IMG/VR virus record: IMGVR_UViG_2681813318_000003
DNA length: 64,000 nt
DNA from: a virus
Lineage: Duplodnaviria > Heunggongvirae > Uroviricota > Caudoviricetes
Strand: one strand, 5' to 3'
In this document: positions 1 to 64,000 of the stretch, one piece after another
Layout: every line of letters starts with the position of its first letter
How positions within the stretch are numbered: position 1 is the first letter of the stretch
The notes under the pieces: generated by a model
What the model saw: the letters and a program-made list of their open reading frames with translations, nothing else
The model's database searches: none
Told to the model about the DNA's origin: nothing
Made by a program: the position numbers and the translations under genes

Positions 1-734
1 CAATGCAGAGCTTCATCACGGGCAATAAAGCGCATAATTTTGGTGTTGCCCTCAAGCAACTTCCGTTCGCCAAAGGCAAACGTACATGCAAAACTTACAT
101 AGAAACGGATCGCCTCAAGCGCATTAATGGACACCAACGTGCGGAAAAGCTGACGGTGCAAAGGGTATGGCTCCCAGCCATATTCATTTACGTACAGACG
201 TTCAAACTCTTTCTCACCTAACGACTGGCGCTCGCAGGTCATCCCATAAAGCCTGTCATATTCAGCAGAGATACTGATCGCTCGGTTGATGATTTCTTCA
301 TCCGTAACAATACCGTTAAAAACAATGCTCGGATCGTCCACCATGCCACGAATAATGTGGGTGTAGCTGCGGCTATGGATAGTCTCAGAGAAAGACCATG
401 TTTCAACCCACGTTTCCAGTTCAGGAATAGAGATAAGCGGCAGCAGCGTTGCATTTGGGCTACGTCCCTGAACTGAATCGAGTAACGTTTGATAACGGAG
501 ATTGCTCAGAAAAATGTGACGTTCGTGGTCCCGCAGCTTCGTGTTGAAGTCGATACGATCGCTCGAAATATCAACTTCTTCCGGCCGCCAGAAGAAAGAC
601 AATTGACGTTCAATCAACTTTTCAAAATCACGGTATTTTTGCTGATCGTAACGTGCCACGTTGACAGATTGTCCGAGGAACATAGGCTCTTTGGTTGCAT
701 CATTAGCACCCAAACGGAACGTTGAATATGACAT
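1..734 (-). CDS. nrdB: ribonucleotide reductase class Ia beta subunit (NrdB), N-terminal portion; 3' end lies beyond window start
   Basis: Manual translation from ATG at 732-734 (minus) gives [34 protein letters not shown]...[11 protein letters not shown]...[18 protein letters not shown]..., colinear with E. coli NrdB as recalled from memory. Absent from ORF track because truncated by window edge. Conserved RBS-start motif upstream. Confidence 0.85.
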
Positions 735-838
735 GTGTTTTCCTTTTGCTTATTGATGTGTTTAAACAAGTTGTTATCTTATTTGTTTAAACAAGGTTTA
801 CAAATCAAAGAGAAGGTGGGGATATCCCCCACCATATG

Positions 839-3154
839 TCAGATTTTGCAGGCTCCGTCGCACTCATCTTCTGGCTCGACGGCTACAGCTTGCGTCAGTG
901 GATTCTGCGGTTCGTCGTCATCACGCTTTCCTGCCCCATCTCTGGTGTTGTGGTAGTAAAGCGTTTTAACTCCCATCTTGTAGGCGAGAAGCAAATCTGA
1001 CAGTAGCGTCATCATTGGGACTTTATCGCCTTCAAAGCGAGAAGGGTCATAGTTGGTATTGGCTGAAATAGCCTGGTCAAAGAACTTCTGGATGATCGCC
1101 ACCTTTGTCAGATAGCCGCGGTTGTCCGGCATATCCCACAGGTATTCATACTGTTCCTTCAGTTTTTCAAACTCAGGCACGACCATCTTAACGATGCCGT
1201 CCTTAGAAGATTTCACCGACACCGGGCCACGAGGCGGTTCGATGCCGTTGGTGGAATTAGTGATCTGGCTGGAAGTCTCGCATGGCATTTGTGCCGTCAG
1301 TGTGGAGTTGCGAAGGCCGTATTTTGCAATACGTTCACGCAGTTCTTCCCACGGCATCTTTAACTCAAAGTTGGTTTCGCCACTTTCGTCTAATGAAGAA
1401 CGGTAATGGTCGATCGGCAACTGACCAATTGCGTACTTGGTCTGCTCAAACCAGTCACACTCACCTTTTGCTTCAGCAAGTCGGCAGCTGGCATCAAGAA
1501 GGTAATACTGGATAGCTTCGAACGTTTCATGCACCAGTTTATTGCCAGCGGTATCAGAATAACGAACGCCATTCTTTGCCAGGTAATAAGCAAAGTTGGT
1601 TACACCAATTCCCAAGCTACGACGAGCTTTGGCAGGCACTGCGGCTGCCTCCATCGGATAGTCTTGATAATCCAGTAACGAATCCAGTGCAGCAACGGCA
1701 TAGAACGCCACCTCTTTAAGAGACTCCAGTGAACGGATGGCTCCGAGGTTAAAAGCGGATAAAGTGCATAGCGCGATCTCACCGTTCGGGTCGTCGGTAA
1801 ATGCCAGTGGACGAGTGGGTAGAGTGATCTCCATGCACAGGTTTGACTGGCGGACAGGTGCAAGAGCAGGAATGAAAGCGCCATGCTCATTAATATGATC
1901 GACGTTCGCAATATAAATTCGGCCCGTGGACGCTCGTTCCTGCATCAGAGATGAGAACAGCTCAATGGCAGACACTGACTTCTTGCGAATTGAATCATCG
2001 GCTTCGTATTTATGGTACAGCTTTTCAAACAGATCCTGGTCTGTGAAGAAGGCTTCGTACATATCAGGCACATCATGCGGGCTGAACAGAGTGATGTTCT
2101 CGCTTCTGACGAGTCGACGGTACATTAGACGGTTACTCATGACGCCGTAATCAAGATGGCGAACGCGGTTTTCATCAATACCACGGTTATTTTTCACCAC
2201 CAGCAGACTTTCAACTTCAAGATGCCAGATCGGGTAAAACGCTGTTGCTGCGCCACCACGAACACCACCTTGCGAACAAGATTTAACAGCCGTCTGGAAA
2301 TGCTTCAGGAATGGAATAACTCCGGTATGGGTGGCTTCACCATTGCGGATCTCGCTGCCCAGCGCACGGATACGGCCAAAACCAATACCAATTCCAGCAC
2401 GACGTGAAACGTAGTCGATAATTGCGGCTGAAGCTGCACTAATCCCTTTCAGACTATCGCCAGACTCAATCAGCACACAACTGGAGAACTGACGGGTTGG
2501 AGTACGGACGCCGGCCATGATTGGTGTGGGCAGAGACAGTTTGAACGTACTTGTAACGTCATAGAAACCTTTGACCATCTCCATACGTGTTTTACCAGCG
2601 CAGTCGTCTTCCCAATTCTGGAACAGACACATGCCTACCAGCATATAGATATGTTGCGGCCCCTCATGAATCTCACCAGTAACACGGTTTTGAACGAGGT
2701 ATTTGCTTTGCAACTGCACCGTAGCTGCATAGCCAAAAAGATCGTCACGTTTCGGCTTAATGTAATTGCCGAGTTCTTCGATCTCTTCAAACGAATAATG
2801 TGTCAGCAAATCCTTGTCATAAACGCCCTTGTTAACGTTCTTGACAATGTGTTGGTAGAAGTTCGGATAGTCGTAACGACCGAAGGCATCTTTGCGGATT
2901 TTAAAAATGTTCAGGCGGGCAGCCACCTGTGAGTAATTTGGTGCTTCTGGTGAGATCAAATCAGCGGCAGATTTAACCAAAGCCTCATGCAACTGGCTGG
3001 TGGTAATCCCATCAAAAATGCTGGCCGCAGCTCCCATTGCTACAGCGGATGCGCTTACACCACGAATGCCTTCTACGCCATACATTACGACGCGGTTGTA
3101 TTTTTCTTCGGATAACGGCTCTGTTTGGCCGTTACGTTTTACGATGCTTATCAT
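839..3154 (-). CDS. nrdA: ribonucleotide reductase class Ia alpha subunit (NrdA)
   Basis: 771 aa; N-terminal ATP-cone, catalytic motifs (SLPTPIMAGVRTPTRQFSSCVLIE, CSQGGVRGGAAT, NLCMEI, GLRNSTL) and C-terminal CxxxxC tail (CDGACKI), as in E. coli NrdA. Confidence 0.93.
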   Translation of the reverse strand: MISIVKRNGQTEPLSEEKYNRVVMYGVEGIRGVSASAVAMGAAASIFDGITTSQLHEALVKSAADLISPEAPNYSQVAARLNIFKIRKDAFGRYDYPNFYQHIVKNVNKGVYDKDLLTHYSFEEIEELGNYIKPKRDDLFGYAATVQLQSKYLVQNRVTGEIHEGPQHIYMLVGMCLFQNWEDDCAGKTRMEMVKGFYDVTSTFKLSLPTPIMAGVRTPTRQFSSCVLIESGDSLKGISAASAAIIDYVSRRAGIGIGFGRIRALGSEIRNGEATHTGVIPFLKHFQTAVKSCSQGGVRGGAATAFYPIWHLEVESLLVVKNNRGIDENRVRHLDYGVMSNRLMYRRLVRSENITLFSPHDVPDMYEAFFTDQDLFEKLYHKYEADDSIRKKSVSAIELFSSLMQERASTGRIYIANVDHINEHGAFIPALAPVRQSNLCMEITLPTRPLAFTDDPNGEIALCTLSAFNLGAIRSLESLKEVAFYAVAALDSLLDYQDYPMEAAAVPAKARRSLGIGVTNFAYYLAKNGVRYSDTAGNKLVHETFEAIQYYLLDASCRLAEAKGECDWFEQTKYAIGQLPIDHYRSSLDESGETNFELKMPWEELRERIAKYGLRNSTLTAQMPCETSSQITNSTNGIEPPRGPVSVKSSKDGIVKMVVPEFEKLKEQYEYLWDMPDNRGYLTKVAIIQKFFDQAISANTNYDPSRFEGDKVPMMTLLSDLLLAYKMGVKTLYYHNTRDGAGKRDDDEPQNPLTQAVAVEPEDECDGACKI

Positions 3155-3227
3155 GTATCACCAAATAAAGAGGGCCACTAAATATAGTGGCCCATGTTAA
3201 TAGATAAGCACTTACCTATCAACGAGA

Positions 3228-3797
3228 TCAAATGAGAGACTTGAGAACATCGCGCACCTGGCGAAACTGATCTGTTTGCATACCGGTATGGATGGCAGCC
3301 ACCGCATCAGCCAAATGTTCGTTTTTGTTCACGAGAACATCCTGTCCAGATTGCTTACGACGCAGCCACGGTGCTTTAGGGTGTTTTTTCGTAGCCCACT
3401 GGATAATCTCTTCTTTCGATGTAGTAAGTTTATTGCCGACAAAATGCTTGATTTCGTTTGGAGTAACCTGGATCAATGGCTTATCCACACACGCAAGTAC
3501 ACCGATACAAATACCGTAAGACGTCTGCGAACGAGAGTTTTGGCTCCCAACCGGTAGCTCACAAAAAACCATATTTGCCTTATCAATGATTGGCTTCGCA
3601 ACACGCCATATTTCACTGGCTCGGCGCAGATCGTCACTGTTCACACGAACGGTCTTTTTGTTACTCCCCGCTTTAGTCTCAACAAGAGTAAGGCCGTGAA
3701 TCTCAAGTTCGTCCGTCTCAAGGTCTAAAGTGCCCACAGCAAGCCCAAAGTTGCTCATTGAGGGATCAACACCAACTACGCTGATTTTTTTACTCAT
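3228..3797 (-). CDS. RuvC-like Holliday junction resolvase
   Basis: 189 aa; N-terminal VVGVDPS...FG motif and C-terminal EHLADAVAAI motif typical of the RuvC/RNase H-like fold. Confidence 0.65.
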   Translation of the reverse strand: MSKKISVVGVDPSMSNFGLAVGTLDLETDELEIHGLTLVETKAGSNKKTVRVNSDDLRRASEIWRVAKPIIDKANMVFCELPVGSQNSRSQTSYGICIGVLACVDKPLIQVTPNEIKHFVGNKLTTSKEEIIQWATKKHPKAPWLRRKQSGQDVLVNKNEHLADAVAAIHTGMQTDQFRQVRDVLKSLI

Positions 3798-3806
3798 ATA
3801 GTCTCC

Positions 3807-4550
3807 TTACCATGTTCCCCATATAGGGTTTTCCAATAATCTCGCCTCCAACGAATTGGCTACTATTGCCGTTTGCAACGTTGGTTGGGGATAGTTTGCA
3901 AAGTCTGAATACTCATTTTCCTGCGTGACACGTTTATCTGCGGCATGTTTAACACCACTTGCTATGAAATGACGCATGATGCCCAACAGCCTCCGACTGT
4001 CTGCACTATCGTTTGCTAAAACATGAGGGAGCTGAAGTTCGATTTCTACCATTTCTCCATACTTACCAACAAACTGTAGTTTGTCCGCACTGTACTTTTT
4101 ATCCCTCCTTTGGATAAGGAAACCAGTAAAAGCATCACCTGGCGATGCCAAACTATCCGCCCGCTTATTGGCAAGTCGAATAAGGTTCGTGAAAGCCATA
4201 CAGAGATGCGCATCCATTGCCCCAAAGAACCCTTCGCTATTAATGTTAAGATCTTCAGTTTCATGGGTTGCGATAAACCCAGGTCCGACGTTGGGAAGAT
4301 ATCCCCCCTCAACAAAAGGATTAATCAAGATCGGCGCAATACATCCAGACGGCAGTGATTCCAAACTTTGCATCAATGGTGTCTCGGATATTAGACCAAG
4401 CAACGGGGCGAATTGTGCTTTGTCAATATTATTGCTGCCCCACAGAATACGTGGAGCCGCACTATTGGAAGTATGCCCATTGATCAGTTTTATCGACTGC
4501 ATCACTGCAAACACCTGCAAAAACTGCGAGCGGCTTAATTTAAACGACAT
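3807..4550 (-). CDS. hypothetical protein
   Basis: 247 aa ORF; start overlaps the 3' end of the upstream SbcC-like gene (operon-like packing). No recognised motif. Confidence 0.6.
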   Translation of the reverse strand: MSFKLSRSQFLQVFAVMQSIKLINGHTSNSAAPRILWGSNNIDKAQFAPLLGLISETPLMQSLESLPSGCIAPILINPFVEGGYLPNVGPGFIATHETEDLNINSEGFFGAMDAHLCMAFTNLIRLANKRADSLASPGDAFTGFLIQRRDKKYSADKLQFVGKYGEMVEIELQLPHVLANDSADSRRLLGIMRHFIASGVKHAADKRVTQENEYSDFANYPQPTLQTAIVANSLEARLLENPIWGTW

Positions 4551-6456
4551 AGCTGCGCCCCTCTTTAACTTCCAGCGTAATAGTTTCGCGGAACCATGAC
4601 TTCATCTCTTTATGGGAGATAATCAGCACAGTGCCCCGTTCGCGAGCTTTGGACTCCAGAATACCCATGAGGCGTTCAAGACCGGCTGTATCGAGTGCAT
4701 CGTCAATTTCGTCGCCGATAAACAAATCGATGTTTTTACTCGCCCGGTTACTAACCAGATCCTGCAATGCCAAAGAACACGCAATGCGAACCTTCCGCTT
4801 CTCACCACCAGAGAGGGTCTGGAACGACTTACTTGAACCTTTCTTCTGCACACTAATGTTGAATTTGTCGCGATACTCACCTTTTTTAGTGACATCCATC
4901 GTCGACCACTCAGCAGTAATATTCCCGTCAGACAACGTATTGAGATACTCGGCTGTGCGTGTATTCAGGAAAGGCGTAACAGACGTCAAAATATGAGAAC
5001 GCACCCCGGCAGGAGAGTAGACCTGACGAGCTTTTTCCAATAGCAACGTTTGTTCCTGAATAGCCTTCAACTCATCTTTTAAGGACTTGAAGGTAGACTT
5101 ACTGGATACCAGGTTATCTTCGTGTCTGGCGATAAGAGCAATAAACGGATTAATCTCTTTTGATATACGATCGACCTCAGTACGAGCACGAGTAACAAGA
5201 GACTCAATAGCAACAACCTCCTTCTCACGATGACGCAAAGATGAGAGTTGTTTAGTAAGTTCTTCAATCCGGGCAATGATAGCCGTTACATCAGGTGTCG
5301 TTTTAACAAGGGCAGACTCAATGCTTAACGCCTTCTCAAGATTCGTTTTGTGTTTAGCCATTGCCTCTGCAAGTGTCTTCGCCTGACCAATTTCCTGACG
5401 TGCTTGTTCAATGAAATTCTCCTTCACCGTTGATAGATCTTTTTCGCAGTAGGCTTTGCCACAAGTAGGGCATGGTGATCCTACTTTAGTACCAACCTCT
5501 TCTGCTTTGGTCTTAAAATTGCGCGCGCGGCTCATTGCATCAGCCTGACTATTTTCTGTAGCTTTGATGCTTGCCCGAATATCAGTTATCGCTCCACGCA
5601 CTTTGAGCAACTTGGCGTCATGTTCTTCTTTTGAGGCTAACTTTTTGCGCTCACTTTCGATTGCCTTCTCGGTATCACAGATCTGTTCGGGAAGAGTGCG
5701 GATCTCAAGTTCAACTTCTGTTAACTCAACTTCGGCACTTGCCAGCCCAGCCAGGGCATCGTCATAACGTTTAGAACGCTCTTGTTCCCATGATTCAGAG
5801 GAGGCTTTCGCGGACTCAATTTCTGACTGTGTTGCCTCAATGGTCGAGATTGTCGACTCCAATTTGGTTTTAACCACGTCCATACGTGCGGCAGCTGCGT
5901 TAGCTCGTTCACGAGCAATAGCGTAGGCGCGTGTCAGTCTGTCAACGCCAGCGGCTTCTTCTACGATGGTTTTGAGGTTTTTGTCGGACATTCCAGGTAG
6001 ATCTGGCATAGCTTCTTGGCTTGCATAGATGGAAGCCATGAAAACCTCTTTAGATGCACCGATCAGACGTTCGACGAACTCTTGCGTCAGCGCATCTTTG
6101 CCTTTCGTCATATCGCCGTCTTCACCACGAACGATAAGCCGATTTTTGAACTCTTTGTGTTTACGGTGACGAATGATCGCATATCTCTTGCCTTCATCCT
6201 CGATGGTTACTGCAACACGACAGTTCTTTTCATGGTCGGTAGACAACACATCGTCCCCCTTCACACCATGAGCTGTTTCACCATAAAGACACCACATCAG
6301 GCTATTCATTAGAGTTGACTTTCCAGAGCCATTACTTGATGCGGAACTATCATCACTATTAACGCCCTGAATTAACACTAAACCACGCTGATCTAACTCG
6401 ACCTCCGCGCTGGCGATAGCCATAAAATTCTCAACCTGGAGTTTTAAAAACTTCAT
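4540..6456 (-). CDS. sbcC: SbcC/Rad50-like DNA repair ATPase
   Basis: 638 aa; Walker A GSGKST near N-terminus, long coiled-coil with central CPTCGK zinc-hook-like CxxC, C-terminal signature and Walker B (DEIDDALD). Confidence 0.85.
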   Translation of the reverse strand: MKFLKLQVENFMAIASAEVELDQRGLVLIQGVNSDDSSASSNGSGKSTLMNSLMWCLYGETAHGVKGDDVLSTDHEKNCRVAVTIEDEGKRYAIIRHRKHKEFKNRLIVRGEDGDMTKGKDALTQEFVERLIGASKEVFMASIYASQEAMPDLPGMSDKNLKTIVEEAAGVDRLTRAYAIARERANAAAARMDVVKTKLESTISTIEATQSEIESAKASSESWEQERSKRYDDALAGLASAEVELTEVELEIRTLPEQICDTEKAIESERKKLASKEEHDAKLLKVRGAITDIRASIKATENSQADAMSRARNFKTKAEEVGTKVGSPCPTCGKAYCEKDLSTVKENFIEQARQEIGQAKTLAEAMAKHKTNLEKALSIESALVKTTPDVTAIIARIEELTKQLSSLRHREKEVVAIESLVTRARTEVDRISKEINPFIALIARHEDNLVSSKSTFKSLKDELKAIQEQTLLLEKARQVYSPAGVRSHILTSVTPFLNTRTAEYLNTLSDGNITAEWSTMDVTKKGEYRDKFNISVQKKGSSKSFQTLSGGEKRKVRIACSLALQDLVSNRASKNIDLFIGDEIDDALDTAGLERLMGILESKARERGTVLIISHKEMKSWFRETITLEVKEGRSYVV

Positions 6457-6685
6457 ATAACACCTTTGATACCGTGTGTTAGCTTTTGACCTTCTTTCAA
6501 TCTGAACTCCGTATGCGCCGGGAAGGATCTGCGCCTCAATACGCCTTTTCTGGTTAACCTTCCAAGATAAAACGCTACGGGATTTCCTTGTGGCGGGTAG
6601 GGCTTGTGAAACATCACCGTCTGGCCTCGTTCAAGTCTTTTCATCGTGATGGCAAAGTCTCGAAAGCTCCCATAACGACTTTGCC

Positions 6686-7771
6686 TCACACAGCCTCCGA
6701 ACTCTCCGCTTCGGTGAGGATTTCCTGACACAAAATATCCAACTTGCTCAGATCAAATCCGCCGTCAGTATCGTGGACAATCTTGCAATAAGCAGATACC
6801 GACTCTCCCAGGCTATCGATTTTGCTGGTTTCCGTTGTGCTTGCTGTCCCTTCCATCATTGATGACTTACGGATGAAGTTGCACACAACACCTTTTGCAC
6901 CCATTGTTTTGAGGATGTTCTGGTACTTAATGCCTTCTTCGTCGTTCTCGATTACGGCGCGGAAACGCACGTAGTTGCCGCGAATTTGGTCATCAGCAAC
7001 ATAATCTTCCAGGTTAATGAATTTAGGCGCACTGGTTTCGTAGTGACTGAAACTGCCGTCCGGGTTTACGATCATGTAACCAGCCAGAGATCCAACATCT
7101 CCCCAATTTTGATGGGTCAGTGCACCGACACTGATAACTCCAGGAATGACCTCTTTGTGGTTGTGGTAATGCCCACTAAGCACGAGACGAAAGCCGATAT
7201 CCTTTAACTCCTGCGCATCGATACCGACGTCAGGCATTGTTGGAATGGCTTTGTTAATGGATGTATGGATAACAACATCATGATTATCACCTTCTACGCT
7301 CTTACGTAATGCTTTCAGATCGCTGATAAGCTCTGCATGATTGTTACGCCAGCTAATCAGGTGGACAGTCACATCACCAATTTTTATTGAGTGTGGGCGC
7401 TTGCCACATACGATTACCACGCCGATAGAACTCAGCGATGCTGCTGCGTTGGCGCTATATACTGAATCGTTGGTTTCAAGATCGTGATTACCGGCCAGCA
7501 TTACTACTGTCAGATCAAGCTCGTTGATAATCCACTTGTACGTTTCAGTTACGTAATGCAAAACAGAAGGGGACACAGTTCCTCGGACGTGAAATGTATC
7601 ACCGGCAACCAACATGTACTTACAACCGGCCTTCTTCATGGCGATGGCTGCTTCTTTCGTTGCTTCCAACTGTATTTCAAGTCTGGAGTTAAGCCCCTCA
7701 GCGTTCGTCGTGGAGAACGCATCCCATTTGTGGTAGTGGCAGTCAGAAATGACGCCGTATGGCAAAGTCAT
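6686..7771 (-). CDS. sbcD: SbcD/Mre11-like nuclease (calcineurin-like phosphoesterase)
   Basis: Phosphoesterase motifs (DCHYH, GDTFH, GNHD). Start placed at the internal ATG (7769-7771) preceded by the conserved AAAGGAAAAACAC RBS motif, rather than the track start at 7801. Confidence 0.85.
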   Translation of the reverse strand: MTLPYGVISDCHYHKWDAFSTTNAEGLNSRLEIQLEATKEAAIAMKKAGCKYMLVAGDTFHVRGTVSPSVLHYVTETYKWIINELDLTVVMLAGNHDLETNDSVYSANAAASLSSIGVVIVCGKRPHSIKIGDVTVHLISWRNNHAELISDLKALRKSVEGDNHDVVIHTSINKAIPTMPDVGIDAQELKDIGFRLVLSGHYHNHKEVIPGVISVGALTHQNWGDVGSLAGYMIVNPDGSFSHYETSAPKFINLEDYVADDQIRGNYVRFRAVIENDEEGIKYQNILKTMGAKGVVCNFIRKSSMMEGTASTTETSKIDSLGESVSAYCKIVHDTDGGFDLSKLDILCQEILTEAESSEAV

Positions 7772-8092
7772 GTGTTTTTCCTTTGTGGTTATTTGATACA
7801 AATCTTAAGCTTGCTCGAGAGGTGAGCAACCAAGACAGCACGGCACAGAAGAACATCAACAGGCATAGTATTACAAAATAAATAGGTAAGTGAATACCTA
7901 CCAAAATTGTTGAATGGATTGCTTACAAGGCGGCTAGAGTTTCATTGAAGTGCTTAGATGTATATGGTAGGCAAAAGTCTCATCGTTACATATGAATGAA
8001 CTATCTCATGGGTCATGTATCATTTGATATTTTTATTATCAACAATTACTGTATAAGAGGAATTTTCCAAATTGAAAAAGGATTGATTATCA

Positions 8093-8350
8093 ATGGCTAT
8101 TGATGAAAGAAATATTGTTGTTGGTGGATTGTACAAGACCCATACGAATCAAGAACGGGTCGTTCTAGAAATAAAAGATGATGAAGTGAAATACGCTCCT
8201 CGAGGTGGAAATGTAGAAAATAAATTTGACCATATGCAAAAAGCCAAATTGATCACATTTGCAGGAGCATGTTCAGAAAAAATTAAAGATTTACCCTCCG
8301 ATGAATTTAATAAAATTCGACAACTATTTGTGGATAGAAAACTTATTTAA
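8093..8350 (+). CDS. hypothetical small protein
   Basis: 85 aa; AAGGA RBS about 8 nt upstream; followed by hairpin and T-run terminator at 8442-8471; plus-strand island. Confidence 0.55.
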   Translation: MAIDERNIVVGGLYKTHTNQERVVLEIKDDEVKYAPRGGNVENKFDHMQKAKLITFAGACSEKIKDLPSDEFNKIRQLFVDRKLI

Positions 8351-8441
8351 ATAGTTGTATTAGTTTTGAGGGTTTGTCTCTTAAAGGATTACCATTACTT
8401 GGATGAGTAAATTTTAAACAGGAAAAGTTCTAAAAGCCAAT

Positions 8442-8471
8442 GAGCGCCTATGTAACGAGCGCTCTTTTTTT
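8442..8471 (+). terminator. rho-independent terminator (GAGCGC/GCGCTC stem plus T7 run)
   Basis: Stem 8442-8447 / 8459-8464 followed by TTTTTTT at 8465-8471, between convergent genes. Confidence 0.55.
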
Positions 8472-8497
8472 GTTTGTGGATGGGCCTACTAAACCAT

Positions 8498-9151
8498 TTA
8501 AATCGTGTCGGAGGGCTTTTTACGCGCGTTACGCGCTGCGTTTATGCTTATGACGCCAGCTTTTGGACGTGGGTCAACAAGGTTAAGCTCTTCTTCACTG
8601 TGGTATTCGAGGTCGAACTCACGTTTTACATGTCTGATGTAGATTGCGGTGAGCAGGCTATCTTTGGTTAGGAAGTGTCCGTAGGATTTGCGGATCACTT
8701 CTTCTACCTTCTCGATTTTCTCACCCCCCATACAGAGATGATTAAACCGGCTGTGTTTTCGCAACATTTCGTCTACTGGACCTGAGTAAACCTTGTCTAC
8801 TTTCCCAAAACGGATGATTTTCCCTGTGTCTGCGGATACAAGGCAAATCAGCTTGTCTGGTGATAAACGATCTCGCCACGTCACACCTGAACGGAGTGTG
8901 TTGAAGTAGGGGGCATCCAATCCGATGATCGGTTTACGAAATGCGAGCAATGGAACGTACCTGATGCAACTGTTTAAATGAAAATTCACACCAGCCTTAT
9001 CAAGTTTAATTCTGGTTTCGTAGATCGGGCACTTCGCCGCTATACCGCAGATGTCACAAAGCAACTTCTGCTTATTCAGGTTGGAATTTGATTCGATAGT
9101 GTAGGAGCCGTCTTCAAGACGACGAACCCAGCGCGTGCGTTTTAGATCCAT
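8498..9151 (-). CDS. hypothetical protein (Cys-containing)
   Basis: 217 aa ORF ending just before the origin region; CDICG...C cluster; no confident family assignment. Confidence 0.55.
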   Translation of the reverse strand: MDLKRTRWVRRLEDGSYTIESNSNLNKQKLLCDICGIAAKCPIYETRIKLDKAGVNFHLNSCIRYVPLLAFRKPIIGLDAPYFNTLRSGVTWRDRLSPDKLICLVSADTGKIIRFGKVDKVYSGPVDEMLRKHSRFNHLCMGGEKIEKVEEVIRKSYGHFLTKDSLLTAIYIRHVKREFDLEYHSEEELNLVDPRPKAGVISINAARNARKKPSDTI

Positions 9152-9227
9152 ATGTCATTTTTCTGTGATTGTTAGCCGAGGCAACGATAACCCACCAGGT
9201 GCGCCGAAGGTAGTAAATGCCTGTTTT

Positions 9228-9310
9228 AATTATTCACATATCCACAGGATAGATCCTAATAAAGAGATCCATAGATAGATCCTTGTATAGATCAAATAAG
9301 ATCCCCGATC
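9228..9310. promoter_or_regulatory. origin-like region: two tandem DnaA boxes plus six clustered GATC sites in heptamer repeats
   Basis: TTATTCACA (9230-9238) and ATATCCACA (9238-9246) match the DnaA box consensus TTATNCACA. GATC at 9252, 9266, 9278, 9290, 9300, 9307 within (T/A)AGATCC repeats spaced about 12 bp. Confidence 0.7.
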
Positions 9311-9350
9311 GCTGTAAGCCGCGCCACGACTGGTCTGAAGCCATGTTCAT

Positions 9351-9457
9351 GTATGCTACCAGCGGTAATTGATAGTCTGTCAACGGTTCGCCGTATGCTG
9401 CCAACTGTTTTTGGTATGCTGCCAGCGGCAAATCAAGTATGCTGTCAGCGGTTGAAT
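9351..9457 (+). repeat. upstream iteron set (4-5 direct repeats, consensus GTATGCTGYCAGCGGT)
   Basis: Copies at 9351-9368, 9392-9409 (degenerate), 9414-9432, 9438-9457, plus a partial copy at 9375-9388; immediately precede the rep start. Confidence 0.8.
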
Positions 9458-9472
9458 GACAAAGGTGTCCAC

Positions 9473-10567
9473 ATGTCCACAAAAAATAAAAAAGGTAAAA
9501 ATAACAAAGAAGTAGAAGATAATCTCGACAACTTTGAAGAAGGTTCCCTTGAATTGTACACAGGGGAACTTGTCCCTAATAGCAACAATACAGTCCAACC
9601 AATTGCGTTGATGCGGCTGGGGTTGTTCGTGCCCACGCTCAAGGGGACAAAATACAGCAAGCGTAACAAGCCAAATGAGATCGATGCTTCAAAGGAGCTT
9701 GTTCAGCTCGAAGTAGCCCGTTCTGAAGGTTATTCCGATATCAAGATAACCGGTCCTCGTCTCGACATGGATCATGATTTCAAAACGTGGGTGGGCGTTG
9801 TGCGTTCGCTGGCAGAATACGGCGAACCTAACGGTCGTGTCGAGTTAAGCATCACGAAATTTGCGAAGTTTTGTGGCTATCCATCGTCACAGATCCGCAA
9901 AACACTCCGCGACCGGCTTACAAACAGTCTTTTGAAGATCATGCGTACAACTCTGTCTTTTCAGAGAACGTATGAAGAAAAGAACGTCGACGGCTCTAAC
10001 AAGATCTCGCTTCTGATGGTGCACCTCATCAATAGCGTGGACTACAACGAGCAGAAAGATACGGTGGTGTTCTATGCAGAACCGAAGCTGGCCGAACTAT
10101 ATCGCTTTGACCATAAGGTTCTTTTGCAGTTAAAGGTTATCAATAAGCTACCACGCAAAGAAACAGCACAGGCTCTGTACACCTTCATCGAAAGTCTTCC
10201 AACCAAGCCTGCGCCGGTATCGCTTGCTCGATTACGTGCGCGACTCAATTTGAGTAGCAGGAATGTCAGCTCGCAGAATCAGACTATACGTAACGGCTTA
10301 AAAGCTCTCCAAGATTTGGGCTATCTCGAATACAGCGAGATTAAGCGAGGGCGGTCGATCTATATCCAGATTCACAGCCGCAATCCAAAACTCAAAGTCG
10401 CACCGCCAAAACCTGAAGACATCGAACCCAAAAAACCAGATGAGAAAGCTGGGGAAATTGATGCCAAACAGAACATTATCAACAAGATAACCGAACTTTC
10501 GCAGAATTTGACGCCTGAAAATATCAAGATGATTGAGATCCTTTCCAATAGTCTCAAACTGCTTTGA
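9473..10567 (+). CDS. repA: iteron-binding plasmid-type replication initiator (Rep)
   Basis: Flanked on both sides by iteron arrays (P1 RepA-like layout). Start set at ATG 9473 with AAAGG RBS; the track ORF start at 9353 would translate the iterons. Confidence 0.7.
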   Translation: MSTKNKKGKNNKEVEDNLDNFEEGSLELYTGELVPNSNNTVQPIALMRLGLFVPTLKGTKYSKRNKPNEIDASKELVQLEVARSEGYSDIKITGPRLDMDHDFKTWVGVVRSLAEYGEPNGRVELSITKFAKFCGYPSSQIRKTLRDRLTNSLLKIMRTTLSFQRTYEEKNVDGSNKISLLMVHLINSVDYNEQKDTVVFYAEPKLAELYRFDHKVLLQLKVINKLPRKETAQALYTFIESLPTKPAPVSLARLRARLNLSSRNVSSQNQTIRNGLKALQDLGYLEYSEIKRGRSIYIQIHSRNPKLKVAPPKPEDIEPKKPDEKAGEIDAKQNIINKITELSQNLTPENIKMIEILSNSLKLL

Positions 10568-11100
10568 TATGCTGTCAGCGGTGAAATGTATGCTATCAGC
10601 GGCTATTTTTCTGAAAAGTATGCTGTGAACGGTTAAAGATATGCTACCAGCGGTATAGTGAGATAAACGTATGCTGTGAGCGGTAAATCATCTATCACCA
10701 CTCAATGCTCTGGCATACCTCCCCAGTGGTTACTAACCTCGAAGAGTGCATTCCATATAGGTTTGCGCTCACTAACATTCTATTGCCGTTGCGCTGATTG
10801 CTTGTAGTGAAAGGCATTTATTGCCTGCTGCTCCCTGATAGAACGTATGCTGTCAGCGGTGTTTTATTGAGGAATTTTTGTTTGGATATGCTATCAGCGG
10901 TAATTAATGGTATATGTCAGACCTTCGTATGCTGCCAGCGGTAATTTTGTTCTGGTTATAACCATACCGGTACACATTATTCATGCAATGTCTTAAGTAT
11001 GCTGTCAGCGGTAAAAAATCGAGTAAAGTATGCTGTGAGCGGTGAGATAAACTCTCGATATGCTATCAGCGGTAATTGATTGTGTATGCTGTCAGCGGTG
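10568..11100 (+). repeat. downstream iteron array (about 12 direct repeats in two blocks), likely copy-control locus
   Basis: GTATGCT(G/A)(T/C)(C/G)AGCGGT copies at about 10568, 10588, 10618, 10640, 10669, then 10845, 10886, 10927, 10997, 11028, 11058, 11084; all same orientation; first copy abuts rep stop. Confidence 0.8.
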
Positions 11101-11146
11101 ACGACTATGAAATATGACTGCGGCACGTGCCGCAGTCAGTTTGCAT

Positions 11147-11359
11147 TTAGTGTATTTTCTTTAACAGACCCCAAAGTGTTCCGGCTTTTGTAGTCAGTTT
11201 TCCTGTTTCTGGATCGTACATACGCCATTCACGCCGCTGGTGGACGATATACCCATCTTCACGTTCCAGACGCTCAAGAATGCCAGGCTGCTTGAAACCC
11301 TTAGCACGCCAGTAGCCGCTTGTTTTCTCGATTTCCAGACCTGCCAGTGTTAATGCCAT
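11147..11359 (-). CDS. hypothetical protein
   Basis: 70 aa ORF abutting the next gene upstream. Confidence 0.45.
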   Translation of the reverse strand: MALTLAGLEIEKTSGYWRAKGFKQPGILERLEREDGYIVHQRREWRMYDPETGKLTTKAGTLWGLLKKIH

Positions 11360-11694
11360 TATCCAACCTCCTTGCAGTCATCGAAAAGGTAGCTTTGCTG
11401 AGAAGCGTGAACGCCATAGAAGCCCTTGTATTTGTTGTATACGAAGTGGTCTTCTCCGACGCCGGTTAATTTGCCATTACGGTTTGTGAGATATGGGGAT
11501 GACAATACTCGATCGTCACGCACTACATAGAACTGGTCGCCGCTGTCTACGACCATCGCGCCATATGGTGCTTTTATGACGTCGGTAAAAGCGCCATTCT
11601 TAATGTCGGCTACAGACATTTCACACTGATAAACAGTGGTGTCGGCCACAACGATCGAAGAAAGGAACAACAAAGCGAATGGGATGGCCTTCAT
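11359..11694 (-). CDS. hypothetical secreted protein
   Basis: 111 aa; N-terminal signal-peptide-like hydrophobic segment (MKAIPFALLFLSSIVVA). Confidence 0.55.
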   Translation of the reverse strand: MKAIPFALLFLSSIVVADTTVYQCEMSVADIKNGAFTDVIKAPYGAMVVDSGDQFYVVRDDRVLSSPYLTNRNGKLTGVGEDHFVYNKYKGFYGVHASQQSYLFDDCKEVG

Positions 11695-11870
11695 GCTGCC
11701 ACCTCTTTGATTACATCAAATGCTGAATTAAATACGAGCACGATAGCCAAAGCGTTTATGACTACTTCGTTCACCGGGGAAAATACTTTACGAATGACAC
11801 CAGTGAAAATGCAGTCGATGACAAAAGCTATTGACACGATGAGTAACAAGTATTCAATAAAAATCTTCAT
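11691..11870 (-). CDS. small hydrophobic membrane protein (59 aa)
   Basis: Manual translation MKIFIEYLLLIVSIAFVIDCIF...; stop overlaps the downstream start (ATGA coupling); below the track length cutoff. Confidence 0.4.
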   Translation of the reverse strand: MKIFIEYLLLIVSIAFVIDCIFTGVIRKVFSPVNEVVINALAIVLVFNSAFDVIKEVAA

Positions 11871-11909
11871 GATAGGTAGATACTAACTTATATAAATTTT
11901 ACTGTAAAC

Positions 11910-12185
11910 TCACTCAAAAGTGCTGATGCTTAAAATACGCTCAAGATGTGCGGCATCTTCATCACTGATTTGTTGAGTCTCTTCTACGTACCAACAGTTG
12001 CCGTTATGCCAACAAACACCATCATCATCAACCATCACTGAATCAGCGTCATGACCTGTATATTCAACGAGAATGTGCTGGATCAGCGCGTCAGTTTCTT
12101 CGTCGTTAAGGCCATCGGCTTTGACCATAAAAAGCGGAAACACGTCATAGACAGTGCTGGTAACGATTCGAACTAAAACTCTCAT
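11910..12185 (-). CDS. hypothetical acidic protein
   Basis: 91 aa, Asp/Glu-rich; conserved RBS-start motif at 12183-12205. Confidence 0.55.
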   Translation of the reverse strand: MRVLVRIVTSTVYDVFPLFMVKADGLNDEETDALIQHILVEYTGHDADSVMVDDDGVCWHNGNCWYVEETQQISDEDAAHLERILSISTFE

Positions 12186-12240
12186 GTGTTTTTCCTTTTG
12201 TGGTTAGTGTTTACTTATTTTGTTAGTTATGAATAGGCGA

Positions 12241-12666
12241 TCAATCTTCTTGTTTAGGGAAAAACTGTTCAATAACTCTGTCAACGGCTGTGTCTATATG
12301 GAGTAGATGCCACACAACCATATCTTTGCTTCCCATGCCTTGTGTGAATATCACGTCATACTTACGCCATGCGCAGTGGAACCAATATGCTGAGTCATCA
12401 ATTGGTAAATCCTCTCCCGCCTCTTTGAAGTATTTCAGCAGCATTGCCTGCTCTGCCGTTGGCGTTGGACCTATTTCCTGAGCGTACATACGGATGAATC
12501 GCTGCCAGTCTGTCTCGTCGGGGGTTGGATCTGGTGGGGTCATTTCTGCGATAGCGTTTCGTAGCTGATGCGCCCAATCAGGTTCAGGAAAGCCTTTTGC
12601 TACTTCATCATCAATAACATCCAGAGCCACGTTTGCGGCATCGTAGAGTTTCTTAATAGCTGTCAT
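12241..12666 (-). CDS. hypothetical acidic protein
   Basis: 141 aa; preceded by AAACAA-N-TTGTTT palindrome and AAGGA RBS. Confidence 0.55.
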   Translation of the reverse strand: MTAIKKLYDAANVALDVIDDEVAKGFPEPDWAHQLRNAIAEMTPPDPTPDETDWQRFIRMYAQEIGPTPTAEQAMLLKYFKEAGEDLPIDDSAYWFHCAWRKYDVIFTQGMGSKDMVVWHLLHIDTAVDRVIEQFFPKQED

Positions 12667-12715
12667 GTTTTCTTATCCTTTTAAACAAATTGTTTTCTTA
12701 ATAAGATAATTGCGA

Positions 12716-12741
12716 TAAAAAAGGCGTCCAACTGGACGCCT
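12716..12741 (-). terminator. rho-independent terminator (GGCGTCC/GGACGCC hairpin)
   Basis: Stem 12723-12729 / 12734-12740, loop AACT; T-run on the minus strand (A-run 12716-12722 on plus); follows stop of the SPFH gene. Confidence 0.7.
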
Positions 12742-12757
12742 GAACTTTTTAGGGGAG

Positions 12758-13588
12758 TTATTTCACTGTAATGAAAGGAGTGTTAGCCCCTTGAGTCATG
12801 TACTGCGGTAACTGGCCATTCCATTTATTGATGGCTTCCAGTTCCATAACGTTCGGGTTTTGACGCAGAGCTTCACCGCGCAGACGAATGGCGTCTGCTT
12901 CTGCTTGCGCACGAGCACGGATAGCATCAGCTTCACCATTAGCCTGTTCACGTAGCATATTCGCCTCAGCTTTACGTTGTTCAACTTCCTGCTGACGTTG
13001 CAGAGTACGCTGGTTAGCCGTTACTTTGGCGTTAATAGATTCAATGACAGTTTTTGGGTAATCAGGCTTTCCAACCCATGACAGGCTCAGTACCTCAATA
13101 CCAACCGGAGACATCTCTTTCTGAATATCTTTCAGTGCGTTGTCCAGCAATTGTGCCTTACCACCGTCGATAAATGAGTCAGTGGTCATACGGCTGGCCA
13201 AACGGTTTAGAGAGTCGGCAATTTTCTGACGCAGATCTGATTCGGTGATATCGTCTACGCCTTTGCGATAGGTCTGGAACACCGTCGTTACCTTGTCACG
13301 ATTAACCAGATACGCAACGCCAATTTTGTGACCAATAGCAGTACCGTCACTCATCTGGAATGTGAACGGCTCGTCGTAGGTCTTCATTTGTTTGAAGGTC
13401 GGGAATACGTAAAGTTCGGTGTTAAGACCTGTCCATTGGCGACCAACGCCAACCACTTCACCAATCCCTTTGTCTTCACCTAATTTGTTTACTTTGATGC
13501 CAACGTATCCAGGCTCCACGCGATCGCAGCCAGTAAGACCCATTGTGCAAATAGCCGCCAGAGCAACTGCAAGTAAACCTTTCTTCAT
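12758..13588 (-). CDS. SPFH/band-7 (prohibitin/HflC-like) domain lipoprotein
   Basis: 276 aa; lipobox LTGC after signal peptide; coiled-coil Ala/Glu/Arg-rich segment and C-terminal ...NVMELEAINKW... resembling HflK/HflC-type SPFH proteins (from memory). Confidence 0.55.
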   Translation of the reverse strand: MKKGLLAVALAAICTMGLTGCDRVEPGYVGIKVNKLGEDKGIGEVVGVGRQWTGLNTELYVFPTFKQMKTYDEPFTFQMSDGTAIGHKIGVAYLVNRDKVTTVFQTYRKGVDDITESDLRQKIADSLNRLASRMTTDSFIDGGKAQLLDNALKDIQKEMSPVGIEVLSLSWVGKPDYPKTVIESINAKVTANQRTLQRQQEVEQRKAEANMLREQANGEADAIRARAQAEADAIRLRGEALRQNPNVMELEAINKWNGQLPQYMTQGANTPFITVK

Positions 13589-13591
13589 TAC

Positions 13592-13792
13592 TTATTTCCC
13601 CTTTGCTTTGATTAATGAGTTGATAAACTTACGACCAGCAATAAGACCGATTACAGGAGCACCAAAACCAACGATAACTCCAAACATGACGGCTAAATCA
13701 CTCTTGGTAGAAATCAGCGACGGAACCAGTAAACCGTAGATGAGAGCCACTGAAAGGCCTGTGGCTACTGCCAATAGATAGATTTTGATCAT
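13592..13792 (-). CDS. small two-helix membrane protein
   Basis: 66 aa, two hydrophobic helices; immediately upstream of the SPFH gene (possible membrane partner); conserved RBS-start motif. Confidence 0.5.
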   Translation of the reverse strand: MIKIYLLAVATGLSVALIYGLLVPSLISTKSDLAVMFGVIVGFGAPVIGLIAGRKFINSLIKAKGK

Positions 13793-13855
13793 GTGTTTTC
13801 CTATGTGGTTGTTATGCGAAAATAATAAGTAAGTACTTATATATTTTCAAGAGAT

Positions 13856-13878
13856 AAAAAAGGCGTCCTGTGGACGCC
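13856..13878 (-). terminator. rho-independent terminator (GGCGTCC TGT GGACGCC)
   Basis: Perfect 7 bp stem 13862-13868 / 13872-13878 with T-run on the minus strand; directly after the RecA-like gene stop. Confidence 0.7.
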
Positions 13879-13884
13879 TTGTGT

Positions 13885-14958
13885 TTACTCTTCTACTGAC
13901 TCGGTGGGGTTGTCTTTTGCTCTTCGGTCGTCGATTGCCTGCAAAGCCGCAATGATTTCAGCCAGTGGCTTCTCCCGATACATCTCGACGATCTGCGATT
14001 TGGTGTATTTCTTGTCACCAATTTCAACTCGCCCGCTGGCGTTCTTTGGCAGGTATCCTTCTTCCAGCATGTACTCGACGAGCGATTCGATAACGTCGAG
14101 GCCACGAGTAGGATCGAAGTAGAATTTCCAGGTGCATTTGCCATACGGTGGTGCAACTTTGTTTTTGATGCATTCTGCGCCTACGTCCTGGCCGATCTTC
14201 TCTTTACCATCCTTCATTACCGATGCACCAAGACGGATACGTACAGAAGCGTAGAACTTCGGTGAATCTCCACCTGGCGACGTAGTAGGGTCGCCAAACA
14301 TTACACCGATTTTTGTGCGAACCTGATTCAAGAAGATGATGCAGGCGTTGTATTTGCGTGCCCACAAAGCCAGAGTAGGGAAGTTCGCACTTGTCGCACG
14401 AGCCAGTGCCGTATTGTCGTTCATGTTTAGCTGATCTTTGTCTTTGGCAGTGCCTTCAGCCATCTTTTCGAACTTCTCGGCTTTGGTGTTCGGAACCATA
14501 GACGCAAGTGAGTCAGCCACGATACAGATAGGTGCTGATTCAGGGATAAGCTCTTCATCACGTACCAATTTAAGTATTGTGCCGATCAACTCTACAGAGT
14601 CTTCGAAGGTGTCAGGCTGCTTGTATACCCACTGACCGTCATCCTCATCTGCGTTCAGGCCATTGGCTACAGCCAGGCCAACGTCAAAACTGTTTTCATG
14701 ATCGAGGAATACCGCCAGACCATCTTGTTTTTGAGCGGAGATCATCGCTGCTGTCGCAAGGAACGTTTTCCCTGCACTTGGAGGACCGAATACTTCGACG
14801 ATACGACCACATGGGAAGCCGCCATCGTAACGACCGGAAATAGCTTTGTTTAACGGTGGAAAGCCTGTATCAATCCAATGAGTTACTTTCTGAATTTCGT
14901 CGTTGCTACCGATTTTCTTTTTCAGAGCAAGTGCCAGTGCGGATTTTCCTTTTGCCAT
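13885..14958 (-). CDS. RecA/UvsX-family recombinase
   Basis: 357 aa; GRIVEVFGPPSAGKT Walker A and IIFLNQVRTKIGVMFGDPTTSPGGDSPKFYASVRIRLG, colinear with the E. coli RecA core. Confidence 0.88.
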   Translation of the reverse strand: MAKGKSALALALKKKIGSNDEIQKVTHWIDTGFPPLNKAISGRYDGGFPCGRIVEVFGPPSAGKTFLATAAMISAQKQDGLAVFLDHENSFDVGLAVANGLNADEDDGQWVYKQPDTFEDSVELIGTILKLVRDEELIPESAPICIVADSLASMVPNTKAEKFEKMAEGTAKDKDQLNMNDNTALARATSANFPTLALWARKYNACIIFLNQVRTKIGVMFGDPTTSPGGDSPKFYASVRIRLGASVMKDGKEKIGQDVGAECIKNKVAPPYGKCTWKFYFDPTRGLDVIESLVEYMLEEGYLPKNASGRVEIGDKKYTKSQIVEMYREKPLAEIIAALQAIDDRRAKDNPTESVEE

Positions 14959-14960
14959 GA

Positions 14961-15233
14961 TCAGGCTCCTTTTGTTTCGTTGATTCGTTTTAAAGCGGCG
15001 GATTCGTCGAATACAATCGCATCGTGATTAAGGAGTCTGGATACACGAGCGAGGATTTTTACGACCTGCTCGCTGACTAATCCAAACTCGCGATCTGTCG
15101 CTTTCATTCCGGCAGCGCCCAGAATTGACGGCAGTGCGATGACAGCGTACTCACCGTGATAAAAGACAATCTCTTTTGCCAGTTGGGTGGGGGTGGTTGT
15201 AGCGCCATTAATAATCGATTTAAGCATTAGCAA
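14961..15233 (-). CDS. hypothetical protein
   Basis: 90 aa ORF tightly packed between recombinase and flap endonuclease genes. Confidence 0.5.
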   Translation of the reverse strand: MLMLKSIINGATTTPTQLAKEIVFYHGEYAVIALPSILGAAGMKATDREFGLVSEQVVKILARVSRLLNHDAIVFDESAALKRINETKGA

Positions 15234-16171
15234 TACCTTTCGAATGGAAGAACAAACACTTCAAGGTCTTCAAGGAACGAACGGAAATTCAGCTCGTAGC
15301 ACAGTTGCTCGAATGCTTTCACGTCACGATTGCCTTTGATTGTTTCGATTTCGGTAGGCGGAAACTTCGTCTCAATCAGGTTCATTAGCGTGATGTTTCT
15401 CTTGAACGCTTCGAGCATTCGACAGCCTGTTTTCTCGTTGAAGGCATTCTTCGCTAGTTTGTTGAAGGCGGTCTTATGGCGTCCTTTGTCAACCACGATT
15501 GAGCCGTCGTTGATGCCGCGTACCATCGTTGCGACACTTCCCCATTCATGCAGCAGCTCTTTCGCACCGCCAGCACCAATGCCACCAACACCGCTAATGT
15601 TGTCCGATTTATCGCCTTGTAATGCTTTTGCTTCCAAAAATGCGCGAGGAGTAGCGAATCCTGTCAGCTCCGCAAATTGCTCAAAATTAACCTGCTTGTT
15701 TTTGGCGTCTTCGCGCAGGCTTACCCAGCTTACGTTTTCGCGAACTAACTGAAGCCAGTCGCTATCGCCTGTTAACAGATAGATGTGTTCAACGGTTGGC
15801 TGCGCTGCCATGCGGGATACCAGCAGCCCGGCCAGATCATCCGCTTCTGCATCTTTTGCAATGAGTTGGGTAACTCCAAGCGCGGTCATCATTTTGAGGA
15901 TGTATGGCTTCTGGATAGCAAAGCCTTCCTTCATCTTTTTCATATCAGGATCGTCGTCGCGATTTGCTTTGTAGTCCGGGTAAAAGTCGCGACGCTTGTC
16001 ACTAAATCCATCCCAAAGAATCATAGGTCGGGCATGGAGGATGGAGGCATAACGACGGACGTTCTTAACAAAGCCGAAAGCAGCCTGTACTTCCATTTCG
16101 CCGTTGTGCAATTTGTCAGATTGTTGGTGGTAATAACCCAGGCTATTGCCATCTACGAAGAGATAATTCAC
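15227..16171 (-). CDS. 5'-3' exonuclease / flap endonuclease (FEN, RNase H-like)
   Basis: H3TH-like motif QGDKSDNISGVGGIGAGGAKELL and acidic clusters. Start moved to GTG at 16169-16171 (VNYLFVDGNSLG..., GGAAGGAA RBS) because the track start at 16222 would place a terminator hairpin inside the ORF. Confidence 0.8.
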   Translation of the reverse strand: MNYLFVDGNSLGYYHQQSDKLHNGEMEVQAAFGFVKNVRRYASILHARPMILWDGFSDKRRDFYPDYKANRDDDPDMKKMKEGFAIQKPYILKMMTALGVTQLIAKDAEADDLAGLLVSRMAAQPTVEHIYLLTGDSDWLQLVRENVSWVSLREDAKNKQVNFEQFAELTGFATPRAFLEAKALQGDKSDNISGVGGIGAGGAKELLHEWGSVATMVRGINDGSIVVDKGRHKTAFNKLAKNAFNEKTGCRMLEAFKRNITLMNLIETKFPPTEIETIKGNRDVKAFEQLCYELNFRSFLEDLEVFVLPFERYC

Positions 16172-16186
16172 CGGTACATTCCTTCC

Positions 16187-16215
16187 AAAAAGTAAGGCGT
16201 CCGTAGACGCCTTAC
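16187..16215 (-). terminator. rho-independent terminator (10 bp stem GTAAGGCGTC/GACGCCTTAC)
   Basis: Stem 16192-16201 / 16206-16215, loop CGTA, T5 run on the minus strand; directly downstream of the SSB stop. Confidence 0.7.
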
Positions 16216-16231
16216 TGGTCACGTAATGGGA

Positions 16232-17260
16232 TTACAGAGAGTCCAGCTCTCTCAGTAGGTCATCCAGACCTTCATCTTCCGTCGCAGATGCGGTTGCTAC
16301 AGATGTCGCTGCGACTGCTTCAGACTCTTTGACTGATACGGCAACGGCAGCGGAACTTGCCTCTGGTTTAAATTCAGTTTCAACGGCACGGAGGATTTCT
16401 TCATCAACCAGACTGGTTGGTTCAGAAGCCGGTGTGTGCGCGGTTGCTACAGCCGTCGCTCCTTCTGTATGACCAGTGACAGAGCCAAATCCAGGTAGTG
16501 CCGCAGCCGATGTTTTCGCGGTTGAGGAAATTGCTGGTGCAGATGCTGCGGCAGTTGGTGCAGCGATGCCAATCAGACGACCCATAGTGCGAACTGTCGA
16601 CAGAAGACGAGTTTCATCAGCCTGATTTGCGTATGCGATCAGATCATGCTGAGTGTTCCAGAATTTATCTTCGATATCGCCTTTGTAGACTTTACGCTTA
16701 GGCGAGACGTCATATTTGGTATCGCGACCAGAGCCAGTACGTTTAATCAGGAATGCGTAGCCTTCCTCTTTGCTCAGTGGATTGCCGATATCATCAGCGA
16801 TGTCTTCGGTGATTGCTTTGCAGATATCATCGAATACAGTAGACGGCAGCTCGATTAACTGGCATTTCTCAGCATCTGCGAAATCCTCACGAGCAGAAAG
16901 AATGCCGTTGACCAGGTAGCGAGGAGTGGCACGCATTTGACCGATGCGTTCTTCCATTGCTTTGTTACCCTTGTGACGAGCGCGACCTTCCATCACCATT
17001 TCGCATAGCTGACAAGCGCGACCGTGAGTATGTTGCTCACAAATATAAGCGTTGGTTGCTTCTTTACCTTCCTCGTTCTGATACTTAACGTAGTGCATAC
17101 CGAAAGTCTGGAAGAACTTACCGTTTGGGTCGTCTTTATTCGGGAAGATGCGGATATAGTTGACGCCGTCTTTTAAGCGAGTCAGATCAACGTTGTTACC
17201 ACGTTTGGCGGCAATGTCTTCACGAGTTTTGTTAAGCAAATCAAGTAATGTCTTAGACAT
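16232..17260 (-). CDS. single-stranded DNA-binding protein (T4 gp32-like)
   Basis: 342 aa; N-terminal GVNYIRIFPNKDDPNG and CEQHTHGRACQLC zinc-site region resemble gp32 (from memory); Ala/Ser-rich linker and acidic C-terminal tail DEGLDDLLRELDSL. Confidence 0.65.
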   Translation of the reverse strand: MSKTLLDLLNKTREDIAAKRGNNVDLTRLKDGVNYIRIFPNKDDPNGKFFQTFGMHYVKYQNEEGKEATNAYICEQHTHGRACQLCEMVMEGRARHKGNKAMEERIGQMRATPRYLVNGILSAREDFADAEKCQLIELPSTVFDDICKAITEDIADDIGNPLSKEEGYAFLIKRTGSGRDTKYDVSPKRKVYKGDIEDKFWNTQHDLIAYANQADETRLLSTVRTMGRLIGIAAPTAAASAPAISSTAKTSAAALPGFGSVTGHTEGATAVATAHTPASEPTSLVDEEILRAVETEFKPEASSAAVAVSVKESEAVAATSVATASATEDEGLDDLLRELDSL

Positions 17261-17377
17261 GTGTTTCTCCTTGTTGTGATTTGGCCGATGGCGCTATGCG
17301 CGTTGGGCTTTCGTTCATTCGTGGCTCTTTCGAGCTGTTAAATGATAGATCAGTACTTACTTATTATCTATCAAAAA

Positions 17378-17833
17378 TCAACGGGGAGTAATAAAGCGTT
17401 CAGAGCCTAATCGCTCTAATTCAACGATGGCCATCTTTGACGCCTGAACGATCATGTCTCGGCGATGCGAAAAGGCGGCGACAGCATGTTTGTATATGTC
17501 TGCGATGTGCCGTGCTTCATCCAACTTCTGCCGTTTAGACAGATACTGTGGGTTTGTTTTAACCTTAGCGTCCAGTACAGATTCGTTGAACTTAATGCCG
17601 TTCATACTCAAGTTCTTACGCTCTGTGTCGTATAGCTTTGCTTCAACAGCTTCAAGGTTAAGTTTTGCTTCTGCGACACTTCTTTCTGCATGGGCGAGTT
17701 TTGAGCCATATTCCATCAACAGGCGGGGTTGTCTACGCCAGACTTCTTCCAGATTGTCTCGGTCAAACTCGAGATCAGACATTATTTTCTCGTAAATATC
17801 GGCGATCATGCACATTTCCTTATCACTTATCAT
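17378..17833 (-). CDS. hypothetical protein (possible UvsY-like recombination mediator)
   Basis: 151 aa helical protein next to SSB and recombinase; assignment is positional only. Confidence 0.45.
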   Translation of the reverse strand: MISDKEMCMIADIYEKIMSDLEFDRDNLEEVWRRQPRLLMEYGSKLAHAERSVAEAKLNLEAVEAKLYDTERKNLSMNGIKFNESVLDAKVKTNPQYLSKRQKLDEARHIADIYKHAVAAFSHRRDMIVQASKMAIVELERLGSERFITPR

Positions 17834-17936
17834 TTTGTATTGATTATATCATTGTAATGATGAGGCAATGAGCTTGAAGATAGGGGGGGGTGAGGGGATA
17901 AGGGAAAACATGGCCTTTATGGCCATGTTTATTGGA

Positions 17937-20900
17937 TCACGTCTTAATAGTTTCTGCTACGTCGGCTAATATCGCTTCTAGTCGTTCTCCCTCTTCAGGT
18001 CTGAAGTAAAGAATGTTGGGGTTAAACCCGTAAAAGACAGTAACGTCAAGGTCTGGAAGATACTCCTTCCTGCCGACCAAATCGGATGGCTTGTTTTTGT
18101 TGTTAAACAATGCCGTTGCCCGGCTGCCACACGTCAGCACATAGGTCGGACGCACCAGATTGATCTCTTCACGTATAAAGTCGGTGAACTGGCCGATCTC
18201 GTCTTTGGTGTAGTCTTTTTCTTTGTCTTTAACCTTCTTGCAAACGCCTGTGACATAGAGATCGCCCATTCGTAAATCTCCAGCCGTCAATAGCTTGGCC
18301 TTAAAGTCGTCGTATCCGTTCTCCATAAAGTAACCGGTTCGAGCATCATTGCCGTTCGCATTGTCCAGAATGATCATGATTTTCGGCTTAATACCAATGC
18401 TGGGGCGGATTAGTTCATCACCTAAGCCCATTTCAGCCGCCATCCGCGTCATGAGTACGTTAATTTCAGCCGAACGTTTGGGGTTCATCTCAAACGGACG
18501 TGAGGCTTTAACTGCGTCTATGACAAGATTTCCCATCAATTCAGCCTGGTCGCGTAGGCGCTCTGGAGCAGTTGCTGGCAGACTACCTGGCTCGATGGAT
18601 GCAAACGCCCCTACTTTTTGCAGCGATTCGCGCACTCGACTATTACAGGCACGTTTCTCGACAGCTTCTTCGAATTGCGCCAGTGACTCGAATTTGCCGC
18701 CAACTTTTTCTCGCGCTCTCATGATGGCTTGGCAGCCATTCTCAGAACACCCCTTCACAGCAGAGAATGGCGCATACAGCACCTGGCTGCCATCTTCAAG
18801 CGTGCGGATCTCGATTCGGTTAGATGACACGTTAACGTCTGGTGGCAATACGCGAATGCCATAGGTCAGCGCATCTTTAACCAGCCCCTGGTGTTTATCT
18901 TCGCCAAGAATAGTGAGAGCAGCAGCGAAAAACTCTGCGGGATAATGAGTTTTCAACCACATAGATTGATAACTGATTAAGGAGTAAGCAACAGAGTGTG
19001 ATTTGTTGAACTGGTAGGCACCATTTTTTTCGAATGCGGTCCAGATCTCCTTCGCTTTCATCTCTGATAGCCCTGGATGTGACGCTGTAACGCGTACTGC
19101 GTTTATAGGTAGTTTTGCGCCGTGCTCAAGTGCCTCTTCGACAGTTTTCAGAGTTCCGTCTTCGCATTTAAAATGTTCCGCACGGTGAATGCGCTGTGTA
19201 GTGCCATCTTCCAGCTCAACGTCTATCCAGCCAGCTTGAGCCTGAACGATGAACTTCTCGCCCATGCTCTTCATTTTTTCCATGTTCTTCTTACCGATTG
19301 CGGAACGCACAGCGTCAGCTTCAGCCATTGTGAAGCCGGCAAGCAATCGAGTCGCGTTCATCGTCTGTTCCTGATAGAGAATCACGCCATTTGTTTCCGC
19401 GGTAAGTTCATCAAGAACGGGGTGTAATGATTCCGGCGTCATAAAGCCTTTGGCGACAGAAACATAGTCATCCAACATGCCTGATTGAATTGGCCCTGGC
19501 CGGAAGAGCGCAGTCGTAGCGACGACCGTTTTAAAGCTCATTGGCTCAATTCCACCACCTAAATCTTTAAGCAGCTTGCGCATTGGGCCTGATTCAAGCT
19601 GGAAAACACCTTGAGTATACCCAGCAGCAAAACCATCCAGCACCTTGCGATCTTCAAGAGAAATGGCATCAAGATTGATATCTTCACCTGTGTTCTCTTT
19701 TATGTAGCGTTTTGCACTATCGAGCAAATCGAGAGTTGCCAGGCCAAGCACGTCCAGCTTAATTAGGCCCATAGCCTCGCAGTAACGCTTGTCAAATGCG
19801 ATACAACGCGCGTCACCACGGCGCTCAACCGGTGTACGTTCTGTCAGAGGAACACCTGCTACGATCATCCCTGCCGCATGTCTACCAAAGCCACGCATAA
19901 GGCTTTGTAACTTGCAGGCTGCATTGAATGCATCAGGATATTTTGTTGCGTATTTGTCGAGACTTGCCAGTTGTTCGCGCAGCTCTTCCAATGGAAGGCT
20001 ATCATCCTCGACGTTCTTCAGTTCTTTTGATACCGCCATATCTGCGGACTCCACACCATAAATACGAGCGGTATCACGTAGTGCAGAGGCTGCGCCCAGG
20101 TAGGTGAAGTTCGGAATGCCTGCAACGTAATCTTCGCCGTAGCGTTCATTCAGATACTCGATCACTTCATGGCGACGTGCCTGGCTGAAGTCCAAATCCG
20201 CATCCGGCAAGTCGAGACGCTCAGGGTTGATGAAACGTTCAAACAGAAGACCGTGACGGATTGGGTCGACGTTGGTTATGCCTATGCACCATGCCACCAG
20301 AGATCCAGCGGAGGAACCACGACCAGGCCCGACAGGAATGCCAGTTTCACGGCTGTGATTCATCAGATCGCGTACCATCAGGAAGTAACCACAAAATCCC
20401 AGGCGAGTCAGCGTGTCCATTTCGTACTTTAGCCGCTCAACATAAACCCTGTTCTCAGAAGCAGGTGGTGTGTAGCCAAACTCTTTTGTGGTAAGACGTT
20501 TACGCAGCCCTGCAACAGCCAGTTTCATAAGCGTTGCAGGCTCGTCGTCTGCCATCTTTGGCAGTGCTGGCGGCAATTCATGCCAGCGCCATGTGCAGGC
20601 ATCGATAATGGTATCCTGCGTTGTTGAGGCCATTGCAGCTGTTACCGGCACATCCATGCGAACGGAGAAGGCTTTAAGCGCCTCAAGGAGATGGCGGCGA
20701 CCATTGACGGCGTTATCTCGCTGGTGGGGGATACGCAGACGATGCGGCTGGTCGATTTTGATGTTGTTCGTAACCATGTGCGCAATGTCTTTAATGTCTG
20801 CATCGTCGATCGATTCGTAATAAGCGGGATAGAACGCCACTGGCTCTATTTTCAATGCGCTGGCGACTTTCATCGCCCGGACGTTAATCTGGTCGTAGAA

Positions 20901-21455
20901 TGGGGTAGGGTGCGGATAAACCACACTATAGAAGTTGTCTTTTCCACCCGCTGTAATCAGTGTGCTTATGATTTTTGCAAAATCGTTGCGTTGGAACACG
21001 CTACCGATGTCGGAAGTAAGCAGGATGATGTTGCCTTTGGCATATGTAGAAACCAACTGTTCGAGCGAGAGACGCGGTACAAAGTAGAACTGTTCTCGTG
21101 TGTTGGCCGCCGTCATTAGTTCGCAGATGTCGCGATATCCTTTCTCATTTTTAATTAGAGCGGTAAACGAGTAGTTACGTCCTCGCTCTAATGATTCCAT
21201 ACATCCCTTAGATTCTTTAGCAAGTTTAGCCCGGTGCTCGTATGTGGGATCATCAACGATATTTAGTTTCACACCACAAATAACCGCCATGTCGTCACCA
21301 GCGGCACGTTGTAGTGGAATAACACTCGCAATATTCATGCTATCTGCTGAAATTACAGCGGTGTAGCCAGCTTCTCTGGCAATCTTCACCGCGTTTTCTG
21401 CTTTTAAAGCCGACTCCCCAAGTGAGAAGTCAGTTCGAACCATCAGTGCCTTCAT
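17937..21455 (-). CDS. dnaE: DNA polymerase III alpha subunit (DnaE family)
   Basis: 1172 aa; polymerase core motifs [48 protein letters not shown]; N-terminal PHP-like region apparently degenerate. Confidence 0.9.
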   Translation of the reverse strand: [1172 protein letters not shown]

Positions 21456-21640
21456 GTGTTTTTACCTTTCTGGTTTTTTTTGATTTTGTCATTTGGGAAG
21501 CCTACGAACTTCCCATGCATCGAAATCGCAACTTCTTTTGCTGATTGGTGACAATCAGGCTTGTCTGGACACACCAGACAAGCCTTACCAGTTTCAGAAG
21601 CAGCGATAAGAGAGCCGAAACATCCTTTACGCACGATCAA
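21452..21640 (-). CDS. small Cys-rich hypothetical protein
   Basis: 62 aa with CxxC...C...C; overlaps neighbours at both ends; may be spurious because it spans the 5' leader of the polymerase gene. Confidence 0.25.
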   Translation of the reverse strand: MIVRKGCFGSLIAASETGKACLVCPDKPDCHQSAKEVAISMHGKFVGFPNDKIKKNQKGKNT

Positions 21641-22872
21641 CCAAATATTTTTTGAACAACTTCACGAGCCGCTTGTGCAGAAGCTGAAGGGAGTTTGTTA
21701 ATGAAAGAACGCTCAATACCTGTCACAAAGTCGCCTCGCATCATTCCAATCTTGGCCGACAACAAAAGTTCACGAGGGCCAATTGGCTGACTGATAAGGT
21801 GTTCTTCGTATCCATCGCGAACGATACCGGCAAACTTAACCATCTTTTCTGCGTATTCATCCACGATACCGGCATTTATCAACATGTTGATCTCTGCCTC
21901 TTTGCTCATGTATTTCACATTCGAAACGATGCCAAAACGCGAAAAGTTCGCGGCGTTCTGGATGTTTGTACCCTGGTACAAGCCGGTTTCATCACCAGAT
22001 CCGTTCGTGTTGCCAGTGCCAATGAAAGCAAACCGTTCATGCGGAGTAATGCGACGCCATTCTGGAGTTGCCTCTTTGATGACCAACGCTTCACCTTCCA
22101 GCACTGGCTGATACACGCCAAGAATTTGTGGAAACGCAAAGTCGTATTCATCCGCGAGGTAAACCCAGCCATGCTTCATTGCGAGCGCAAGCAAGCCAGG
22201 TTCGAAATACGTAGAGCCATCACGCGCCAGAATTTGCCCCGTAACATGTGCCTCTTCCATTGATGCTGTATGTTGGGCACGGATCAACGGACGATTGAGC
22301 AAAGCACATAGCTGTGTAGGCAATGACGATTTGCCTGTTCCTGCATGACCCCACAAATAGCCAGGTATGCCAAGTTCAAGCATCATGAAAATATCTTTGA
22401 TCAGTTCGAAGTCGCCATATACGTAGCCTTTCTTCACTTCGGGAACGAACTCTGGATACGGCGTATTGACGTTGACGCTAACCATGAGCGGCGTCCCACG
22501 TTTTGTTCCGAGTTCTTCCACCGTTACGTTTAGCAGTTCGTGAGCTGCGACCAGATCTGTCTTGTACTCAACTGTGCCTGTGTAGCCAGGGCTACTGGTC
22601 AAGCCAGAAGATTTGGCCATTTCGCTTTTTTGCTCGGCACGTTTAGCTTGAATTGCATCAAGTGCCTTTTTCGATAGCGTTGGTTCATCTGGAAACTGCG
22701 TTGTGTACATTTTCAGTACGGTGTCAGGATCGGCATCTTTTACTGACTCAGGAATGCCCTCGCAATTACCATTGGCTACATGGGACTTAAAATAGTGAAA
22801 TGATTTGCCGCACCACTTGCAAACAAGGTAATCAGAAGGATTTTTTTCATTTTGCAGTGCAGTAGTCGTCAT
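21637..22872 (-). CDS. CobS/MoxR-like AAA+ ATPase
   Basis: 411 aa; Walker A GHAGTGKSS, Walker B VYLADEYDF; N-terminal CxxC...C zinc-ribbon-like; paired with a downstream vWA protein. Confidence 0.65.
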   Translation of the reverse strand: MTTTALQNEKNPSDYLVCKWCGKSFHYFKSHVANGNCEGIPESVKDADPDTVLKMYTTQFPDEPTLSKKALDAIQAKRAEQKSEMAKSSGLTSSPGYTGTVEYKTDLVAAHELLNVTVEELGTKRGTPLMVSVNVNTPYPEFVPEVKKGYVYGDFELIKDIFMMLELGIPGYLWGHAGTGKSSLPTQLCALLNRPLIRAQHTASMEEAHVTGQILARDGSTYFEPGLLALAMKHGWVYLADEYDFAFPQILGVYQPVLEGEALVIKEATPEWRRITPHERFAFIGTGNTNGSGDETGLYQGTNIQNAANFSRFGIVSNVKYMSKEAEINMLINAGIVDEYAEKMVKFAGIVRDGYEEHLISQPIGPRELLLSAKIGMMRGDFVTGIERSFINKLPSASAQAAREVVQKIFG

Positions 22873-22967
22873 GCGTTTTTCCTTTGTTCTCTAATGAGCG
22901 TTCAACTTCTTATATAAATATATCATCATCTATCGTAAGTGGTTACTTATCGTTAAGGCTGTTTTGT

Positions 22968-25076
22968 TCACTTTAAAATGATACGAGATAGTTCAGTAAC
23001 TACAGATGAACCAAGACTATCAACGCTCGTTACCAGGGCATGATTTGAGTAAAATCTCTCCGGTGCGTCAGTCATGATGCCAATTGCCATCAAATCAATA
23101 TCAGTCTGCGTTTCAATTTGCTTCGCAACTGAACGCAAATGAGCGTCAAAACCTCTCCCAACAGCCCACGGCGCGCCATCACTCAGAACAAGCATGATCT
23201 TCCTGTCCTCCAAGCGACCGGAAAATAACGATGCAAGGCTGGCTATGCTTTCACCATCCACGTTATTAAGAAGTGGGAATGTGTAGCCTACGCACCCCAT
23301 ACGTGAGCGAACTTCGCGAGAATTTACCTTTTCATTCCAATTTTTGATGATAGGTAGCATTAAAGATTCAAAGCGAGAGAACTCATACTTGACAGCCTTA
23401 AGTTCTCCTGCCGCCATATGACTACCAAATGTAGTGAAGCCGGTGATAATGTTGGGAACATTTATTCGATCAAGGGCATCTGCGATGGTATATGCACTTG
23501 CAAGAGCCAATTGTATCGTTATACCACTCATTGAACCTGATAAATCAATCACTTGTTGAACACAGGCGTTAACGGCTTTAGATTCTTCTTTTTTACGAAA
23601 CACGCGATCATCATTCATTGCTAATCTGTAGATACTAGAACCATGAATGCGCCCCCGACGCTGGCCCGGTATAAACTGAACTCTGTTTCTGCTTGCTATT
23701 GCTCGCTCCAGGTCTTTTGCCAGCGTCGACGAAACACCTGACGAAAGATGCTTTTCAATATATTTGTCGAAGAGCTGGTTGCCTTCAGGAACGATGCGAT
23801 AGCGGCTGATTGGATATCCTCCTAAATCAATATCGGAGAATGTTTTAATAAGCCGTTTGATATGGGCTTCTGCCTGATCAATCGAGCCGATGAAGTCGTA
23901 TGAGCGATTGTATGGCCTGTATTCGCTTTTCGAGCTTTCTGTTAACTCGCTTTTAATCGTTTCGGATAGAGCATCTTCTGTCATGCCTCCGACTTCATCT
24001 TCTATGCTATCCAGCTCCTCTAAAGCCTCTTCCAGACTCATTTTTGACGGAGTTGGAATATCTGAAGAGCCGTCTTCTGTCGTTTTTCTTTTTTCGTGGT
24101 CAGCGATAAATGATTCTGACACCGCGTTATCAGAAGCATCAGAATCTGATACCTCTTTATCATTTTCTGTATCATCGAATATTGTTTCTGATGATTCAGA
24201 ATTATCTGAATCATCACTGTCGTTATTATCATGTTTGTGCTTACTGTGTGATTCTGATTTGATAGATTTGTGATTATCTAACGCTGAGGGTGTCTCATGA
24301 TCTTCGTTGTCTTCATTGTTTTCTCCAGAGGCATCCGTCTGGTCAGCGTCTGAAGGATCGGAAGTTTTTCCCGGAGCTGACTCCTTACCTTTGCTTTCAC
24401 TTTCAGTGTCTTTGAGGATCTTAGCTATGGTCGCAGCCACCTTTACACAATCCTCGGTGCAAGACATGTTACGCACGGCCACATCGATACCATGTTCTTT
24501 TAATAATGAAATTGGTTTCTCAATGACAGGCCAATATTCATCCATGAAATCTACGAACGGTGCTTGGCCATCCCAGGCTCTTACAACCGGACAGAGAAAG
24601 AAGTTTAGAAAAAGCGCGCGCTGATCTTTGCCACAATAAGCAATAGCCTCTGAAGCCTTTGGTTTAAAGACTTTTTCGATTATAAGGCGCTGAGTTGCCA
24701 TCAGATTACGTCTTGTTCCGTTAAAGACCTGACCCATTTTTCGCTCGATGAACACGTCTTCTAAGGCATTCCATAGCGACCAGGAAGGAACGCGTCCTTT
24801 TTCTCTCATTTTGTTGGACACACGAATATCGGTAAACAAAATGTGAGCAACCTCATGATCGAGAAATCCGCGCACAGCATTCATCAATGCCGGTGTTGCG
24901 TTATCCGGGATTGATGGGATGTTTACGAGAATTGGCTCTCCATCATCGTTATAGCGTACATAAGCGTCGTCCCCTCGTTCTGCAACAGGGATGTTTTTAC
25001 CTGAAAGGAGAGCGACTACTCGTTTTACACTGTCACGGAAGTCCTGAACCTCTTTGATAGAACGTTTTTTAGACAT
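22968..25076 (-). CDS. CobT-like von Willebrand factor A domain protein with long acidic Ser/Asp-rich linker
   Basis: 702 aa; C-terminal vWA MIDAS motif DLSGSMSG; central low-complexity acidic region (about aa 220-330). Confidence 0.65.
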   Translation of the reverse strand: MSKKRSIKEVQDFRDSVKRVVALLSGKNIPVAERGDDAYVRYNDDGEPILVNIPSIPDNATPALMNAVRGFLDHEVAHILFTDIRVSNKMREKGRVPSWSLWNALEDVFIERKMGQVFNGTRRNLMATQRLIIEKVFKPKASEAIAYCGKDQRALFLNFFLCPVVRAWDGQAPFVDFMDEYWPVIEKPISLLKEHGIDVAVRNMSCTEDCVKVAATIAKILKDTESESKGKESAPGKTSDPSDADQTDASGENNEDNEDHETPSALDNHKSIKSESHSKHKHDNNDSDDSDNSESSETIFDDTENDKEVSDSDASDNAVSESFIADHEKRKTTEDGSSDIPTPSKMSLEEALEELDSIEDEVGGMTEDALSETIKSELTESSKSEYRPYNRSYDFIGSIDQAEAHIKRLIKTFSDIDLGGYPISRYRIVPEGNQLFDKYIEKHLSSGVSSTLAKDLERAIASRNRVQFIPGQRRGRIHGSSIYRLAMNDDRVFRKKEESKAVNACVQQVIDLSGSMSGITIQLALASAYTIADALDRINVPNIITGFTTFGSHMAAGELKAVKYEFSRFESLMLPIIKNWNEKVNSREVRSRMGCVGYTFPLLNNVDGESIASLASLFSGRLEDRKIMLVLSDGAPWAVGRGFDAHLRSVAKQIETQTDIDLMAIGIMTDAPERFYSNHALVTSVDSLGSSVVTELSRIILK

Positions 25077-25174
25077 GGCTAATCCTTTGTTATGAAAACA
25101 AATTATTTACTAGTGTGTTTAATGTAGCACTGCGCGAACAGGGAACTAAGCCATTCGCGCAGGGAGAAGAGGGG

Positions 25175-25387
25175 TTAACAGATTCTGACGGCTAAAGACC
25201 CGGAGCCGGTATTGAGAAGCGTGAAGCGTTTGTTGTTAAGTTCGAATATAAAGCCAGTTGTGTCATTCACACCAACCTGAATCTGCTCATTCGGTAGATC
25301 GGTGAGGATGTCAGCTACACACTCATCAGCTAATTTCTGTACGTGTCCGATCTCAAGAGCGATTAGGCTGGAAATAGTGGTGTTCAT
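25175..25387 (-). CDS. hypothetical protein
   Basis: 70 aa ORF divergent from the XRE regulator gene. Confidence 0.4.
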   Translation of the reverse strand: MNTTISSLIALEIGHVQKLADECVADILTDLPNEQIQVGVNDTTGFIFELNNKRFTLLNTGSGSLAVRIC

Positions 25388-25638
25388 TCAATCAATCCAT
25401 TCTAACTTATACTATGGTAAGGAATACTACTAAAATTTGTATCAATACTGAATACATTCATATCATATGCAAGTTAATTTTCTTACCTATTTTGGGCTAG
25501 TTTTTCTCCGTGCAATGGCCTTTAACCGGTCTTTTAAGTGCCTATCGAAAAAAATGATAATAGCTTTACAACCCTAACCTTTGATGTAATATCGGTAAGC
25601 ACTTACCAGAGAGAATTGAACGCGCAAAGGTTGTAACC

Positions 25639-26025
25639 ATGTCTGATAACAAGATTGAATTTATAGAAAGTCGCTACGCTGCTTTTATCGCAGGGTTGAT
25701 TGAATCCTCACCTATGAGCCAGGCCCAGATAGCCAAAACAATTGGGTATAAAAACGCCAACAACCTTTCTTTAATTAAAAGCGGCAAAATTCCTTTGCCT
25801 ATCGATAAGGTTCGTCCGCTGGCGCTGGCACTGGGTATTGAGCCAAGTCGTCTTATGATGATGGTGCTGGAAGAACGCCAACCCGAACTCGCAGCATTTT
25901 TATACAAAGAAGGCACTGCTCCTCTTAACGAGGACGAAAAACAGGTTCTTGCTGCATATAACGAGCGATTCGGTAAAGAGAAAGGCGCATCACAAAAGGT
26001 TGTTGAGGCCATAAAGTCTCTATGA
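25639..26025 (+). CDS. XRE-family helix-turn-helix transcriptional regulator (candidate repressor)
   Basis: 128 aa; HTH segment MSQAQIAKTIGYKNANNLSLIKSGK; AAAGG RBS; divergent 250 bp control region upstream containing a GGTAAGCACTTACC palindrome. Confidence 0.65.
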   Translation: MSDNKIEFIESRYAAFIAGLIESSPMSQAQIAKTIGYKNANNLSLIKSGKIPLPIDKVRPLALALGIEPSRLMMMVLEERQPELAAFLYKEGTAPLNEDEKQVLAAYNERFGKEKGASQKVVEAIKSL

Positions 26026-27123
26026 AAAATTTACACGAATAAGCTCTGTTGATAGACGATCTCCCTTAAATTTGTGGTCAATTTCGTCTAAATCCGGTTG
26101 CTCTACGATTGATGCGATGTACGTCGAGAAACTTTCTAAGGCGTCTCGCATCTCGTCCATATAATCGTGCCGGTCGTAGACCCGATCTATCCCCTCAAGA
26201 CTGTGGTTCATGATTTTACGTGATACCTCCTGGCTTATGCCTAATGCTGGGAAGTAACTACGCGCAGTACGGCGCAAATCTCGGGGTGTAAATGGCTCAA
26301 GCTCCATCAGTTCTGGTCGTTCCAGAATACGACGTAATGCCTGGGCTATTGCCACTTTAGACATAGGAAGGTCTTTCCCGATTTTTTTATTCGAAGGCAC
26401 GAGCCACTGGCTGTCTTTACCGTATTCGAACAACTCTTCAATGCATGTGCGCATTAATGTGCTTAAAGGCAGCGAATGCTCACGTGCTGACTTGTTTCTC
26501 TTGCCTTGATTCCAAACCCCACGCTTAAGATTGAACTCACTTTTTTTAGCCCGCAGTACTTCGTCAGGTCGTCTTGCTGATACAAGACACAGTCTGGCCG
26601 CCCATTTTGTACCAGCGCACACATTGAAGTAGTCCCATATATTCCAGAACACCCATACCTCTGCGTCAGTCAGCTTCCGCTCGCGGGGCGTGGGCTTTGC
26701 GCCACCGGCAACTTTGTTAAGTGACATATCGTTTAACGGTGACACGTCTATCATCCCCTGGAAGGCGCACCAGCTAAGGAACTGCTTCATCAGAGAGAAA
26801 ACGCGGCGGCCCATAACAATTTTGCCATCCAGTATTAGTGGGTTGACCAGTTGGTTCACCATGAACCTATTAATGTCACTTACTTTTACATCGGCAATGT
26901 GCGGCAAAACATGTATCAAAATACAATGAACAGCGATCTCTGGCCGACGTCTGGTTATCAGCAGAGATAAGCGAGTGAATAACAGGAATGCGTCCGAGAA
27001 TCTCATGTCATTGCTGACCTGGGAGATCATAACGGCCTGCATTTGAGATGCTCTTTCGAGATACTCTATCGCCTCTTTTGAGGTGTTCTCCGCAGCGCGT
27101 GCTCTGTCAAAGCTATTTTTCAT
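26020..27123 (-). CDS. tyrosine site-specific recombinase (integrase/resolvase family)
   Basis: 367 aa; C-terminal catalytic region PRDLRRTARSYF...KIMNHSLEGIDRVYDRHDY (R..H..R..Y arrangement). Confidence 0.8.
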   Translation of the reverse strand: MKNSFDRARAAENTSKEAIEYLERASQMQAVMISQVSNDMRFSDAFLLFTRLSLLITRRRPEIAVHCILIHVLPHIADVKVSDINRFMVNQLVNPLILDGKIVMGRRVFSLMKQFLSWCAFQGMIDVSPLNDMSLNKVAGGAKPTPRERKLTDAEVWVFWNIWDYFNVCAGTKWAARLCLVSARRPDEVLRAKKSEFNLKRGVWNQGKRNKSAREHSLPLSTLMRTCIEELFEYGKDSQWLVPSNKKIGKDLPMSKVAIAQALRRILERPELMELEPFTPRDLRRTARSYFPALGISQEVSRKIMNHSLEGIDRVYDRHDYMDEMRDALESFSTYIASIVEQPDLDEIDHKFKGDRLSTELIRVNFS

Positions 27124-27221
27124 ATGACAATCACCGAGTTACGCCGATGCACTGTATAAGTAAACAGTATATTAGGCATAGATTCTTATAGGATCAAGAG
27201 TAAAAGTAACTCATTTTCAGC

Positions 27222-27254
27222 AATGATTCCATACATAGTAGGTATGGAATCATT
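27222..27254. other. candidate recombination core site: 13 bp perfect inverted repeat with 7 bp spacer
   Basis: AATGATTCCATAC-ATAGTAG-GTATGGAATCATT, about 100 bp upstream of the recombinase start; lox/dif-like geometry; extra half-site at 27259-27267. Confidence 0.5.
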
Positions 27255-27445
27255 TAAGGTATGGAATTTAAATTCTGTAATATTAGAGGGGCATTACTTC
27301 GGAAATCGTGAACCTTTACATGTGAGGATTATTGTTCTATTTTTGCTGGGACACGTCGTAGCGCCGCCGGGATTATTAGGCTCGATATTGAGATTTTGAG
27401 CAGAGAGTAGGTTAAGAAGAGGCAATGACCGCTATTGCTTTCAGA

Positions 27446-27862
27446 TCAGGAGGCGTGAAAGTTTTCTGCAACGTTTGAAAAATATTTTAGTAGCCTAGTA
27501 TCTCTTGCAGACATGCGAACATGAGCTGGAGTGACTAACCCCATCAGCAAATAACGACCGTTCTCCCACATATGCTCGGTATAGATCAGATAGTGATCTG
27601 AAGTTCGGTTGTAGTTTTCTTGCCTTACACTCCAGGTTAACTGGAAATGTAAATTTACGTGAATATGTTGGACGTTAGCGTCAACGGCAAACGGAGGAAA
27701 ATCGAATGGCGCATCTCTACCAAGAAGATTGGACGGGTTGCCAGTTGATTTGTAGGTAATGAACTCAGTTTTGAGCTGATTTTCTAGATCAGGATAAACG
27801 GCAAAAGTAGGTTGAAAAAACTCTACCCATGTCTCTTGACTGTATTCAGCCGTTAATGCCAT
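27446..27862 (-). CDS. YafO-like type II toxin (ribosome-dependent mRNA interferase family)
   Basis: 138 aa; motif series FITYKSTGNP..GRDAPFD, VQHIHV, NYNRTSDHYLIY, LLMGLVTPAH, ARDTRL, AENF matches E. coli YafO as recalled from memory (needs HMM confirmation). Confidence 0.5.
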   Translation of the reverse strand: MALTAEYSQETWVEFFQPTFAVYPDLENQLKTEFITYKSTGNPSNLLGRDAPFDFPPFAVDANVQHIHVNLHFQLTWSVRQENYNRTSDHYLIYTEHMWENGRYLLMGLVTPAHVRMSARDTRLLKYFSNVAENFHAS

Positions 27863-28401
27863 TTGACTGCAGCCTTGTTGCCTGTCGCCAATAGATGATT
27901 CATGGCAACGAGGTTTACGCCAGAGTCACGTACTACAGAGGTGCGTGTAATCTGGTCGATCAGATTTAGATAATTTTTGGCCGCAATACTGACCATTTTA
28001 ATAGCTTTAAAGAAGGCAAACTCTACAGCGTTTTTGTCGTAAGACAAAATGACATCTTTTTCAGGTAACATCAAAACGAAAGATTCTGCGATTGCGGCTA
28101 CATGAATCGTTTGATTTTTAATTTCTTCCGCTACATTGACAGCAGCAAAAAAATCAGTGTCAGCATAACGAGCAAGTTCAGCGCGGCTTGAGCGCAGTTC
28201 TGTCGCTAGCTCATTAAGAGCTGCTGTAAGATCGCTGATGTCGGTTTTGTTGACTCTAGCGCCCATCTCATAAACCCGCTCTACAATAGTGGGCTGGCAC
28301 GCAACCGCTTTTGGTTGCGGCTGGATGCTGGCAAGAACCAGTGCCACTGCTGCCTGTAAATGCTGGATTTTAAATTTCACGATAGACTCCATAATCGTCA
28401 T
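27853..28401 (-). CDS. hypothetical protein, candidate cognate antitoxin
   Basis: 182 aa ORF overlapping the toxin start by 10 nt (operon); does not resemble YafN/Phd-type antitoxins; start codon uncertain. Confidence 0.45.
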   Translation of the reverse strand: MTIMESIVKFKIQHLQAAVALVLASIQPQPKAVACQPTIVERVYEMGARVNKTDISDLTAALNELATELRSSRAELARYADTDFFAAVNVAEEIKNQTIHVAAIAESFVLMLPEKDVILSYDKNAVEFAFFKAIKMVSIAAKNYLNLIDQITRTSVVRDSGVNLVAMNHLLATGNKAAVKWH

Positions 28402-28528
28402 TTCTCGACGAGGCGTAGTATTCTACTACTGAATTTAACTATAAGCTAAAAAAACTTGGTTGCATAGACGACTGAGACTGCAAAACACGAAATGAAAAAT
28501 TAAAGGCCGCTTTCACGGCCCTTTAAAG

Positions 28529-28774
28529 TCAAAGTGTGCTGACATATGCGGCCAGCTCTGTGTATCCGCCAATAGGTTGGCCATCGATCAGCACTTGGGG
28601 GATAGTCTCTACCGGTTTACCAACAATTTCGCTAAGTTTTTCCTTGTCGATACCGGCAGTTGTGATGTCGATGTACTCATAATCACCGTAGCCATGTCCC
28701 TTTAGTTGCTTCGCCAGCTCGACCGCACGTTTGCAGTATGAGCAGTTATCTCGTCCGTAGATAACGACTTTCAT
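28529..28774 (-). CDS. glutaredoxin (RNR electron donor type)
   Basis: CSYC active site near N-terminus and PQVLIDGQPIGGY C-terminal motif; start set at ATG 28774 (track uses upstream GTG). Confidence 0.85.
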   Translation of the reverse strand: MKVVIYGRDNCSYCKRAVELAKQLKGHGYGDYEYIDITTAGIDKEKLSEIVGKPVETIPQVLIDGQPIGGYTELAAYVSTL

Positions 28775-28890
28775 CACTTCACCTCGTGCAACTGCTGTTC
28801 ATTAACGATGATTGTGTCAATTTCGTAGCCGTGGATGCGTTTCACTGCCTGACGAGCTGCGCGACGCGCCTGTTTACGTTTGTTTCCCAT
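28771..28890 (-). CDS. small basic protein (39 aa)
   Basis: Manual translation MGNKRKQARRAARQAVKRIHGYEIDTIIVNEQQLHEVK; AAAGGA RBS; stop overlaps the glutaredoxin start (TGATG); below track cutoff. Confidence 0.3.
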
Positions 28891-28991
28891 ATTGAGTCCT
28901 TTCAAGTGAGTAAGTGTCGTGACTATAGCTAAAATGAATAAGTGAGTCATTACCTATTTAATGTGTTGGGTTACTAAGCAGAAATGGCTTT

Positions 28992-30329
28992 GTGAGGTTG
29001 ACGCACCAGAACCGGCAAGACAGCTTTAAACTAGCTGAAATGGTATGGTCGATTAGGTATCATTCAGTTTCAAAATTAACCAAAGACACTGATAAAATGC
29101 CTGTTTTGTTAATCCTCATACTTGGGACAGTGATGATTATTTTCTGGGATACCGTCAAGGAAAACGTAGAGGTCATAGGTACACTTGCCACTTCACTTGC
29201 ATTTTTCGCCACAGCATGGGCCGCTTACGAGGCAAGGCATAGTGCAAAGGCAGCAATGAGGGCTACTAGGCTGACGGCAGCTTCACTCCTTGAAATGAAA
29301 AAAGCCTCTTTTAAGGAATGGTACGGCATATTACTTGAACAGCATAATAGATTACTTGAGGATGTTAACAAGACCTTGCAGGATGATAGGGAACTTAATG
29401 CAAAACTGGGAATGAATCTCATCAAGGCTATTTATTACCATGTAACCAAAAACTCCGTTTACATTAAATATATTAACCACATAGTTTTAATTCTTGATTA
29501 TTTAGATAAAGACTTCTATTCGCCGTCATCAGCCGATTATGAAAAGAGAGCTTACATAGAACAGCTGCGCAACAGCATTAGTCCTAATGTAAGCCTGCTG
29601 ATAGCTACATTCGGCCTTAATATTGACACTAATAAAACCTATGACGCAAAGAGACTTTACAGTCTGCTAAGCAAGTATAACTTCTTCGAAGGCCAACTTT
29701 TTTTTGAAGAAGCAATATCGAAAGTTCATTATTTGGACTCTTATGCTGCTGTGATATTTGATAACGAATACCGAAAAGATGTAGAGTTTTATGTTGAAGA
29801 AATGGTTCGAGGTCGTGAGACCCCTAAAATCGATACAAGATACCGTCATTTAAGGGCTACGTTCGCAATTCTGTGGTCTTACAACAACCCCTGCCGACAA
29901 CATTTGCTTCAAAGATTTAATGACCTACCTATGCATATGCGAAACAGCATTGAGCTGAGGATGGAAAATGCAGCCGATAAAGTAGCTGAGTTCAACTCTT
30001 TGTTACCTGGTTTTATAGGCTGGGAGCTTAGAATCGCAGGTAATAAAGTGAGGGTGATCAAGGATGAAAAACATTTAAAGAGGCTAATAAAACTCAACGA
30101 TAAGTATCCTATTTCCCCCCGAGAGAGAAGTATTCTGTTAACCAATGGTATCACCAATAGATTCGCTGATGAGATTAAAAATAGTCTGTCTATGTATAAG
30201 TTAGAAAATGCCTATTTAGCACTCAACTCTAATCAACACAAAGAAAAGGTGATTGATGAAATTGTTGTTGAAGTTGAGAAAATTGTCGATAAATTTAAAG
30301 CAGAACTTGATTCTTTAGATTTCAACTAA
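28992..30329 (+). CDS. hypothetical two-transmembrane-helix protein in an AT-rich plus-strand island
   Basis: 445 aa ORF; two N-terminal hydrophobic helices then about 350 aa soluble domain; markedly AT-rich relative to flanks; true start may be internal (for example ATG 29097 MPVLLILILG). Confidence 0.6.
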   Translation: MRLTHQNRQDSFKLAEMVWSIRYHSVSKLTKDTDKMPVLLILILGTVMIIFWDTVKENVEVIGTLATSLAFFATAWAAYEARHSAKAAMRATRLTAASLLEMKKASFKEWYGILLEQHNRLLEDVNKTLQDDRELNAKLGMNLIKAIYYHVTKNSVYIKYINHIVLILDYLDKDFYSPSSADYEKRAYIEQLRNSISPNVSLLIATFGLNIDTNKTYDAKRLYSLLSKYNFFEGQLFFEEAISKVHYLDSYAAVIFDNEYRKDVEFYVEEMVRGRETPKIDTRYRHLRATFAILWSYNNPCRQHLLQRFNDLPMHMRNSIELRMENAADKVAEFNSLLPGFIGWELRIAGNKVRVIKDEKHLKRLIKLNDKYPISPRERSILLTNGITNRFADEIKNSLSMYKLENAYLALNSNQHKEKVIDEIVVEVEKIVDKFKAELDSLDFN

Positions 30330-30331
30330 GC

Positions 30332-30356
30332 AAAAAGGGGCCGAAGCCCCTTTAAT
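30332..30356 (+). terminator. rho-independent terminator (GGGGC CGAA GCCCC plus T-rich tail)
   Basis: Stem 30337-30341 / 30346-30350 followed by TTTAATTATTT; A-run upstream makes it potentially bidirectional. Confidence 0.7.
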
Positions 30357-30508
30357 TATTTGCGCTGAAAAAAGTGTTGCTACGATGCTAAGAAGCAATG
30401 GTTAAGAACGTCTGCCGTAATTGTCTATCACAGCGTTGAGCGGTCTGGTTTATGTTAGCGGAGTCTTAATCTGGGTGATTAAAAGGCCAAACCGCTCAAC
30501 GCTGTGTC

Positions 30509-30595
30509 TGGCGGAGAGTAATGGAATCGAACCATCATCGCTTGCGCAATGGGACGGTTTTCAAGACCGCTTGAGCACCATGCTCCCTACTCTCC
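30509..30595 (-). tRNA. tRNA-Ser (anticodon UGA), type II with long variable arm
   Basis: Manual cloverleaf: acceptor GGAGAGT/ACTCTCC, anticodon stem-loop GCGGT-CUUGAAA-ACCGT (as in E. coli serT), T-arm GATGG-TTCGATT-CCATT, encoded CCA. Confidence 0.7.
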
Positions 30596-30915
30596 GGCCG
30601 TTGTGGTGGCCGGTACTGAACTCCGACACAGGGTTGTAGCAAACCCCGCAAAGCGCGCACTACTGTAGTTGCGGCACATCAGCCTGTGCATTCATCACAA
30701 CGGTAAGATCACTACCTTTCGACCAGTCATTGTGCACATGAACGACGATTAACCGTAATGATATTATCGTTGTGTTGTGAAGCCAGATGCTTATCTTCTG
30801 GTTGCTTCAAAGAGCTGCACTTCCTCACAACGGTAAGAGCACTGGTCTGACTCTATCGATTTACGGCCTTGTGGGTCAGTATCGCCGATTCGCCCAATGC
30901 TCTTACCTGTTGTGT

Positions 30916-30991
30916 TGGTGCCGGTTAACGGACTTGAACCGCTGGCCATTCGCTTACAAAGCGACTGCTCTACCAACTGAGCTAAACCGGC
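30916..30991 (-). tRNA. tRNA-Thr (anticodon UGU)
   Basis: 76 nt: GCCGGTT acceptor, D-arm GCTC-AGTTGGTA-GAGC, anticodon loop TTTGTAA, T-arm AGCGG-TTCAAGT-CCGTT, encoded CCA. Confidence 0.8.
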
Positions 30992-30995
30992 AATT

Positions 30996-31082
30996 TGGTG
31001 GGGAGTGATGGAGTCGAACCACCCGAGTCGCCATGACAGTAGATTTACAGTCTACACCGCTACCTCTACGGACTAACTCCCC
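30996..31082 (-). tRNA. tRNA-Tyr (anticodon GUA), type II
   Basis: 87 nt: acceptor GGGGAGT/ACTCCCC, anticodon stem-loop GTAGA-CTGTAAA-TCTAC, long variable arm, T-arm GGTGG-TTCGACT-CCATC, encoded CCA. Confidence 0.8.
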
Positions 31083-31087
31083 TAAAT

Positions 31088-31162
31088 TGGCGATGGTGGG
31101 TGGATTCGAACCACCGACCAGTTGGTTAACAGCCAACTGCTCTACCGCTGAGCTACACCATC
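31088..31162 (-). tRNA. tRNA-Asn (anticodon GUU)
   Basis: 75 nt: acceptor GATGGTG/CACCATC, D-arm GCTC-AGCGGTA-GAGC, anticodon stem-loop GTTGG-CTGTTAA-CCAAC, T-arm GGTGG-TTCGAAT-CCACC, encoded CCA. Confidence 0.85.
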
Positions 31163-31940
31163 AATTCAGCACTGCCAGTATTTATTACTCAACAGTGCCA
31201 ATCGCGACGGTTTAGTTTCTGCCAGGAAACGCACCGCTACTTGCACTTTTCGTTAGTGCCAGACGCTTTCGACTTCGCTCAATAGTAGAAGGCAAAATCT
31301 TTAAGTAGATGATGTTTCTGAGGACAGCACCTACTTTGTAATTTATACAATGTGATGTATGGAATCATTTGTTGTGAAAACAGGCACCAATGGCAACAGT
31401 GGTTAAACCTACACAACAATCCCGTCTTCACAACGTTGAGGCCACTACTCCGATTGAATGTTTGCCCAACATGTTACATATCAACGCTCGCCGGTATCTC
31501 TGTGAATAGAACCTTAGAATTGATAAAAATGTAATGGCCTCAACGTTGTGTGCTGGCTAACCATACCAGCCGGGCTACGTCGCCGCTTTTTAACCCAGTA
31601 TAAACGACATAATTGAACAAAATGACGTAACAGGATGGGCGGTCAGTGGCTAAGAATCCGGGAGTCATATGGAGTTGAAAATATACCGACCGCCCATTCT
31701 GTTACTTCATCGGAGGGAACACTCATGTTCCCTCCTGCGTTCTGCAATCACACTCGCTCAGTGTGTCCCATTTCGGTAACGAGGCTGGAAACTGACCTCG
31801 CTGGTGTTTGGCTTATTAGGCTACTGCCAGATAGACTTCTTCGTTTGCACTTGTATTTAAGTTCAAACAGTCGCGTCTCAACGAAAACAAAGTCATCTTA
31901 TACATAAAAGATAAGTAAGTAAATACTTATCACTATGTTT

Positions 31941-32231
31941 TTATTCGGTTGTAACTTTTTTGATCAAGGCCACTCTACGATCAGGTGTTCTTGTGATGGT
32001 GGCAGTGAATCGTTTCGCTTGGATAGTAATGGTTTCGTTCTCCTTAAGTTGCCCGTAGCGAGTTTCCACCAGGGTACCAAGACGCCACAGACCATCATCG
32101 ATACGTTTATGACTAGCAAATTTAATAAGCAACAGTTTTACGACTAACTGACCTACGTAAAAGGCGAATGCGACTCCGGCCGCTAAGAAATAGGTGGCCA
32201 ACCACCAGTCCCAAGAAGTTAAATTGCTCAT
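31941..32231 (-). CDS. hypothetical membrane protein
   Basis: 96 aa with N-terminal hydrophobic helix (WDWWLATYFLAAGVAFAFYVGQLVV). Confidence 0.45.
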   Translation of the reverse strand: MSNLTSWDWWLATYFLAAGVAFAFYVGQLVVKLLLIKFASHKRIDDGLWRLGTLVETRYGQLKENETITIQAKRFTATITRTPDRRVALIKKVTTE

Positions 32232-32376
32232 TTTCTAACCTTTGTTTCATGAACTACCCGATACACACGCTTTCCGATGCACAGTGTTTTGGTTTTAAGT
32301 TCCTGCTTAATTAAATCACGACAGATGCCGAAGCCGATAAGGAAGCCACCCATAAAAGCCAATGAGATGTATGGAA

Positions 32377-32592
32377 TCATTTTAACACTCCTGATTCTAC
32401 TAATTGCTGTAGCAATACTTTCCCTTTATCAGTTAACTGGTAGTTGGCCGAGCACCACGTTTCAGAAACGTTTGCAACCAATCCTAAACGCTCTAACTTA
32501 GCTCGCGTTTTAGGCTTCCAGTACTCAGGGAACTCCGGCCACTTACTTATTTCATGAAGCGTTTCTTTCTCCCGTTTACTTAATACGATCAT
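32377..32592 (-). CDS. hypothetical protein
   Basis: 71 aa; start overlaps the ligase stop (coupled); 3' end overlaps a copy of the GTATGGAATCATTT repeat. Confidence 0.45.
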   Translation of the reverse strand: MIVLSKREKETLHEISKWPEFPEYWKPKTRAKLERLGLVANVSETWCSANYQLTDKGKVLLQQLVESGVLK

Positions 32593-33911
32593 TCTTTATC
32601 TCCGATTCGATCTTCGGTATCGCGTAAGCAACGCGGCCATTTCAGTCGTGGGTGGCGTAAGCTGCCATCCGGCGTTTTCTCGTGACAATGAACCTCGACA
32701 ATACGACCACGGTACTTCTCTTTGTTGTTCCAGATCTCGTCCAGATATTTATGCTTAATGCCGCTCGCACGAACAATCACACCGTTTTCAAGGCGAATAA
32801 CAATTTTTCCAAGCGTGTTGGCAAAACCAGAGTCCGGGTCGCCCGGCTCAAAATCGATAATTTCACCATCTTCTGAATCTTCGTCTTTTAACTTCCACCA
32901 GCTGCGGGTACGTTTAAACTCGTAAACAGAGTTCGGATCTTTGCCCATCTCCCCTTCTTCGTTATCGTCCAGGCGTTTCATGAAGCGTTCGATGAAGTCT
33001 TCGTGGCTATGGATGATGTAGAACGGATGCAGGTGAATGTCTTGTGCGTAGCCTTCACTGCGATCGTTTTTGAACAACGCCACGAGCATAGCCAGGCGCT
33101 CTTTCAGCTTCATACATGTCTTTGCATACTCTTTGGATTTAGCCTGTGCTCGCCATTCCGGTAGGAAGAAGTCGAAAACATGATAAATAGCGCCAATTGC
33201 CTGCACGTTCTTTTTGCGCAATGCAGATACGGACTGGTTAAATGAGCCGGCTGTTCCTTCACCATCGAAGAAGATGTGTTTGTGGCCTGAAAGTTTGCCT
33301 AATTCGAGCATTGCTGGCTTTAGGTGATCGAGAGACGTGATTGGATTACCAGTACGAGAAAGGAAGTTAACCTCTTCCTCGTCAACAATAACCTCGCAAA
33401 TTACTCGCAAACCATCGAGCTTAAGACTGCCAATCATCGGCCATTTTGCTTTAGGGTTTGGCTTGAAGGGGTATTTGTCGCCTTTTTCTTTATACGGTGA
33501 CGCCAGCTGCACCTCGAATTTCGGAATGGGATTTTCAAAAACCTTGTTGCATAGGCTAATCCCAACACCCGCTTTCGGGTCTTTTAAGAGGAAACGACGG
33601 AACACGTCCTGCCCATCGGCGCACATTGATGCCACGATAGACTCAACAGCAGCTATTGCTGCGTTCCCCGTCAGCTCGCGAGAGGCCAGCTTATTCAGTA
33701 CATCAATGGCTTTTTCGTCACTTGGGACGGACTCACTAAGCGGCTCTGCCACTTTGTATTTCTTTACCCCAAAACGGATGAAAGGGTTGAGCATCAATGA
33801 AACCATGCTTTGTTCAAAGTCATCCATGTTGGCCAATGCCTCTTTTTTTGCATTGGTTCCCATAGCTTTCATTTCGTCCAGCTTATGCTTAAGTGCGATC
33901 AACTTTTTCAT
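32589..33911 (-). CDS. ATP-dependent DNA ligase
   Basis: 440 aa; adenylation motif I GSLKLDGLR (KxDG), motif V-like WWKLK, OB-fold C-terminal region. Confidence 0.85.
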   Translation of the reverse strand: MKKLIALKHKLDEMKAMGTNAKKEALANMDDFEQSMVSLMLNPFIRFGVKKYKVAEPLSESVPSDEKAIDVLNKLASRELTGNAAIAAVESIVASMCADGQDVFRRFLLKDPKAGVGISLCNKVFENPIPKFEVQLASPYKEKGDKYPFKPNPKAKWPMIGSLKLDGLRVICEVIVDEEEVNFLSRTGNPITSLDHLKPAMLELGKLSGHKHIFFDGEGTAGSFNQSVSALRKKNVQAIGAIYHVFDFFLPEWRAQAKSKEYAKTCMKLKERLAMLVALFKNDRSEGYAQDIHLHPFYIIHSHEDFIERFMKRLDDNEEGEMGKDPNSVYEFKRTRSWWKLKDEDSEDGEIIDFEPGDPDSGFANTLGKIVIRLENGVIVRASGIKHKYLDEIWNNKEKYRGRIVEVHCHEKTPDGSLRHPRLKWPRCLRDTEDRIGDKE

Positions 33912-34390
33912 TGTTGTTTTGCCTCCATATGTTGATCGATTTGCTCATGTGTTTCTTTTGTTGTTTCTTCAAGCAACGCCGCATACACGTCAGTGATCGC
34001 TGTTTGTGATGTGGCGCTCTTCTTAACCATGCTATTAATCGTTACACTGTCACGTTTTCGTTTTATAGTTCTGGCTTGTTTATTCCGTTCTTCAACCTCC
34101 TTAATGAGTGCGGTCATATCTTCGAAATACAGAGATTCTCCTTTACGAATCTCTTCAACCATCATTTTTAACGCCTTGCATTTGCCTGCTTTGATAGCGG
34201 TTGCGCACGACTGGAATGAAGTTCGAGGAAGACGGTTTTCTTTGAAGGCAAGAATGGTGTGCTGGCAAACGGAGTAGCTGCAATATGCCGACTCACCGTT
34301 TATCTTTACTTCCTCACAACGAAGTGAATAACCATTATTTCCTGAAATAGAGGGGATTTTTGACAAATCAGCTTTCACAACCACCGCCAC
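33908..34390 (-). CDS. hypothetical Cys-rich protein
   Basis: 160 aa; C..C..C..H..C cluster near N-terminus; overlaps ligase start. Confidence 0.5.
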   Translation of the reverse strand: MAVVVKADLSKIPSISGNNGYSLRCEEVKINGESAYCSYSVCQHTILAFKENRLPRTSFQSCATAIKAGKCKALKMMVEEIRKGESLYFEDMTALIKEVEERNKQARTIKRKRDSVTINSMVKKSATSQTAITDVYAALLEETTKETHEQIDQHMEAKQQ

Positions 34391-34445
34391 AAATAATCTT
34401 GTACCTACCTATCATTCTTTGCGTAAAAAACGACACACTGAGAGA

Positions 34446-35228
34446 TTACCAACTTCCCCAGCTAATCATCTTGCGCTGATTGCTTTCTAAGCGATAGGGG
34501 GCAAGAAGCTCTGTGACATGATTGGTGGCGTATGATTTGGCCTCTTGCTCTATCATCGGTAATTCGTTAGCAATCCTGACCATCTTCCCAGCAAATTCCG
34601 CCATTACGCCATCACACGCCTTACCCGCATCAACAATGATATGCACAAGATCCAACTGGCTTTTGCACATGTCCCAAAGAGTCGAATATTCGCTCTCCCT
34701 GATTAGGTTTACAGCATCATTAGCCCCTTTATTAATCAAAACCTCCAACAGATTTGTCGGGGTGACGAAATCGGCTTTCAGAGACAATGTTGGTTCAGCT
34801 TTTACCGACAGCAAGTAATCTTCAAAGTTTTGCTTGTCTTCCAGCAAAGCTAAACTACGCATAGCTCGAATTGATTCTCGAATAACGGCTTCAATATGTT
34901 CGTCACCTGGAGGACAGATAATGGTATCTGTATAGATGACTCTGCCATCAAACCACGCCCCAACCTGCACTTTTAGAGTTCGTAAGTTTTCTTTGCGTAC
35001 AAAAACAACTAATGCAGAACGTCGTGCATGTGCAGGTTCGCCCCATACGCACAACTTAACCTTCAGATAAGGTAGCCCCGGTAGAGGGATCTCGACCAAA
35101 CGAGTGGCGATATGATCCATTGCCGTATTGACGGCTTTTTCAATGATGTCTAGCCGATTGCTCTCGCTGATTTCTAAACCAGTTTTATCAATGATGTTGC
35201 AGGCTAATCTCTTAATTTCTTCTTTCAT
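34446..35228 (-). CDS. hypothetical protein
   Basis: 260 aa ORF; TAAGTA..TACTTA palindrome 40-60 nt upstream. Confidence 0.55.
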   Translation of the reverse strand: MKEEIKRLACNIIDKTGLEISESNRLDIIEKAVNTAMDHIATRLVEIPLPGLPYLKVKLCVWGEPAHARRSALVVFVRKENLRTLKVQVGAWFDGRVIYTDTIICPPGDEHIEAVIRESIRAMRSLALLEDKQNFEDYLLSVKAEPTLSLKADFVTPTNLLEVLINKGANDAVNLIRESEYSTLWDMCKSQLDLVHIIVDAGKACDGVMAEFAGKMVRIANELPMIEQEAKSYATNHVTELLAPYRLESNQRKMISWGSW

Positions 35229-35353
35229 ACCAACTCCTAGCTAACGGATGAAAGTATTCTTACAAAAACTTAAGTATGTATCTACTTATAATTTTAGGTG
35301 CAATAGTTCCCTATACGAGGATGCCGGGCTTATAGTCTGCCCGGCATTCACCA

Positions 35354-35767
35354 TTAATGAGCTACAGCCTCACTGTTGCACATCTTTCTGTAGACCTGCT
35401 TATAACGCTGTAAGTCATGAGGATCATTAGGTGCCAACGACTTCGATAGGATTTTGTATACCACCCCTTTCGAAAACATGCCCTTTGGCTTCATTTCGAG
35501 TTCAACAACATATGAGTGATAGCCCACGTATGCACCAAAGCCATTTTTGGCGTTCAATTCTCCGCACACAAAGCCTGTCACACTTCCATCGTCATGATCA
35601 GTCCTGACAAACTTATCTTTCCTAAACATCACCGACGTGGGATCTTTCATATCATCCGCAATTGCTTGTTGGCCCAGAGCAATAGCCTTCTCGTCTGTAG
35701 GCTTACACCCCACTAAAGCAAACAAAGACAATAAAGCTCCTGTTAAAATCAGCTTATTTTTGCTCAT
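35354..35767 (-). CDS. hypothetical lipoprotein
   Basis: 137 aa; signal peptide with lipobox LVGC; possibly periplasmic/outer-membrane accessory (for example exclusion) function, speculative. Confidence 0.55.
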   Translation of the reverse strand: MSKNKLILTGALLSLFALVGCKPTDEKAIALGQQAIADDMKDPTSVMFRKDKFVRTDHDDGSVTGFVCGELNAKNGFGAYVGYHSYVVELEMKPKGMFSKGVVYKILSKSLAPNDPHDLQRYKQVYRKMCNSEAVAH

Positions 35768-35999
35768 GTTGGCTTCCCTTTATTTATATTTATTGCAGGT
35801 ATTAGTTAATCAAAACACGAGCAGTGCCACAATAATTAAATGGCGTACTATTTCTTATGGTTATTAGTTTCCCGGTAACTTTACCGACCATAAACTAAAT
35901 CAACAAAGCTGACATATTAACTAAATTTAAGTACCCTTTTCGCACACTTGACGCTTGCCGCGTCTAAACTGTTCATCCTATATCAACAGAACAAAAAAT

Positions 36000-37145
36000 A
36001 TGAAATACATAAAATCTTCATCGTTGCTGGCATTAACTTTGCTTTTTAGCTCTGGATTCGTTAACGCAGACAATAAACAAACGCTGATAGAAGCCGCTAA
36101 CGCAGGGAATACCGCAGCACAAAGTGAGTTAGGGACAAATTATTTTGATGGTATCAATGGTTTTGATAAGGATGTAGTTGAGGCCAAGAAGTGGATTGAT
36201 CTAGCTGCAGAAAAGGGAGATAAAGTAGCATATTATGCACTTGGAGTTATGTACACATTTGGCGAGGGTGTAGATAAAGACCTAAATAAAGCTGTTGAGT
36301 ACTACAAACTTGCGGGGGACGCTCGTGAAGGTAGAGCCTACAACAATCTTGGTGCTATTTATCAAAAGGGGATGCTTGGTAAAGTAGATCATGCACTCGC
36401 CATTAAATACTTCAAACTAGCCTCTGATGCCGGGTATGTTAAAGCAACTTCAGTTCTTGGGGCGTATTACCAATATGGTGAAGGCGTTCAAAAGAATTAT
36501 AAAAAGGCTTTTGCTTATTACAAAAAAGCGGCGGATCAAGGTAGTTCAGATGGTATGTTCGCATTAGGCACCTTATACGATGATGGTTTAGGTGTTAAAC
36601 GAAACGATGCCGAAGCAATTAAGTGGTATAAAAAAGCTGCTGAACTCGGAAACGTCGATGCCATGACAAATCTTGGCATTATGTATGAGAATGGCGAGGG
36701 TGTTAAAAAGGATTATAAAAAAGCAGCCGATTTTTATCAGGCCGCTTGCGATAAAGGAGATAAAAGCGGCTGTAAATACATTGCAGAACTGAAAGAAAGC
36801 GGCAAATATCGAGCGCCGGCTTCCAAAGCCAAAACAAAATCCGCCACCCAGCGACTTATTGCTAAATCCATTGATAAGGGCGTTAACGCTACATTTACCT
36901 GGCAGGGTGATGATGCTACCTTCACCGCTAATGATGGCAAAGTTGACTGCACCTTCCTGAAGGATTTTTCAGAGAAAGGAGGCAATCTGGCTACCTCGTT
37001 TGTTTGCACCGATAACGTTCAAATCATCCTGAAGCAATTCAGAGATACCAAAAATGCCTACCTCGCGGTAATGACTGACAACTTCAATACTGAAGTTAAA
37101 TCATTTTCGGTCAATGTGTATGTGACTAATACTGGTTCAAACTAA
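36000..37145 (+). CDS. Sel1-like repeat (SLR/TPR-like) secreted protein
   Basis: Signal peptide MKYIKSSSLLALTLLFSSGFVNA; about six Sel1-type repeats (A..WY.KAA..G...A...LG.MY..GEGV.KD). Start set at ATG 36000 rather than track start 35955. Confidence 0.65.
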   Translation: MKYIKSSSLLALTLLFSSGFVNADNKQTLIEAANAGNTAAQSELGTNYFDGINGFDKDVVEAKKWIDLAAEKGDKVAYYALGVMYTFGEGVDKDLNKAVEYYKLAGDAREGRAYNNLGAIYQKGMLGKVDHALAIKYFKLASDAGYVKATSVLGAYYQYGEGVQKNYKKAFAYYKKAADQGSSDGMFALGTLYDDGLGVKRNDAEAIKWYKKAAELGNVDAMTNLGIMYENGEGVKKDYKKAADFYQAACDKGDKSGCKYIAELKESGKYRAPASKAKTKSATQRLIAKSIDKGVNATFTWQGDDATFTANDGKVDCTFLKDFSEKGGNLATSFVCTDNVQIILKQFRDTKNAYLAVMTDNFNTEVKSFSVNVYVTNTGSN

Positions 37146-38318
37146 TGCAGCTATGCCTTTTACCTTGCTTAAAAGTTCAAGCTGTCGTGAGTAAGGTTTT
37201 GCGCAATAGTAGGCTTTGATAATCTGCCCCGGGGTCGCATCGCCGGGGTCTAGTCCTTCCTCGCCCAAACATGCAATTTTCACATTAAGACCGATACTGG
37301 TCAGTCGCCTGGCTGCGGCCATAGTGTTTCGTATAGCTTGCTTTTCACTATCCCACATCATGATCACATTACGTAATCCACGCGTCTTGAGCGTCAGGAA
37401 CGCGCCTAACTGATCTTCTGCATCCTGAGTGGTGTTGCCAGATAGATGCATCCCGAACGTTCCTATTGGTTCCACATAATCACGTAATGTTTCTTCGTCA
37501 AAAATAGCTCGTTTGACCCCCATAACATCGAACGCCCCCTCACAGACAACTACAGTCTGTTTGCCGACTGCATTATGGCCGTTGTAGAGAAACTTACCTG
37601 AAGCTGGAAGCTGCATAGGAAAGAGGTAGCGGCGTTCTGCTGTACCGGTAATGTCTCGTCCCTGAAATGTCTTCATTACCCCATCCAGATCGTAAACCGG
37701 TATCAGTATTCGCATATCGAATATCTGTCCTTTAACCTGATCTGTATACGGATCTACATAGGCGTGCTTGCCTTCGACGCAGTATCGTAGGTCAAAATAC
37801 TTTGCCATTTCAGGCGATATGTTTCGTTCAACCAGATAGTCTGGAAGACGGCCATCTATAGGAAGTTCGTAATGACGAGGGAGTGCAAGTGGTCCCTCTA
37901 ACTCGACTGTGCTTGCAAGCACTATCTCTTCTTTCTTTGGTGCCCACCCCTGGGAAAGAAGAGCGTTCTGCACATATTCCTCGAACTGTCGTCGTGATTT
38001 ACCGCTGTAGTGCTTGAGGAAGACCAGCTTATTGAACTGAATCTCTTCGGGATGATCACCAGCGAAGCATTTGCCGACGCCACTGGTCAGATTGAAATAT
38101 ACCTTCCAGTTGGAGCTGCCGCATACCGGACATTCCTTGATATTCACTTCACGACCGCGAGCACTCACGCCTCCACGTCGATAAACGATACCTTCAGTGT
38201 CCAACCATTGTTCAAAATCTAATTCGGTAATTAGCTCTTTCAGCTCGCTCACGATAATTCCACTTTTAACAGGCAATATTGTGACCAACCTAAATGTTGA
38301 TATAACATAAAGGCTCAT
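37137..38318 (-). CDS. DNA primase (DnaG-like zinc finger plus TOPRIM)
   Basis: Zinc-binding CPVCGSS...C...H near N-terminus and TOPRIM VVVCEGAFDVMG. Start set at ATG 38316-38318 preceded by the conserved AAAGAAAAACAC RBS motif (track start 38390). Confidence 0.8.
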   Translation of the reverse strand: MSLYVISTFRLVTILPVKSGIIVSELKELITELDFEQWLDTEGIVYRRGGVSARGREVNIKECPVCGSSNWKVYFNLTSGVGKCFAGDHPEEIQFNKLVFLKHYSGKSRRQFEEYVQNALLSQGWAPKKEEIVLASTVELEGPLALPRHYELPIDGRLPDYLVERNISPEMAKYFDLRYCVEGKHAYVDPYTDQVKGQIFDMRILIPVYDLDGVMKTFQGRDITGTAERRYLFPMQLPASGKFLYNGHNAVGKQTVVVCEGAFDVMGVKRAIFDEETLRDYVEPIGTFGMHLSGNTTQDAEDQLGAFLTLKTRGLRNVIMMWDSEKQAIRNTMAAARRLTSIGLNVKIACLGEEGLDPGDATPGQIIKAYYCAKPYSRQLELLSKVKGIAALV

Positions 38319-38399
38319 GTGTTTTTCTTTTGTGGTTTGGCAAAAGAAAAGTTGTTTCACCAATGAATCAAGCGTGGAGGTGTTCTCCACGCTTATTTT

Positions 38400-39740
38400 T
38401 TAGGTAACGTCTAAGATCCGCTCAATGAAGCGCATTTGTTCGAGGTTTTGTTTAACACGAATGCTGATCCCTCCCTGCTGGTTACGTGAACCAGCAAAGT
38501 AGAGACGAGCCTCTCCTTTCGCTTCTTCTTCTTCGGTTTTGTTGATCGTTATTACCAGGTCAGCAATACGTACTTTTTCGATGTTGTCGGCGGCGTGCAT
38601 CATTGTGGCAACTTCTGACGCGCCACCTTCACGGTTTGTCTGCGATGCCGTGATTCCAGCAACGTTATGTTTGTCATAAAGAGCACGTAAATCGGTGTAG
38701 ATACTACGAATGTTGGCGCGATCATCACGAAGGTCATAACTGGCACGCATCAAATCTGCGTAGTCGACAACAAGCATGTCAGGCACCATGCCATTGGCTT
38801 TCATACTGTTAAGCATACGGTCCAGATCTGCCGGTGACATACTTCCTGACGGACGCTCAACCACCCACAAACTACCAATCCCCTTCGTGGCTCCCAACTC
38901 TGCCAACTTACGATGAACCTCATCGCGCCGTTCCACCAGCTTGGACATTTCTGTCTCCGACAATCTTGCATCAAAACGGTCGGATAAAATGGTGGTGTGA
39001 ACCTCCAGCGAAAGATACAGAACATTGTAGCCAGCAAGCGTTGCATTTATGGAAAATTCACCCATTGCGGTCGATTTACCGGATTTAGCGAACCCCATGA
39101 AGAGCACCATTTCACGCTTCGCCCAGCCTTTTTGGTACAGCAACCTATCGAGCAGAGGGAGTCCAGTTGTAATGCTGTTTGGCACATACTCCTCTGAAGC
39201 CTCATATTCACGCGCTTTCAATCGCTCACTTGCGGAGGTGTAGTAGTCATAGATTCCGGTCGCTTCGTTCGATCCAATCTGCTGAACCTTGGCCATGATT
39301 GCCATCGCCCCCTGAAAGTCGCCTTTCTCTTTCAGTTCAGCAGCCTTAATCAGAGCATCATCAAACGCTACACTTTTTGCGAAGGTTGATACCTGGTCAA
39401 CCATGTACGAGGTATCGGACAATTTTTCTGCAAGAATGCGCTTAAACGCAGCAACAACATCGGCGAATAGTTCCTCACGGATAGTCTTATCGCGTTTCGC
39501 ACGCTTAAGCATATCCAGAATTGCAGATGAAGAGGGCGCGCTCTTGTACATACGGTAATAGCCCGAAACCATATTAACCAATATGGCATTGGCCGCATTG
39601 GCAAATTGGCTAGGCACAACCAGATCTCCCGCACGAGTAAGAAACTCGTGATCACGACAAAAATATGCCGTCAGTCTGTTCTGGAAATCTTCATCAAACT
39701 CTTCGGACAGCCCGCGTCCTGTATGGCAAAGTTCTGTCAT
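38400..39740 (-). CDS. DnaB-like replicative DNA helicase
   Basis: 446 aa; Walker A GFAKSGKST, Walker B LVVDYADL, SQTNR arginine-finger region typical of the DnaB/RecA-fold helicase family. Confidence 0.8.
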   Translation of the reverse strand: MTELCHTGRGLSEEFDEDFQNRLTAYFCRDHEFLTRAGDLVVPSQFANAANAILVNMVSGYYRMYKSAPSSSAILDMLKRAKRDKTIREELFADVVAAFKRILAEKLSDTSYMVDQVSTFAKSVAFDDALIKAAELKEKGDFQGAMAIMAKVQQIGSNEATGIYDYYTSASERLKAREYEASEEYVPNSITTGLPLLDRLLYQKGWAKREMVLFMGFAKSGKSTAMGEFSINATLAGYNVLYLSLEVHTTILSDRFDARLSETEMSKLVERRDEVHRKLAELGATKGIGSLWVVERPSGSMSPADLDRMLNSMKANGMVPDMLVVDYADLMRASYDLRDDRANIRSIYTDLRALYDKHNVAGITASQTNREGGASEVATMMHAADNIEKVRIADLVITINKTEEEEAKGEARLYFAGSRNQQGGISIRVKQNLEQMRFIERILDVT

Positions 39741-39783
39741 GTGCTTTCCTTTGTTTTTTAAACAAATTGTTTTCTAGTATTAG

Positions 39784-40533
39784 TTAATTAGATAGGGGAT
39801 CAATAAACCGCCGTGCTTCTTCCAGTTCTTCTGGAAAGTGGGCGGAAATAAGGCGCTCTGGAACGATTTCCATTAGCCAGATAGCGGAGAAAATTGCGCG
39901 TATGCGCTTGCTGCGAGGGATGGTGCGCAAACGCTCCAGAATCCACTCAAAATAGCTTTCCTGAATCGGGTTGAACTGCATGTCTCCCATATGCTTAAAG
40001 CTAACAAGAGAGTCATCCAGACGGGTTGTTGCGCGTCTGGCTAATTTCTCTTCGAATATCTCAACCAGCTCTGGCTGCCACAAATGCTGTGGGCGCGGCA
40101 GCTTGTCCCACAGCCGTCGTGCAGCTGCGGAAAGAACGGTGGAGATAAAGTAGTCGTATGAGCAGCAATAGCGGTCAGCAAACTGGCGTGCTTTCCATAG
40201 AGACGTTTTATTGGCAGTCGACAACTCCTGATAAGGCAGGCGTTTTAACCCGGTGGTGAACGGAGCTGTTTCAAAGTGTTCGCGACCGTGCGTCAGCATG
40301 ATATTTGAGTACTGACGTTTGTATGCCTCCGTAAACAGACAGGTGGCCATAAGAGGATGCATGTCTCGGTAATCAAACCACTTCGTCTCGAAGAGTTCAG
40401 CCTCGTCTTTACAGCGCGACAAACCAATGTTTTCAGCGACCCACTTGTCCATAACAGCGGTATTCCACTCTGTCATGAAGTCGTACTGGTCGTTGTCGAT
40501 GGTATCGAAAAAGATTTGGCTCATGTGGCTCAC
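39784..40533 (-). CDS. hypothetical protein
   Basis: 249 aa ORF upstream of the helicase (possibly a helicase loader by position only). Confidence 0.55.
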   Translation of the reverse strand: MSHMSQIFFDTIDNDQYDFMTEWNTAVMDKWVAENIGLSRCKDEAELFETKWFDYRDMHPLMATCLFTEAYKRQYSNIMLTHGREHFETAPFTTGLKRLPYQELSTANKTSLWKARQFADRYCCSYDYFISTVLSAAARRLWDKLPRPQHLWQPELVEIFEEKLARRATTRLDDSLVSFKHMGDMQFNPIQESYFEWILERLRTIPRSKRIRAIFSAIWLMEIVPERLISAHFPEELEEARRFIDPLSN

Positions 40534-40798
40534 CTGGTAGGTAGTTACTTACTTATCACAATGGACGGATGATAGCGACTGGTGTCAGTTTTTGGAAGTG
40601 AAAACGGAAGGGAGTTGTTCTGGTGGTGTCTTTTAAAAGACCTGCTTCCGTATATATTTAATAAGTTACTTATTATTTATATACAGAAACAGGCTCCTAA
40701 TGGATACCAAGAACAACATAATTTGACTCCAACTCCAGATGCTATGTCATTGACAGATTTATCAAGGGAGATCATGTTAGAATTAGTGTTTTAGCCTC

Positions 40799-41872
40799 GT
40801 GGATATTGTCACCATGCGCATGAATAGACTTCCAGGATATGGCCTTCCCGAACTGGCTTTTTGGCCTCAGCCTAAATATGAACGGAATAAATGGTCGATG
40901 TTCTGTCTGAAACTCCGTAATGATGGAACCCTTGCTTGGTATCGGCGATATGTTGATCGTGGTATGCCAAACCACGCTGTTGATGACGACTACGATAACT
41001 ATCCTGAAGCAAGAAAAGCGGCATTAGAGCTGAATAAAAACGTGAGCTTTGACATTGAAAAACTTCCTCTATCTATGTTTCAAAAGAAGTCATTGCGTTT
41101 GAAAGTTGACAAAGCACTCAAAGCCAAATCACGTCTCATGGATGAAGAGTATATAATGCTCAACGAAGCAATTAAGGCACACGCCAACGATCCGCGAGTG
41201 ACATTAAATGAGTTAATAATTAACCCAGATTACGAAACTTTGCGTCAACCCCTTTTTGACGTGCTAAGCGAGATGCCTTACTTACATTTTGTTTTTCTTC
41301 CCAAATTCCAAGTTTCACTTCAACTCGTTGCTCCTAACACTTGGGAATGTTCATATAACAACAAAGCTAAGACAGCGAAGATCTGCTACCAAGAACGCAT
41401 AGCCAGAGGTTTTGGTTTATCAGGTGCTGCACATTGGGGAAAAACAAAAGCGACTATTCGCTCAATGCTGCTGCCGCGTGCTAACCGGTTACTGCAACTC
41501 GCCAGCGTAAAAAGAATGCTGGATGAAGCTCTCAGGAATGGGCAAAAGGTACTGGTTGTTGGCAACTTTGTTTTCTGGTTTGAGGACAAAAATCAGGTAG
41601 GTTGGAGTGTTAAAGTTGCTAGCGAAAGCGAAACCACCTCAAGAGGCAATACGCTCTGGAAAGAAGGAACTATCATTTCAAAAAATCACGGTCGAATTGT
41701 CGTGCTGCCGTATACAAAAGAAAACGGTAAACATGTAAAAGGTTATACCAAGAATGCCCCTAACGACGGCAATGCAATTCCGAGACATAAGGATGAGTAT
41801 GTTGAGTTGCCCTTTGAAATTTTGGATGGTGACTTGATGTTCAGTCTGTTCGGTGAGCTTAACTACGAATAG
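40799..41872 (+). CDS. hypothetical protein (plus-strand orphan)
   Basis: 357 aa ORF convergent with the partition operon; start uncertain (GTG 40799 or ATG 40814/40820; no clear RBS). Confidence 0.5.
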   Translation: MDIVTMRMNRLPGYGLPELAFWPQPKYERNKWSMFCLKLRNDGTLAWYRRYVDRGMPNHAVDDDYDNYPEARKAALELNKNVSFDIEKLPLSMFQKKSLRLKVDKALKAKSRLMDEEYIMLNEAIKAHANDPRVTLNELIINPDYETLRQPLFDVLSEMPYLHFVFLPKFQVSLQLVAPNTWECSYNNKAKTAKICYQERIARGFGLSGAAHWGKTKATIRSMLLPRANRLLQLASVKRMLDEALRNGQKVLVVGNFVFWFEDKNQVGWSVKVASESETTSRGNTLWKEGTIISKNHGRIVVLPYTKENGKHVKGYTKNAPNDGNAIPRHKDEYVELPFEILDGDLMFSLFGELNYE

Positions 41873-41932
41873 CTTTCATAGAACGAAATATTTCTAAGGC
41901 TGTCCAATGCAGACCAGCCTTAGAGATTTATA

Positions 41933-42292
41933 TCAACCTTTCTTCATTAACTCGCGTTTAATTTCATCGGTACGCATCGTGACATCGGCAGCAGTGATCG
42001 CCTCGTTAAGCTTCACGATGTCCTCGATTTCCTGCGGTGACTTCTCTGCCAGATGGAAAATGGCTGCTCGAATCACGTCAGAACGAGTGAACTTCTCGAA
42101 GCGAGGGATGAACTTCATCATCTCCAGCAGTTCGAAGTATTCGTCTTCCAGTGACATTGTGCGGCTTTTAATTTTCTCTTTGCCACGAGTCGGGCGTCCC
42201 TGTGGTCTGACTGGTTGGCGCAAAGGAGTTGTGTTCTTAGCCGGTGCATCAGGCTCTTTGCGCTTTGCTAGGTCACCCATTTTCATGGACAT
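41933..42292 (-). CDS. small partition protein, candidate centromere-binding protein (ParG/ParB-like)
   Basis: 119 aa; basic flexible N-terminus (KRKEPDAPAKNTTPLRQPVRPQGRPTRGKEK) and helical C-terminal domain; immediately downstream of and coupled to parA. Confidence 0.5.
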   Translation of the reverse strand: MSMKMGDLAKRKEPDAPAKNTTPLRQPVRPQGRPTRGKEKIKSRTMSLEDEYFELLEMMKFIPRFEKFTRSDVIRAAIFHLAEKSPQEIEDIVKLNEAITAADVTMRTDEIKRELMKKG

Positions 42293-42960
42293 TATTCTTC
42301 TTCCTCCAGACTCAACAGATAATCTACAAATTCTTCAAACTCGGCTTCCGCCTTTTTGTCGCGCTCGCTACCGGTCATTTCAAAGATAGAACGACCAGAC
42401 TCTTCCGCATCATCATAGACGTTGCGGTTATATAGATTGACTGGCGCAGACTCGATGCCAAACGTCTCAACAATCTCTTTAGCCGCCAGAATGCGAGACA
42501 CTTGTGATGGCAAAGCCGGGCACTGGTTCATGACCGCGCGGACCTTCACTTTATCGTTTACATTACGAACATTGTCGATAATAGGATCAATGTCACGCAG
42601 AGATTTCAAATCACGACGCTTAGGACGAAGCGGGATAATGATAACGTCGGCCATCAGCATCGCTTGTCGCTGAATTTCGGAGTCAAAGCCACCAGCATCT
42701 ACCACTACAAACTCAGCTCTACCCTGAAGCGATTTTAGGTGCTTAATGATGTCATCCTGAACGTATGCAAAAGGAATCAGCTCAAGGTCTTCGTTCTGTC
42801 GACGGTCTTCACACCAGCTTGTTGTCGTGCGCTGAATATCTATATCAGTGATATAAACCTTCTTCTTCTTTTTGACTTTCAGGCAAACGGCAATTTGCTG
42901 GGCAACGGTGGATTTGCCAGGCCCGCCCTTTGTGCCGCCAACCACAAAGATCTTGGTCAT
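42292..42960 (-). CDS. parA: ParA/ParF-family partition ATPase
   Basis: 222 aa; deviant Walker A GGTKGGPGKST at N-terminus and ParA-like core. Confidence 0.8.
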   Translation of the reverse strand: MTKIFVVGGTKGGPGKSTVAQQIAVCLKVKKKKKVYITDIDIQRTTTSWCEDRRQNEDLELIPFAYVQDDIIKHLKSLQGRAEFVVVDAGGFDSEIQRQAMLMADVIIIPLRPKRRDLKSLRDIDPIIDNVRNVNDKVKVRAVMNQCPALPSQVSRILAAKEIVETFGIESAPVNLYNRNVYDDAEESGRSIFEMTGSERDKKAEAEFEEFVDYLLSLEEEE

Positions 42961-43086
42961 TGGAGAGTTCCCTTTGCGTATATAATTATCGTCTGAAACA
43001 ACTTGTTTTCTTATATGTGATATAGCCTAAATGCCTACGGCTGCGGTGTAAAGGTTTAATGATAGGTACATAGGTGGGCTTAATAA

Positions 43087-43112
43087 CAAAAAACCCGCCG
43101 TAGCGGGTTTAT
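43087..43112 (-). terminator. rho-independent terminator (CCCGC CGTA GCGGG flanked by A6/T-run)
   Basis: Stem 43094-43098 / 43103-43107; reads as hairpin plus T6 on the minus strand immediately after the stop at 43109; also T-rich on the plus side. Confidence 0.7.
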
Positions 43113-43882
43113 TGATTCATAGATCGTTTACTCAGAATGTTCACTATATGAGTACAAGCACCTGGGGTGAGATTGATTTTATTAGTCCCCCACTCTTCAC
43201 GTCTTCGCATCTGGCCTCCGTCAGACTTACCGATATCCCACGGAATAAAACCACTTACGCCACAGGCATCCTCACCCAATTCCTCTATAAAATTTTCGTT
43301 CTTCGTATCGTAAATTTCGACCAGTCCATGTTTGCGCATACTCACAGCCCAAAGAGTTGCGCCTTTTATCGTCTGTAACGTATCGCAAACCAAGTATTGA
43401 TACTTATCTACGAGATAAAGGTAAGCAAAACTTGCGATGCCTAATCCCATATAATCAGCATGAGTAAAAACCCCTCTAATCTGCTTGGCGCTGACTTTTA
43501 CTCCAGATTTATCCTTGATTGGAAACTCGCAGTAGGCCACGCGGAAGACTGTTTGGACTGGCTGCCCCACATGCAACTTGTAGGATTCAATTTCTGCTCC
43601 TATCTCAAGAGGTGTGTAACCAGCACGTTTGAGTCGCTTAACTTCCTGCTCTTGGTAATCAGGATCACATGACTCAAGACACTCGCCAACAATACAGCGT
43701 TCATAGGCCGAATCAACAAGCTCGTATTCGGTAAATCGAATTAGATCGAAACCTCGGGAGATAAAATAGAACTCACCGAGAGCGATAATTCTCGTCGCTC
43801 TCGGCATTTCAGACAAGACCTTGCTGTAGTCTTCTATTTCAGGGATTAATCTGTTCGCCTGACCAATTAGAGATGGTGCCAT
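43109..43882 (-). CDS. hypothetical protein
   Basis: 257 aa ORF between lysis and partition modules. Confidence 0.55.
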   Translation of the reverse strand: MAPSLIGQANRLIPEIEDYSKVLSEMPRATRIIALGEFYFISRGFDLIRFTEYELVDSAYERCIVGECLESCDPDYQEQEVKRLKRAGYTPLEIGAEIESYKLHVGQPVQTVFRVAYCEFPIKDKSGVKVSAKQIRGVFTHADYMGLGIASFAYLYLVDKYQYLVCDTLQTIKGATLWAVSMRKHGLVEIYDTKNENFIEELGEDACGVSGFIPWDIGKSDGGQMRRREEWGTNKINLTPGACTHIVNILSKRSMNQ

Positions 43883-44286
43883 GAAGTATTCTGTGCCGTT
43901 GATGGTTCCATATCATCGATTTTACAGAATTTCTTCATAAAAGACTCTACAACTTGTTTGATTCGTGAAGAAATATCACGATCTAAACACTTCAAGTCAG
44001 GATATTGTTCAGCAACATCTAAAACAAAAGAGGTTCGTTTACCGTTAGCGACAACCTCGGCCAACGGTTTAACCAGTGACGTAGAATTAGAGACCTTTTC
44101 GGCACGCGCCACATCGCTCTTAAAAGTGACGATGAAGTGCTGGCGGTTAGCTGATTCACGGCACAACATACGTCGCACTTCTACTGCGTCTTCACTGTTG
44201 TGAATACGCATAGGAAAGCTGTCGATAACCGCAGTATTGGTGCGGATCGTCTGCATAGAACGCGTATTGTCATGATAATTTAGCAT
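43867..44286 (-). CDS. hypothetical protein
   Basis: 139 aa ORF overlapping the downstream gene start. Confidence 0.5.
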   Translation of the reverse strand: MLNYHDNTRSMQTIRTNTAVIDSFPMRIHNSEDAVEVRRMLCRESANRQHFIVTFKSDVARAEKVSNSTSLVKPLAEVVANGKRTSFVLDVAEQYPDLKCLDRDISSRIKQVVESFMKKFCKIDDMEPSTAQNTSWHHL

Positions 44287-44495
44287 ATATCCACCTTAGC
44301 CGTTAACACAAGTGTCATTGCGGCACCCCTCTCGGGGTTGAAGGCTACGAGAATGCGTAGCCTGTATGTGCCCACTTACGTGGATGCCTAATAAATCTAC
44401 ATCAAATTACTAAATGATTCAACATGAGCTTGAGTGAACAGGCGTGTATATGAGTGAAGATGCCATCTTTAGGATAAAAGGTAAACTGAGATCAA

Positions 44496-44741
44496 TCATC
44501 GACTCAGTTCAGGTGCCCCCCACTCACACAGCCTTTCACCTATCGTATTGTGGATAAGCAACTGTCGCTCCGTTTCCTCAGTCATAAAATCCTCTCTACT
44601 CACATAGATAGGATTTGCAGCATCGCAGAATAGCACGCCTGGAGCCTGCGTCTTAATCACGCACCCATTTATCAAACAGCTCGCGATGAACACCAGAGGC
44701 ATCTTTTTGCCGCACTTCATTAACCGTTTCATTTTTGACAT
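44496..44741 (-). CDS. outer-membrane spanin (o-spanin lipoprotein), overlapped with i-spanin
   Basis: Out-of-frame ORF starting inside the i-spanin gene; lipoprotein signal with lipobox (MKRLMKCGKKMPLVFIASC / LINGC). Exact start ambiguous (44702-44741). Confidence 0.5.
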   Translation of the reverse strand: MSKMKRLMKCGKKMPLVFIASCLINGCVIKTQAPGVLFCDAANPIYVSREDFMTEETERQLLIHNTIGERLCEWGAPELSR

Positions 44742-44904
44742 CCACTGTGCTTTGAAGTCGTTTTCTGTCTTCCTGTTTTGCCTTCTCTTCCATTGCTCGT
44801 CGCGCCGCATTCCCGCCCATCGTGTAAGCGCCGACCAGAACGAAAAGAACGGCAGCCAGCGTAATCAAAGCAACTTTTAGCTTTGTCATCAGGCTGCCTA
44901 GCAT
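44653..44904 (-). CDS. inner-membrane spanin (i-spanin)
   Basis: 83 aa; N-terminal TM helix then charged periplasmic helical domain; o-spanin frame begins within it. Confidence 0.55.
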   Translation of the reverse strand: MLGSLMTKLKVALITLAAVLFVLVGAYTMGGNAARRAMEEKAKQEDRKRLQSTVDVKNETVNEVRQKDASGVHRELFDKWVRD

Positions 44905-44905
44905 A

Positions 44906-45625
44906 TTAGACCATCCCTTTCTGGTGTTTTCTTACCTGCGACCAGGCAATGAATCCTGCCACAACAATAGTGGCAATACCGAAGATGATGCGTACTGTAT
45001 CCCCGCTAGAGATATGACCTTGTGCTTTATCCATAGCAGCGGAAACCTGTGGCATAACATCGGCCAGCTGTGCCAGACCAATACCTGCTGTAACAGTTGC
45101 GCCTGCGGTTTCTTTAGTTACAGGAACAGCCTTCACGGTTTTCACCGGCTTAACGACGCCAGCTCGACGCAGACCTTCCTCAATAACTTCTGCCGCATAC
45201 CAGGTGTTCAGCGTTTTTAGCGGACCTCGCCCATTCTCATGGCGAATGATTGCCTCAACCAAAGGTCGAAGGATGTCGTAATCATGCAGATCGATGATCA
45301 TGTCTGCGGTTACACCAACGGCTTTAGACACCTCATTAATGTAGGCGTCAGTGTTGTTTTCATTCGGCGGTGCCCAACGTTCAATAACTTCACGAATGGT
45401 ATCGATACTTGAGCCGTCTTTTGCGCGACGTTTGTCGTGGTAGGTAATTAGAGTCACCGCCAGCGCACGAATCCCCCAAACAGGGTCTTTAAACGTGCAA
45501 AAGCGCGGTTCGTCTGGATTCGCAACCAGACCTTGCCACGGTGATCCTTTATCAAGATTACCGGGGTTATTATTACGAATGCCTCTCGGAGTCTTCATCC
45601 TTGATCTCCTGTTATTGCAGTCCAT
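44906..45625 (-). CDS. lysis-cassette protein with C-terminal TM helix (possible endolysin-type peptidoglycan hydrolase)
   Basis: 239 aa; GIRNNNPGNL motif near N-terminus and C-terminal hydrophobic helix; functional call by position between holin-like and spanin genes. Confidence 0.35.
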   Translation of the reverse strand: MDCNNRRSRMKTPRGIRNNNPGNLDKGSPWQGLVANPDEPRFCTFKDPVWGIRALAVTLITYHDKRRAKDGSSIDTIREVIERWAPPNENNTDAYINEVSKAVGVTADMIIDLHDYDILRPLVEAIIRHENGRGPLKTLNTWYAAEVIEEGLRRAGVVKPVKTVKAVPVTKETAGATVTAGIGLAQLADVMPQVSAAMDKAQGHISSGDTVRIIFGIATIVVAGFIAWSQVRKHQKGMV

Positions 45626-45947
45626 TTTTTACGCCATACGCGGCTAACCCCAAAAGCAGTGCAGTAATAATGAACGACGTTATTTTAGAAACAATGCCGC
45701 CAAAGAACCCACTGGAGATGGAATCTAACCGGTTAAGGAGTTTGTCCAGATTGGAGTGTTGAATACTATGTTGCGCCGGGGTCATATCACCAAAGTAGGT
45801 TTTCAGCTGATCATTGACCTCCTGGCCAATTTCTTCACGTAGCTCTTTGCCTAATTTGCCAACAACCTCCCGAGCAACGATCGCGGCAATACGCTCAACT
45901 TGCTCTGTTGTAACGCCCGCCATCTCGTTCGACATATTTTCCTCCAT
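45612..45947 (-). CDS. holin-like small membrane protein
   Basis: 111 aa with C-terminal TM helix, immediately upstream of the putative lysin; call positional. Confidence 0.3.
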   Translation of the reverse strand: MEENMSNEMAGVTTEQVERIAAIVAREVVGKLGKELREEIGQEVNDQLKTYFGDMTPAQHSIQHSNLDKLLNRLDSISSGFFGGIVSKITSFIITALLLGLAAYGVKNGLQ

Positions 45948-46016
45948 GAAAAGTCAAATCGGGATGGCGGATTTATATCACATTTCACCCTTTTGTTGTA
46001 GGTGTGTGCTTACCTA

Positions 46017-46247
46017 TCATTCAGCATTGCAACGGACTGATGAGAAAGCACCTACTCCAACCCATCGCCAGTTATAGATGCTACCCGCTTTGTATAAGGT
46101 ATAGTCGTTCACTTTTTTAACAGCATATATGGGTATGACTGTCTCCTGTCCACCAATGCTAGCCTCACCATAACATATAGGTGTCGGCAATTTCTGGCAG
46201 CCAGTAAGAGAGAGAACAACAGCTATTGTTAGAAATAATCTTTTCAT
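46017..46247 (-). CDS. small lipoprotein
   Basis: 76 aa; signal peptide with lipobox LTGC. Confidence 0.5.
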   Translation of the reverse strand: MKRLFLTIAVVLSLTGCQKLPTPICYGEASIGGQETVIPIYAVKKVNDYTLYKAGSIYNWRWVGVGAFSSVRCNAE

Positions 46248-46257
46248 CGTTTACTCA

Positions 46258-46866
46258 TCAGTTATACAGATTTCTATTTATTACCGGTACTCTGCCATTT
46301 ACACTAAAACTATGGCCGCCATTAAGTTGGTTTACGAATATAGAGCTAACAGTATTTCCATATGCCGCATATCCATAAACCATTGTCATGGCCCCGCCCG
46401 GTACTGGAACCGCGAACACATTTGCATATGTTGGGATTATCGCTGGCGGGTAATCAAAAACATGCCCTCCAGAACTGTTCCACTCCGTATTATTAAGAAA
46501 GGTAAATGAAAGTGGGATATTTGCCGTATTATAGATTTCCTCCCCTTGTGCATTGAAAAAACTCATGCCCCAAGTTTCTTTTTTGGCTATACCTTTCGAA
46601 AATACGTATATCGTGGCACTAGAGTCGCTACCCTGACCTCCGAAACTGTAAATCACCTGGTTGTTACGCACTATTCTGTTGGCTATTAATGAAACAGCTT
46701 TCGAATAGGCAACAAAAATCATCGGTGAACGATCTGGAGATATTTGGGTGTTAAACTCTGTCCCGCCAGACAAAGAAACAACCTGCTTTCTCTGAAAAAC
46801 GATAGGAGACAAAGAAGGAGACATCCAGACCTTCCCGTCAGATCGATATATCTTGCTTCCGTACAT
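46258..46866 (-). CDS. hypothetical tail-fibre-associated protein
   Basis: 202 aa Gly/Ser/Asn-rich ORF directly downstream of the tail fibre gene. Confidence 0.5.
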   Translation of the reverse strand: MYGSKIYRSDGKVWMSPSLSPIVFQRKQVVSLSGGTEFNTQISPDRSPMIFVAYSKAVSLIANRIVRNNQVIYSFGGQGSDSSATIYVFSKGIAKKETWGMSFFNAQGEEIYNTANIPLSFTFLNNTEWNSSGGHVFDYPPAIIPTYANVFAVPVPGGAMTMVYGYAAYGNTVSSIFVNQLNGGHSFSVNGRVPVINRNLYN

Positions 46867-47120
46867 TATTTTTGAAAAACCAATATGTTTAAATTGCCAC
46901 TAGCTCCAGACCATGAAATGGTATTTCCAGAAACCGTAAGACTTGTGTATTTCCCATTGGTTACGTCCATTATGTAATAGTCGATTCCCAATCCCGCCTC
47001 AACCTCATATGTTCTACTTCCAGAACCAGAGGGAGTAAAATAATCGAGGTAATAAACAGGGGCCAACGCATCGACCATCTCCTGTCTTGATGGCGACCAT
47101 ACCTGTGCACCATAGCTCAT
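46866..47120 (-). CDS. hypothetical protein
   Basis: 84 aa ORF; stop/start abuts the next gene. Confidence 0.45.
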   Translation of the reverse strand: MSYGAQVWSPSRQEMVDALAPVYYLDYFTPSGSGSRTYEVEAGLGIDYYIMDVTNGKYTSLTVSGNTISWSGASGNLNILVFQK

Positions 47121-47180
47121 AAATATATCCTTATACTTTTAAGCAGGGGCTGGTTTAGTTCCAGCCCCGATTGAAGTTGT

Positions 47181-50100
47181 TTATTCTTTAGGTGAATTTA
47201 ACTTCGTTTCAAGCTCCTCAACCCTTTTGGTCAATTGCTGAATATGATGAATGAGTGGTACAACCAAACGCTCATACATCACCCCTTCAGCGACCATACC
47301 ATTTGAGGAAATATCTTCTGGAGAATCATTATTTGTTGGTTCACGCCAATGGACATATTGCGGGGCAATCTCACCTACCTCTTCAGCAATAAGGCCGTAA
47401 TACCCCCAATCCTTTCGGTCACCTCGACAAATTGAACGATACCAAACAGGTCTTAATGACAAAAGTTCATCAGCATATCGATCTTGTAATGTTTCAATAT
47501 CCTTTTTATAGCGCCTTGAAGATGTTGAACGCCAAACTGTATTGATACCTGGGTTTGGATCAATGTACATATTGGCACCGCTAGTAGTTGTGCCAATATC
47601 CCATATAGCAAACCCTCCACTACCGCCTGATTTGACAACCAGTGTTTCAGCAATAATATCCAGGTTGCCACTATAGCCTGTCAGTGATGATCTGCTTGCA
47701 TAGGAACTTAGAAGGTTTGTTACCTCTGTTTTCGTGTAAGCATTAAGGTTAGCCGCAGTCAAAGTAATATCGGCAGAGCCATCAAACGCCACACCAGCAA
47801 TTTTCCTTGCTGTCTGCAATTTTGTGGCTGTTGCGGCATTACCAGTAGTATTCTGATTACCGGTTGTATTCACACCAGGGATTGAATCCTTAGCAGTATA
47901 TACCTGCGCCCACGCTGACCATGCCGCATCTGTGGTATCTCTTCGTGAGCGAATGAAAACTGGCGCATGTGCACCGCTCGTACCACTCCAGCCAATAAGC
48001 AACTCGCCCTCACCAGCAGCACTCGCACCTTTCATGTGCAATACGTTGCCATACGTGGTCGGATAGCTATTGTTGTACGCCTCGTACATTTGAATGCCAG
48101 CAGTGCCTTGAGTAGAGCCGCTTAATGCCGTAACTCGGCCACGAGATACCAGTGTATTAATGTTGATATCGCCTGAGCCATCAAACTTAACACCATTGAT
48201 GTTTCTCGCTGTTTGCAACTTCGTAGCTGTTGAAGCATTACCGTTCAAACTACCATTTACGCCACCAGTCACATTTAGTCCATTACCAATTGATACCGCA
48301 CCGCTGGTATTATTAATTGTAATAGGTCGCAAACCGTTCCATGAACCTAATGTGTCTCCTGATGCTGTTAGCATGAAATATGTGTTCGATCCATCATTAC
48401 GGATAAAGAACCCAAAGCTACCGTAAGCAATGCGGAAACCATTTGCATATTTTGAAATGATCTCACCAGAAGACGTTAATCCGCCAGTTAACGCTCCTCC
48501 AGATAGTGGTAAAGCTCCGACATCAGCCGCAGTAGGCTTGTTTTTAGTGTTATACGCTCTGCGCCATCCTGGTGAATAGCTCGTCCCGTTAAATACATAG
48601 ATAAACTCCGCATTAGTGAGAGCACCAGAGACACTCGTCGTTGTGGCCGTTGTTATACGGATCGTATAATTGTTTGAGCTACTACCGTTATTAAATACCT
48701 CTATAACAGCTCCTGCTAATGGAATAACGCCACAACCAGTTTCACTATTTGGTATGGTTGCACTATTGGCATAGGCCCACGCACATCGAGCAATCCATGA
48801 CTTTGTGTTAAATGCTCCATTATTTTGCAATAACGTCACTAACTGTGCTGTTGTTATTGCTCCGCCATTACTTCCTGTAGTTAACCAACCAGTAGGAGAT
48901 GCCGGGCAACCTATATTTGCTGGCGACAAGGAAATATTTGCCGAGCCGTCAAACGACACCCCATTGATAGTACGCGCAGTCTGCAACTTCGTAGCAGTAG
49001 CCGCGTTGCCCGTTGTATTCTGATTACCAGTCGTATTAACACCTGGCAAATTAATATTCGCAGTACCATCAAAGCTCACGCCGCCGATAGTTCTTGCCGT
49101 CTGAAGTTTTGTAGCAGTTGCAGCATTACCAGTGGTGTTCTGATTACCCGTAGTATTTACACCTGGAAGGTTGATATTTGCAGAACCGTCGAAACCAACT
49201 CCACCGATAGATCTTGCCGTCTGCAATTTCGTTGCTGTACTTGCATTACCATTTAATGTTCCGGTGATCCCACCAGTAACAGACAACGGACCTGAAACTG
49301 TTCCTCCGGTTGTTGGCAGTGCTCCAATATCTAACGGCGTCGGTTTCTGATGTGTGCTATACATCGTATAAACAACACCATCGGTAACGCTGGAAGGCTT
49401 ACTAGCTGAATATGTTGGCGATGTATAAATAGAAACTGTCGCATTTGCAGTACAATCCCAATGGATATTTACACGAGTCGCATAATTGCCAATCTCAACG
49501 TAAATATCATATGTATCGCCGGATGTGTTGATCCAGGCGAAATTCGTTAATCCGACAGCTGTACGCTTCCACAAAGCACCTGTAATCCCTTTGGGGTTTC
49601 CATTGCCTGCTCGTAGAACCAGTTCTGAAATGCCTGCCTGATGTGGGGAGCCGACGTTGTAACCAGCGCCACCAATCAATGCGATGTAAACGATGGAACT
49701 CGCTTGTGGCATTGTAACAGTAGCCAGTTTGAACCACCCGGCCCCGCCAGAGAAAGACATCGTTATTGAATTTAAAGTACCAATATCTTTCGGCGTTAAT
49801 GTGATATCCGCAGTCAGTGCTTTCCCGTTAATTTTTCGGTTAGATGGCACCCTGCTGTTCGCATTGTCATTGACTACTTTAACTGCTTTTGGCGTTGCGG
49901 CCAGCGATTCACTGGTGCTGTCGACAGCACTGCTAAGTTTCACAACACCTTTAGTTGTAAGGCTTGCGTCTTCCATCGCAACTGCACCGGCAATCTCTTC
50001 AGCACGATCAGCAGCAGCTTCCGCACGGGTCGCAGCGGATTCAGCAGCAGTTTTGCTCTGAGATGCTGCCGTCGCACTGCCTGCCGCCTCTGTTGCTTTC

Positions 50101-51338
50101 GTGGATGCCGTCGTGGCGCTGCCCTTCGCTGCTGACGCCTGTCTGGTCGCCTCATCTTTTGAAGCAGACGCAGATGATGCCGATGACGCTGCCGAACTGG
50201 CGGATGATGCGGCTGCCGTTTTTGAGGATTCTGCACGGGTTTCCGACGCTTTCGCGTTCGTTTCGGATGTCTTCGCTGCGGAAGCAGACCTCGCTGCTGC
50301 GCTGGCCTGTTCAGTGGCTTCGCCAGCCTTCGTTGTGGCTGTTGAAGCAGACGATGCGGCACTTTCTGCCGATTTTCCGGCGGCGGTGGCACTGGCTGAG
50401 GCCTGCCCGGCACTTGTTGACGCGGCACTGGCAGACGACGCAGCCGCTGTTTTTGAGCCTGCCGCAGCCGAGGCGCTCTGTCCCGCTGCCGTTTCAGAAG
50501 ACCTGGCGTTCGTCTCGGACGTTTTTGCCGCCTTCGCGGAATTTCCTGCCGCCGTTGCCGAGGAAGCGGCATTACTGGCGCTCGAGGCTGCGCTCGTTTC
50601 TGATGATTTCGCTGCCTCTTTTGAGGCCGCCGCATCCCGGGCTGAGGTGGCAGCTTCTGACGCCTTCGTGGTCGCGGTGGATGCAGAAGTGGCTGCAGAT
50701 TTTTGTGACGCTGCAGCATTCGTTTCAGACGTTTTCGCGGCACCGGCACTGGTGGCCGCCGCGCTTTTTGAGGACTCTGCAGCGGATGCACTTTGAGACG
50801 CTTGAGAGGCTTTTTCTCCAGCGGTATTGGCGCTTTCTGCTGCTGCGGCAGCACTGGCCGCCGCCTCACGAGCTTTGTCGCCAGCAGCATCAATCGCGTC
50901 AGTGTTATTTTTATACCACTCAACGTTTTCGTTGTGCTCGTTGACGATCTGCATTAGCGGCTTAACGGTCACTTCTGTACCGTCTTCACGCTCGATTGTC
51001 ACCTCATCCAGAGCAGTCAACCAACTGCGCATGGACTTGGAATCAGCCGACATACGCGACATTAGTGCTGTAAAGCGCGCGCTAAACTGTGTTAAGTCGC
51101 CTTCATAGGTCGTAATGATTCGGCACGGAACTTCAGACTGAGTTTCGCCGGTATAGGGTTCTGAGAGAACAATGTTCGTATCACTGGTTACGCGCTTGAT
51201 CTCATACAGCTTATTGTCGGGGCCAATGACGATCATCCCCGGCAACACACCATTAGCTGTTACGTTCCAGGCTGTCCCTGCCCCAACCAGAGTATTGCTG
51301 CCCTGTGTAAATGTGATAGTACCTTCCCTGTACCACAT
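47181..51338 (-). CDS. long tail fibre protein with Ala/Ser-rich low-complexity region, tandem repeats and C-terminal peptidase S74 intramolecular chaperone domain
   Basis: 1385 aa; about 330 aa Ala/Ser-rich region; repeated NINLPGVNTTGNQNTTGNAATATKLQTAR units; C-terminal STSSRRYKKDI...YGLIAEEV motif typical of self-cleaving S74 chaperone domains (T5 pb1 / endosialidase type). Confidence 0.8.
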   Translation of the reverse strand: MWYREGTITFTQGSNTLVGAGTAWNVTANGVLPGMIVIGPDNKLYEIKRVTSDTNIVLSEPYTGETQSEVPCRIITTYEGDLTQFSARFTALMSRMSADSKSMRSWLTALDEVTIEREDGTEVTVKPLMQIVNEHNENVEWYKNNTDAIDAAGDKAREAAASAAAAAESANTAGEKASQASQSASAAESSKSAAATSAGAAKTSETNAAASQKSAATSASTATTKASEAATSARDAAASKEAAKSSETSAASSASNAASSATAAGNSAKAAKTSETNARSSETAAGQSASAAAGSKTAAASSASAASTSAGQASASATAAGKSAESAASSASTATTKAGEATEQASAAARSASAAKTSETNAKASETRAESSKTAAASSASSAASSASSASASKDEATRQASAAKGSATTASTKATEAAGSATAASQSKTAAESAATRAEAAADRAEEIAGAVAMEDASLTTKGVVKLSSAVDSTSESLAATPKAVKVVNDNANSRVPSNRKINGKALTADITLTPKDIGTLNSITMSFSGGAGWFKLATVTMPQASSIVYIALIGGAGYNVGSPHQAGISELVLRAGNGNPKGITGALWKRTAVGLTNFAWINTSGDTYDIYVEIGNYATRVNIHWDCTANATVSIYTSPTYSASKPSSVTDGVVYTMYSTHQKPTPLDIGALPTTGGTVSGPLSVTGGITGTLNGNASTATKLQTARSIGGVGFDGSANINLPGVNTTGNQNTTGNAATATKLQTARTIGGVSFDGTANINLPGVNTTGNQNTTGNAATATKLQTARTINGVSFDGSANISLSPANIGCPASPTGWLTTGSNGGAITTAQLVTLLQNNGAFNTKSWIARCAWAYANSATIPNSETGCGVIPLAGAVIEVFNNGSSSNNYTIRITTATTTSVSGALTNAEFIYVFNGTSYSPGWRRAYNTKNKPTAADVGALPLSGGALTGGLTSSGEIISKYANGFRIAYGSFGFFIRNDGSNTYFMLTASGDTLGSWNGLRPITINNTSGAVSIGNGLNVTGGVNGSLNGNASTATKLQTARNINGVKFDGSGDININTLVSRGRVTALSGSTQGTAGIQMYEAYNNSYPTTYGNVLHMKGASAAGEGELLIGWSGTSGAHAPVFIRSRRDTTDAAWSAWAQVYTAKDSIPGVNTTGNQNTTGNAATATKLQTARKIAGVAFDGSADITLTAANLNAYTKTEVTNLLSSYASRSSLTGYSGNLDIIAETLVVKSGGSGGFAIWDIGTTTSGANMYIDPNPGINTVWRSTSSRRYKKDIETLQDRYADELLSLRPVWYRSICRGDRKDWGYYGLIAEEVGEIAPQYVHWREPTNNDSPEDISSNGMVAEGVMYERLVVPLIHHIQQLTKRVEELETKLNSPKE

Positions 51339-51430
51339 GTTGAATATGCTCCTTGATTTGGTGGGCTATCCTTGCCCACCATTAAGTATGTACATACTTA
51401 TTTTTACCGATATAAATATTTTTTTCTACA

Positions 51431-54400
51431 TTACAGAAGGCCAATTCTTACTCGTAGGACGTTGTTATCGTCATAAACGTCAATCCGCTGACCATTTATG
51501 ACCAGTCGCCCATTACCCCCGCTATTACCGTTGATCTCAAGCGTTCCATTTTTGCCGAACCGCCATCCAGATCTACCGCTAACAAAATTGGTAGATTGCA
51601 GATCGCCTACTTTTGCATTGGTGATTGTGCCATCCTTGATATACGCACCATTCATATAGGCGATACTGTTTTCGATAACAAATGGCGTGGTGATCTTCCC
51701 GTTAACAGAGTTGACCAAACCAAACCTGTCAGCCTGCACCAAAAACTGAGAAAGGCCAGTGGTGTCGATACCAAGCGCAATACCAGCAACATACTTCTGC
51801 CCTCCGCTCGTTGAAGTTTCCATTTTCAACGTCCACGCGGTTGACACTTTTTTGTTGGTATCAGCAATAGCTGTTGCCTGCTGTTGAATTGTCGCGGTAT
51901 TTCCATCCACCTCTGCTTTCAGAGTATCGATTCGCCCACTCAGAGCATTATCTGCCTGCGTTCTCGCTGTCGTTTCAGTTGTTACCGCCGCGGAAATGTT
52001 GGCTGCCGTTTGAGACTCTAAGTTTGTGATTTGAGTCGCCAATGCAGCATCTTGCTCTGTACGCGTTTTCGTTTCGGTTGCTACAGCCGCTTTAATATCC
52101 TCTTTGTATTGAGAGGTCAGCTTGGTGATCTGAGACGACAACGCCGAGTCAGCATCAGTTCGAGCCTGCGTTTCAACTGCAACGGCCGCACTAATATCTT
52201 TCGCTGTCTGTGCTTTTAAACTTGAAACCTCTTTTGTTAAAGCGGTATCACCATCAGCACGAGCCGTTGTTTCTCTGGCAAGAGATGCCTCGAGATCATT
52301 AGCTTTTGCTGTAAGAGACGAAATCTGAGTGGACAATGCACTATCGGCATCAGTCCTTGCCTTTGTCTCTACAGCAACCGCTGCGGCAATATCAGTTCCG
52401 GTTTGTGCTCGCAGGCTGTTAATTTCTCGTGAGAGCGCCTGGTCAGCACTTGCTCTGGCCTCCTGCTCCTGAGTGATGGCAGCGGATATATCACCGTCAA
52501 CCTTTGACTGAAGCTGGTTTATTTGTTTGGCTAACGCAGAGTCCCCGCTTGCTCGGGCCTCCTGCTCACTACGTATTGCAGCAGAAATATCATCATCAAC
52601 CTTTGCCTGAAGTTGGGTGATCTGGCTTGCCAGAGCCGAATCTTCCGTTGCTCGGGCTTCTTGCTCTTCCTTAATAGCTGCGACGATATCGTTGCTTACT
52701 TTCGACTCAAGCTGAGTGATCTGTGTCGTCAGAGCTTCATCGGCAGATGTGCGAGCCTCCTGCTCTGTACTAATCGCCGCGCTGATATCTCCTTCAAACT
52801 TAGATTGCAGCTGAGTGACACGCTTTGCCAACGCTTCATCGCCATCGGCACGAGCGGTGGACTCTTCCAGAATACTGGCCTTAATGTCTTCGCCAATTTC
52901 TACGCGAATTTCCTCAACCTTCGTGGCCATTGCAGACATATCATCAGCAAAGGTTTTCTGTGTTGTTGCGATCTTCGCGTTATTGACCATCTGCTTGTGC
53001 TGGTCTTCATCTTGACGAAGAGCCAGGTCAATATTTGTTTTGGCTAACGCCTCAATGTTCGTAGTCAGTTCTGCACTGGCACGATCGACCTCTGCAACCG
53101 TCTTTTTCATTTCTTCAACGGCAGCGGAGCTTTCCTCTACCGTTGACTGCAACACTTCCAGTTGTTTAGCGTTTGCAGCATCGCCTTCAACACGAGCCTC
53201 GCTTTCCTTAGCAATAAGAGCCGCAGCTTCATCTCTTGCAGCCTTTATTGCCTCGACTGTATTAGCGAGAGCTTTATCGTGTTCAGATACGGTGTTTTCG
53301 ATTTCAACAATTGCAGCATCAGTGGCATCAATTTTTTCAAACGCTTCATTGACCTTGTCGATCGTTGCCGAAACCTCACCTTTAAGCTCGGTTTGTGCGT
53401 TCTCCAAAGCATCGCTACGCTCGTTGAATTTTATTTCAAAACCCGCGAGGTTATCGCTGAACTGCTTATCTAATTCAGCTATATCTTCCTTAACGTCGTT
53501 TACCGACCCCTCCAAAGATTCGACGCTCTGGTTGATATGCTCATTTAACTCGTCAACTGCTTCTTGAGAGGCTTTGCTGTTGATGTCCTCAAGCAGAGCC
53601 TGACCAAGCTCGGAAGATGTAATTTTGCCAGCCAGGAACGACAGTACATCGCGAGTTGTCGCCTCTGTACCCAAGTTTGAGTTCGGAGGGCTTAACATAC
53701 CTCGCTTGTTCGATGCTCGAACCCAGTAATACCACGTTTCGCTATCCCCAAGACCAGCATGTGTAAAGGTGGTGCTTGCAGACTCTGCGATCAGTTTCGC
53801 CGTATCCAGATTGTTGGTCTGGGATGCGTAAACATTAATGTGATCAAGGTCTACCGAATCTGGATTAACCCAATTCAGTATCACATTACGATAGTCTCCA
53901 ACGGCCGTTAATGACGTTGGGGCATCCGGCGGTGTCATTGTGCCCAACACCTGATAAACGGTACTGATAATCTCTGTTTTTTTACCGTTGAATGAAACCG
54001 CATACAGTTGGAAGTCGTAGCGTCCATTCTCCGCGACATTAACGATTTCGTATTGCTCTTCGGTTACACGCGCCGATTGCCAGTTCGATACATTGTTTTC
54101 ATCAGAACGTCGCCAACTGATCCAATACTCTGGAGATTTTCCTTCCCATGTTGCAGTCAGTTTTACTGACAGGTTGCCCGGGCTTGAGAGATAAGTCCCT
54201 TCAGTGATTTGCAGATTAGATGGCTTGGAGTAAGTTGGGTCCAATACCGTCGTATTCTGCGGGATCAGCGTTGCACCATTGTCGATTGCCTCATATTTAG
54301 ACGGATTGTTCTCAACAGCGGTGATGTCAAAGCTACCCGGCGTTTCCCCCTGCGCGATGTTAACGATGCGAACGCGCATAGGTTCGAGATCTGGTTCTGT

Positions 54401-56161
54401 AATTGTCCAGACACCGTTCAAAACAGGCGTTTCCGCTGACGACAGGGCTTTTGAAAACGTAACCTTTGTTATGTTTTCGCCAGTTTCAAGAACATCGCGT
54501 TCAACGATTTTGCCTTCCTGATTCAATATCCGAATAAAGCTGCCGCTTTTAGCTAACGACACAGGCGCATCGAGAGTGATGCTGTTTTTGGTAAACTCCA
54601 CAATTCGACCGGAGTTACGTTTACCTGCACGATATTTGTTCTGAATCAGAACGGTTTCACCAGGCATCAGAAATGAGGCGTCTAAGCCGGCAGTAAATGT
54701 AATTACATCCGACTCCATTCTGGCGGTATACAAAAGCCACAAACCAACTCGGTGAGCCTGGCCTCGGCTTGTACATCCAAATGCTACGACTTCTGTTTTA
54801 CGCTCACCATAACGGCGCATTGCGTCCTGATCTTCAACGTATTCGATGTTTTGCTTATAACCGTCCTCCTTGTTGTTGTAGGTTACGAGCGCAACGGATG
54901 GGCGATCTTTACGCGCAGAACCTTTATAGGTAAACAGTCCATCTTTGACGTTGGAGTTGGTAAACATCATTACCGGATCTGATGGGCTATCCTGCATGAT
55001 GTTAACCATGCCACCAGCCCAAAACACCATGCCGCGGAATGCACCGGCAATATCCTGAATTAATCGGTATGCGTCTTGTCGACTGGTGATCTGCGTATTG
55101 ATTGCAAAGCGTTTCTCTTTACCCCCAAAGCCATCATCGACCTCTTCGTCACAATATCGACCAATCTGGTAGAGCTGGCCGAGGTCAATCATGGATTCCG
55201 ACACAAATTGCCCAAGACCATACCGAGTATTGGTAAGCAAATCGTAGAGAATCCACGCAGGGTTTGAAGAAGACAACAGCTTAAAAGTACCGTCCCATAC
55301 GCCGACATAAGTATTGGTGTATTCGTTGTAGTTTGACGGTACTCGGATTTTGATACCGCGCACCAAATACGAACGGGAAGGCATTGTGCTACCAAACTGC
55401 TCTGAATTGACCTTCAAGCCAACAAGAGCAGAGTTAGGGTAGTTCATTGGCGTGTCGACAATCTCACCTATGGAATCAACCCATGTGTCGTTGTAGAGGT
55501 ACTGGCTACTGTTATCATCTGTAAGACGAATCACCCTAACCTTGTATGCACGACCAGGCTTAGGTAGTTTCAGCTCATAGCTACGGTAATACACGCCTGT
55601 TTTCTTTGCCGTTAGCGTGATATCAACGCTTTTCTCACCTTCTGCCACTACATCAGAAAATGTTGCGTCTCCGTTGGCGATCTGGAATTTGTACTTCACC
55701 GTAGTGCCATTTGTATCGCCAGAGCTTTTATCAACGCTACGTAAAGAGGGGAATTTCATGATGACACGAACGCGATCAGCTTCATCGTTATCGATTGAAA
55801 CCGTAACGTCGTGTGTTTTTTTAAGCTGAATATTTACGGACTTAGGCGTTTCGACAAAATCAAAACCAGCCATTGGCGTCTGATCTTGTGAGCCGTCACG
55901 AAAATCCCATGTAATACCGCTGAAGTTGGAAGAGCCATCTTCATTCAAGATCGGTAAATCGTCGATGAAGATCGACTTTGCGCCATTTACCAGGCCACCG
56001 ATAACCCCCTCGCCAAGAAGGTCGAGGATGGCTGCCATAGCACGAGAATTGACAGTATCATCAGCTTCAACCGGGGTACGGCTGGAGCTTTTACTTTTCT
56101 TGCCACCAGCACCGGCAATAAGAAGCGGTAATTTTTTCTTCTTGAACTGTTCCATGTCCAA
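51431..56161 (-). CDS. tail tip host-specificity protein (lambda gpJ-like)
   Basis: 1576 aa; N-terminal and central regions colinear with lambda J (NSALVGLKVNSEQFG, YLVRGIKIRVPSNY, WDGTF, NPAWILYDLL, AFGCTSRGQAHRVGLWLL); about 11 tandem 28-aa helical repeats inserted; C-terminal region J-like. Confidence 0.88.
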   Translation of the reverse strand: MDMEQFKKKKLPLLIAGAGGKKSKSSSRTPVEADDTVNSRAMAAILDLLGEGVIGGLVNGAKSIFIDDLPILNEDGSSNFSGITWDFRDGSQDQTPMAGFDFVETPKSVNIQLKKTHDVTVSIDNDEADRVRVIMKFPSLRSVDKSSGDTNGTTVKYKFQIANGDATFSDVVAEGEKSVDITLTAKKTGVYYRSYELKLPKPGRAYKVRVIRLTDDNSSQYLYNDTWVDSIGEIVDTPMNYPNSALVGLKVNSEQFGSTMPSRSYLVRGIKIRVPSNYNEYTNTYVGVWDGTFKLLSSSNPAWILYDLLTNTRYGLGQFVSESMIDLGQLYQIGRYCDEEVDDGFGGKEKRFAINTQITSRQDAYRLIQDIAGAFRGMVFWAGGMVNIMQDSPSDPVMMFTNSNVKDGLFTYKGSARKDRPSVALVTYNNKEDGYKQNIEYVEDQDAMRRYGERKTEVVAFGCTSRGQAHRVGLWLLYTARMESDVITFTAGLDASFLMPGETVLIQNKYRAGKRNSGRIVEFTKNSITLDAPVSLAKSGSFIRILNQEGKIVERDVLETGENITKVTFSKALSSAETPVLNGVWTITEPDLEPMRVRIVNIAQGETPGSFDITAVENNPSKYEAIDNGATLIPQNTTVLDPTYSKPSNLQITEGTYLSSPGNLSVKLTATWEGKSPEYWISWRRSDENNVSNWQSARVTEEQYEIVNVAENGRYDFQLYAVSFNGKKTEIISTVYQVLGTMTPPDAPTSLTAVGDYRNVILNWVNPDSVDLDHINVYASQTNNLDTAKLIAESASTTFTHAGLGDSETWYYWVRASNKRGMLSPPNSNLGTEATTRDVLSFLAGKITSSELGQALLEDINSKASQEAVDELNEHINQSVESLEGSVNDVKEDIAELDKQFSDNLAGFEIKFNERSDALENAQTELKGEVSATIDKVNEAFEKIDATDAAIVEIENTVSEHDKALANTVEAIKAARDEAAALIAKESEARVEGDAANAKQLEVLQSTVEESSAAVEEMKKTVAEVDRASAELTTNIEALAKTNIDLALRQDEDQHKQMVNNAKIATTQKTFADDMSAMATKVEEIRVEIGEDIKASILEESTARADGDEALAKRVTQLQSKFEGDISAAISTEQEARTSADEALTTQITQLESKVSNDIVAAIKEEQEARATEDSALASQITQLQAKVDDDISAAIRSEQEARASGDSALAKQINQLQSKVDGDISAAITQEQEARASADQALSREINSLRAQTGTDIAAAVAVETKARTDADSALSTQISSLTAKANDLEASLARETTARADGDTALTKEVSSLKAQTAKDISAAVAVETQARTDADSALSSQITKLTSQYKEDIKAAVATETKTRTEQDAALATQITNLESQTAANISAAVTTETTARTQADNALSGRIDTLKAEVDGNTATIQQQATAIADTNKKVSTAWTLKMETSTSGGQKYVAGIALGIDTTGLSQFLVQADRFGLVNSVNGKITTPFVIENSIAYMNGAYIKDGTITNAKVGDLQSTNFVSGRSGWRFGKNGTLEINGNSGGNGRLVINGQRIDVYDDNNVLRVRIGLL

Positions 56162-56172
56162 AAAATCCTTGA

Positions 56173-56763
56173 TTACATAAGCTGGTCGATGGTGATAGAA
56201 GAACTCACGACCTGTGAGCCAACTAAAATTTCCTCGCCATAGATAAGCTGTACAGGGTTCCCCTGGTTTGTTGTGTTTTGAGGTCCATCAAAGTAATAAG
56301 AGTTCGAGTTATCCGCCTGCCTCACACTTTCGTTAGTGGCTTGCGGAGATATGATTTGCGCTATACCGCTCATCATCAGTGACAAACCGAGAGGCGCAAG
56401 AGCGGGCACCCATATCGAGGCAACCATTAATACTGCTCCAACAACCGTCTGAAACCATCCAAAAGCAGATCCACTACTTCCTCGCGGAACAGGGGTAATG
56501 CGGATTTTTGCAATATTGTCAGACTGCCCCATCATCTGATATTCACTCTCGTCCACAGACCACTTGTGGCCCTGTTTATTGGTGATCTGGATGTGGTATC
56601 TGTCATAGGTTTTGATATTGCGCTTCATCCATGCTTTAAACCCAGGCTTGTTGGCCTCAATTAAATCCAGAGCCTGTTTTGTATTACGCACCTTTAGATG
56701 CCAGTGGCGGCCAAAATGTTTGGCCATAGGGCCGCCAAGCTGCACATGAACTAACTCAGACAC
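56173..56763 (-). CDS. tail assembly protein (lambda gpI-like)
   Basis: 196 aa with central hydrophobic segment; position between K-like and J-like genes. Confidence 0.6.
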   Translation of the reverse strand: MSELVHVQLGGPMAKHFGRHWHLKVRNTKQALDLIEANKPGFKAWMKRNIKTYDRYHIQITNKQGHKWSVDESEYQMMGQSDNIAKIRITPVPRGSSGSAFGWFQTVVGAVLMVASIWVPALAPLGLSLMMSGIAQIISPQATNESVRQADNSNSYYFDGPQNTTNQGNPVQLIYGEEILVGSQVVSSSITIDQLM

Positions 56764-57575
56764 GTCTCATCTCCCTTGAGCAAGTCTCTGTGACGCAAGT
56801 GATGCGTCGTATGTTTCTGATACATCCCGCCGTAATAAGCACGACAACTAAGGCGGTCGATCTGGTGATGAAGAATCATTCCATCGCCGATATAAACCGC
56901 ACAGTGGTCAGGCATTTTTCCGTATTGGATAAAGAAGACGTCCCCACGTTGAGGTTCTGTTCCGGGCGCAAGCCGTACCAATCCTTCGTTTCGGTAGTTC
57001 TGATCGAGAATGTCGTTATCGCCGGTGTACCACGATGGAATATGCAGGTGTGCGTTCGGGTTTAGTTCGACGTTAAACTCACGCTTCAAATAGTCCCGAC
57101 ACAACATCCAGCAATCAAATACGCCAAATACATACGGTCTGCCCAGGTATGGCATTTCGAAACCATCAGGAGTGATCACATTCATCTCGCTAAAATGGAA
57201 AGGGGCATCTCCCTCAACATTCTTGCGAATAGCCAGAATCATCCACGGAACTTCCGTCGCTTCGCAGCCTGCACGATCGGCATCAGATGCTTCTGCTGAT
57301 TCATCAGTATGTGAATGCCAGATTGCGATAACATCACCCGCATCCTCTGCCGCCATAATGTCGTCAACGTGCATTACAAAAGTGTTCTGCGGGTTCTCCG
57401 AAACATTCCGCGCTTCCATAAAGCGATATTTGTCGCCATTAGTTCTAACCAGAAAGCCACACGCTTCATTAGGGTAGCGATTTATGGCGCAGAGATAGAT
57501 TTGCTGCATAACGTCAGAGCCAAGCTCAGGGATTGCTTTATTACCCATACCGCGTAGCTCCAATAAATCCGCCAA
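56751..57575 (-). CDS. tail tip assembly protein (lambda gpK-like; JAB/MPN plus NlpC/P60 domains)
   Basis: JAMM-like EACGFL...HSHT...S..D motif and NlpC/P60-type Cys (FDCWMLCRDY) / His (DHCAVYIGDGMILHH). Confidence 0.75.
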   Translation of the reverse strand: MADLLELRGMGNKAIPELGSDVMQQIYLCAINRYPNEACGFLVRTNGDKYRFMEARNVSENPQNTFVMHVDDIMAAEDAGDVIAIWHSHTDESAEASDADRAGCEATEVPWMILAIRKNVEGDAPFHFSEMNVITPDGFEMPYLGRPYVFGVFDCWMLCRDYLKREFNVELNPNAHLHIPSWYTGDNDILDQNYRNEGLVRLAPGTEPQRGDVFFIQYGKMPDHCAVYIGDGMILHHQIDRLSCRAYYGGMYQKHTTHHLRHRDLLKGDETCLS

Positions 57576-58239
57576 AATGGATCACACCGTCGGCAAAATA
57601 ATTCCGACGCGCATTACAGGCGTCATAACGTTTTGTGCAGTAATCAGCACCAGACATAGACGTCTGCTGGTTATTTTTGTCGAAATATGGACCGGTATAG
57701 CCGCATTCTGGCCCTCGGTATTTCCACGGGCAGGTGTTTTTAATGATCTGACGATACGGCAGTTGCACCCCCATCAAATCGAACACACTGGACAATTCAA
57801 ACTCGACAACCTGATGAGTTTCGAGAGTTTTCTGTTCGATAAACCACATTTCATCCGGGAAATGTTGGTTTGGATCTGCTGTTGGGTTGCCGTCTTTAAA
57901 ATTAACGGCATCGAGGAAGCGAGCCAGCGTCATCTTGCGAATAATGCGGCAGCCAACAAGATCGTCGTTCGCCTGAACTTCCGCAGAGACGGTTCCGGCA
58001 AAGTTCGATACCTGAATTTTTGGACGTGGCAACGTTCCCTGGCCAGTTTTGTCAAAGCCTGATGCTTTGATTGGCCACGGCTCGTATGTCACTCCTTGCC
58101 AGACGACCGGTTGCATCAGTTCGTTTGTTCCGGCGTGGAAGAATAGCTTCCCCCCTGAAGTTGTGTTCGACATATCCAATACGAACAACTCAATGAGTGC
58201 AGAGGGAGATAAGCTCTGAATATCAGCTTTAATTCCCAT
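57541..58239 (-). CDS. minor tail protein (lambda gpL-like)
   Basis: C-terminal Cys cluster CPWKYRGPECGYTG...C...C typical of gpL. Start set at ATG 58237-58239 (AAGGA RBS; MGIKADIQ...) instead of track start 58272. Confidence 0.7.
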   Translation of the reverse strand: MGIKADIQSLSPSALIELFVLDMSNTTSGGKLFFHAGTNELMQPVVWQGVTYEPWPIKASGFDKTGQGTLPRPKIQVSNFAGTVSAEVQANDDLVGCRIIRKMTLARFLDAVNFKDGNPTADPNQHFPDEMWFIEQKTLETHQVVEFELSSVFDLMGVQLPYRQIIKNTCPWKYRGPECGYTGPYFDKNNQQTSMSGADYCTKRYDACNARRNYFADGVIHFGGFIGATRYG

Positions 58240-58321
58240 TGTTTCATCCTTAAAATAAGTAGGCGCTAACATCCTGTCAGCGCCACAATGATAGTAAATT
58301 AGTACTTACTTATCCAGATAC

Positions 58322-58657
58322 TTAAGCCTCAAATACTTGTCTGAATGTAGCAGTTAAGACACAGTACCCCTGATATCGCTTGACCGTATGACTGTCACAT
58401 ACAACTACAATCTGCTTGCCTCTTGGATTAACCCAATAGAACGATTCAACGCCTGATCGCTCAGTCAGGAAGTCATCGATTGCATTAATTTCGTTGTATG
58501 ATCTGGTAAAGGTTAACGACCATTCTTCTTTAATACGATTAAGACCTTGAGCCTGTCGCTGCTCGTAGTCATCACCCAAATTAAGTACAGTTACATTCGG
58601 TTTTACGCTTTTTTCAGATTCGTAATCTGGATACCAATTAAACGTTTGTCTTTCCAT
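58322..58657 (-). CDS. minor tail protein (lambda gpM-like)
   Basis: 111 aa (lambda M is 109 aa), positioned between tape measure and L-like genes; AAGGA RBS. Confidence 0.65.
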   Translation of the reverse strand: MERQTFNWYPDYESEKSVKPNVTVLNLGDDYEQRQAQGLNRIKEEWSLTFTRSYNEINAIDDFLTERSGVESFYWVNPRGKQIVVVCDSHTVKRYQGYCVLTATFRQVFEA

Positions 58658-58699
58658 CTCACATCCTTGTGAGACTGCCCCGGTCGGGGCAGTCGATAG

Positions 58700-61600
58700 T
58701 TAGTTACGTTGAGTGTTTGGGTTGAGTGATCCGCCAGGGCGTTTCTCTTGAGCGATAGTCTCAAGCGCGATTGCTTTCATCCGTTGAGCGGCATTGTTCC
58801 ATATGCTTTCTGTATCGCCGGATTCAGTTGTGCTACCGTCACTATGGACGTTGATCTCAATTGATACAGGAGAAAGAACATTTCCGCCTCCACTCATACC
58901 ATCGGTACTGAGCGTTACAGGGATTGTTCGGCCATCAGGCAATGGAACATACGCCTCATTCATAGAACCTTCCCCAAACAACGCTAATTGAGGCGAGTTA
59001 GCAATACCGCCTTTCTGGTATGCCCGGAGCGGGATCACGCCGTCTTTTCCGAATATTCCTCCATTTGCAAACTTCGGGATTGCAGGAATGCCTTTAGTTC
59101 CGTCAGCCACACTGCTGGTTGCGGTTTTAGCAGAGCTTGATGTCAAGCTGTCGAAACCACCGCCAGCCCAAGCTGAAACAAGACCAGATGCAACCGTTGC
59201 TCCAAAACTCAACCACTTATTACCAGAGCCGGAAGCATTAGCTCCAAGCATTGCAAACGCGGCAGACAGCGCGCCGGTAACAGAGCTGAGGTTCTGCATC
59301 GAGAAGATGGAGTCCTTCACGGCTTTTGTCTCGGCATCTTTGGCTTCGGTGCTATCAAATAGCCCCGATACCCAGCTACCAATCGCATTTGTTGCTGTGC
59401 CAATTGCGCTGGTGGTCTGCTGTGTTGTTTGCCCCAATCCAGTTACCGAACTGGACGTCTCCTTCGTGGCTTCTCCTACCGACTTGTCGCCATTAACAGT
59501 GTTGCCCATTCGTACACCTTGATTGGCAACGGCAGAAGCAACTCCAGTGAGCAAATTGCCACTCTGTGAACTACCAGCTGCGGTGGTTCCCATCCCCAAC
59601 ATGTTCATTAGAGGCAGCGTGATTTGCGACTTCACGACCATATTGGTGATATCTTTCAAAATGGACTGAGATAGGCTGGAGAAGCTCATCTTCCCGTTAA
59701 TAACGAAATCAGTCAGGACATCAGTTAAGCCACTAAACAAATCAGTCCAGGTGCTTTCGATCTGCTCTGCCAAGTTTTCGTATTCCAGTGCCAACTTCTG
59801 CGTCGCAGTCCCCGTCTCTTTAATAAGCGCGGTATTGCCAGCAGCAATCAGTTGATTGATTTTCTTTGTATAAAGCGCCACAACTTTAGGATCAGACGCC
59901 TTATCACGAAGTTCTATCAACGCTTTGAGATTGCGGTTGTAGGTGTCTTCGAAATCAGCAACTTTATCTTCGCGAGACGGCGTATAGCCAGCACTAATAA
60001 TGGAATCCGCCTCCGGTGCCCAAGTGGAGATCATCTGCTCAACATTGCGGCGATTAAACATCTCGCGATATTCAGGTGTCGCATTTTTGAGGTCTTCAAG
60101 ACGTTTTTTCGCCTTGTCGATCATCTCTTGAGTGATGAACTCGTTAGGAACCGCATTAGCCAAATCTGTCAGCGATTTCGTTGTATCGCGAAGAGACTGA
60201 TCAAACGATACCGTAGCCTTAGAGCTTTCACCCATTTGCCCCATAAGCTGATCGGCTTTGTCCAGAGCCTTCTGGTATCCGGCTGCCAGTTTCTGTTGCG
60301 CTGCCTGTTCCTTCTTGGCCGCACGCTGCGAGGCGTTAGCTGATCGTTGGGCTGCTTTCTCGGCAGCTGCTGCATCCTGTTCACGAGCTTTAGTCAGTGC
60401 AGCAATGGCTGCGGCACGCTCTTCATCGCTCATTTTCTCCAGAGAGCTGGCGCTGGATGCTTTCTGCAAATTAAGCTGCGTCTTGAGTTGTTTAGGCCCA
60501 ATAATCGGCTTACCTTCGAAGTCCATCATCGGAGTGCCGTCAGGCAAAGTACGTTGATAAGTCGCAGAATCCATCTGGTTTCGCATATATTGCGCCAGCG
60601 CCTTCTGAGCAGCTTTATCAGTTGTACCTAACCCAAGAACAGTCCCCTGGTTTGACATTACGCCCTTACCAGTTTTGGCCGCGTTATCTCTCTCGAACTC
60701 TGCCTGAGTCAGCTCCTGAGCAACGGCTTCCAAATGCTCCTGATAACCACGAATACTGCCTTGCAGTTTCTGGATCTGCTCGGTATTTCCATCCTTTTTG
60801 GCTTTTTCAAGCTGATCATTAAGAGTCGCGATTTGCTTCTCGGTCGCATTCTTACGAGAAGAAAGTGAATCAACCAGTTTTTGCGCAGGCTCCAGATAGC
60901 TTTTGTTTACCGTTTCACGTAACGGTGCCAATAGCTTGTTCTTTTCGTCATCTGAAAGTGAACCGTCATCATTGATTTTCTGGATCTTATCCAGAGCCTC
61001 CTGCCGGGCTTTCACGAATGTTGCCGCGAAAATCTGGTTTTCCGCTCGAATTTTCTCAATCTGAGATTCGGCAGCCTCTTTAGCCAAACGCTTTGCTACA
61101 GCGCCGTCACCAAGAGCTATCGTGCCGGTTATCTTTTGATACTCTTCCTGATTTTTTTTCAGGCGTGCTTCGATGTCAGCCTTCGACTCTTTGTGAGTAA
61201 TAACACCGGCAGAGTTAGATACGTAATTAACGCCCTCACCATTTTTTAATGCTCGTTGATCAGCGAGAATCTGCTTTTCGAGCTTTTCTGCGCGATCGGC
61301 CATCTGTGCTCGTTTGGCCGCTGTCATCGCCTCTGGTATTTTCCTAATCTCGTCAACGACCTTTGAAGTTTCGCTGCGGAGCATGGTCATGTACGTGATT
61401 AGGCCAGCAACAGCTACAGTGGCAACTGTAAATGCTGCCCCTATAGGGTTTGCTGCAATGAACGCCGTTAATCCAGCAAAAGCGCCTTTAAGCCCCGTAA
61501 TCGCCCCACGGATGGCGAAAATAAGAGAGGGGATCGGAGCCAGCCCCATACGTGCCGCACGATTGAATCGGGTTACTGCTGTAGCGCCGAGGTTAAATGG

Positions 61601-63274
61601 AGTCTGTATGGCTGTCGCCATCGTGGCAAAGGTGCTAACCATCTGGCTGCCTGCGCCAACTACCCCCATGATCCCTGCTCGCATCAGTTTGAACGCAACC
61701 ATCGCGGCCACGACCTTACCGAGATTAATTACCAGCTCTTGGTTCTTTGCTAACCATTGAGCAAGCTGACGCAACCCATCGATTGCCGTTGTTAACCCCG
61801 AACCTAAAGAATTGGCAAACGAAATCCCTTCGGCGCTATTCATGATTGAAGCCAGTTCTTTCATCCCCTTCGATAGAGAATCCAGATATCCGGCCTGACC
61901 AACCCGATCAGCAAATAACGTGAATGACGTCTGAAGTTGCGCCAGCGCACCTGTGTAGGTTTGCATCATGTCTTTCGCTGCGTTCTCATTCTCCGCACGC
62001 AGACCAACAAACATCAGAGACAACGCCTGTTTTGCCTCAACCGTACCGCTGGCAACGGCTTTAGTCAGTTCCCCCATAGTGATGCCTGCGGCGTCTGCCA
62101 TTGCCTGCATCGCGTTAGGAACGGCTTCACCTAATTGCTGACGTAGCTCTTCCATTGACACAACGCCCTTACCGGACATCTGCTGAACGGCCACAGCCGC
62201 ACGTTTCAACAGCTCACTATCACCACCAAAACGAGCAACGGAGTCCACCAGCGCCTTCAGAGAACCATCGGTTGGATCTAAGCCAGCAGAACGAAACTTC
62301 ACGAAGGAGTCTGTTAACGCCTGCATCGCGAACGGCGCATTTTGAGCCATGTCTACGATGTACTTCATATCATCAGCGGCAGCCTGGCCCGGGTTGGACT
62401 TCTCCTTATTCAACCCTCGAAGCATCACCCGCATACGTTCCATTTCGGCCGCAGCTTCAACAATAGGCTTCTGCCACCCAAACATGATGTCAGTAACCGT
62501 TCTGGCTGCATCTCCGATCTCGCCAAGCAGGAAAATGTTGCCACGAAGGCCAGAGAACATACCTCCTTCGTTACTTTTACCGCTATGGCCAGAAGCGCCG
62601 CTACGCCGCCCGCTACCACCATCGCCACTTCCAGATGTACGAACGCGTACCGGCTTGCTAATCAGTTGCTGACGTCCGATAACTTCGTCCATCTGCTCAC
62701 GAACCTTTTTCAGTCCCTCGGCAGCCTGACTCGTTGTGACACCCCAATTACTGAGTCGCTTCGTCGTGGTATTAAGGCGCGTATTCATGCCACTCACGGA
62801 CACAGAGGCTTCTTTGACCTCCGTACCAAAGCGGCTTGCGCTTTTGCTTGCATAGGTCGCCCAATCAGAGAAATCATTTAGCTCTGATTGCACTTTACGC
62901 AATGACGCGGTGAGTTTATCTACTGAAGAAGTTGTCGTATCGACGCGCTCAATCAGGGCTTTAAGACCAGAATTGAGGCTGGTGATGTTGCCACGCATTT
63001 TACGCGTAGCATCTGAAGCAAGCTCAAAACCGGCAGCTACATCCTGTAGTTTATCTGCCGTAGAATCGAGCTTGCTTTCCAGAACGCCAATGATACGGGC
63101 GACCGAACCCAAAGAGCGTTCAAAGGTTTGGATTTTTTGAGCAGGCTTTGTTACCTGCTCACCAAATCGAGTAAGCAGTTTCCCCGCACGATCGATTGAC
63201 GCTGTAAACTGTTTGTCTTCCAGCGACAGGATAAACTCTACGTTTTGTGACATTCCCTTGTCATCCTCTGCCAA
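58700..63274 (-). CDS. tail tape measure protein
   Basis: 1524 aa, highly alpha-helical/coiled-coil with internal hydrophobic segments, located between the G/T chaperone and M/L genes. Confidence 0.9.
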   Translation of the reverse strand: MAEDDKGMSQNVEFILSLEDKQFTASIDRAGKLLTRFGEQVTKPAQKIQTFERSLGSVARIIGVLESKLDSTADKLQDVAAGFELASDATRKMRGNITSLNSGLKALIERVDTTTSSVDKLTASLRKVQSELNDFSDWATYASKSASRFGTEVKEASVSVSGMNTRLNTTTKRLSNWGVTTSQAAEGLKKVREQMDEVIGRQQLISKPVRVRTSGSGDGGSGRRSGASGHSGKSNEGGMFSGLRGNIFLLGEIGDAARTVTDIMFGWQKPIVEAAAEMERMRVMLRGLNKEKSNPGQAAADDMKYIVDMAQNAPFAMQALTDSFVKFRSAGLDPTDGSLKALVDSVARFGGDSELLKRAAVAVQQMSGKGVVSMEELRQQLGEAVPNAMQAMADAAGITMGELTKAVASGTVEAKQALSLMFVGLRAENENAAKDMMQTYTGALAQLQTSFTLFADRVGQAGYLDSLSKGMKELASIMNSAEGISFANSLGSGLTTAIDGLRQLAQWLAKNQELVINLGKVVAAMVAFKLMRAGIMGVVGAGSQMVSTFATMATAIQTPFNLGATAVTRFNRAARMGLAPIPSLIFAIRGAITGLKGAFAGLTAFIAANPIGAAFTVATVAVAGLITYMTMLRSETSKVVDEIRKIPEAMTAAKRAQMADRAEKLEKQILADQRALKNGEGVNYVSNSAGVITHKESKADIEARLKKNQEEYQKITGTIALGDGAVAKRLAKEAAESQIEKIRAENQIFAATFVKARQEALDKIQKINDDGSLSDDEKNKLLAPLRETVNKSYLEPAQKLVDSLSSRKNATEKQIATLNDQLEKAKKDGNTEQIQKLQGSIRGYQEHLEAVAQELTQAEFERDNAAKTGKGVMSNQGTVLGLGTTDKAAQKALAQYMRNQMDSATYQRTLPDGTPMMDFEGKPIIGPKQLKTQLNLQKASSASSLEKMSDEERAAAIAALTKAREQDAAAAEKAAQRSANASQRAAKKEQAAQQKLAAGYQKALDKADQLMGQMGESSKATVSFDQSLRDTTKSLTDLANAVPNEFITQEMIDKAKKRLEDLKNATPEYREMFNRRNVEQMISTWAPEADSIISAGYTPSREDKVADFEDTYNRNLKALIELRDKASDPKVVALYTKKINQLIAAGNTALIKETGTATQKLALEYENLAEQIESTWTDLFSGLTDVLTDFVINGKMSFSSLSQSILKDITNMVVKSQITLPLMNMLGMGTTAAGSSQSGNLLTGVASAVANQGVRMGNTVNGDKSVGEATKETSSSVTGLGQTTQQTTSAIGTATNAIGSWVSGLFDSTEAKDAETKAVKDSIFSMQNLSSVTGALSAAFAMLGANASGSGNKWLSFGATVASGLVSAWAGGGFDSLTSSSAKTATSSVADGTKGIPAIPKFANGGIFGKDGVIPLRAYQKGGIANSPQLALFGEGSMNEAYVPLPDGRTIPVTLSTDGMSGGGNVLSPVSIEINVHSDGSTTESGDTESIWNNAAQRMKAIALETIAQEKRPGGSLNPNTQRN

Positions 63275-63647
63275 ATATTTGCATCAGTTGCTCTTTGGCG
63301 TCAGGGTCTGCCTTATCCTGGCTTGGATCGTAGACTTTATCTGTTACGACTGGTCTTCCAATCCTGAGTTGCAAACCCTCCATGAACGCCTTCACAGCCT
63401 CGCCATCCGCCTGGGACGCACGAGCGACTTGTAAGTTGCGGACATCCTCTTCCGCACGCAGACGGTCTATATTGCGACTGAGCATCCAGAACATCGTGAG
63501 AGGAACGTTCAGTAGCTCTAATGGCGACACGGCGTAGTGAGCAACTACACGACTGAAATAGAATCCGAGATCTATTGAGACGGTCCTTGTCCCGGATTCA
63601 TCGCGGGAAATTACTTTGCCCCTTCGCCAGCCGCTTTTTCGTTTTCT
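63261..63647 (-). CDS. tail assembly chaperone T-like frame (expressed as G-T fusion by -1 frameshift)
   Basis: Frame open from 63647 without ATG (track start 63530 is GTG); overlaps the G stop by about 37 nt; slippery GAAAAAG at 63634-63640. Confidence 0.55.
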   Translation of the reverse strand, partial: RKRKSGWRRGKVISRDESGTRTVSIDLGFYFSRVVAHYAVSPLELLNVPLTMFWMLSRNIDRLRAEEDVRNLQVARASQADGEAVKAFMEGLQLRIGRPVVTDKVYDPSQDKADPDAKEQLMQIFGRG

Positions 63648-63943
63648 TCATCAATCACTTCCATAGCGAAGGTGAAGATCTGCTGGAGTTGCGGAACAGT
63701 CAGTTTTTCAAGAACTTCGTCAGGTACTGAAGGGATAACCTTACGAACCAGATCTGCATAAGCTGTCACTTGCTCAACAGGAGACATGTTCATGAGATCT
63801 TTACCTTCCATCTGCTTGATGGAAACGAACAGACCTACCGTCATTTCAACGATGGGATATTCCTGACCGCCAAATTTGATGCTTTTCTTCGGAGGCAGAA
63901 TGGAATCGAGAGTAAGCGTAAACTGACCGCCGTATGTAGCCAT
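63611..63943 (-). CDS. tail assembly chaperone (lambda gpG-like)
   Basis: 110 aa acidic protein immediately upstream of the T frame and tape measure gene. Confidence 0.6.
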   Translation of the reverse strand: MATYGGQFTLTLDSILPPKKSIKFGGQEYPIVEMTVGLFVSIKQMEGKDLMNMSPVEQVTAYADLVRKVIPSVPDEVLEKLTVPQLQQIFTFAMEVIDEENEKAAGEGAK

Positions 63944-64000
63944 CAGACGAGAATTGGTAACTTAGACGCCCATCTGATATAGACGGACATCTAAGTATGG

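Follow-up and report, generated by a model that had tools for sequence, protein, structure and literature searches.

The locus described here, part of a 64,000-nucleotide stretch of viral DNA (hereafter called the window) whose source element is an SSU5-like phage-plasmid of E. coli, is an autonomous two-gene transcription unit coding for a lipoprotein of the SPFH/Band-7 family (276 amino acids) and a small membrane protein (66 amino acids), hereafter called the partner. In sequence comparisons the two genes recur as a conserved and tightly linked module across many unrelated Proteobacteria phages, both temperate and strictly virulent ones. The best explanation for the module is that it acts on the cell envelope as part of the lytic programme, most likely by excluding superinfecting phages; taken as a whole, this explanation falls somewhat short of an even chance. 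The molecular identity of the two proteins and their association in a module can be regarded as nearly certain and an envelope function in the lytic programme as rather probable, whereas superinfection exclusion specifically, proposed by analogy, is tentative and taken alone somewhat doubtful. The features of the locus are as follows.

13860..13880, minus strand: upstream intrinsic terminator (9-bp stem with 6 GC pairs, T-run)
13822..13850, minus strand: predicted sigma-70-type promoter (TTGAAA, 17-nt spacer, TATTAT)
13830..13839, no strand assigned: perfect 10-bp palindrome TAAGTACTTA within the promoter spacer, a motif recurring in the window
13592..13792, minus strand: 66-amino-acid two-helix membrane protein (phrog_1130, hydropathy)
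12758..13588, minus strand: 276-amino-acid SPFH/Band-7 lipoprotein (PF01145, phrog_200, AlphaFold2, Foldseek)
13526..13588, minus strand: coding region of the signal peptide and lipobox (MKKGLLAVALAAICTMGLTGC), evident from the sequence itself
12722..12741, minus strand: downstream intrinsic terminator (8-bp stem with 6 GC pairs, T-run)

Both open reading frames lie on the minus strand where the first-pass annotation had placed them, the gene of the partner upstream of that of the lipoprotein, in the same frame and separated from it by 3 nt. The pair had also been described as bracketed by strong terminators, and two hairpins, each followed by a T-run, were indeed found on the coding strand, the upstream one (13880-13860) with a folding energy of −14.7 kcal/mol (z −6.6) and the downstream one (12741-12722) with −15.1 kcal/mol (z −5.1); none of 200 shuffled sequences folded as well as either. 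The upstream terminator ends the RecA-like gene at 13885-14958 and insulates the cassette. Between this terminator and the first ATG sits the predicted promoter, which matches the consensus at 10 of 12 positions.

Salmonella SSU5 and Yersinia pestis pMT1 share the entire two-gene unit, including the promoter and both hairpins. The promoter block CTTGAAAATATATAAGTACTTACTTAT is identical across the window, SSU5 and pMT1, in which the −10 hexamer varies in its fourth base alone (TATTAT or TATCAT); the adjoining 5′ UTR diverges, unlike the promoter block. In the upstream terminator, L020 and pMT1 carry a compensatory change from GGCGTCC/GGACGCC to GGCGCCC/GGGCGCC. An Rfam scan of 11000-15500 found no RNA family. 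The cassette does not differ from the neighbouring genes in GC content and thus gives no compositional sign of recent import.

With at most one mismatch, the palindromic motif TAAGTACTTA of the promoter spacer occurs at six sites in the window, compared with 1.5 expected, and all six are intergenic; when two mismatches are allowed, 23 of the 38 matches lie in intergenic DNA, which makes up 7.3 % of the window. Two copies are located just upstream of the gene of an HTH regulator (25639-26025), and the palindrome may be a candidate binding site for a regulator. The sharing of this promoter motif with other intergenic regions, including the one upstream of the HTH regulator gene, is consistent with the lytic-programme reading.

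The SPFH identity of the 276-amino-acid protein, proposed from the sequence in the first-pass annotation, was confirmed by a match of residues 23-209 to Pfam Band_7/SPFH (PF01145, E = 2.6e-30) at 106.2 bits, the curated cut-off being 23.6 bits; the protein also matches phrog_200 (E = 3e-108). The SPFH region had been assigned to the C-terminus, which was incorrect, as the domain occupies nearly the whole mature protein and the last 65 residues comprise a single long helix and a conserved tail. A signal peptide with lipobox (residues 1-21) precedes the SPFH domain (about 23-209), part of which also belongs to a long helix (179-243); the C-terminal tail has the conserved residues K255 W256 x G258 x x P261 ... 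P271 F272. The AlphaFold2 monomer has a mean pLDDT of 81.6, with strands at 21-95 and 164-176, the helix at 179-243 and values below 50 in the C-terminal 17 residues. In a Foldseek search, the model matched full-length HflC, HflK, erlin, prohibitin, stomatin and flotillin with E values from 1e-13 to 1e-8 and a probability of 1.00. The modelled fold, an alpha/beta SPFH domain followed by a long coiled-coil helix, is that of cage members, and the lipoprotein is predicted to have the full architecture of cage-forming SPFH proteins, namely the domain, a wall helix of about 65 residues and the conserved tail.

The lipoprotein nature of the protein is evident from its N-terminus (MKKGLLAVALAAICTMGLTGC, followed directly by D-R), which consists of a signal peptide and the lipobox L-T-G-C ending at Cys21; the arrangement MKK-hydrophobic-LTGC agrees with the lipobox pattern [LVI][ASTVI][GAS]C. 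Conservation of the cysteine reaches at least 90 % in a set of 118 homologues, with LTGC as the commonest lipobox. The predicted lipidated cysteine is followed by Asp at position +2, a position occupied by D or E in 57 of the 113 Cys-bearing homologues and by S, G or T in homologues from outside the enterics, and D-R follows the cysteine in 23 of the 24 Cys-bearing sequences that are at least 70 % identical. Two close variants (P0002 and P0005) lack the cysteine and keep a hydrophobic N-terminus. Because of the Asp at +2 and the Cys-less variants with an N-terminal membrane anchor, retention in the inner membrane can be inferred by rule.

The small two-helix membrane protein described in the same annotation was likewise borne out: by hydropathy, the 66-amino-acid protein has hydrophobic helices at about residues 4-22 and 33-51 and a basic C-terminus, and it matches phrog_1130 (E = 2.1e-25). 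It is predicted to reside in the inner membrane in an N-in/C-in orientation, with a short periplasmic loop containing P24-x-L-I-S28 and a basic cytoplasmic tail. Relatives were recognised by reading the open reading frame upstream of each SPFH gene in three-frame translations; a tblastn search of phages with the 66-amino-acid query found SSU5-type copies only, BLAST being too insensitive for a short hydrophobic query. Among 18 diverse partners, Pro24 is invariant and Ser28 and Gly38 are at least 90 % conserved, and the partners constitute a conserved family, newly recognised here, with the loop motif P-x-L-I-S. A profile search of 1.8 billion representative proteins gave 15 matches, of 43-97 amino acids with one exception of 865 amino acids; with relatives so short, bar that one, nothing points to the partner being a piece of some larger domain protein. 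An NfeD protein, for which a search had been suggested, it is not, as five diverse members gave no Pfam match even at E ≤ 10.

In being small, with two transmembrane helices and a charged C-terminus, the partner resembles the class II holins and pinholins, and it has no match to a holin family in Pfam or PHROGs. It was rejected as the holin of the phage. In Cyrano, a phage-plasmid with 94 % identity, a separate holin-endolysin-Rz/Rz1 cassette (CYRAN_22-25) follows the tail-fibre gene, as it does here by synteny, and the pair is therefore not the lysis cassette. Instead of standing beside an endolysin in such a cassette, the pair is flanked by the RecA-like and DUF7238 genes, and no endolysin gene adjoins it in any of the loci read.

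The lipoprotein is carried by 413 phage records, many of them of strictly virulent phages, and the lineages in which its family occurs include N4-like, rV5-like, LUZ24-like, Felix-O1-like and T7-like phages and phiCbK. The strictly virulent carriers, often with the same partner, are N4-like, rV5-like and Felix-O1-like phages, the T7-like ProddE and phiCbK. Of 80 close IMG/VR loci, 78 have the partner gene immediately upstream of the SPFH gene, as do 14 of the 19 lineages read; the lipoprotein occurs without it in four sampled phages (TL, phiEa104, phiCbK and phiM6) and in one chromosomal copy (Asticcacaulis). The 3-nt gap of the window is replaced by a 4-nt ATGA overlap in phiP27, P88, KpCHEMY26 and prophages. 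The lipoprotein gene is usually surrounded by early or DNA-metabolism genes, the neighbours being RecA-like/RepA in the window, a ssDNA-binding protein/PolA in a Salmonella prophage and DNA polymerase in CKB-S1, ProddE and phiEa104. In P88, phiP27, N4-like phages and prophages the pair is inside early operons and has no promoter of its own, while in SSU5-type elements it has its own promoter and terminators.

About 4 % of complete E. coli genomes contain phage-plasmids with the module, and Y. pestis pMT1 is a further carrier. Many E. coli phage-plasmids have a near-identical pair, and the SPFH protein of the window is identical to the copy in Cyrano. Strongly diverged alleles of the partner (79.6 % nucleotide identity) occur beside a 100 % identical SPFH gene. 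In one relative the cassette was lost through an IS91 event, so it is dispensable for plasmid maintenance.

Expression of the Cyrano orthologues has been recorded in published RNA-seq data, according to which, in lysogens grown overnight in LB, CYRAN_56 did not rise above the detection floor and CYRAN_57 was close to background. In macrophages at 6 h both reached log2 values of 7.3-7.7, a rise of about 8- to 40-fold, and the flanking RecA and CYRAN_58 genes stayed at background (log2 3-4). Neither CYRAN_56 nor CYRAN_57 figures in the list of 13 morons given in PMC9928086. The rise within macrophages would also fit a conditionally expressed function of the lysogen. The absence of the Cyrano pair from the moron list, its near-floor expression in LB and the early or DNA-metabolism neighbours are in line with the lytic-programme reading.

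Because the pair recurs in unrelated phages, including strictly lytic ones, action on the envelope during infection is probable, rather than a part in the choice between lysis and lysogeny. According to the proposed mechanism, the lipoprotein would stay in the inner membrane and face the periplasm, as HflK/C do, and would oligomerise into a ring or dome above a patch of the membrane. The helices of the partner would be either the membrane-spanning part of this assembly or its enclosed client, and contact with the lipoprotein would be made through the conserved periplasmic P-x-L-I-S loop. The module would belong to the early or lytic programme rather than to lysogenic maintenance and would act at the level of the envelope, its most likely role being to shield the inner membrane of the infected cell from entry of the DNA of superinfecting phages. 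Exclusion at the membrane had been named as an alternative in the first-pass annotation; it is plausible and is the reading preferred here.

Analogues for such a shielding role would be the early pair Imm/Sp of T4 and the lipoprotein Ltp of TP-J34. These, with Llp of T5 and Cor of phi80/N15, are early superinfection-exclusion membrane proteins of phages, which are small, accessory, horizontally mobile and located in the envelope, are expressed early or from their own promoter and in several cases are lipoproteins. None of them is known to be an SPFH protein, and no relationship to the pair in sequence or fold was found or was to be expected; the likeness would be one of function. Neither protein of the pair matched the defence models of PADLOC-DB v2 at E ≤ 0.1. 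In the literature searched there was no functional test of any member of the module, only annotations and speculation, and a paper of 2026 on a phage SPFH gene states that the reason for its presence “remains unclear”.

A more specific version of the proposed mechanism, in which a homo-oligomeric, lipid-anchored periplasmic SPFH dome would enclose an oligomer of the 66-amino-acid protein and gate the membrane patch, either blocking rival DNA or restraining a holin-like pore, is given only a slim chance. Were it true, a viral SPFH protein would for the first time have a defined function, SPFH partners would gain a new class distinct from NfeD, and the diverged partner alleles beside an identical SPFH gene would represent an arms race with incoming phages.

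It is rather unlikely that the module is instead a buffer against membrane stress, along the lines of the Psp response or of QmcA as a suppressor, in which the cage would stabilise or repair the inner membrane, aid the quality control of phage membrane proteins and keep up the proton-motive force until lysis. Membrane organisation and quality control are functions with which SPFH proteins are generally associated, and the complete cage-type architecture predicted by the model, the early or middle position of the genes in virulent phages and the induction of the Cyrano pair under intramacrophage stress would agree with such a function. HflK/C, QmcA and YqiK are already encoded by the host, however, and the divergence of the partner alleles next to an unchanged SPFH gene is left unexplained.

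The same induction in macrophages, well above the flanking genes, could point to a moron, i.e. a gene of lysogenic conversion that benefits the host and is expressed from the prophage under host-associated stress, with an effect on survival or virulence, for example as a lipoprotein stimulating TLR1/2. The predicted promoter lying between two hairpin terminators is the classic anatomy of a moron, the cassette is intact in Y. pestis pMT1, and an HflK/C-like SPFH protein of a Pasteurella multocida prophage has been reported as a TLR1/2 virulence factor (PMC9872710). This explanation is nevertheless unlikely: many members of the family belong to virulent phages, for which there is no lysogenic state, the pair elsewhere lies in early operons with no promoter of its own, the Cyrano orthologues are near the detection floor in LB lysogens and are not classed as morons by the authors, and stimulation of TLR2 is generic to triacylated lipoproteins.

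The first-pass annotation had connected the lipoprotein with FtsH and the lysis-lysogeny decision, and a similar speculation has been published for a Burkholderia phage gene (PMC10269572). The phage SPFH ring would mimic or compete with HflK/C, caging or freeing FtsH and thereby tuning the turnover of the phage's regulators and the lysis-lysogeny decision. HflK and HflC share with the lipoprotein the SPFH domain, the long wall helix and the C-terminal cap segment, and the same location is predicted for it, with the SPFH domain on the periplasmic face of the inner membrane; they are also among its best matches in the PDB by structure (Foldseek 7vhq_G, E = 3.3e-13) and by sequence. Since erlin, prohibitin and stomatin match equally well, however, nothing in the fold is specific to HflK/C, with which identity is about 17 %. 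Orthology to HflC (TIGR01932, 30.2 bits against a cut-off of 134.4) and to HflK (TIGR01933, 18.7 bits against 159.4) was rejected, both scores being far under the equivalog cut-offs. HflK and HflC are encoded by two paralogous SPFH genes of one operon, form a hetero-oligomer and are anchored by an N-terminal helix, whereas here a single SPFH gene, with a predicted lipid anchor and no N-terminal transmembrane helix in its product, stands next to a 66-amino-acid neighbour that has no SPFH domain. The one contact of HflK with FtsH found in the literature searched is Arg191, the placement of which on the lipoprotein is ambiguous at this level of identity. The FtsH idea found no support and is weakened as a general explanation by the strictly virulent carriers, which make no lysogeny decision, and by the near-floor expression of the Cyrano orthologues in LB lysogens; it is considered distinctly unlikely.

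A holin-like pore former held or timed by a periplasmic SPFH ring, acting in the timing of lysis or in abortive exclusion, is very improbable, since the tight coupling of the genes, the gross class II holin features of the partner and the known periplasmic rings of SPFH or SPFH-like proteins around inner-membrane complexes, such as that of HflK/C around FtsH, have to be set against the separate lysis cassette and the lack of endolysin neighbours and holin family matches described above.

The operons of SPFH and NfeD proteins (QmcA-YbbJ, YqiK-YqiJ and the archaeal stomatin pair PH1511-PH1510) likewise have the gene of a membrane partner directly upstream and coupled, and QmcA matches the lipoprotein in structure (8z5g_A, E = 6.2e-8). 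Their partner carries an NfeD/OB-fold, which the phage partner lacks and for which it is too short, and the SPFH domain of QmcA and YqiK is cytoplasmic, whereas that of the phage lipoprotein is predicted to be periplasmic. The ring of the flagellar protein FliL surrounds the stator. PMC13644372 describes FliL as a single-transmembrane protein with a stator-associated periplasmic ring. The lipoprotein, if it forms the predicted ring, would resemble FliL in having a periplasmic SPFH-type ring anchored in the inner membrane; FliL has no lipobox, unlike the lipoprotein, and no match of the lipoprotein to the FliL family was found with Pfam and TIGR models.

Structures of the SPFH cages (HflK/C, prohibitin, stomatin, flotillin and erlin) have been solved since 2022, and the effect of a cage on the membrane patch that it encloses is debated. 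Phages spread a compact version, with one SPFH gene, a predicted lipid anchor and a partner of 60-70 residues, and the carriers of the module include many therapy phages (N4-like, rV5-like and LUZ24-like). Since the module has two genes only, is not needed to maintain the plasmid and offers a clear conserved motif for mutagenesis, it is a tractable system for phage biology (exclusion, lysis timing and membrane protection) as well as for the question that SPFH cages pose in general.

As a gene family the pair is ordinary. It is a standard, already annotated member of both PHROG 200 ('lipoprotein') and PHROG 1130 ('membrane protein'), in the same sequence class as phiP27 L05, P88 gp12/gp11, SSU5_062/061 and PVP-SE1 gp117 (gene 118); N4 gp20 is cited as an example of this type in the PVP-SE1 note only. 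As a module the pair is moderately interesting. A distant chromosomal homologue of the lipoprotein family, in Asticcacaulis, is located inside a flagellar gene cluster.

The cassette at 12758-13792, on the minus strand, is a tightly coupled and widely transferred two-gene module consisting of a hairpin membrane protein of 66 amino acids, hereafter called the partner, and a lipid-anchored protein of 276 amino acids with cage-type SPFH architecture, hereafter called the lipoprotein. The ORFs and signals read in this region were:

13880-13860, minus strand: hairpin terminator of the preceding RecA-like gene
13850-13822, minus strand: predicted sigma-70-type promoter, TTGAAA-17-TATTAT, between the terminator of the RecA-like gene and the first ATG
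13792..13592, minus strand: partner ORF, 66 amino acids
13588..12758, minus strand: lipoprotein ORF, 276 amino acids
12741-12722, minus strand: second hairpin terminator, after the lipoprotein stop codon

The two ORFs are separated by 3 nt. The observation made in the first-pass annotation was confirmed as real and its identification as correct at the domain level. The small two-helix membrane protein it had described 5' of the lipoprotein gene corresponds to the ORF 13792..13592, with two hydrophobic helices, and the strong terminators said to bracket the genes were found as two hairpins of approximately -15 kcal/mol, in both cases with all 200 shuffled sequences folding worse. Both terminators are conserved in relatives, one of them with a compensatory double change. 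A 27-bp promoter block (CTTGAAAATATATAAGTACTTACTTAT) is identical in the window, Salmonella phage SSU5 and the Yersinia pestis plasmid pMT1; among these three, the -10 hexamer is either TATTAT or TATCAT, differing at its fourth base (T or C), and the 5' UTR downstream of the block is divergent.

The proposed HMM search for Band_7/SPFH was positive, residues 23-209 of the lipoprotein matching the Pfam domain with E=2.6e-30. The SPFH assignment thus stood but the placing of the domain at the C-terminus did not, since it makes up most of the mature protein; the C-terminal part is one long helix followed by a conserved tail. The protein clearly belongs to PHROG 200 (E=3e-108) and carries the RefSeq label 'SPFH domain-containing protein', its gene being an ordinary one, already annotated in hundreds of genomes. 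Although its probable orientation would resemble that of HflK/C, the sequence and gene-pair tests defining those proteins were negative, and orthology was ruled out both for HflC (30.2 bits vs a curated cut-off of 134.4) and for HflK (18.7 vs 159.4 bits). Sequence matches to solved structures were weak: the single protein as query matched HflK at E=0.007, and a profile query prohibitin-2, HflC, QmcA and HflK at 1e-7 to 1e-5. An AlphaFold2 model built on an alignment of 118 diverse homologues (mean pLDDT 81.6) places beta-strands at 21-95 and 164-176; helices occupy 97-162, a single one of 65 residues spans 179-243, and the tail is of low confidence. In Foldseek it matched, over the whole chain, full-length HflC, HflK, erlin-1/2, prohibitin-1/2, stomatin, flotillin and QmcA (E 3e-13 to 6e-8, approximately 15-18 % identity). 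These matches favoured no subfamily. The modelled fold is thus that of ring- or cage-forming SPFH proteins, but from the model the protein cannot be assigned to any named cellular SPFH subfamily. The best-conserved stretch outside the fold is a C-terminal motif, K255-W256-x-G258-x-x-P261 ... P271-F272, which by its position would match the cap segment of SPFH cages.

The lipoprotein nature was borne out by the N-terminus, MKKGLLAVALAAICTMGLTGC-DR, which is a textbook signal peptide and lipobox. The lipobox Cys is present in 113 of 118 homologues and the residue after it is acidic in enterobacterial members: D-R follows in 23 of the 24 Cys-bearing sequences that are at least 70 % identical, and E-R in most of the group with 45-70 % identity. 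In E. coli, Asp at position +2 is the classical inner-membrane retention signal. Two close SSU5-type homologues, P0002 and P0005 (95-96 % identical), read ...MGIIGYDRVEPG at this site, that is, ...MGIIGYDR... where the lipoprotein type has ...MGLTGCDR..., and have kept the hydrophobic N-terminus without the Cys. The Cys-less form is a common natural variant, P0005 being found on 175 contigs, and an N-terminal helix without Cys is likewise found in three members further removed. As the exchange of a lipid anchor for an uncleaved helix is only sensible at the inner membrane, we infer that the lipoprotein is anchored there, facing the periplasm.

The partner has a Lys near its N-terminus and a basic tail (RKFINSLIKAKGK), from which the positive-inside rule predicts an N-in/C-in topology with a periplasmic loop of 6-8 residues. 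It is a member of PHROG 1130 and matched no Pfam family. Although the gene order is like that of SPFH-NfeD operons, the tests defining these were negative, and the search for NfeD that had been proposed gave no match even at E<=10 with five diverse partner members. Among 80 IMG/VR loci with a lipoprotein 76-100 % identical, 78 have a two-helix ORF of 62-72 amino acids directly upstream, joined by a 3-nt gap, a 1-nt overlap or an ATGA overlap, and the remaining two hold partner remnants. In phiP27 a 62-amino-acid ORF, unannotated in the reference record (NC_003356, 2316-2504 of the locus compared), runs 4 nt into the lipoprotein gene L05. Partner-type ORFs also precede the SPFH gene in P2-like P88, N4-like KpCHEMY26, a Salmonella prophage, a Pseudomonas chlororaphis prophage, Vibrio phage CKB-S1, Pseudomonas phage vB_Pae_U2, T7-like Desulfovibrio phage ProddE, Burkholderia phage vB_PR1 and N4-like Stenotrophomonas phage Paxi, and, with one gene between, in rV5-like PVP-SE1; none was seen 5' of the lipoprotein gene in phages TL, phiEa104, phiCbK and phiM6. 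Although 18 aligned partners have a mean identity of only 31 %, Pro24 occurs in all 18, and Ser28 and Gly38 are each kept in 90 % or more; the motif P-x-[LM]-[IVF]-S falls right where helix 1 ends, within the predicted loop. When 1.8 billion representative proteins were searched with a profile, 15 relatives were returned, all of 43-97 amino acids except one of 865 amino acids with five matched stretches, and nothing in these sequences suggests that the partner is a piece of a larger domain protein. The conserved non-NfeD partner goes beyond existing annotation and, together with the lipid anchor, would make the module a moderately interesting and very tractable case for functional work.

Over 831 nt the SPFH gene has 100 % identity with that of Cyrano, the phage-plasmid pLF82 from E. 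coli LF82, whereas the partner gene (window 13592-13792, Cyrano locus 6992-7192) is 79.6 % identical over 201 nt, with 18 amino acid changes. The recombination breakpoint is a sharp mosaic boundary at the junction of the two genes, and other E. coli phage-plasmids have chimeric partner alleles. The partner is thus diversifying and recombining on its own, with the loop motif retained.

A 1.4-kb stretch with the cassette matches 'Escherichia phage CMS-2020a' at 99 % identity and phages PhiR41_1 and Cyrano at 94-96 %. Of 5426 complete E. coli genomes, 195 have it at a coverage of at least 80 %, mainly on plasmids of approximately 110 kb; it is also present on pMT1 (79 % identity) and in SSU5. From these relatives the window is an SSU5-type phage-plasmid, with the cassette as conserved backbone of that lineage. 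The surrounding DNA-metabolism module includes nrdAB, thymidylate synthase, SbcCD-like, RepA/RepB, RecA-like, exonuclease, gp32-like SSB and DnaE genes. In the E. coli plasmid pLR4-105k, IS91-family transposase remnants occupy the cassette site beside the RecA-like gene, with the small gene reduced to a fragment; as this plasmid persists despite the natural deletion, the cassette is dispensable for plasmid maintenance. The gene just 3' of the cassette (12241-12666; DUF7238, PHROG 1451, E=5e-38) is a conserved neighbour in E. coli relatives, frameshifted in pG749_2, and its position in SSU5 is taken by a gene annotated DUF2591. The RecA/UvsX-like gene (13885-14958) codes for 357 amino acids and its Cyrano counterpart for 779, and several RefSeq plasmids have a 'LAGLIDADG family homing endonuclease' annotated at this position, so relatives appear to carry an intein or homing-endonuclease insertion absent from the window.

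A perfect palindrome, TAAGTACTTA, lies at 13830 within the spacer of the cassette promoter. Related sites are strongly over-represented in the window and almost exclusively intergenic: with at most one mismatch there are 6 vs 1.5 expected, and with at most two, 23 of 38 matches fall in the non-coding 7.3 %.

3205, 7947, 13830, 17350, 22936, 25535, 25596, 31916, 35275, 40542, 43063, 51387, 58299: palindromic motif (G)ATAAGTA-N-TACTTA(T), approximately 10-18 bp each

A second perfect copy, TAAGTATGTACATACTTA, is at approximately 51383-51400. Copies lie upstream of many minus-strand genes, two of them just before the HTH regulator gene 25639-26025, which adjoins the integrase and is the counterpart of the Cyrano 'putative repressor' CYRAN_45. 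The motif looks like a phage-wide operator or promoter element, and may be scattered through SSU5-type phage-plasmids much as the C1 operators are dispersed in P1; its presence in the cassette promoter suggests that the phage's own circuit probably includes the cassette. In published Cyrano RNA-seq (PMC9928086, S1 Table) the orthologues of the pair were near the floor in overnight LB (CYRAN_56 at the detection floor, log2 2.32; CYRAN_57 3.0-4.3) and at 7.25-7.7 in macrophages at 6 h, when the flanks were at background (RecA 3.5-4.2, CYRAN_58 2.3-4.2). In Cyrano the unit thus has a transcription of its own, appears to be off in ordinary lysogens and can be switched on; the pair is not among the 13 morons given by the authors (PMC9928086). 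Three small minus-strand ORFs at 11147-11870, counterparts of CYRAN_60-62, code for a 59-amino-acid two-helix membrane protein, a secreted-looking protein of 111 amino acids and a 70-amino-acid protein with a counterpart labelled 'P1 Cra protein' in Cyrano; CYRAN_60-62 rose from the LB floor to log2 8.3-9.0 in macrophages alongside the SPFH pair (PMC9928086).

With tblastn the lipoprotein was found in 413 phage records, including the temperate P88, phiP27, Stx2a phages and Burkholderia phages. Judged from taxonomy, many of the other carriers are strictly virulent, including N4-like Schitoviridae, rV5-like Seunavirus, LUZ24-like Bruynoghevirus, Felix-O1-like Kolesnikvirus, the Autographiviridae phage ProddE, phiCbK, Lak megaphages and crAss-like phages, which argues against a lysogeny-specific function. 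In the phage contexts read, the pair lies amid early or DNA-metabolism genes and never beside an endolysin.

On the periplasmic side of the inner membrane the lipoprotein may assemble into a ring or dome, with the partner, presumably contacting it through the conserved loop, as either an enclosed client or the membrane-spanning elements that HflK/C hold in cis. The module would be an accessory function of the early lytic programme with the envelope as target. Exclusion of superinfecting phage DNA is tentatively favoured as the concrete role, because the genes are accessory and early, are horizontally mobile and have an envelope location, because one component diversifies in alleles, and because phages are well known to make early exclusion factors that are membrane proteins or lipoproteins (T4 Imm/Sp, Ltp, Llp, Cor). 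Buffering of membrane stress is a rather unlikely role. The literature searched held annotations and speculation only, and no functional test of the module: a phage SPFH gene was suggested to aid adsorption or DNA entry, the reason for it being said to remain 'unclear' (PMC13239085). A conditionally expressed host-benefit gene is improbable; a Pasteurella multocida prophage HflK/C-like protein, which may or may not belong to the lipoprotein family, is reported to be a TLR1/2-dependent virulence factor (PMC9872710). Modulation of FtsH, by which the first-pass annotation supposed that the element could tune turnover of its own regulators, is about as improbable. A phage-encoded HflC, it has been suggested, 'could help drive lysogeny' (PMC10269572). 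The tuning of FtsH or lysogeny by the cassette is unsupported and is made less likely by the virulent carriers and the Cyrano expression. A caged holin-like pore is the least probable role, Cyrano having its own holin-endolysin-Rz/Rz1 cassette at another locus.

An Asticcacaulis sp. chromosome (5001-5873 of the locus compared) carries a distant homologue of the lipoprotein, with 29 % identity to the window protein and nearest to the phiCbK type. No small partner was called upstream of it or was evident in a three-frame translation of the upstream gap. The gene lies inside a flagellar cluster (fliP, fliO, flgB, flgC, fliE, fliM), a location that recalls FliL, the SPFH-like stator-associated protein.

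Follow-up and report, generated by a model that had tools for sequence, protein, structure and literature searches.

The window analysed here is a stretch of 64,000 nucleotides from an E. coli SSU5-like phage-plasmid, with 99% identity to phages CMS-2020a and Cyrano. It contains the well-known 'CobT/CobS-like' gene pair of SSU5-type phage-plasmids, which lies in the phage DNA-replication operon. The pair and its neighbours are as follows.

26020-27123, upstream of the pair: tyrosine recombinase
25639-26025, plus strand: divergent HTH regulator (HTH_19 / PHROG 8), homologue of Cyrano CYRAN_45
25175-25387, minus strand: 70-aa open reading frame (Cyrano CYRAN_46; PHROG 2627, 9e-41), first gene of the leftward operon, placed with the help of the Cyrano annotation
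22968-25076, minus strand: CobT-like gene, 702 aa, with a zincin-like N-domain, acidic linker and VWA/MIDAS C-domain
21637-22872, minus strand: CobS-like gene, 411 aa, with a zinc finger, spacer and MoxR-type AAA+ module
21452-21640, minus strand: Cys-rich 62-aa open reading frame between cobS and dnaE (PHROG 6337, 1e-36)
17937-21455, minus strand: DnaE-type DNA polymerase III alpha, next in the operon (Pfam PHP, DNA_pol3_alpha, finger, HHH_6)

Both reading frames of the pair, reported in an earlier note on this DNA, are present. The CobT-like gene is transcribed first and the CobS-like gene second. The earlier wording, in which the ATPase is directly followed by the 702-aa protein, holds in plus-strand coordinates but not in transcription, where the CobT-like gene lies upstream. 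The pair does sit between the polymerase and the recombinase/regulator genes, as that note had it, with DnaE downstream and the HTH regulator and tyrosine recombinase upstream. CYRAN_45, the Cyrano homologue of the regulator, is annotated as the putative lysogeny repressor and is expressed in lysogens. Four-base overlaps, read directly as TTGA and ATGA, join cobS, the 62-aa open reading frame and dnaE. These overlaps had been overlooked, as had the N-terminal zinc finger of the ATPase and the HExxH zincin-like N-terminal domain of the 702-aa protein. A promoter and terminator scan of positions 17000-26200 gave sites no more numerous than in shuffled sequence.

The features of the CobS-like ATPase are given below.

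22648-22833, minus strand: putative Ros/MucR-type zinc-finger domain, aa 14-75 (C18, C21, H31, C37)
21640-22452, minus strand: AAA+ module, aa 141-411, from alignment to Brucella CobS
22327-22350, minus strand: Walker A
22141-22155, minus strand: Walker B

The ATPase matches Pfam AAA_5 (E = 2e-15, 57.4 bits against a threshold of 22), PHROG 249 'porphyrin biosynthesis' (E = 2e-106) and the Brucella CobS structure 9ujv (E = 1.8e-25). It has the AAA_5-type core, Walker A and B motifs, sensor-1, arginine finger and sensor-2 that define the MoxR clade, and the region of the helix-2 insert aligns but is 4 residues shorter than in Brucella CobS. Residues K181 (Walker A), D241 and E242 (Walker B), N288 (sensor-1), R312 (R-finger) and R367 (sensor-2), with roles named after Brucella CobS (preprint 10.64898/2026.07.21.739949), are all invariant in alignment A1. 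The zinc finger is found on 99 of 120 ATPase homologues and is absent from the cellular CobS proteins examined (Pandoraea, and the 328-aa Brucella CobS) and from those examined of cyanophage P-SSM2 and the ICP2-like phage JSF27. It did not reach the threshold of the Pfam Ros/MucR model (PF05443), which describes a DNA-binding C2H2 zinc knuckle with Ros spacing in a globular domain of ~58 aa. The finger domain is non-basic (median net charge -1; positive in 25% of homologues), which argues against strong DNA binding and weakens the idea of the finger as a DNA tether.

The CobT-like protein is divided as follows.

24405-25076, minus strand: N-terminal domain, aa 1-224, with a predicted M48-like zincin fold
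24843-24857, minus strand: HEVAH, aa 74-78, the HExxH zinc-metallopeptidase motif, from the translation
24744-24761, minus strand: EDVFIE, aa 106-111, which may supply the third zinc ligand and the catalytic helix, from the translation
23952-24404, minus strand: acidic Ser/Asp/Glu-rich low-complexity linker, aa 225-375
23562-23693, minus strand: aa 462-505, putative counterpart, by alignment only, of the 'shaft' with which CobT enters the CobS ring
22971-23561, minus strand: VWA domain, aa 506-702, from Pfam CobT_C (492-701), alignment to the CobT crystal construct and the translation
23532-23546, minus strand: MIDAS motif DLSGS, residues 511-515, from the translation, aligning with the Brucella MIDAS D-x-S-x-S

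Both Pfam families, CobT_C (PF11775; E = 7e-82, 274.8 bits against a threshold of 21, covering 492-701) and CobT (PF06213; E = 1.8e-27, 97 bits against 26.1), score above their gathering thresholds. The protein also matches PHROG 1576 (E = 2e-299) and, over its C-terminal part only, the Brucella CobT structure 9uka (E = 1e-12). The AAA+ and vWA assignments of the earlier note thus came through the domain searches run as a check on them, which gave strong AAA+/MoxR-type and CobT/VWA matches. Its C-terminal MIDAS motif is there as DLSGS. A VWA/MIDAS site comprises D-x-S-x-S after strand 1 with downstream Thr/Asn and Asp ligands; these elements are recognisable here, D633 in 'LSDGAP' aligns with 'ISDGAP' of Brucella CobT, and a metal site is predicted. 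The putative shaft equivalent, aa 462-505, falls inside the alignment of query residues 439-697 to chain residues 346-616 of Brucella CobT, in which the shaft is Q373-R413 (preprint 10.64898/2026.07.21.739949).

In M48-like zincins, which are proteolytic, the zincin fold carries HExxH and, downstream of it, a Glu ligand. D73, H74, E75 and H78 are invariant in alignment A3, as are E106, D107 and E111. HExxH is kept in 148 of 150 phage-type family representatives and in none of 120 cellular CobT proteins; the window protein has DHEVAH where the cellular pseudo-peptidase reads 'D-SMALR' for 'D-HExxH'. The predicted fold of the N-domain fits what is described for CobT_N and for M48 zincins. Brucella CobT_N was not recovered when the PDB was searched with the N-domain by sequence and by profile; the evidence for its likeness to the N-domain of real CobT is therefore the Pfam CobT model, the description of the fold and an alignment by MAFFT.

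The Ser/Asp/Glu-rich linker, put at about 100 aa in the earlier note, is present and acidic but larger, with ~150 aa in all and ~120 aa in its most extreme part (27 Ser, 24 Asp, 23 Glu; net charge -34). Variable sites among 25 E. coli variants amount to 32% in the linker versus 8% in the folded domains, and the spacing from HExxH to MIDAS in relatives is 411-527 aa. We rejected the acidic linker as an unusual feature because cellular CobT has one too, a disordered linker of ~90 residues in bona fide CobT (preprint 10.64898/2026.07.21.739949), and the linkers of the cellular and phage types are equally acidic.

We compared the pair with curated models of the aerobic cobaltochelatase subunits. 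Equivalogs must reach the curated cut-off with the whole protein and, for TIGR01651, match over the full length. The ATPase scores 84.9 bits against NCBIfam TIGR01650 (CobS equivalog; cut-off 558.55), with residues 141-411 only matched. The CobT-like protein scores 70 bits against TIGR01651 (CobT equivalog; cut-off 759.05), with residues 297-697 only matched and the N-domain unmatched. A cellular-type control pair gave 584.8 bits for CobS and 716.5 bits, over the full length, for CobT. By sequence, then, the pair is CobS/CobT-like, paralogous to the chelatase subunits, and is not the cobaltochelatase; the earlier 'CobS/CobT-like' label is right as a statement of homology and wrong as one of chelatase equivalogs. 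To our knowledge, E. coli lacks CobN as well as a de novo route to B12. The synthesis of B12 in E. coli takes heterologous cobNST and about 30 other genes, and the Salmonella route is anaerobic and CobN-independent (PMC6249242).

Viral cobST have been proposed as B12 auxiliary metabolic genes (PMC8651126), the phage proteins replacing or supplementing the subunits of the host and driving its CobN, or a ChlH/CobN-like protein, to insert cobalt and so give more cobalamin in infection. We regard this as very improbable for the pair. The homology to CobS and CobT is clear and includes the MIDAS site and shaft region, the database annotation agrees, and CobN/ChlH-type subunits exist in cyanobacterial and haloarchaeal hosts (PMC8651126). 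Against it stand the equivalog scores, the host background just described and the presence of the CobT-like gene in more than 1000 enterobacterial and Acinetobacter phage-plasmid records. The seven open reading frames of at least 450 aa in the 64-kb window, which is half of the phage-plasmid, are DnaE, the CobT-like protein, NrdA, an SbcC-like protein and three tail proteins; none is CobN-like or a B12-dependent enzyme, and the ribonucleotide reductase is a class I enzyme, NrdA type. In the holoenzyme it is the N-domain of CobT that contacts CobN; that of the phage protein has no detectable sequence similarity to cellular CobT_N and keeps a peptidase motif lost in every cellular CobT examined. 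The Cyrano record labels the pair 'cobalamin synthase' and 'dimethylbenzimidazole phosphoribosyltransferase', mislabels that come from a mix-up with the Salmonella CobS/CobT names.

The pair is recurrent in phages, as had been claimed. The CobS-like gene occurs in 494 phage records, the CobT-like gene in 1032 plasmid records, and the N-domain is common to 1148 cluster representatives; of 92 loci, 87 have the two genes side by side. The order CobT, CobS, small open reading frames, DnaE, gp32, 5'-3' exonuclease, RecA is kept at 44-51% CobS-like identity. Two viral-contig scans with the ATPase, ranked by similarity to the first sequence, gave only SSU5-like close relatives, and the distant contexts were drawn from contigs encoding homologues and from GenBank phages. 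Altogether, four phage lineages, with three polymerase families among them, have the pair in the company of replication genes. In LF82/Cyrano lysogens the pair is as silent as dnaE, with values of 7.8 for the CobT-like gene, 6.7 for the CobS-like gene and 10.1 for DnaE, and 95.8 for the repressor (PMC9928086 S1 table). Linkage does not prove a role in replication, because early/replication modules also house phage host-takeover and anti-defence genes. That the role is unknown, as the earlier note put it, agrees with the literature: PMC9983427 says so explicitly, and PMC8651126 and PMC7824862 propose differing, hypothetical roles.

One such proposal, made for T4-like jumbo phages by comparison with the MoxR/VWA tail system of the archaeal virus ATV (Iyer et al. 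2021, PMC7824862), is that the pair acts as a chaperone and protease in virion assembly, helping to assemble virion parts while the peptidase domain processes structural proteins. The MoxR plus metallopeptidase-VWA fusion architecture was recognised in that study, which also reports that archaeal-virus tail development needs a MoxR/VWA pair, and in myo-cyanophages the phage pair behaves like a core gene (PMC9983427). Gene position speaks against it and leaves it improbable in our view. In the window, over 22 kb lie between the pair and the tail genes, and the overlap is with the dnaE operon; in Pseudomonas phage ZY21 it lies between a ligase gene and dnaE, and in cyanophage P-SSM2 between gp46 and gp45/gp44. 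In the Vibrio podophage JSF27 it lies among helicase and Pol I genes on the early/DNA-metabolism arm, on the strand opposite to all virion genes. A role of the pair in maturing the phage ribonucleotide reductase (cf. NorQD, CbbQO) was also considered and set aside, because the 48.7-kb JSF27 has the pair but no annotated ribonucleotide reductase.

Early placement directly downstream of the lysogeny switch, an intact protease motif and the spread of the family over unrelated phages would also suit an ATP-driven, MIDAS-targeted metalloprotease that removes a host protein, for example a defence factor, nucleoid protein or replication competitor, rather than serving the phage replisome. The 'NxxEDxFIE' segment has a weak, tentative similarity to the anti-CRISPR AcrIIA26 (E = 0.006). 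A search of the pair against PADLOC defence models had no meaningful outcome; its one match was DrmE (E = 0.0014), in the linker, and anti-defence genes are seldom near-core over very different hosts, as this pair is. ZY21 has moreover lost the protease motif, its CobT-like protein reading SEISK instead. We consider a host-takeover or anti-defence protease unlikely; it differs in client only from the explanation favoured below, and present data do not separate the two.

The explanation that we favour, with modest confidence, is that the pair is a phage-specific MoxR-type AAA+ motor with a VWA/MIDAS adaptor, a machine that remodels and probably also cleaves proteins in the early, replicative phase. 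The catalytic residues of the AAA+ module are all kept, as are those of the MIDAS. On the pattern of the solved CobST complex, the ATPase would form a hexameric ring, the adaptor segment just before the VWA domain would enter its pore as the 'shaft', and the adaptor N-domain would dock on the small AAA+ subdomain. The long acidic linker would serve as a flexible tether, and ATP hydrolysis would be relayed to a client protein that the MIDAS face holds. The intact HExxH...E zincin site, unlike that of real CobT, makes it probable that the machine cleaves, or metal-dependently remodels, its client. Proteolysis cannot be the universal core function of the family, because HExxH is lost in at least one lineage (ZY21), as in cellular CobT. 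The pair would be expressed early in lytic growth with the phage replisome genes and is silent in the plasmid-prophage state, a pattern that points to a phage or host protein of replication or host takeover as the most likely client, not a corrin. Homology, motifs, gene linkage and silence in lysogens are direct observations; assembly, protease activity and type of client are inferred.

A more specific form of this explanation is plausible but held more tentatively: phage 'cobS/cobT', which many viromes count among the B12 auxiliary metabolic genes, would be not metabolic but an ATP-driven, MIDAS-targeted zinc-protease machine acting early with the replisome. In SSU5-like, Nickievirus and related ~100-kb phages the Ros/MucR-type finger would direct it to its site of action. 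The machine would then be an active-peptidase relative of the chelatase motor, possibly an ancestor-like form, with a bearing on how that motor evolved.

The pair is already annotated in hundreds of records, and the window adds nothing beyond many identical ones. Its usual label is 'porphyrin/cobalamin biosynthesis'. In marine myo-cyanophages cobS is near-universal, and the pair occurs in more than 1000 records of phage-plasmids from clinical Enterobacteriaceae and Acinetobacter, among them elements of the pHCM2 and pMT1 types. If it is a replication-phase remodelling and protease machine, virome inventories of B12 'AMGs' are inflated and a conserved, druggable early phage-plasmid function awaits assignment. 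The locus is ordinary as a find and moderately interesting for the question of the pair's client.

Among known systems, Brucella melitensis CobSTN (9ujv/9uka) has the same Walker A, Walker B, sensor-1, R-finger and sensor-2 residues as the phage ATPase, and CobT and the phage adaptor agree in their three parts, an N-domain of M48-like type (predicted for the phage), a disordered acidic linker and a VWA/MIDAS domain with a shaft segment, putative in the phage, before it. The phage type differs in its intact HExxH (lost in 120 of 120 cellular CobT), in the extra N-terminal region of ~140 aa with the zinc finger, in the shorter helix-2 insert and in the residues at positions matching the shaft contacts. 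The phage genes stand in the order T-S and the cobaltochelatase genes in the order S-T, and unlike CobNST the pair has no CobN partner in the window and a host, E. coli, that lacks a de novo B12 pathway. The Ros/MucR C2H2 family, represented by Ros87 (PDB 2jsp), shares with the window finger the C-x2-C-x9-H-x3-5-H/C spacing and, beyond it, a 'T.EEY...(F/W)P' stretch and then a helical tail. The window finger has Cys in place of the last His, is non-basic, and sits on an AAA+ ATPase rather than on an oligomerisation domain; DNA binding by it is putative. The NorQ/NorD, CbbQ/CbbO, CoxD/CoxE, RavA/ViaA and BchI/BchD systems each join a hexameric MoxR-clade motor to one VWA/MIDAS adaptor, through which ATP-driven remodelling or metal insertion reaches a client enzyme. 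BchD, like CobT, has an acidic linker. The NorD, CbbO, CoxE, ViaA and BchD adaptors lack the zincin N-domain and have known clients, whose genes lie nearby or in the host. The same two-gene architecture as in the window is seen in the cyanophage 'cobS' and 'peptidase' (T4-GC146/150) and in group 2.2 jumbo phages (PMC7824862), and the window pair has the adjacent genes and N-terminal HExxH domain of the phage MoxR plus metallopeptidase-VWA systems described in that study. The P-SSM2 'peptidase' carries HEVGH, CEDVRIE, an acidic linker and DWSGS, like the window protein. The P-SSM2 CobS is of the same AAA+ type at ~30% identity over the AAA+ module alone, with another N-terminal extension and no zinc finger, and three small open reading frames separate the two genes, unlike in the window.

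The pair occupies 21637-25076 of the window as two ORFs separated by 95 bases:

22968-25076, minus strand: CobT-like gene, an ORF of 702 aa, the upstream member of the pair
21637-22872, minus strand: CobS-like gene, an ORF of 411 aa, the downstream member of the pair

An earlier note described the ATPase as directly followed by the 702-aa protein, a description valid only for plus-strand coordinates; the VWA gene is transcribed before the ATPase gene. Downstream, two overlaps follow: the stop codon of the cobS-like gene shares TTGA with the TTG start of a 62-aa ORF, whose own stop codon shares ATGA with the ATG start of the gene for a 1172-aa DnaE-type polymerase. Genes for a UvsY-like protein and a gp32-like single-strand-binding protein lie further downstream of DnaE. 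Upstream of the pair are a 70-aa ORF, a divergent HTH regulator and a tyrosine recombinase, in that order, and the pair lies between the polymerase and the recombinase/regulator region, as the note had stated. The 62-aa ORF (21452-21640, minus strand) belongs to PHROG 6337 and is cysteine-rich (C7, C21, C24 and C30, with H31 adjacent). Other small ORFs take its position in distant relatives, and in two of these loci (L087 and L091) the position is held by a protein of 224 aa that gives a weak match to sigma-70 region 2.

Over the 4.5 kb around the pair, identity is 99.1% to Escherichia phage CMS-2020a and 98.8% to phage Cyrano, the SSU5-like phage-plasmid of E. coli LF82. Identity to Salmonella phage SSU5 itself is 75% over 62% of the length. 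Matching plasmid records number 455 by DNA similarity and 1032 by protein similarity to the VWA domain, the latter including Klebsiella (347), Escherichia (229), Acinetobacter (147), Enterobacter (92), Yersinia (63) and Salmonella (49), with plasmids of S. Typhi CT18 and Y. pestis among them. Labels in the matching records include 'cobalamin biosynthesis protein CobT', 'AAA family ATPase' and 'porphyrin biosynthesis protein'. Given these many annotated plasmid and phage records, the pair is a genuine feature and the window is another copy of a very common, previously annotated locus. In the Cyrano record (OV696614.1), the genes corresponding to 21637-25076, CYRAN_47 and CYRAN_48, are labelled 'dimethylbenzimidazole phosphoribosyltransferase' and 'cobalamin synthetase'. 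Salmonella CobT and CobS, which are unrelated proteins, have these functions, and the labels are therefore an annotation error arising from the collision of two cob nomenclatures. Cyrano's record also lists three tRNA genes (Ser, Thr, Asn) for the region corresponding to 30509-31162 of the window, where four are clustered on the minus strand (Ser-tga, Thr-tgt, Tyr-gta, Asn-gtt).

Domain searches agree with the assignment of the 411-aa protein as a MoxR/CobS-type AAA+ ATPase, matching Pfam AAA_5 (E=2e-15), PHROG 249 (E=2e-106) and the solved Brucella CobS (E=1.8e-25). Using the residues named for Brucella CobS in the cryo-EM preprint (10.64898/2026.07.21.739949), alignment identifies retained Walker A K181, Walker B D241/E242, sensor-1 N288, arginine finger R312 and sensor-2 R367, all of which are invariant across 15 homologues down to 44% identity. 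Compared with cellular CobS, the phage ATPase carries approximately 140 additional N-terminal residues. Residues 14-75 contain a putative zinc knuckle, C18-x2-C21-x9-H31-x5-C37, followed by 'Y...FPD.P.LS', and the pattern C-x2-C-x9-H-x3-5-H/C is present in 99 of 120 CobS-like homologues. Pfam ROS_MUCR matches 7 of 15 relatives (best E=3e-4, under the gathering score), and the top PDB match of the domain profile is Ros87 (2jsp, E=3e-4). Within the library of papers searched, none names MucR together with CobS. The domain is non-basic (median net charge -1), and we therefore do not claim DNA binding. P-SSM2 and JSF27 CobS lack the zinc finger and have other N-terminal extensions. That of cyanophage P-SSM2 (first ~110 residues of CobS, at 5746-6840 of locus L095) contains 'ISYQTVTKKLKKY', which looks helix-turn-helix-like by eye and has no supporting Pfam match.

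The CobT-like protein matches CobT_C (E=7e-82), CobT (E=1.8e-27) and PHROG 1576 (E=2e-299), and its C-terminal half aligns with Brucella CobT (E=1e-12). The predicted C-terminal vWA MIDAS motif is borne out by the CobT_C match and by DLSGS (511-515), which aligns, together with D633, with the crystallographic MIDAS residues of Brucella CobT. The long Ser/Asp/Glu-rich linker is also present, at about residues 225-375 (27 Ser, 24 Asp, 23 Glu; net charge -34), but it is no phage peculiarity, since cellular CobT is equally acidic: the median D+E fraction of the most acidic 80-residue window is 0.475 in 120 cellular CobT proteins versus 0.50 in 124 phage-type relatives. Brucella CobT has a disordered linker of ~90 residues, unseen in all cryo-EM maps (10.64898/2026.07.21.739949). 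Within a set of 25 different E. coli variants of 702 aa, 32% of positions in the linker differ compared with 8% in the flanking domains, and HExxH and MIDAS lie 411 to 527 residues apart in relatives. The linker evolves fast and behaves as a flexible tether, conserved in composition and not in sequence.

The N-domain carries an intact zincin motif, D73-H74-E75-x-x-H78, followed by E106-D107-x-x-x-E111, and none of these seven named residues varies when 26 diverse relatives are aligned. HExxH is found in 148 of the 150 best representatives of the N-domain family (1148 clusters), while all 120 cellular CobT proteins have 'D-SMALR' or similar at this position. An AlphaFold2 model of the domain (pLDDT 92) predicts a helix, a three-stranded sheet and further helices, the same topology as reported for Brucella CobT_N, which its authors compared to M48C peptidases (10.64898/2026.07.21.739949). 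The motif is kept in the P-SSM2 'peptidase' (HEVGH ... CEDVRIE) and in Vibrio phage JSF27 (HECYH) but lost in Pseudomonas phage ZY21 (SEISK), which suggests that proteolysis is probably usual in the family and not indispensable. The best PDB sequence match of the N-domain profile (alignment A3, residues 95-139 of the window protein) is the anti-CRISPR AcrIIA26 (9zq6_B, E=0.006); it spans 45 residues around 'LNxVEDxFIE' and could reflect chance or a distant relationship.

Viral cobST genes have been proposed as auxiliary genes for B12 synthesis (PMC8651126). This idea fails for enterobacterial hosts and is contradicted by both the equivalog and the N-domain comparisons. Against the NCBIfam equivalog models, the CobS-like protein scores 84.9 bits (TIGR01650, cut-off 558.55) and the CobT-like protein 70 bits (TIGR01651, cut-off 759.05), with no match before residue 297. 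A cellular-type control pair from a Pandoraea plasmid reaches 584.8 and 716.5 bits, respectively, and is ordered cobS then cobT, whereas the phage order is reversed. No CobN is present among the seven ORFs of at least 450 aa in the window, which represents half of the phage-plasmid; these encode NrdA (class I RNR), an SbcC-like protein, DnaE, the CobT-like protein, two tail-fibre/tail proteins and a tape-measure protein. The E. coli B12 pathway comprises the salvage branch only. Producing B12 in E. coli required heterologous cobN, cobS and cobT plus about 30 other genes (PMC6249242). Judged by sequence, the phage pair is not a cobaltochelatase. The control pair, on Pandoraea oxalativorans pPO70-1 (3414-6858 of locus L093), directly follows ureG and lies next to urease structural and accessory genes, not among cobalamin genes. 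Its CobT falls slightly below the equivalog cut-off (716 vs 759 bits) and is named 'CobT-related' by NCBI, and the pair may be a chelatase-type motor serving another metallocentre.

A role in virion assembly (PMC7824862) is contradicted by gene position, which opposes it in four lineages. Distant relatives with 44-51% ATPase identity, found in ~100-kb viral contigs and integrated prophages, share a conserved order: recombinase, divergent HTH, small ORF, CobT-like, CobS-like, one or two small ORFs, DnaE, gp32, 5'-3' exonuclease and RecA. In 87 of the 92 loci compared, the CobT-like gene immediately precedes the CobS-like gene. ZY21 has the order primase, ligase, CobT, CobS, one ORF, DnaE; the T4-like P-SSM2 has its 'peptidase' and cobS between gp46 and gp45/gp44; and the 48.7-kb podophage JSF27 carries the pair on its early/DNA-metabolism arm, which also encodes helicase, Pol I, ligase and thymidine kinase, and has every virion gene on the opposite strand. 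Three polymerase families accompany the pair across lineages, and its association with replication genes extends beyond the SSU5-like lineage. A role in RNR maturation was set aside because JSF27 carries the pair without an annotated RNR. The DnaE of the distant relatives (L087-L092; for example, L087 12387-15809) has a C-terminal uracil-DNA-glycosylase-family domain (PF03167). The C-terminus of the window DnaE (17937-21455; residues 1027-1171) matches only PHROGs without assigned function, with no UDG match at E<=0.01.

Published transcriptomes of Cyrano lysogens give the following values.

Expression in Cyrano lysogens (PMC9928086, S1 table)
CobT-like: 7.8
CobS-like: 6.7
DnaE: 10.1
Adjacent repressor: 95.8
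HicA: 294

From these low values, the pair is silent together with dnaE during plasmid replication of Cyrano. The hicA/hicB toxin-antitoxin pair lies between dnaE and the uvsY-like gene in Cyrano (L097 1253-2101); it is absent at 17834-17936 of the window, where these genes are only ~100 bases apart. The interval separating the 70-aa ORF from the cobT-like start contains a 9-bp inverted repeat (CTGCGCGAA...TTCGCGCAG; 25123-25155, minus strand). Its loop is 15 bases long, and no T-run follows the repeat. In Cyrano lysogens, expression falls across this position from 20 for the 70-aa ORF to 8 for the cobT-like gene, and the repeat may be an attenuator or RNA structure.

Linkage and co-repression with replisome genes indicate that the pair most likely acts in the early, replicative stage of the lytic cycle. 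Since the zincin motif is intact and none of the large ORFs in the window encodes CobN, the pair most likely has a protein client, which it would remodel and probably also cleave. A host-takeover or anti-defence protease seems less likely to us; present data do not separate it from an early replicative machine because only the client differs. By analogy with the solved CobST complex, we infer that the phage pair assembles in the same way. Six CobS-like subunits would form a ring, and the CobT-like segment before the VWA domain (about residues 462-505, by alignment to Brucella CobT) would enter its pore as a shaft. The N-domain would dock onto the small AAA+ subdomain, with the client held between it and the MIDAS face. 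The pore-facing helix-2 insert is four residues shorter than in Brucella CobS and its contact residues differ, as expected from co-evolution with its own shaft.

The pair is of a known kind, and the window is one among hundreds of near-identical copies. Cyanophage cobS has long been known. Phage MoxR plus metallopeptidase-VWA pairs were described by Iyer et al. 2021 (PMC7824862) and viral cobST by Liu et al. 2021 (PMC8651126); the literature agrees with the note that the role of such phage pairs is not known (PMC9983427). To these descriptions we add the explicit negative outcome of the chelatase membership tests, the peptidase-motif contrast (148/150 phage-type versus 0/120 cellular), the putative zinc finger of Ros/MucR type carried by the ATPase, the replication-module placement across lineages and the linkage of cobS to dnaE through 4-base overlaps.

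Follow-up and report, generated by a model that had tools for sequence, protein, structure and literature searches.

A YafO-family toxin gene and the gene overlapping its start, both carried on an SSU5/pHCM2-type phage-plasmid of E. coli, probably form a translationally coupled toxin-antidote module. The upstream protein, herein called the partner, would represent an undescribed antitoxin family, and the module would serve addiction, abortive infection or both. The window, which is the whole stretch of 64,000 nucleotides that was analyzed, was identified as this phage-plasmid. Two things are new here: the partner family itself, and the consistent pairing of phage-type YafO toxins with a long helical partner, not with YafN. 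To our knowledge, YafO is among the least-studied toxins of the RelE superfamily and has been known only together with YafN.

The toxin gene belongs to the YafO family

The toxin gene is located on the minus strand at 27446-27862 and encodes a protein of 138 aa of the phage/plasmid subtype of YafO. A sequence-only reading of this DNA had called the gene a YafO-like toxin and named an hmmscan against Pfam YafO_toxin as the check. The ORF was confirmed, and the Pfam profile (PF13957) matched the protein with 73.5 bits against a gathering score of 25 (E 1.7e-20; profile positions 2-100 of 101). The protein has a RelE/HigB fold, which places it in the RelE/ParE superfamily (BECR fold). For the NCBIfam equivalog of E. 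coli YafO (NF007377 / PRK09885), the score was 53.7 bits, below the cut-off of 153. The identity to E. coli K-12 YafO was 29%, and the conserved motifs are common to both proteins. The score below the equivalog cut-off and this identity indicate that the toxin is a member of the family and not an orthologue of E. coli YafO. Residue conservation was judged over 26 diverse YafO-family members, canonical YafO included. The invariant residues L29, F33, K37, G47, D49, L91, Y93 and F134 are all kept in the toxin; H67, P111 and A131 are nearly invariant in the family.

YafO proteins form a small BECR-fold family of the RelE/ParE superfamily, encoded in the antitoxin-then-toxin order, and are mRNA-degrading toxins that inhibit translation by mRNA cleavage; the ribosome dependence of YafO is debated (PMC11980606). 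By analogy with E. coli YafO, the toxin of the window would be an mRNA endonuclease that halts translation through mRNA cutting. No YafO structure turned up in a PDB search, and PADLOC-DB v2 contained no match to the toxin at E <=1. The PGAP name 'YafO family toxin' is already present in more than 100 plasmid records, and the toxin half of the pair is therefore not new.

The partner protein belongs to no described family

The longest ORF upstream of the toxin gene runs from an ATG at 28401 on the minus strand (27853-28401) and encodes 182 aa, the length that had been given to the partner in the sequence-only reading. The partner homologues and the PGAP annotations begin at MKFKIQ, which corresponds to a GTG at 28380. 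A Shine-Dalgarno (SD) sequence was found before this GTG, as GGAG here (28387-28390, minus strand) and as GGGAGG in Erwinia. Since the homologues, PGAP and the SD sequence agree, the GTG at 28380 is probably the start codon. The partner gene, a putative antitoxin gene, then covers 27853-28380 on the minus strand and encodes 175 aa; the ORF first reported stands, and the likely length of its protein was revised.

The partner was searched against Pfam, NCBIfam, PADLOC, PHROGs and PDB sequences, and nothing was found above threshold; in PADLOC-DB v2, no match was found at E <=1. No similarity to YafN was detectable, no alignment with YafN was obtained, and no HMM match to a PhdYeFM domain was found, in agreement with the first impression that the partner is unlike the YafN/Phd antitoxins. 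The Pfam and NCBIfam HMMs detected no HTH, RHH, AbrB or Phd DNA-binding domain. Because no DNA-binding domain is recognizable, the partner is not a classical type II antitoxin of the Phd, RHH or HTH kind. The partner belongs to no described family. Weak HMM matches to LepB_N (16.8 bits), DUF7517, a group II intron maturase and a PDB DARPin were far under the cut-offs and were dismissed.

The structure predicted by AF2 is all-helical with a pLDDT of 81. The core consists of a long three-helix arrangement at residues 45-145 with a pLDDT of about 90, and a C-terminal helix is formed by residues 157-174. A hydrophobic helix at the N-terminus (residues 5-19) is less confident than the core, and the two are joined by a low-confidence Pro/Gln-rich linker. 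In Foldseek comparisons, the only matches in the PDB and in BFVD, a library of predicted viral structures, were helical bundles of a generic kind (best E 0.36 and 0.19, TM <0.4), and they were rejected as uninformative. The partner family is small. It comprised 39 clusters at 90% identity in a word-indexed search, every one of them from Enterobacterales, and just 24 proteins at E <=0.001 in an exhaustive profile search of 1.84 billion representatives.

The overlap of the two genes is conserved

The partner stop and the toxin start overlap by 10 nt (ATGGCATTAA) at 27853-27862 on the minus strand, which confirms the overlap noted in the sequence-only reading. The minus-strand junction is aaATGGCATTAAcg, with the stop codon of the partner inside the first codons of the toxin. 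This arrangement suggests translational coupling. The same gene order and 10-nt overlap were found in every intact locus of a survey that covered 12 genome and 7 viral loci, and the distant L006/L007, L010/L011 and L034-L036 have the overlap as well. Order and overlap are kept in pairs that have diverged to 19-43% identity (partner 19-29%, toxin 36-44%). One relative of the partner (P0080, 29% identity) immediately precedes a YafO-family gene of 138 aa (44% identity), again with a 10-nt overlap, and this pair occupies the same grx-integrase slot in a divergent SSU5-like element. Another relative (P0091, 19% identity) is followed by a clear YafO homologue, also with a 10-nt overlap. The persistence of order and overlap in such divergent pairs indicates that the pairing is not due to chance. 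The two genes are co-directional, overlapping and inherited as a unit, and the cassette that holds them is found on several replicon types.

Two groups of YafO are distinguished by their upstream genes

A YafO profile search separated the family into two groups, split by length, replicon and upstream gene. Canonical YafO proteins are 131-134 aa long, chromosomal, and preceded by a PhdYeFM (YafN-type) antitoxin of 95-97 aa. Phage/plasmid YafO proteins are 136-146 aa long and preceded by an unannotated helical protein of 174-202 aa. Pairs of the phage type were found in the lambdoid phage HK639 (gp17-gp18, among tail genes and beside a lipoprotein gene), in the Pseudomonas phage YMC11/02/R656 (gp093-gp092), in Klebsiella SSU5-like phage-plasmids (174 aa and 138 aa), in an Oceanisphaera prophage (between tail genes, with a 191-aa partner) and in CP059946 (a 202-aa partner and a 136-aa YafO). 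The HK639, YMC11/02/R656 and Klebsiella pairs, which correspond to PHROGs 8416, 22162 and 1651, have the same architecture as the window, with a 174-190-aa helical protein followed by a YafO of 138-146 aa. The Klebsiella pair also shares the grxA-integrase slot and the 10-nt overlap with the window, whereas in HK639 and the Pseudomonas phages the pair is located elsewhere in the genome.

The proteins of the HK639, Pseudomonas and Klebsiella pairs are all annotated as 'hypothetical protein' or 'unknown function'. Their partners are remote homologues of the partner in the window, mainly within the C-terminal 50-120 residues, with an identity of <=30%. Comparison of the partner profile with HK639_17 by hhalign gave a probability of 81% (E 1.3e-5, 117 columns). 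HK639_17 matched YMC11 gp093 (E 6e-5) and the Klebsiella partner (E 6e-4) over the C-terminal ~45-50 residues; the link from YMC11 gp093 to the partner of the window is transitive, through HK639_17 and phrog_8416. The Klebsiella partner showed weak matches to PHROGs 22162 and 8416. Neither for the 191-aa Oceanisphaera protein nor for the 202-aa CP059946 protein was homology to the partner supported (hhalign probability 4.6% and 0.3%). The PHROGs of the long partners are all of 'unknown function', and there is no Pfam family for any of these proteins.

The conserved C-terminal motif of the partner is L-I-D-Q-I-T ... A-M-x-x-L-L-x-x-G-N-x-A-A-x-W. It is the only part that the partners of other phage-type YafO toxins have in common with the partner of the window, and across the long partners it takes the form L-I-x-Q-I-T ... 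D/N-x-x-A-L/M-x-x-L-x-x-x-G-N/T. The shared motif is the best candidate for a toxin-binding element.

The pair occupies a variable slot of the phage-plasmid

The local gene order is a CobT/VWA gene, a small ORF, an HTH regulator, a tyrosine integrase gene (26020-27123), the YafO/partner pair, grxA (28529-28777), a 445-aa ORF to which the annotation assigns no function, and a tRNA cluster. The cassette borders were determined by BLAST against pSTEC388_1, the closest phage-plasmid. Similarity to pSTEC388_1 ends at 27254 and resumes at 28520, and the slot of pSTEC388_1 is empty, with the integrase gene directly followed by grxA and 71 bp of unrelated filler between them. The intervening 1,265 bp (27255-28519) is thus an insertion/deletion cassette. 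The border on the integrase side is a 16-1-16 palindrome, AATGATTCCATACATA g TAGGTATGGAATCATT, at 27222-27254. The same palindrome was found at the same border in related elements with other slot contents (L002, L004, L038, L040). The other border is the intrinsic terminator of grxA at 28502-28523 on the minus strand, as located by the terminator scan and the breakpoint at 28520.

In CP059946, a further SSU5-like plasmid of E. coli, this slot is occupied by another pair: a 136-aa YafO-family protein with only 29% identity to the toxin of the window, preceded by a protein of 202 aa (phrog_13546). The Gp49-family (HigB-like) gene of related elements was considered as slot content and rejected, as it lies across grxA on the other side. 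Colicin M, Acb2/Tad1-like and Sequestin genes are among the cargo located nearby in related elements. In the favoured reading, the pair is a self-contained module that an SSU5-type phage-plasmid carries as an accessory in a variable slot.

Homologous cassettes were found on about 130-170 Enterobacterales plasmids, with 169 in PLSDB at 77-88% DNA identity (108 non-mobilisable, 48 conjugative and 13 mobilisable). Most of the hosts belong to Enterobacter, Escherichia and Klebsiella, and conjugative IncF plasmids are included; on an Enterobacter IncFIA/IncFII plasmid, the cassette adjoins a different recombinase gene. Cassettes were also detected on chromosomal-size contigs of Pantoea, Leclercia, Pseudescherichia and Erwinia and in IMG/VR viral contigs. 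Judged from these comparisons, the pair moves with about 85-115 nt of upstream sequence as a cassette among SSU5-like phage-plasmids, IncF plasmids and chromosomal contigs.

A conserved 5' region travels with the cassette

Among cassettes on unrelated replicons, similarity is limited to the two ORFs and the about 85-115 nt upstream of them. It stops at the stop codon of the toxin and ~100 nt 5' of the partner. The conserved 5' region of the window is located at 28381-28465 on the minus strand. This block of ~85 nt is nearly identical among cassettes on unrelated replicons and holds the SD sequence and a -10-like TAnAAT hexamer, which is TAGAAT at 28420-28425 (minus strand) in the window and is preceded by a T-run. 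Since the block moves with both ORFs, the unit seems to be equipped with expression signals of its own. Both genes are probably transcribed from a single promoter upstream of 28380; a strict sigma-70 scan of the block called no promoter, and we therefore infer the assignment from the conserved block.

The cassettes were also compared for regulatory elements. A GTAGTA-gaa-TACTAC palindrome over the -10-like hexamer was considered as an operator and rejected, as it is absent from other cassettes, and no well-conserved operator palindrome was found upstream of the partner. The inter-cassette comparison revealed no third conserved element. The cassette was also searched for an RNA antitoxin; no Rfam match and no tandem repeats were found, which makes a type III or other RNA antitoxin unlikely.

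The partner has a signal peptide-like N-terminus

The N-terminus of the partner is MKFKIQHLQAAVALVLASIQPQPKAVAC, a positively charged start followed by a hydrophobic stretch, similar to a Sec signal peptide. Over 10 residues, the hydrophobic stretch has a mean Kyte-Doolittle value of 2.7, similar to OmpA and DsbA. Relatives with an identity of 19-29% have the same layout. In many relatives, a Cys is present shortly after the hydrophobic stretch. A lipoprotein reading was rejected on two grounds: some members have another residue in place of the Cys, and the residues that precede it depart from a lipobox. Within the close family, the N-terminal stretch is the most conserved segment of the partner, with an entropy of 0.19 bits compared with 0.5-0.9 elsewhere. 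The presence of synonymous changes indicates that this constraint acts on the protein. An N-terminus that is signal peptide-like yet strongly conserved is an oddity and may hint at a control mechanism of an uncommon kind. Its possible roles are those of a helix for interaction or oligomerisation, of a signal for degradation, or of a genuine signal for export or anchoring. If it were the last, simple cytoplasmic neutralisation of an RNase by the partner would be problematic.

An alternative that we regard as unlikely, and as the foremost of the rival readings, starts from this segment. The partner, as a Sec substrate that is cleaved or as a protein tethered to the membrane, would be envelope-targeted and would control the toxin, more than serve as a plain cytoplasmic antidote, with the pair acting mainly as a prophage-encoded exclusion or abortive-infection system. 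In one version, the partner would respond to an event at the envelope, for example superinfection or the injection of phage DNA, by releasing the toxin; in another, export itself would make the partner short-lived. The persistence of the N-terminal layout in remote relatives, a hydrophobicity equal to that of real signal peptides and the Cys in many members are consistent with this alternative, and so is the AF2 model, with its N-terminal helix below the confidence of the core and its low-confidence linker. Relatives are also found in moron positions, as shown by HK639 gp17-gp18 beside a lipoprotein gene and the Oceanisphaera pair between tail genes, and the colicin M, Acb2/Tad1-like and Sequestin genes are neighbouring cargo in related elements. 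However, the hydrophobic stretch of ~12 residues is too short for a transmembrane helix, and a signal peptide would not usually be the most conserved segment of a protein, as this stretch is in the close family. The motifs ahead of the Cys misfit the lipobox, the hydrophobic N-terminus is weaker in HK639_17 and absent from the 202-aa CP059946 partner, and PADLOC gave no match.

[quoted passage not shown] The amino-acid divergences of toxin and partner correlate with r = 0.97 over comparisons that lack phylogenetic independence. Of the two proteins, the partner is the faster to diverge.

Loss of one gene was observed in a single direction. In 2 Pseudescherichia contigs (L019, L021), a clean deletion of ~392 bp removes almost the whole toxin ORF and joins the intact partner to the last residues of the toxin (...EDFHASAP); a third contig has the intact pair. 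The locus is present in 29 of 5,426 complete E. coli genomes, always on plasmids. Both genes are present in 15 of these 29 loci and the partner alone in the other 14, where the promoter is kept, the toxin is absent and the partner is short by ~13 C-terminal codons; two further counts agreed with these numbers. No toxin-only locus was seen among the loci examined, the 29 E. coli genomes included (0/29). The toxin losses go back to two independent deletions at the least, and perhaps to no more than two or three. A toxin that is lost while the antidote is retained, and never the reverse, is the pattern of type II systems. The direction of loss fits a toxin-antidote pair, in which the downstream gene would do harm once the upstream gene is gone.

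The same loci bear on a further alternative, which is improbable, in which the partner is not an antidote. It would be a co-factor, a chaperone or a second effector needed by the YafO-like protein, and the toxin would be intrinsically weak or checked by something else, such as a small unannotated element or a host factor. In favour of this alternative, the partner is roughly double the size of a classical antitoxin and has no DNA-binding domain, and strict co-occurrence is also expected of an obligate two-component effector. However, partner-only loci persist with intact reading frames and toxin-only loci are missing, an asymmetry expected of an antidote. The partner also sits where YafN does in the canonical loci, and the cassette comparison gave no third conserved element, RNA family or repeat array. 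The last alternative, a decaying YafO pseudogene beside an unrelated ORF, has only the missing annotation of the partner in its favour and can be dismissed as very improbable, because both ORFs are intact and under purifying selection and the arrangement and overlap are kept across very divergent pairs on several kinds of replicon.

The toxin-antidote module remains the favoured reading. The sequence-only reading had proposed either a toxin-antitoxin addiction module with a new antitoxin type or a phage-defence/abortive-infection pair, and a unit of this general kind is supported at the sequence level by the conserved coupling, the co-divergence of the two proteins and the loss of the toxin with the partner kept.

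Proposed mechanism of the toxin-antidote module

The partner and the toxin would be transcribed from one promoter upstream of 28380. As suggested by the gene anatomy, the 10-nt overlap would tie synthesis of the toxin to prior translation of the partner and keep its amount low. The toxin, with its RelE/HigB fold and YafO-family membership, would cut mRNA, and translation would stop. The helical partner of ~175 aa would be the cognate neutraliser of the toxin, most likely by direct binding through the conserved C-terminal helices. Loss of the element, or shutdown of host gene expression by an infecting phage, would lead to decay of the partner; the toxin, once freed, would then arrest the cell. 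The outcome would be post-segregational stabilisation of the phage-plasmid, abortive infection, or both.

Several observations touch on this mechanism. In the canonical loci, the upstream position of the partner is held by the PhdYeFM antitoxin, which favours the toxin-antidote reading. The partner has no DNA-binding fold, which leaves the usual type II autoregulation unaccounted for and counts against that reading, as does the signal peptide-like N-terminus, since an exported protein could hardly neutralise a cytoplasmic RNase. PADLOC has no model for either protein and thus lends no direct support to a defence role.

Relationship to known systems

The closest known system is YafN-YafO of E. 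coli K-12 (dinB-yafN-yafO-yafP), which is of type II. Both loci have a PF13957 toxin, the antidote-then-toxin order and closely spaced or overlapping genes. However, YafN is a 97-aa protein of the Phd/YefM type, whereas the upstream gene in the window encodes an unrelated helical protein of ~175 aa; the pair of the window thus has no Phd/YefM-type YafN upstream, the feature that marks a YafNO-type locus. E. coli YafNO is part of the SOS-regulated dinB operon, whereas the pair of the window is found on phage-plasmids and plasmids. The identity to HigB/HigA, RelE/RelB and YoeB/YefM, whose toxins are ribosome-dependent mRNA interferases, is 6-20%, and the antitoxins of these systems have HTH, RHH or Phd domains, unlike the partner. 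Phd-Doc, the addiction module of the phage-plasmid P1, is a functional analogy, as a toxin-antidote pair on a phage maintained as a plasmid (PMC7969092), although the proteins are unrelated. By analogy with Phd-Doc, the pair of the window may have a stabilisation role.

The shell genome of the SSU5 group of phage-plasmids is reported to hold toxin-antitoxin and defence cargo, and the pair of the window is not mentioned in either report (PMC7969092; bioRxiv 10.1101/2025.09.12.675607). A literature search found no published study of the partners of phage-type YafO or of a non-YafN partner for YafO. YafO has been reported as a lone or incomplete system on Pseudomonas prophages (PMC12066637) and in a Pseudomonas tailocin cluster (PMC4684702). 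Plasmid and prophage surveys report mobile YafO as orphan or incomplete because YafO of mobile elements always travels with an unrelated, unannotated partner.

Significance of the partner family

Envelope-linked control of the toxin is less likely than a simple toxin-antidote module, but it is more interesting. In its broadest form, phage-type YafO toxins would be controlled by a new envelope-directed partner family, with the release of the toxin tied to export status or to envelope perturbation during phage entry; we consider this broad form doubtful, slightly more so than an envelope-targeted partner as such. If true, envelope-directed partners would be a new coupling of an envelope signal to a cytoplasmic RNase, and the module would be a moron that has spread among the temperate phages of Enterobacterales and Pseudomonas.

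The toxin-antidote reading has consequences of its own. The partner would add an antitoxin family without a DNA-binding domain. Recognition of the partner family would correct annotations in more than 100 clinical plasmids of Enterobacter, Klebsiella and E. coli and in several phages. The compact 1-kb cassette would provide a means to test for stabilisation of phage-plasmids or exclusion of competing phages.

Slot contents and border in related elements

The variable slot between the integrase gene and grxA was compared among related elements. A different cassette was found in the same palindrome-grxA slot of CP059946.1 (2799-3827), an E. coli SSU5-like plasmid, at the place taken in the window by the partner and YafO-family toxin genes (27255-28519). 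This cassette encodes a 202-aa protein (phrog_13546) and a 136-aa YafO-family protein, and the latter shares 29% identity with the YafO-family protein of the window. In pSTEC388_1, the closest phage-plasmid to the window, the slot is empty. The slot looks like a hotspot in which alternative YafO-type modules swap for one another.

A 16-1-16 palindrome, located upstream of the integrase gene, marks the border of the slot, and related elements keep it in this border position regardless of the slot contents. The palindrome accounts for two of the five copies of the 13-mer AATGATTCCATAC in the window, where 0.11 copies are expected by chance. The copies are located at 21190-21202 and 27222-27234 on the plus strand and at 27242-27254, 31357-31369, and 32369-32381 on the minus strand. 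Possible roles are operators for a repressor, dispersed as they are in P1, or sites bound by a recombinase.

Integrase, regulator and recombinase genes beside the cassette

The product of the tyrosine integrase gene (26020-27123, minus strand) has a Phage_integrase match of modest score (40 bits). The gene is convergent with an HTH regulator gene, a putative repressor (25639-26025, plus strand), and the two genes overlap by 6 nt at their 3' ends. In a plasmid prophage, the enzyme may serve in dimer resolution or as a recombinase associated with the slot, instead of as a chromosomal integrase. A tyrosine recombinase gene also adjoins the homologous cassette on the Enterobacter IncFIA/IncFII conjugative plasmid NZ_CP019890.1 (3818-5935). 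This 330-aa recombinase is different from the integrase of the window, and its gene lies at the toxin end, with transcription running towards the cassette. The recurrent association between the cassette and recombinase genes may bear on cassette movement.

Further genes around the slot

Beyond grxA, the tRNA cluster is preceded by an ORF (28992-30329, plus strand) for a 445-aa protein that is hydrophobic in its N-terminal region. The ORF matches phrog_18168, a family of unknown function (E 3e-175), and gave no match in Pfam, NCBIfam, or PADLOC. It is absent from some relatives, such as pTB212, and may be further variable cargo. Four genes make up the cluster itself (30509-31162, minus strand): Ser-TGA, Thr-TGT, Tyr-GTA, and Asn-GTT. 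Parts of the cluster resemble tRNA regions in phages P1, P7, and D6, with about 85% identity. On the other side of the slot, a 702-aa CobT/VWA protein is encoded (22968-25076, minus strand). Its residues from about 220 to 330 form a long low-complexity insert that is acidic and rich in Ser, Asp, and Glu. The protein's weak PADLOC match to DrmE (E 0.0014) is probably spurious.

Conflict genes near homologous pairs

Loci L006/L007 and L034-L036 come from metagenomes and Klebsiella and represent divergent elements of the SSU5-like type. Near their homologous partner-YafO pair, genes of two anti-defence families, Sequestin and an Acb2/Tad1-like hairpin protein, were found together with genes for colicin M and a microcin-like protein. 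In SSU5-like phage-plasmids, this region is rich in genes for conflict between bacteria, phages, and competitors.
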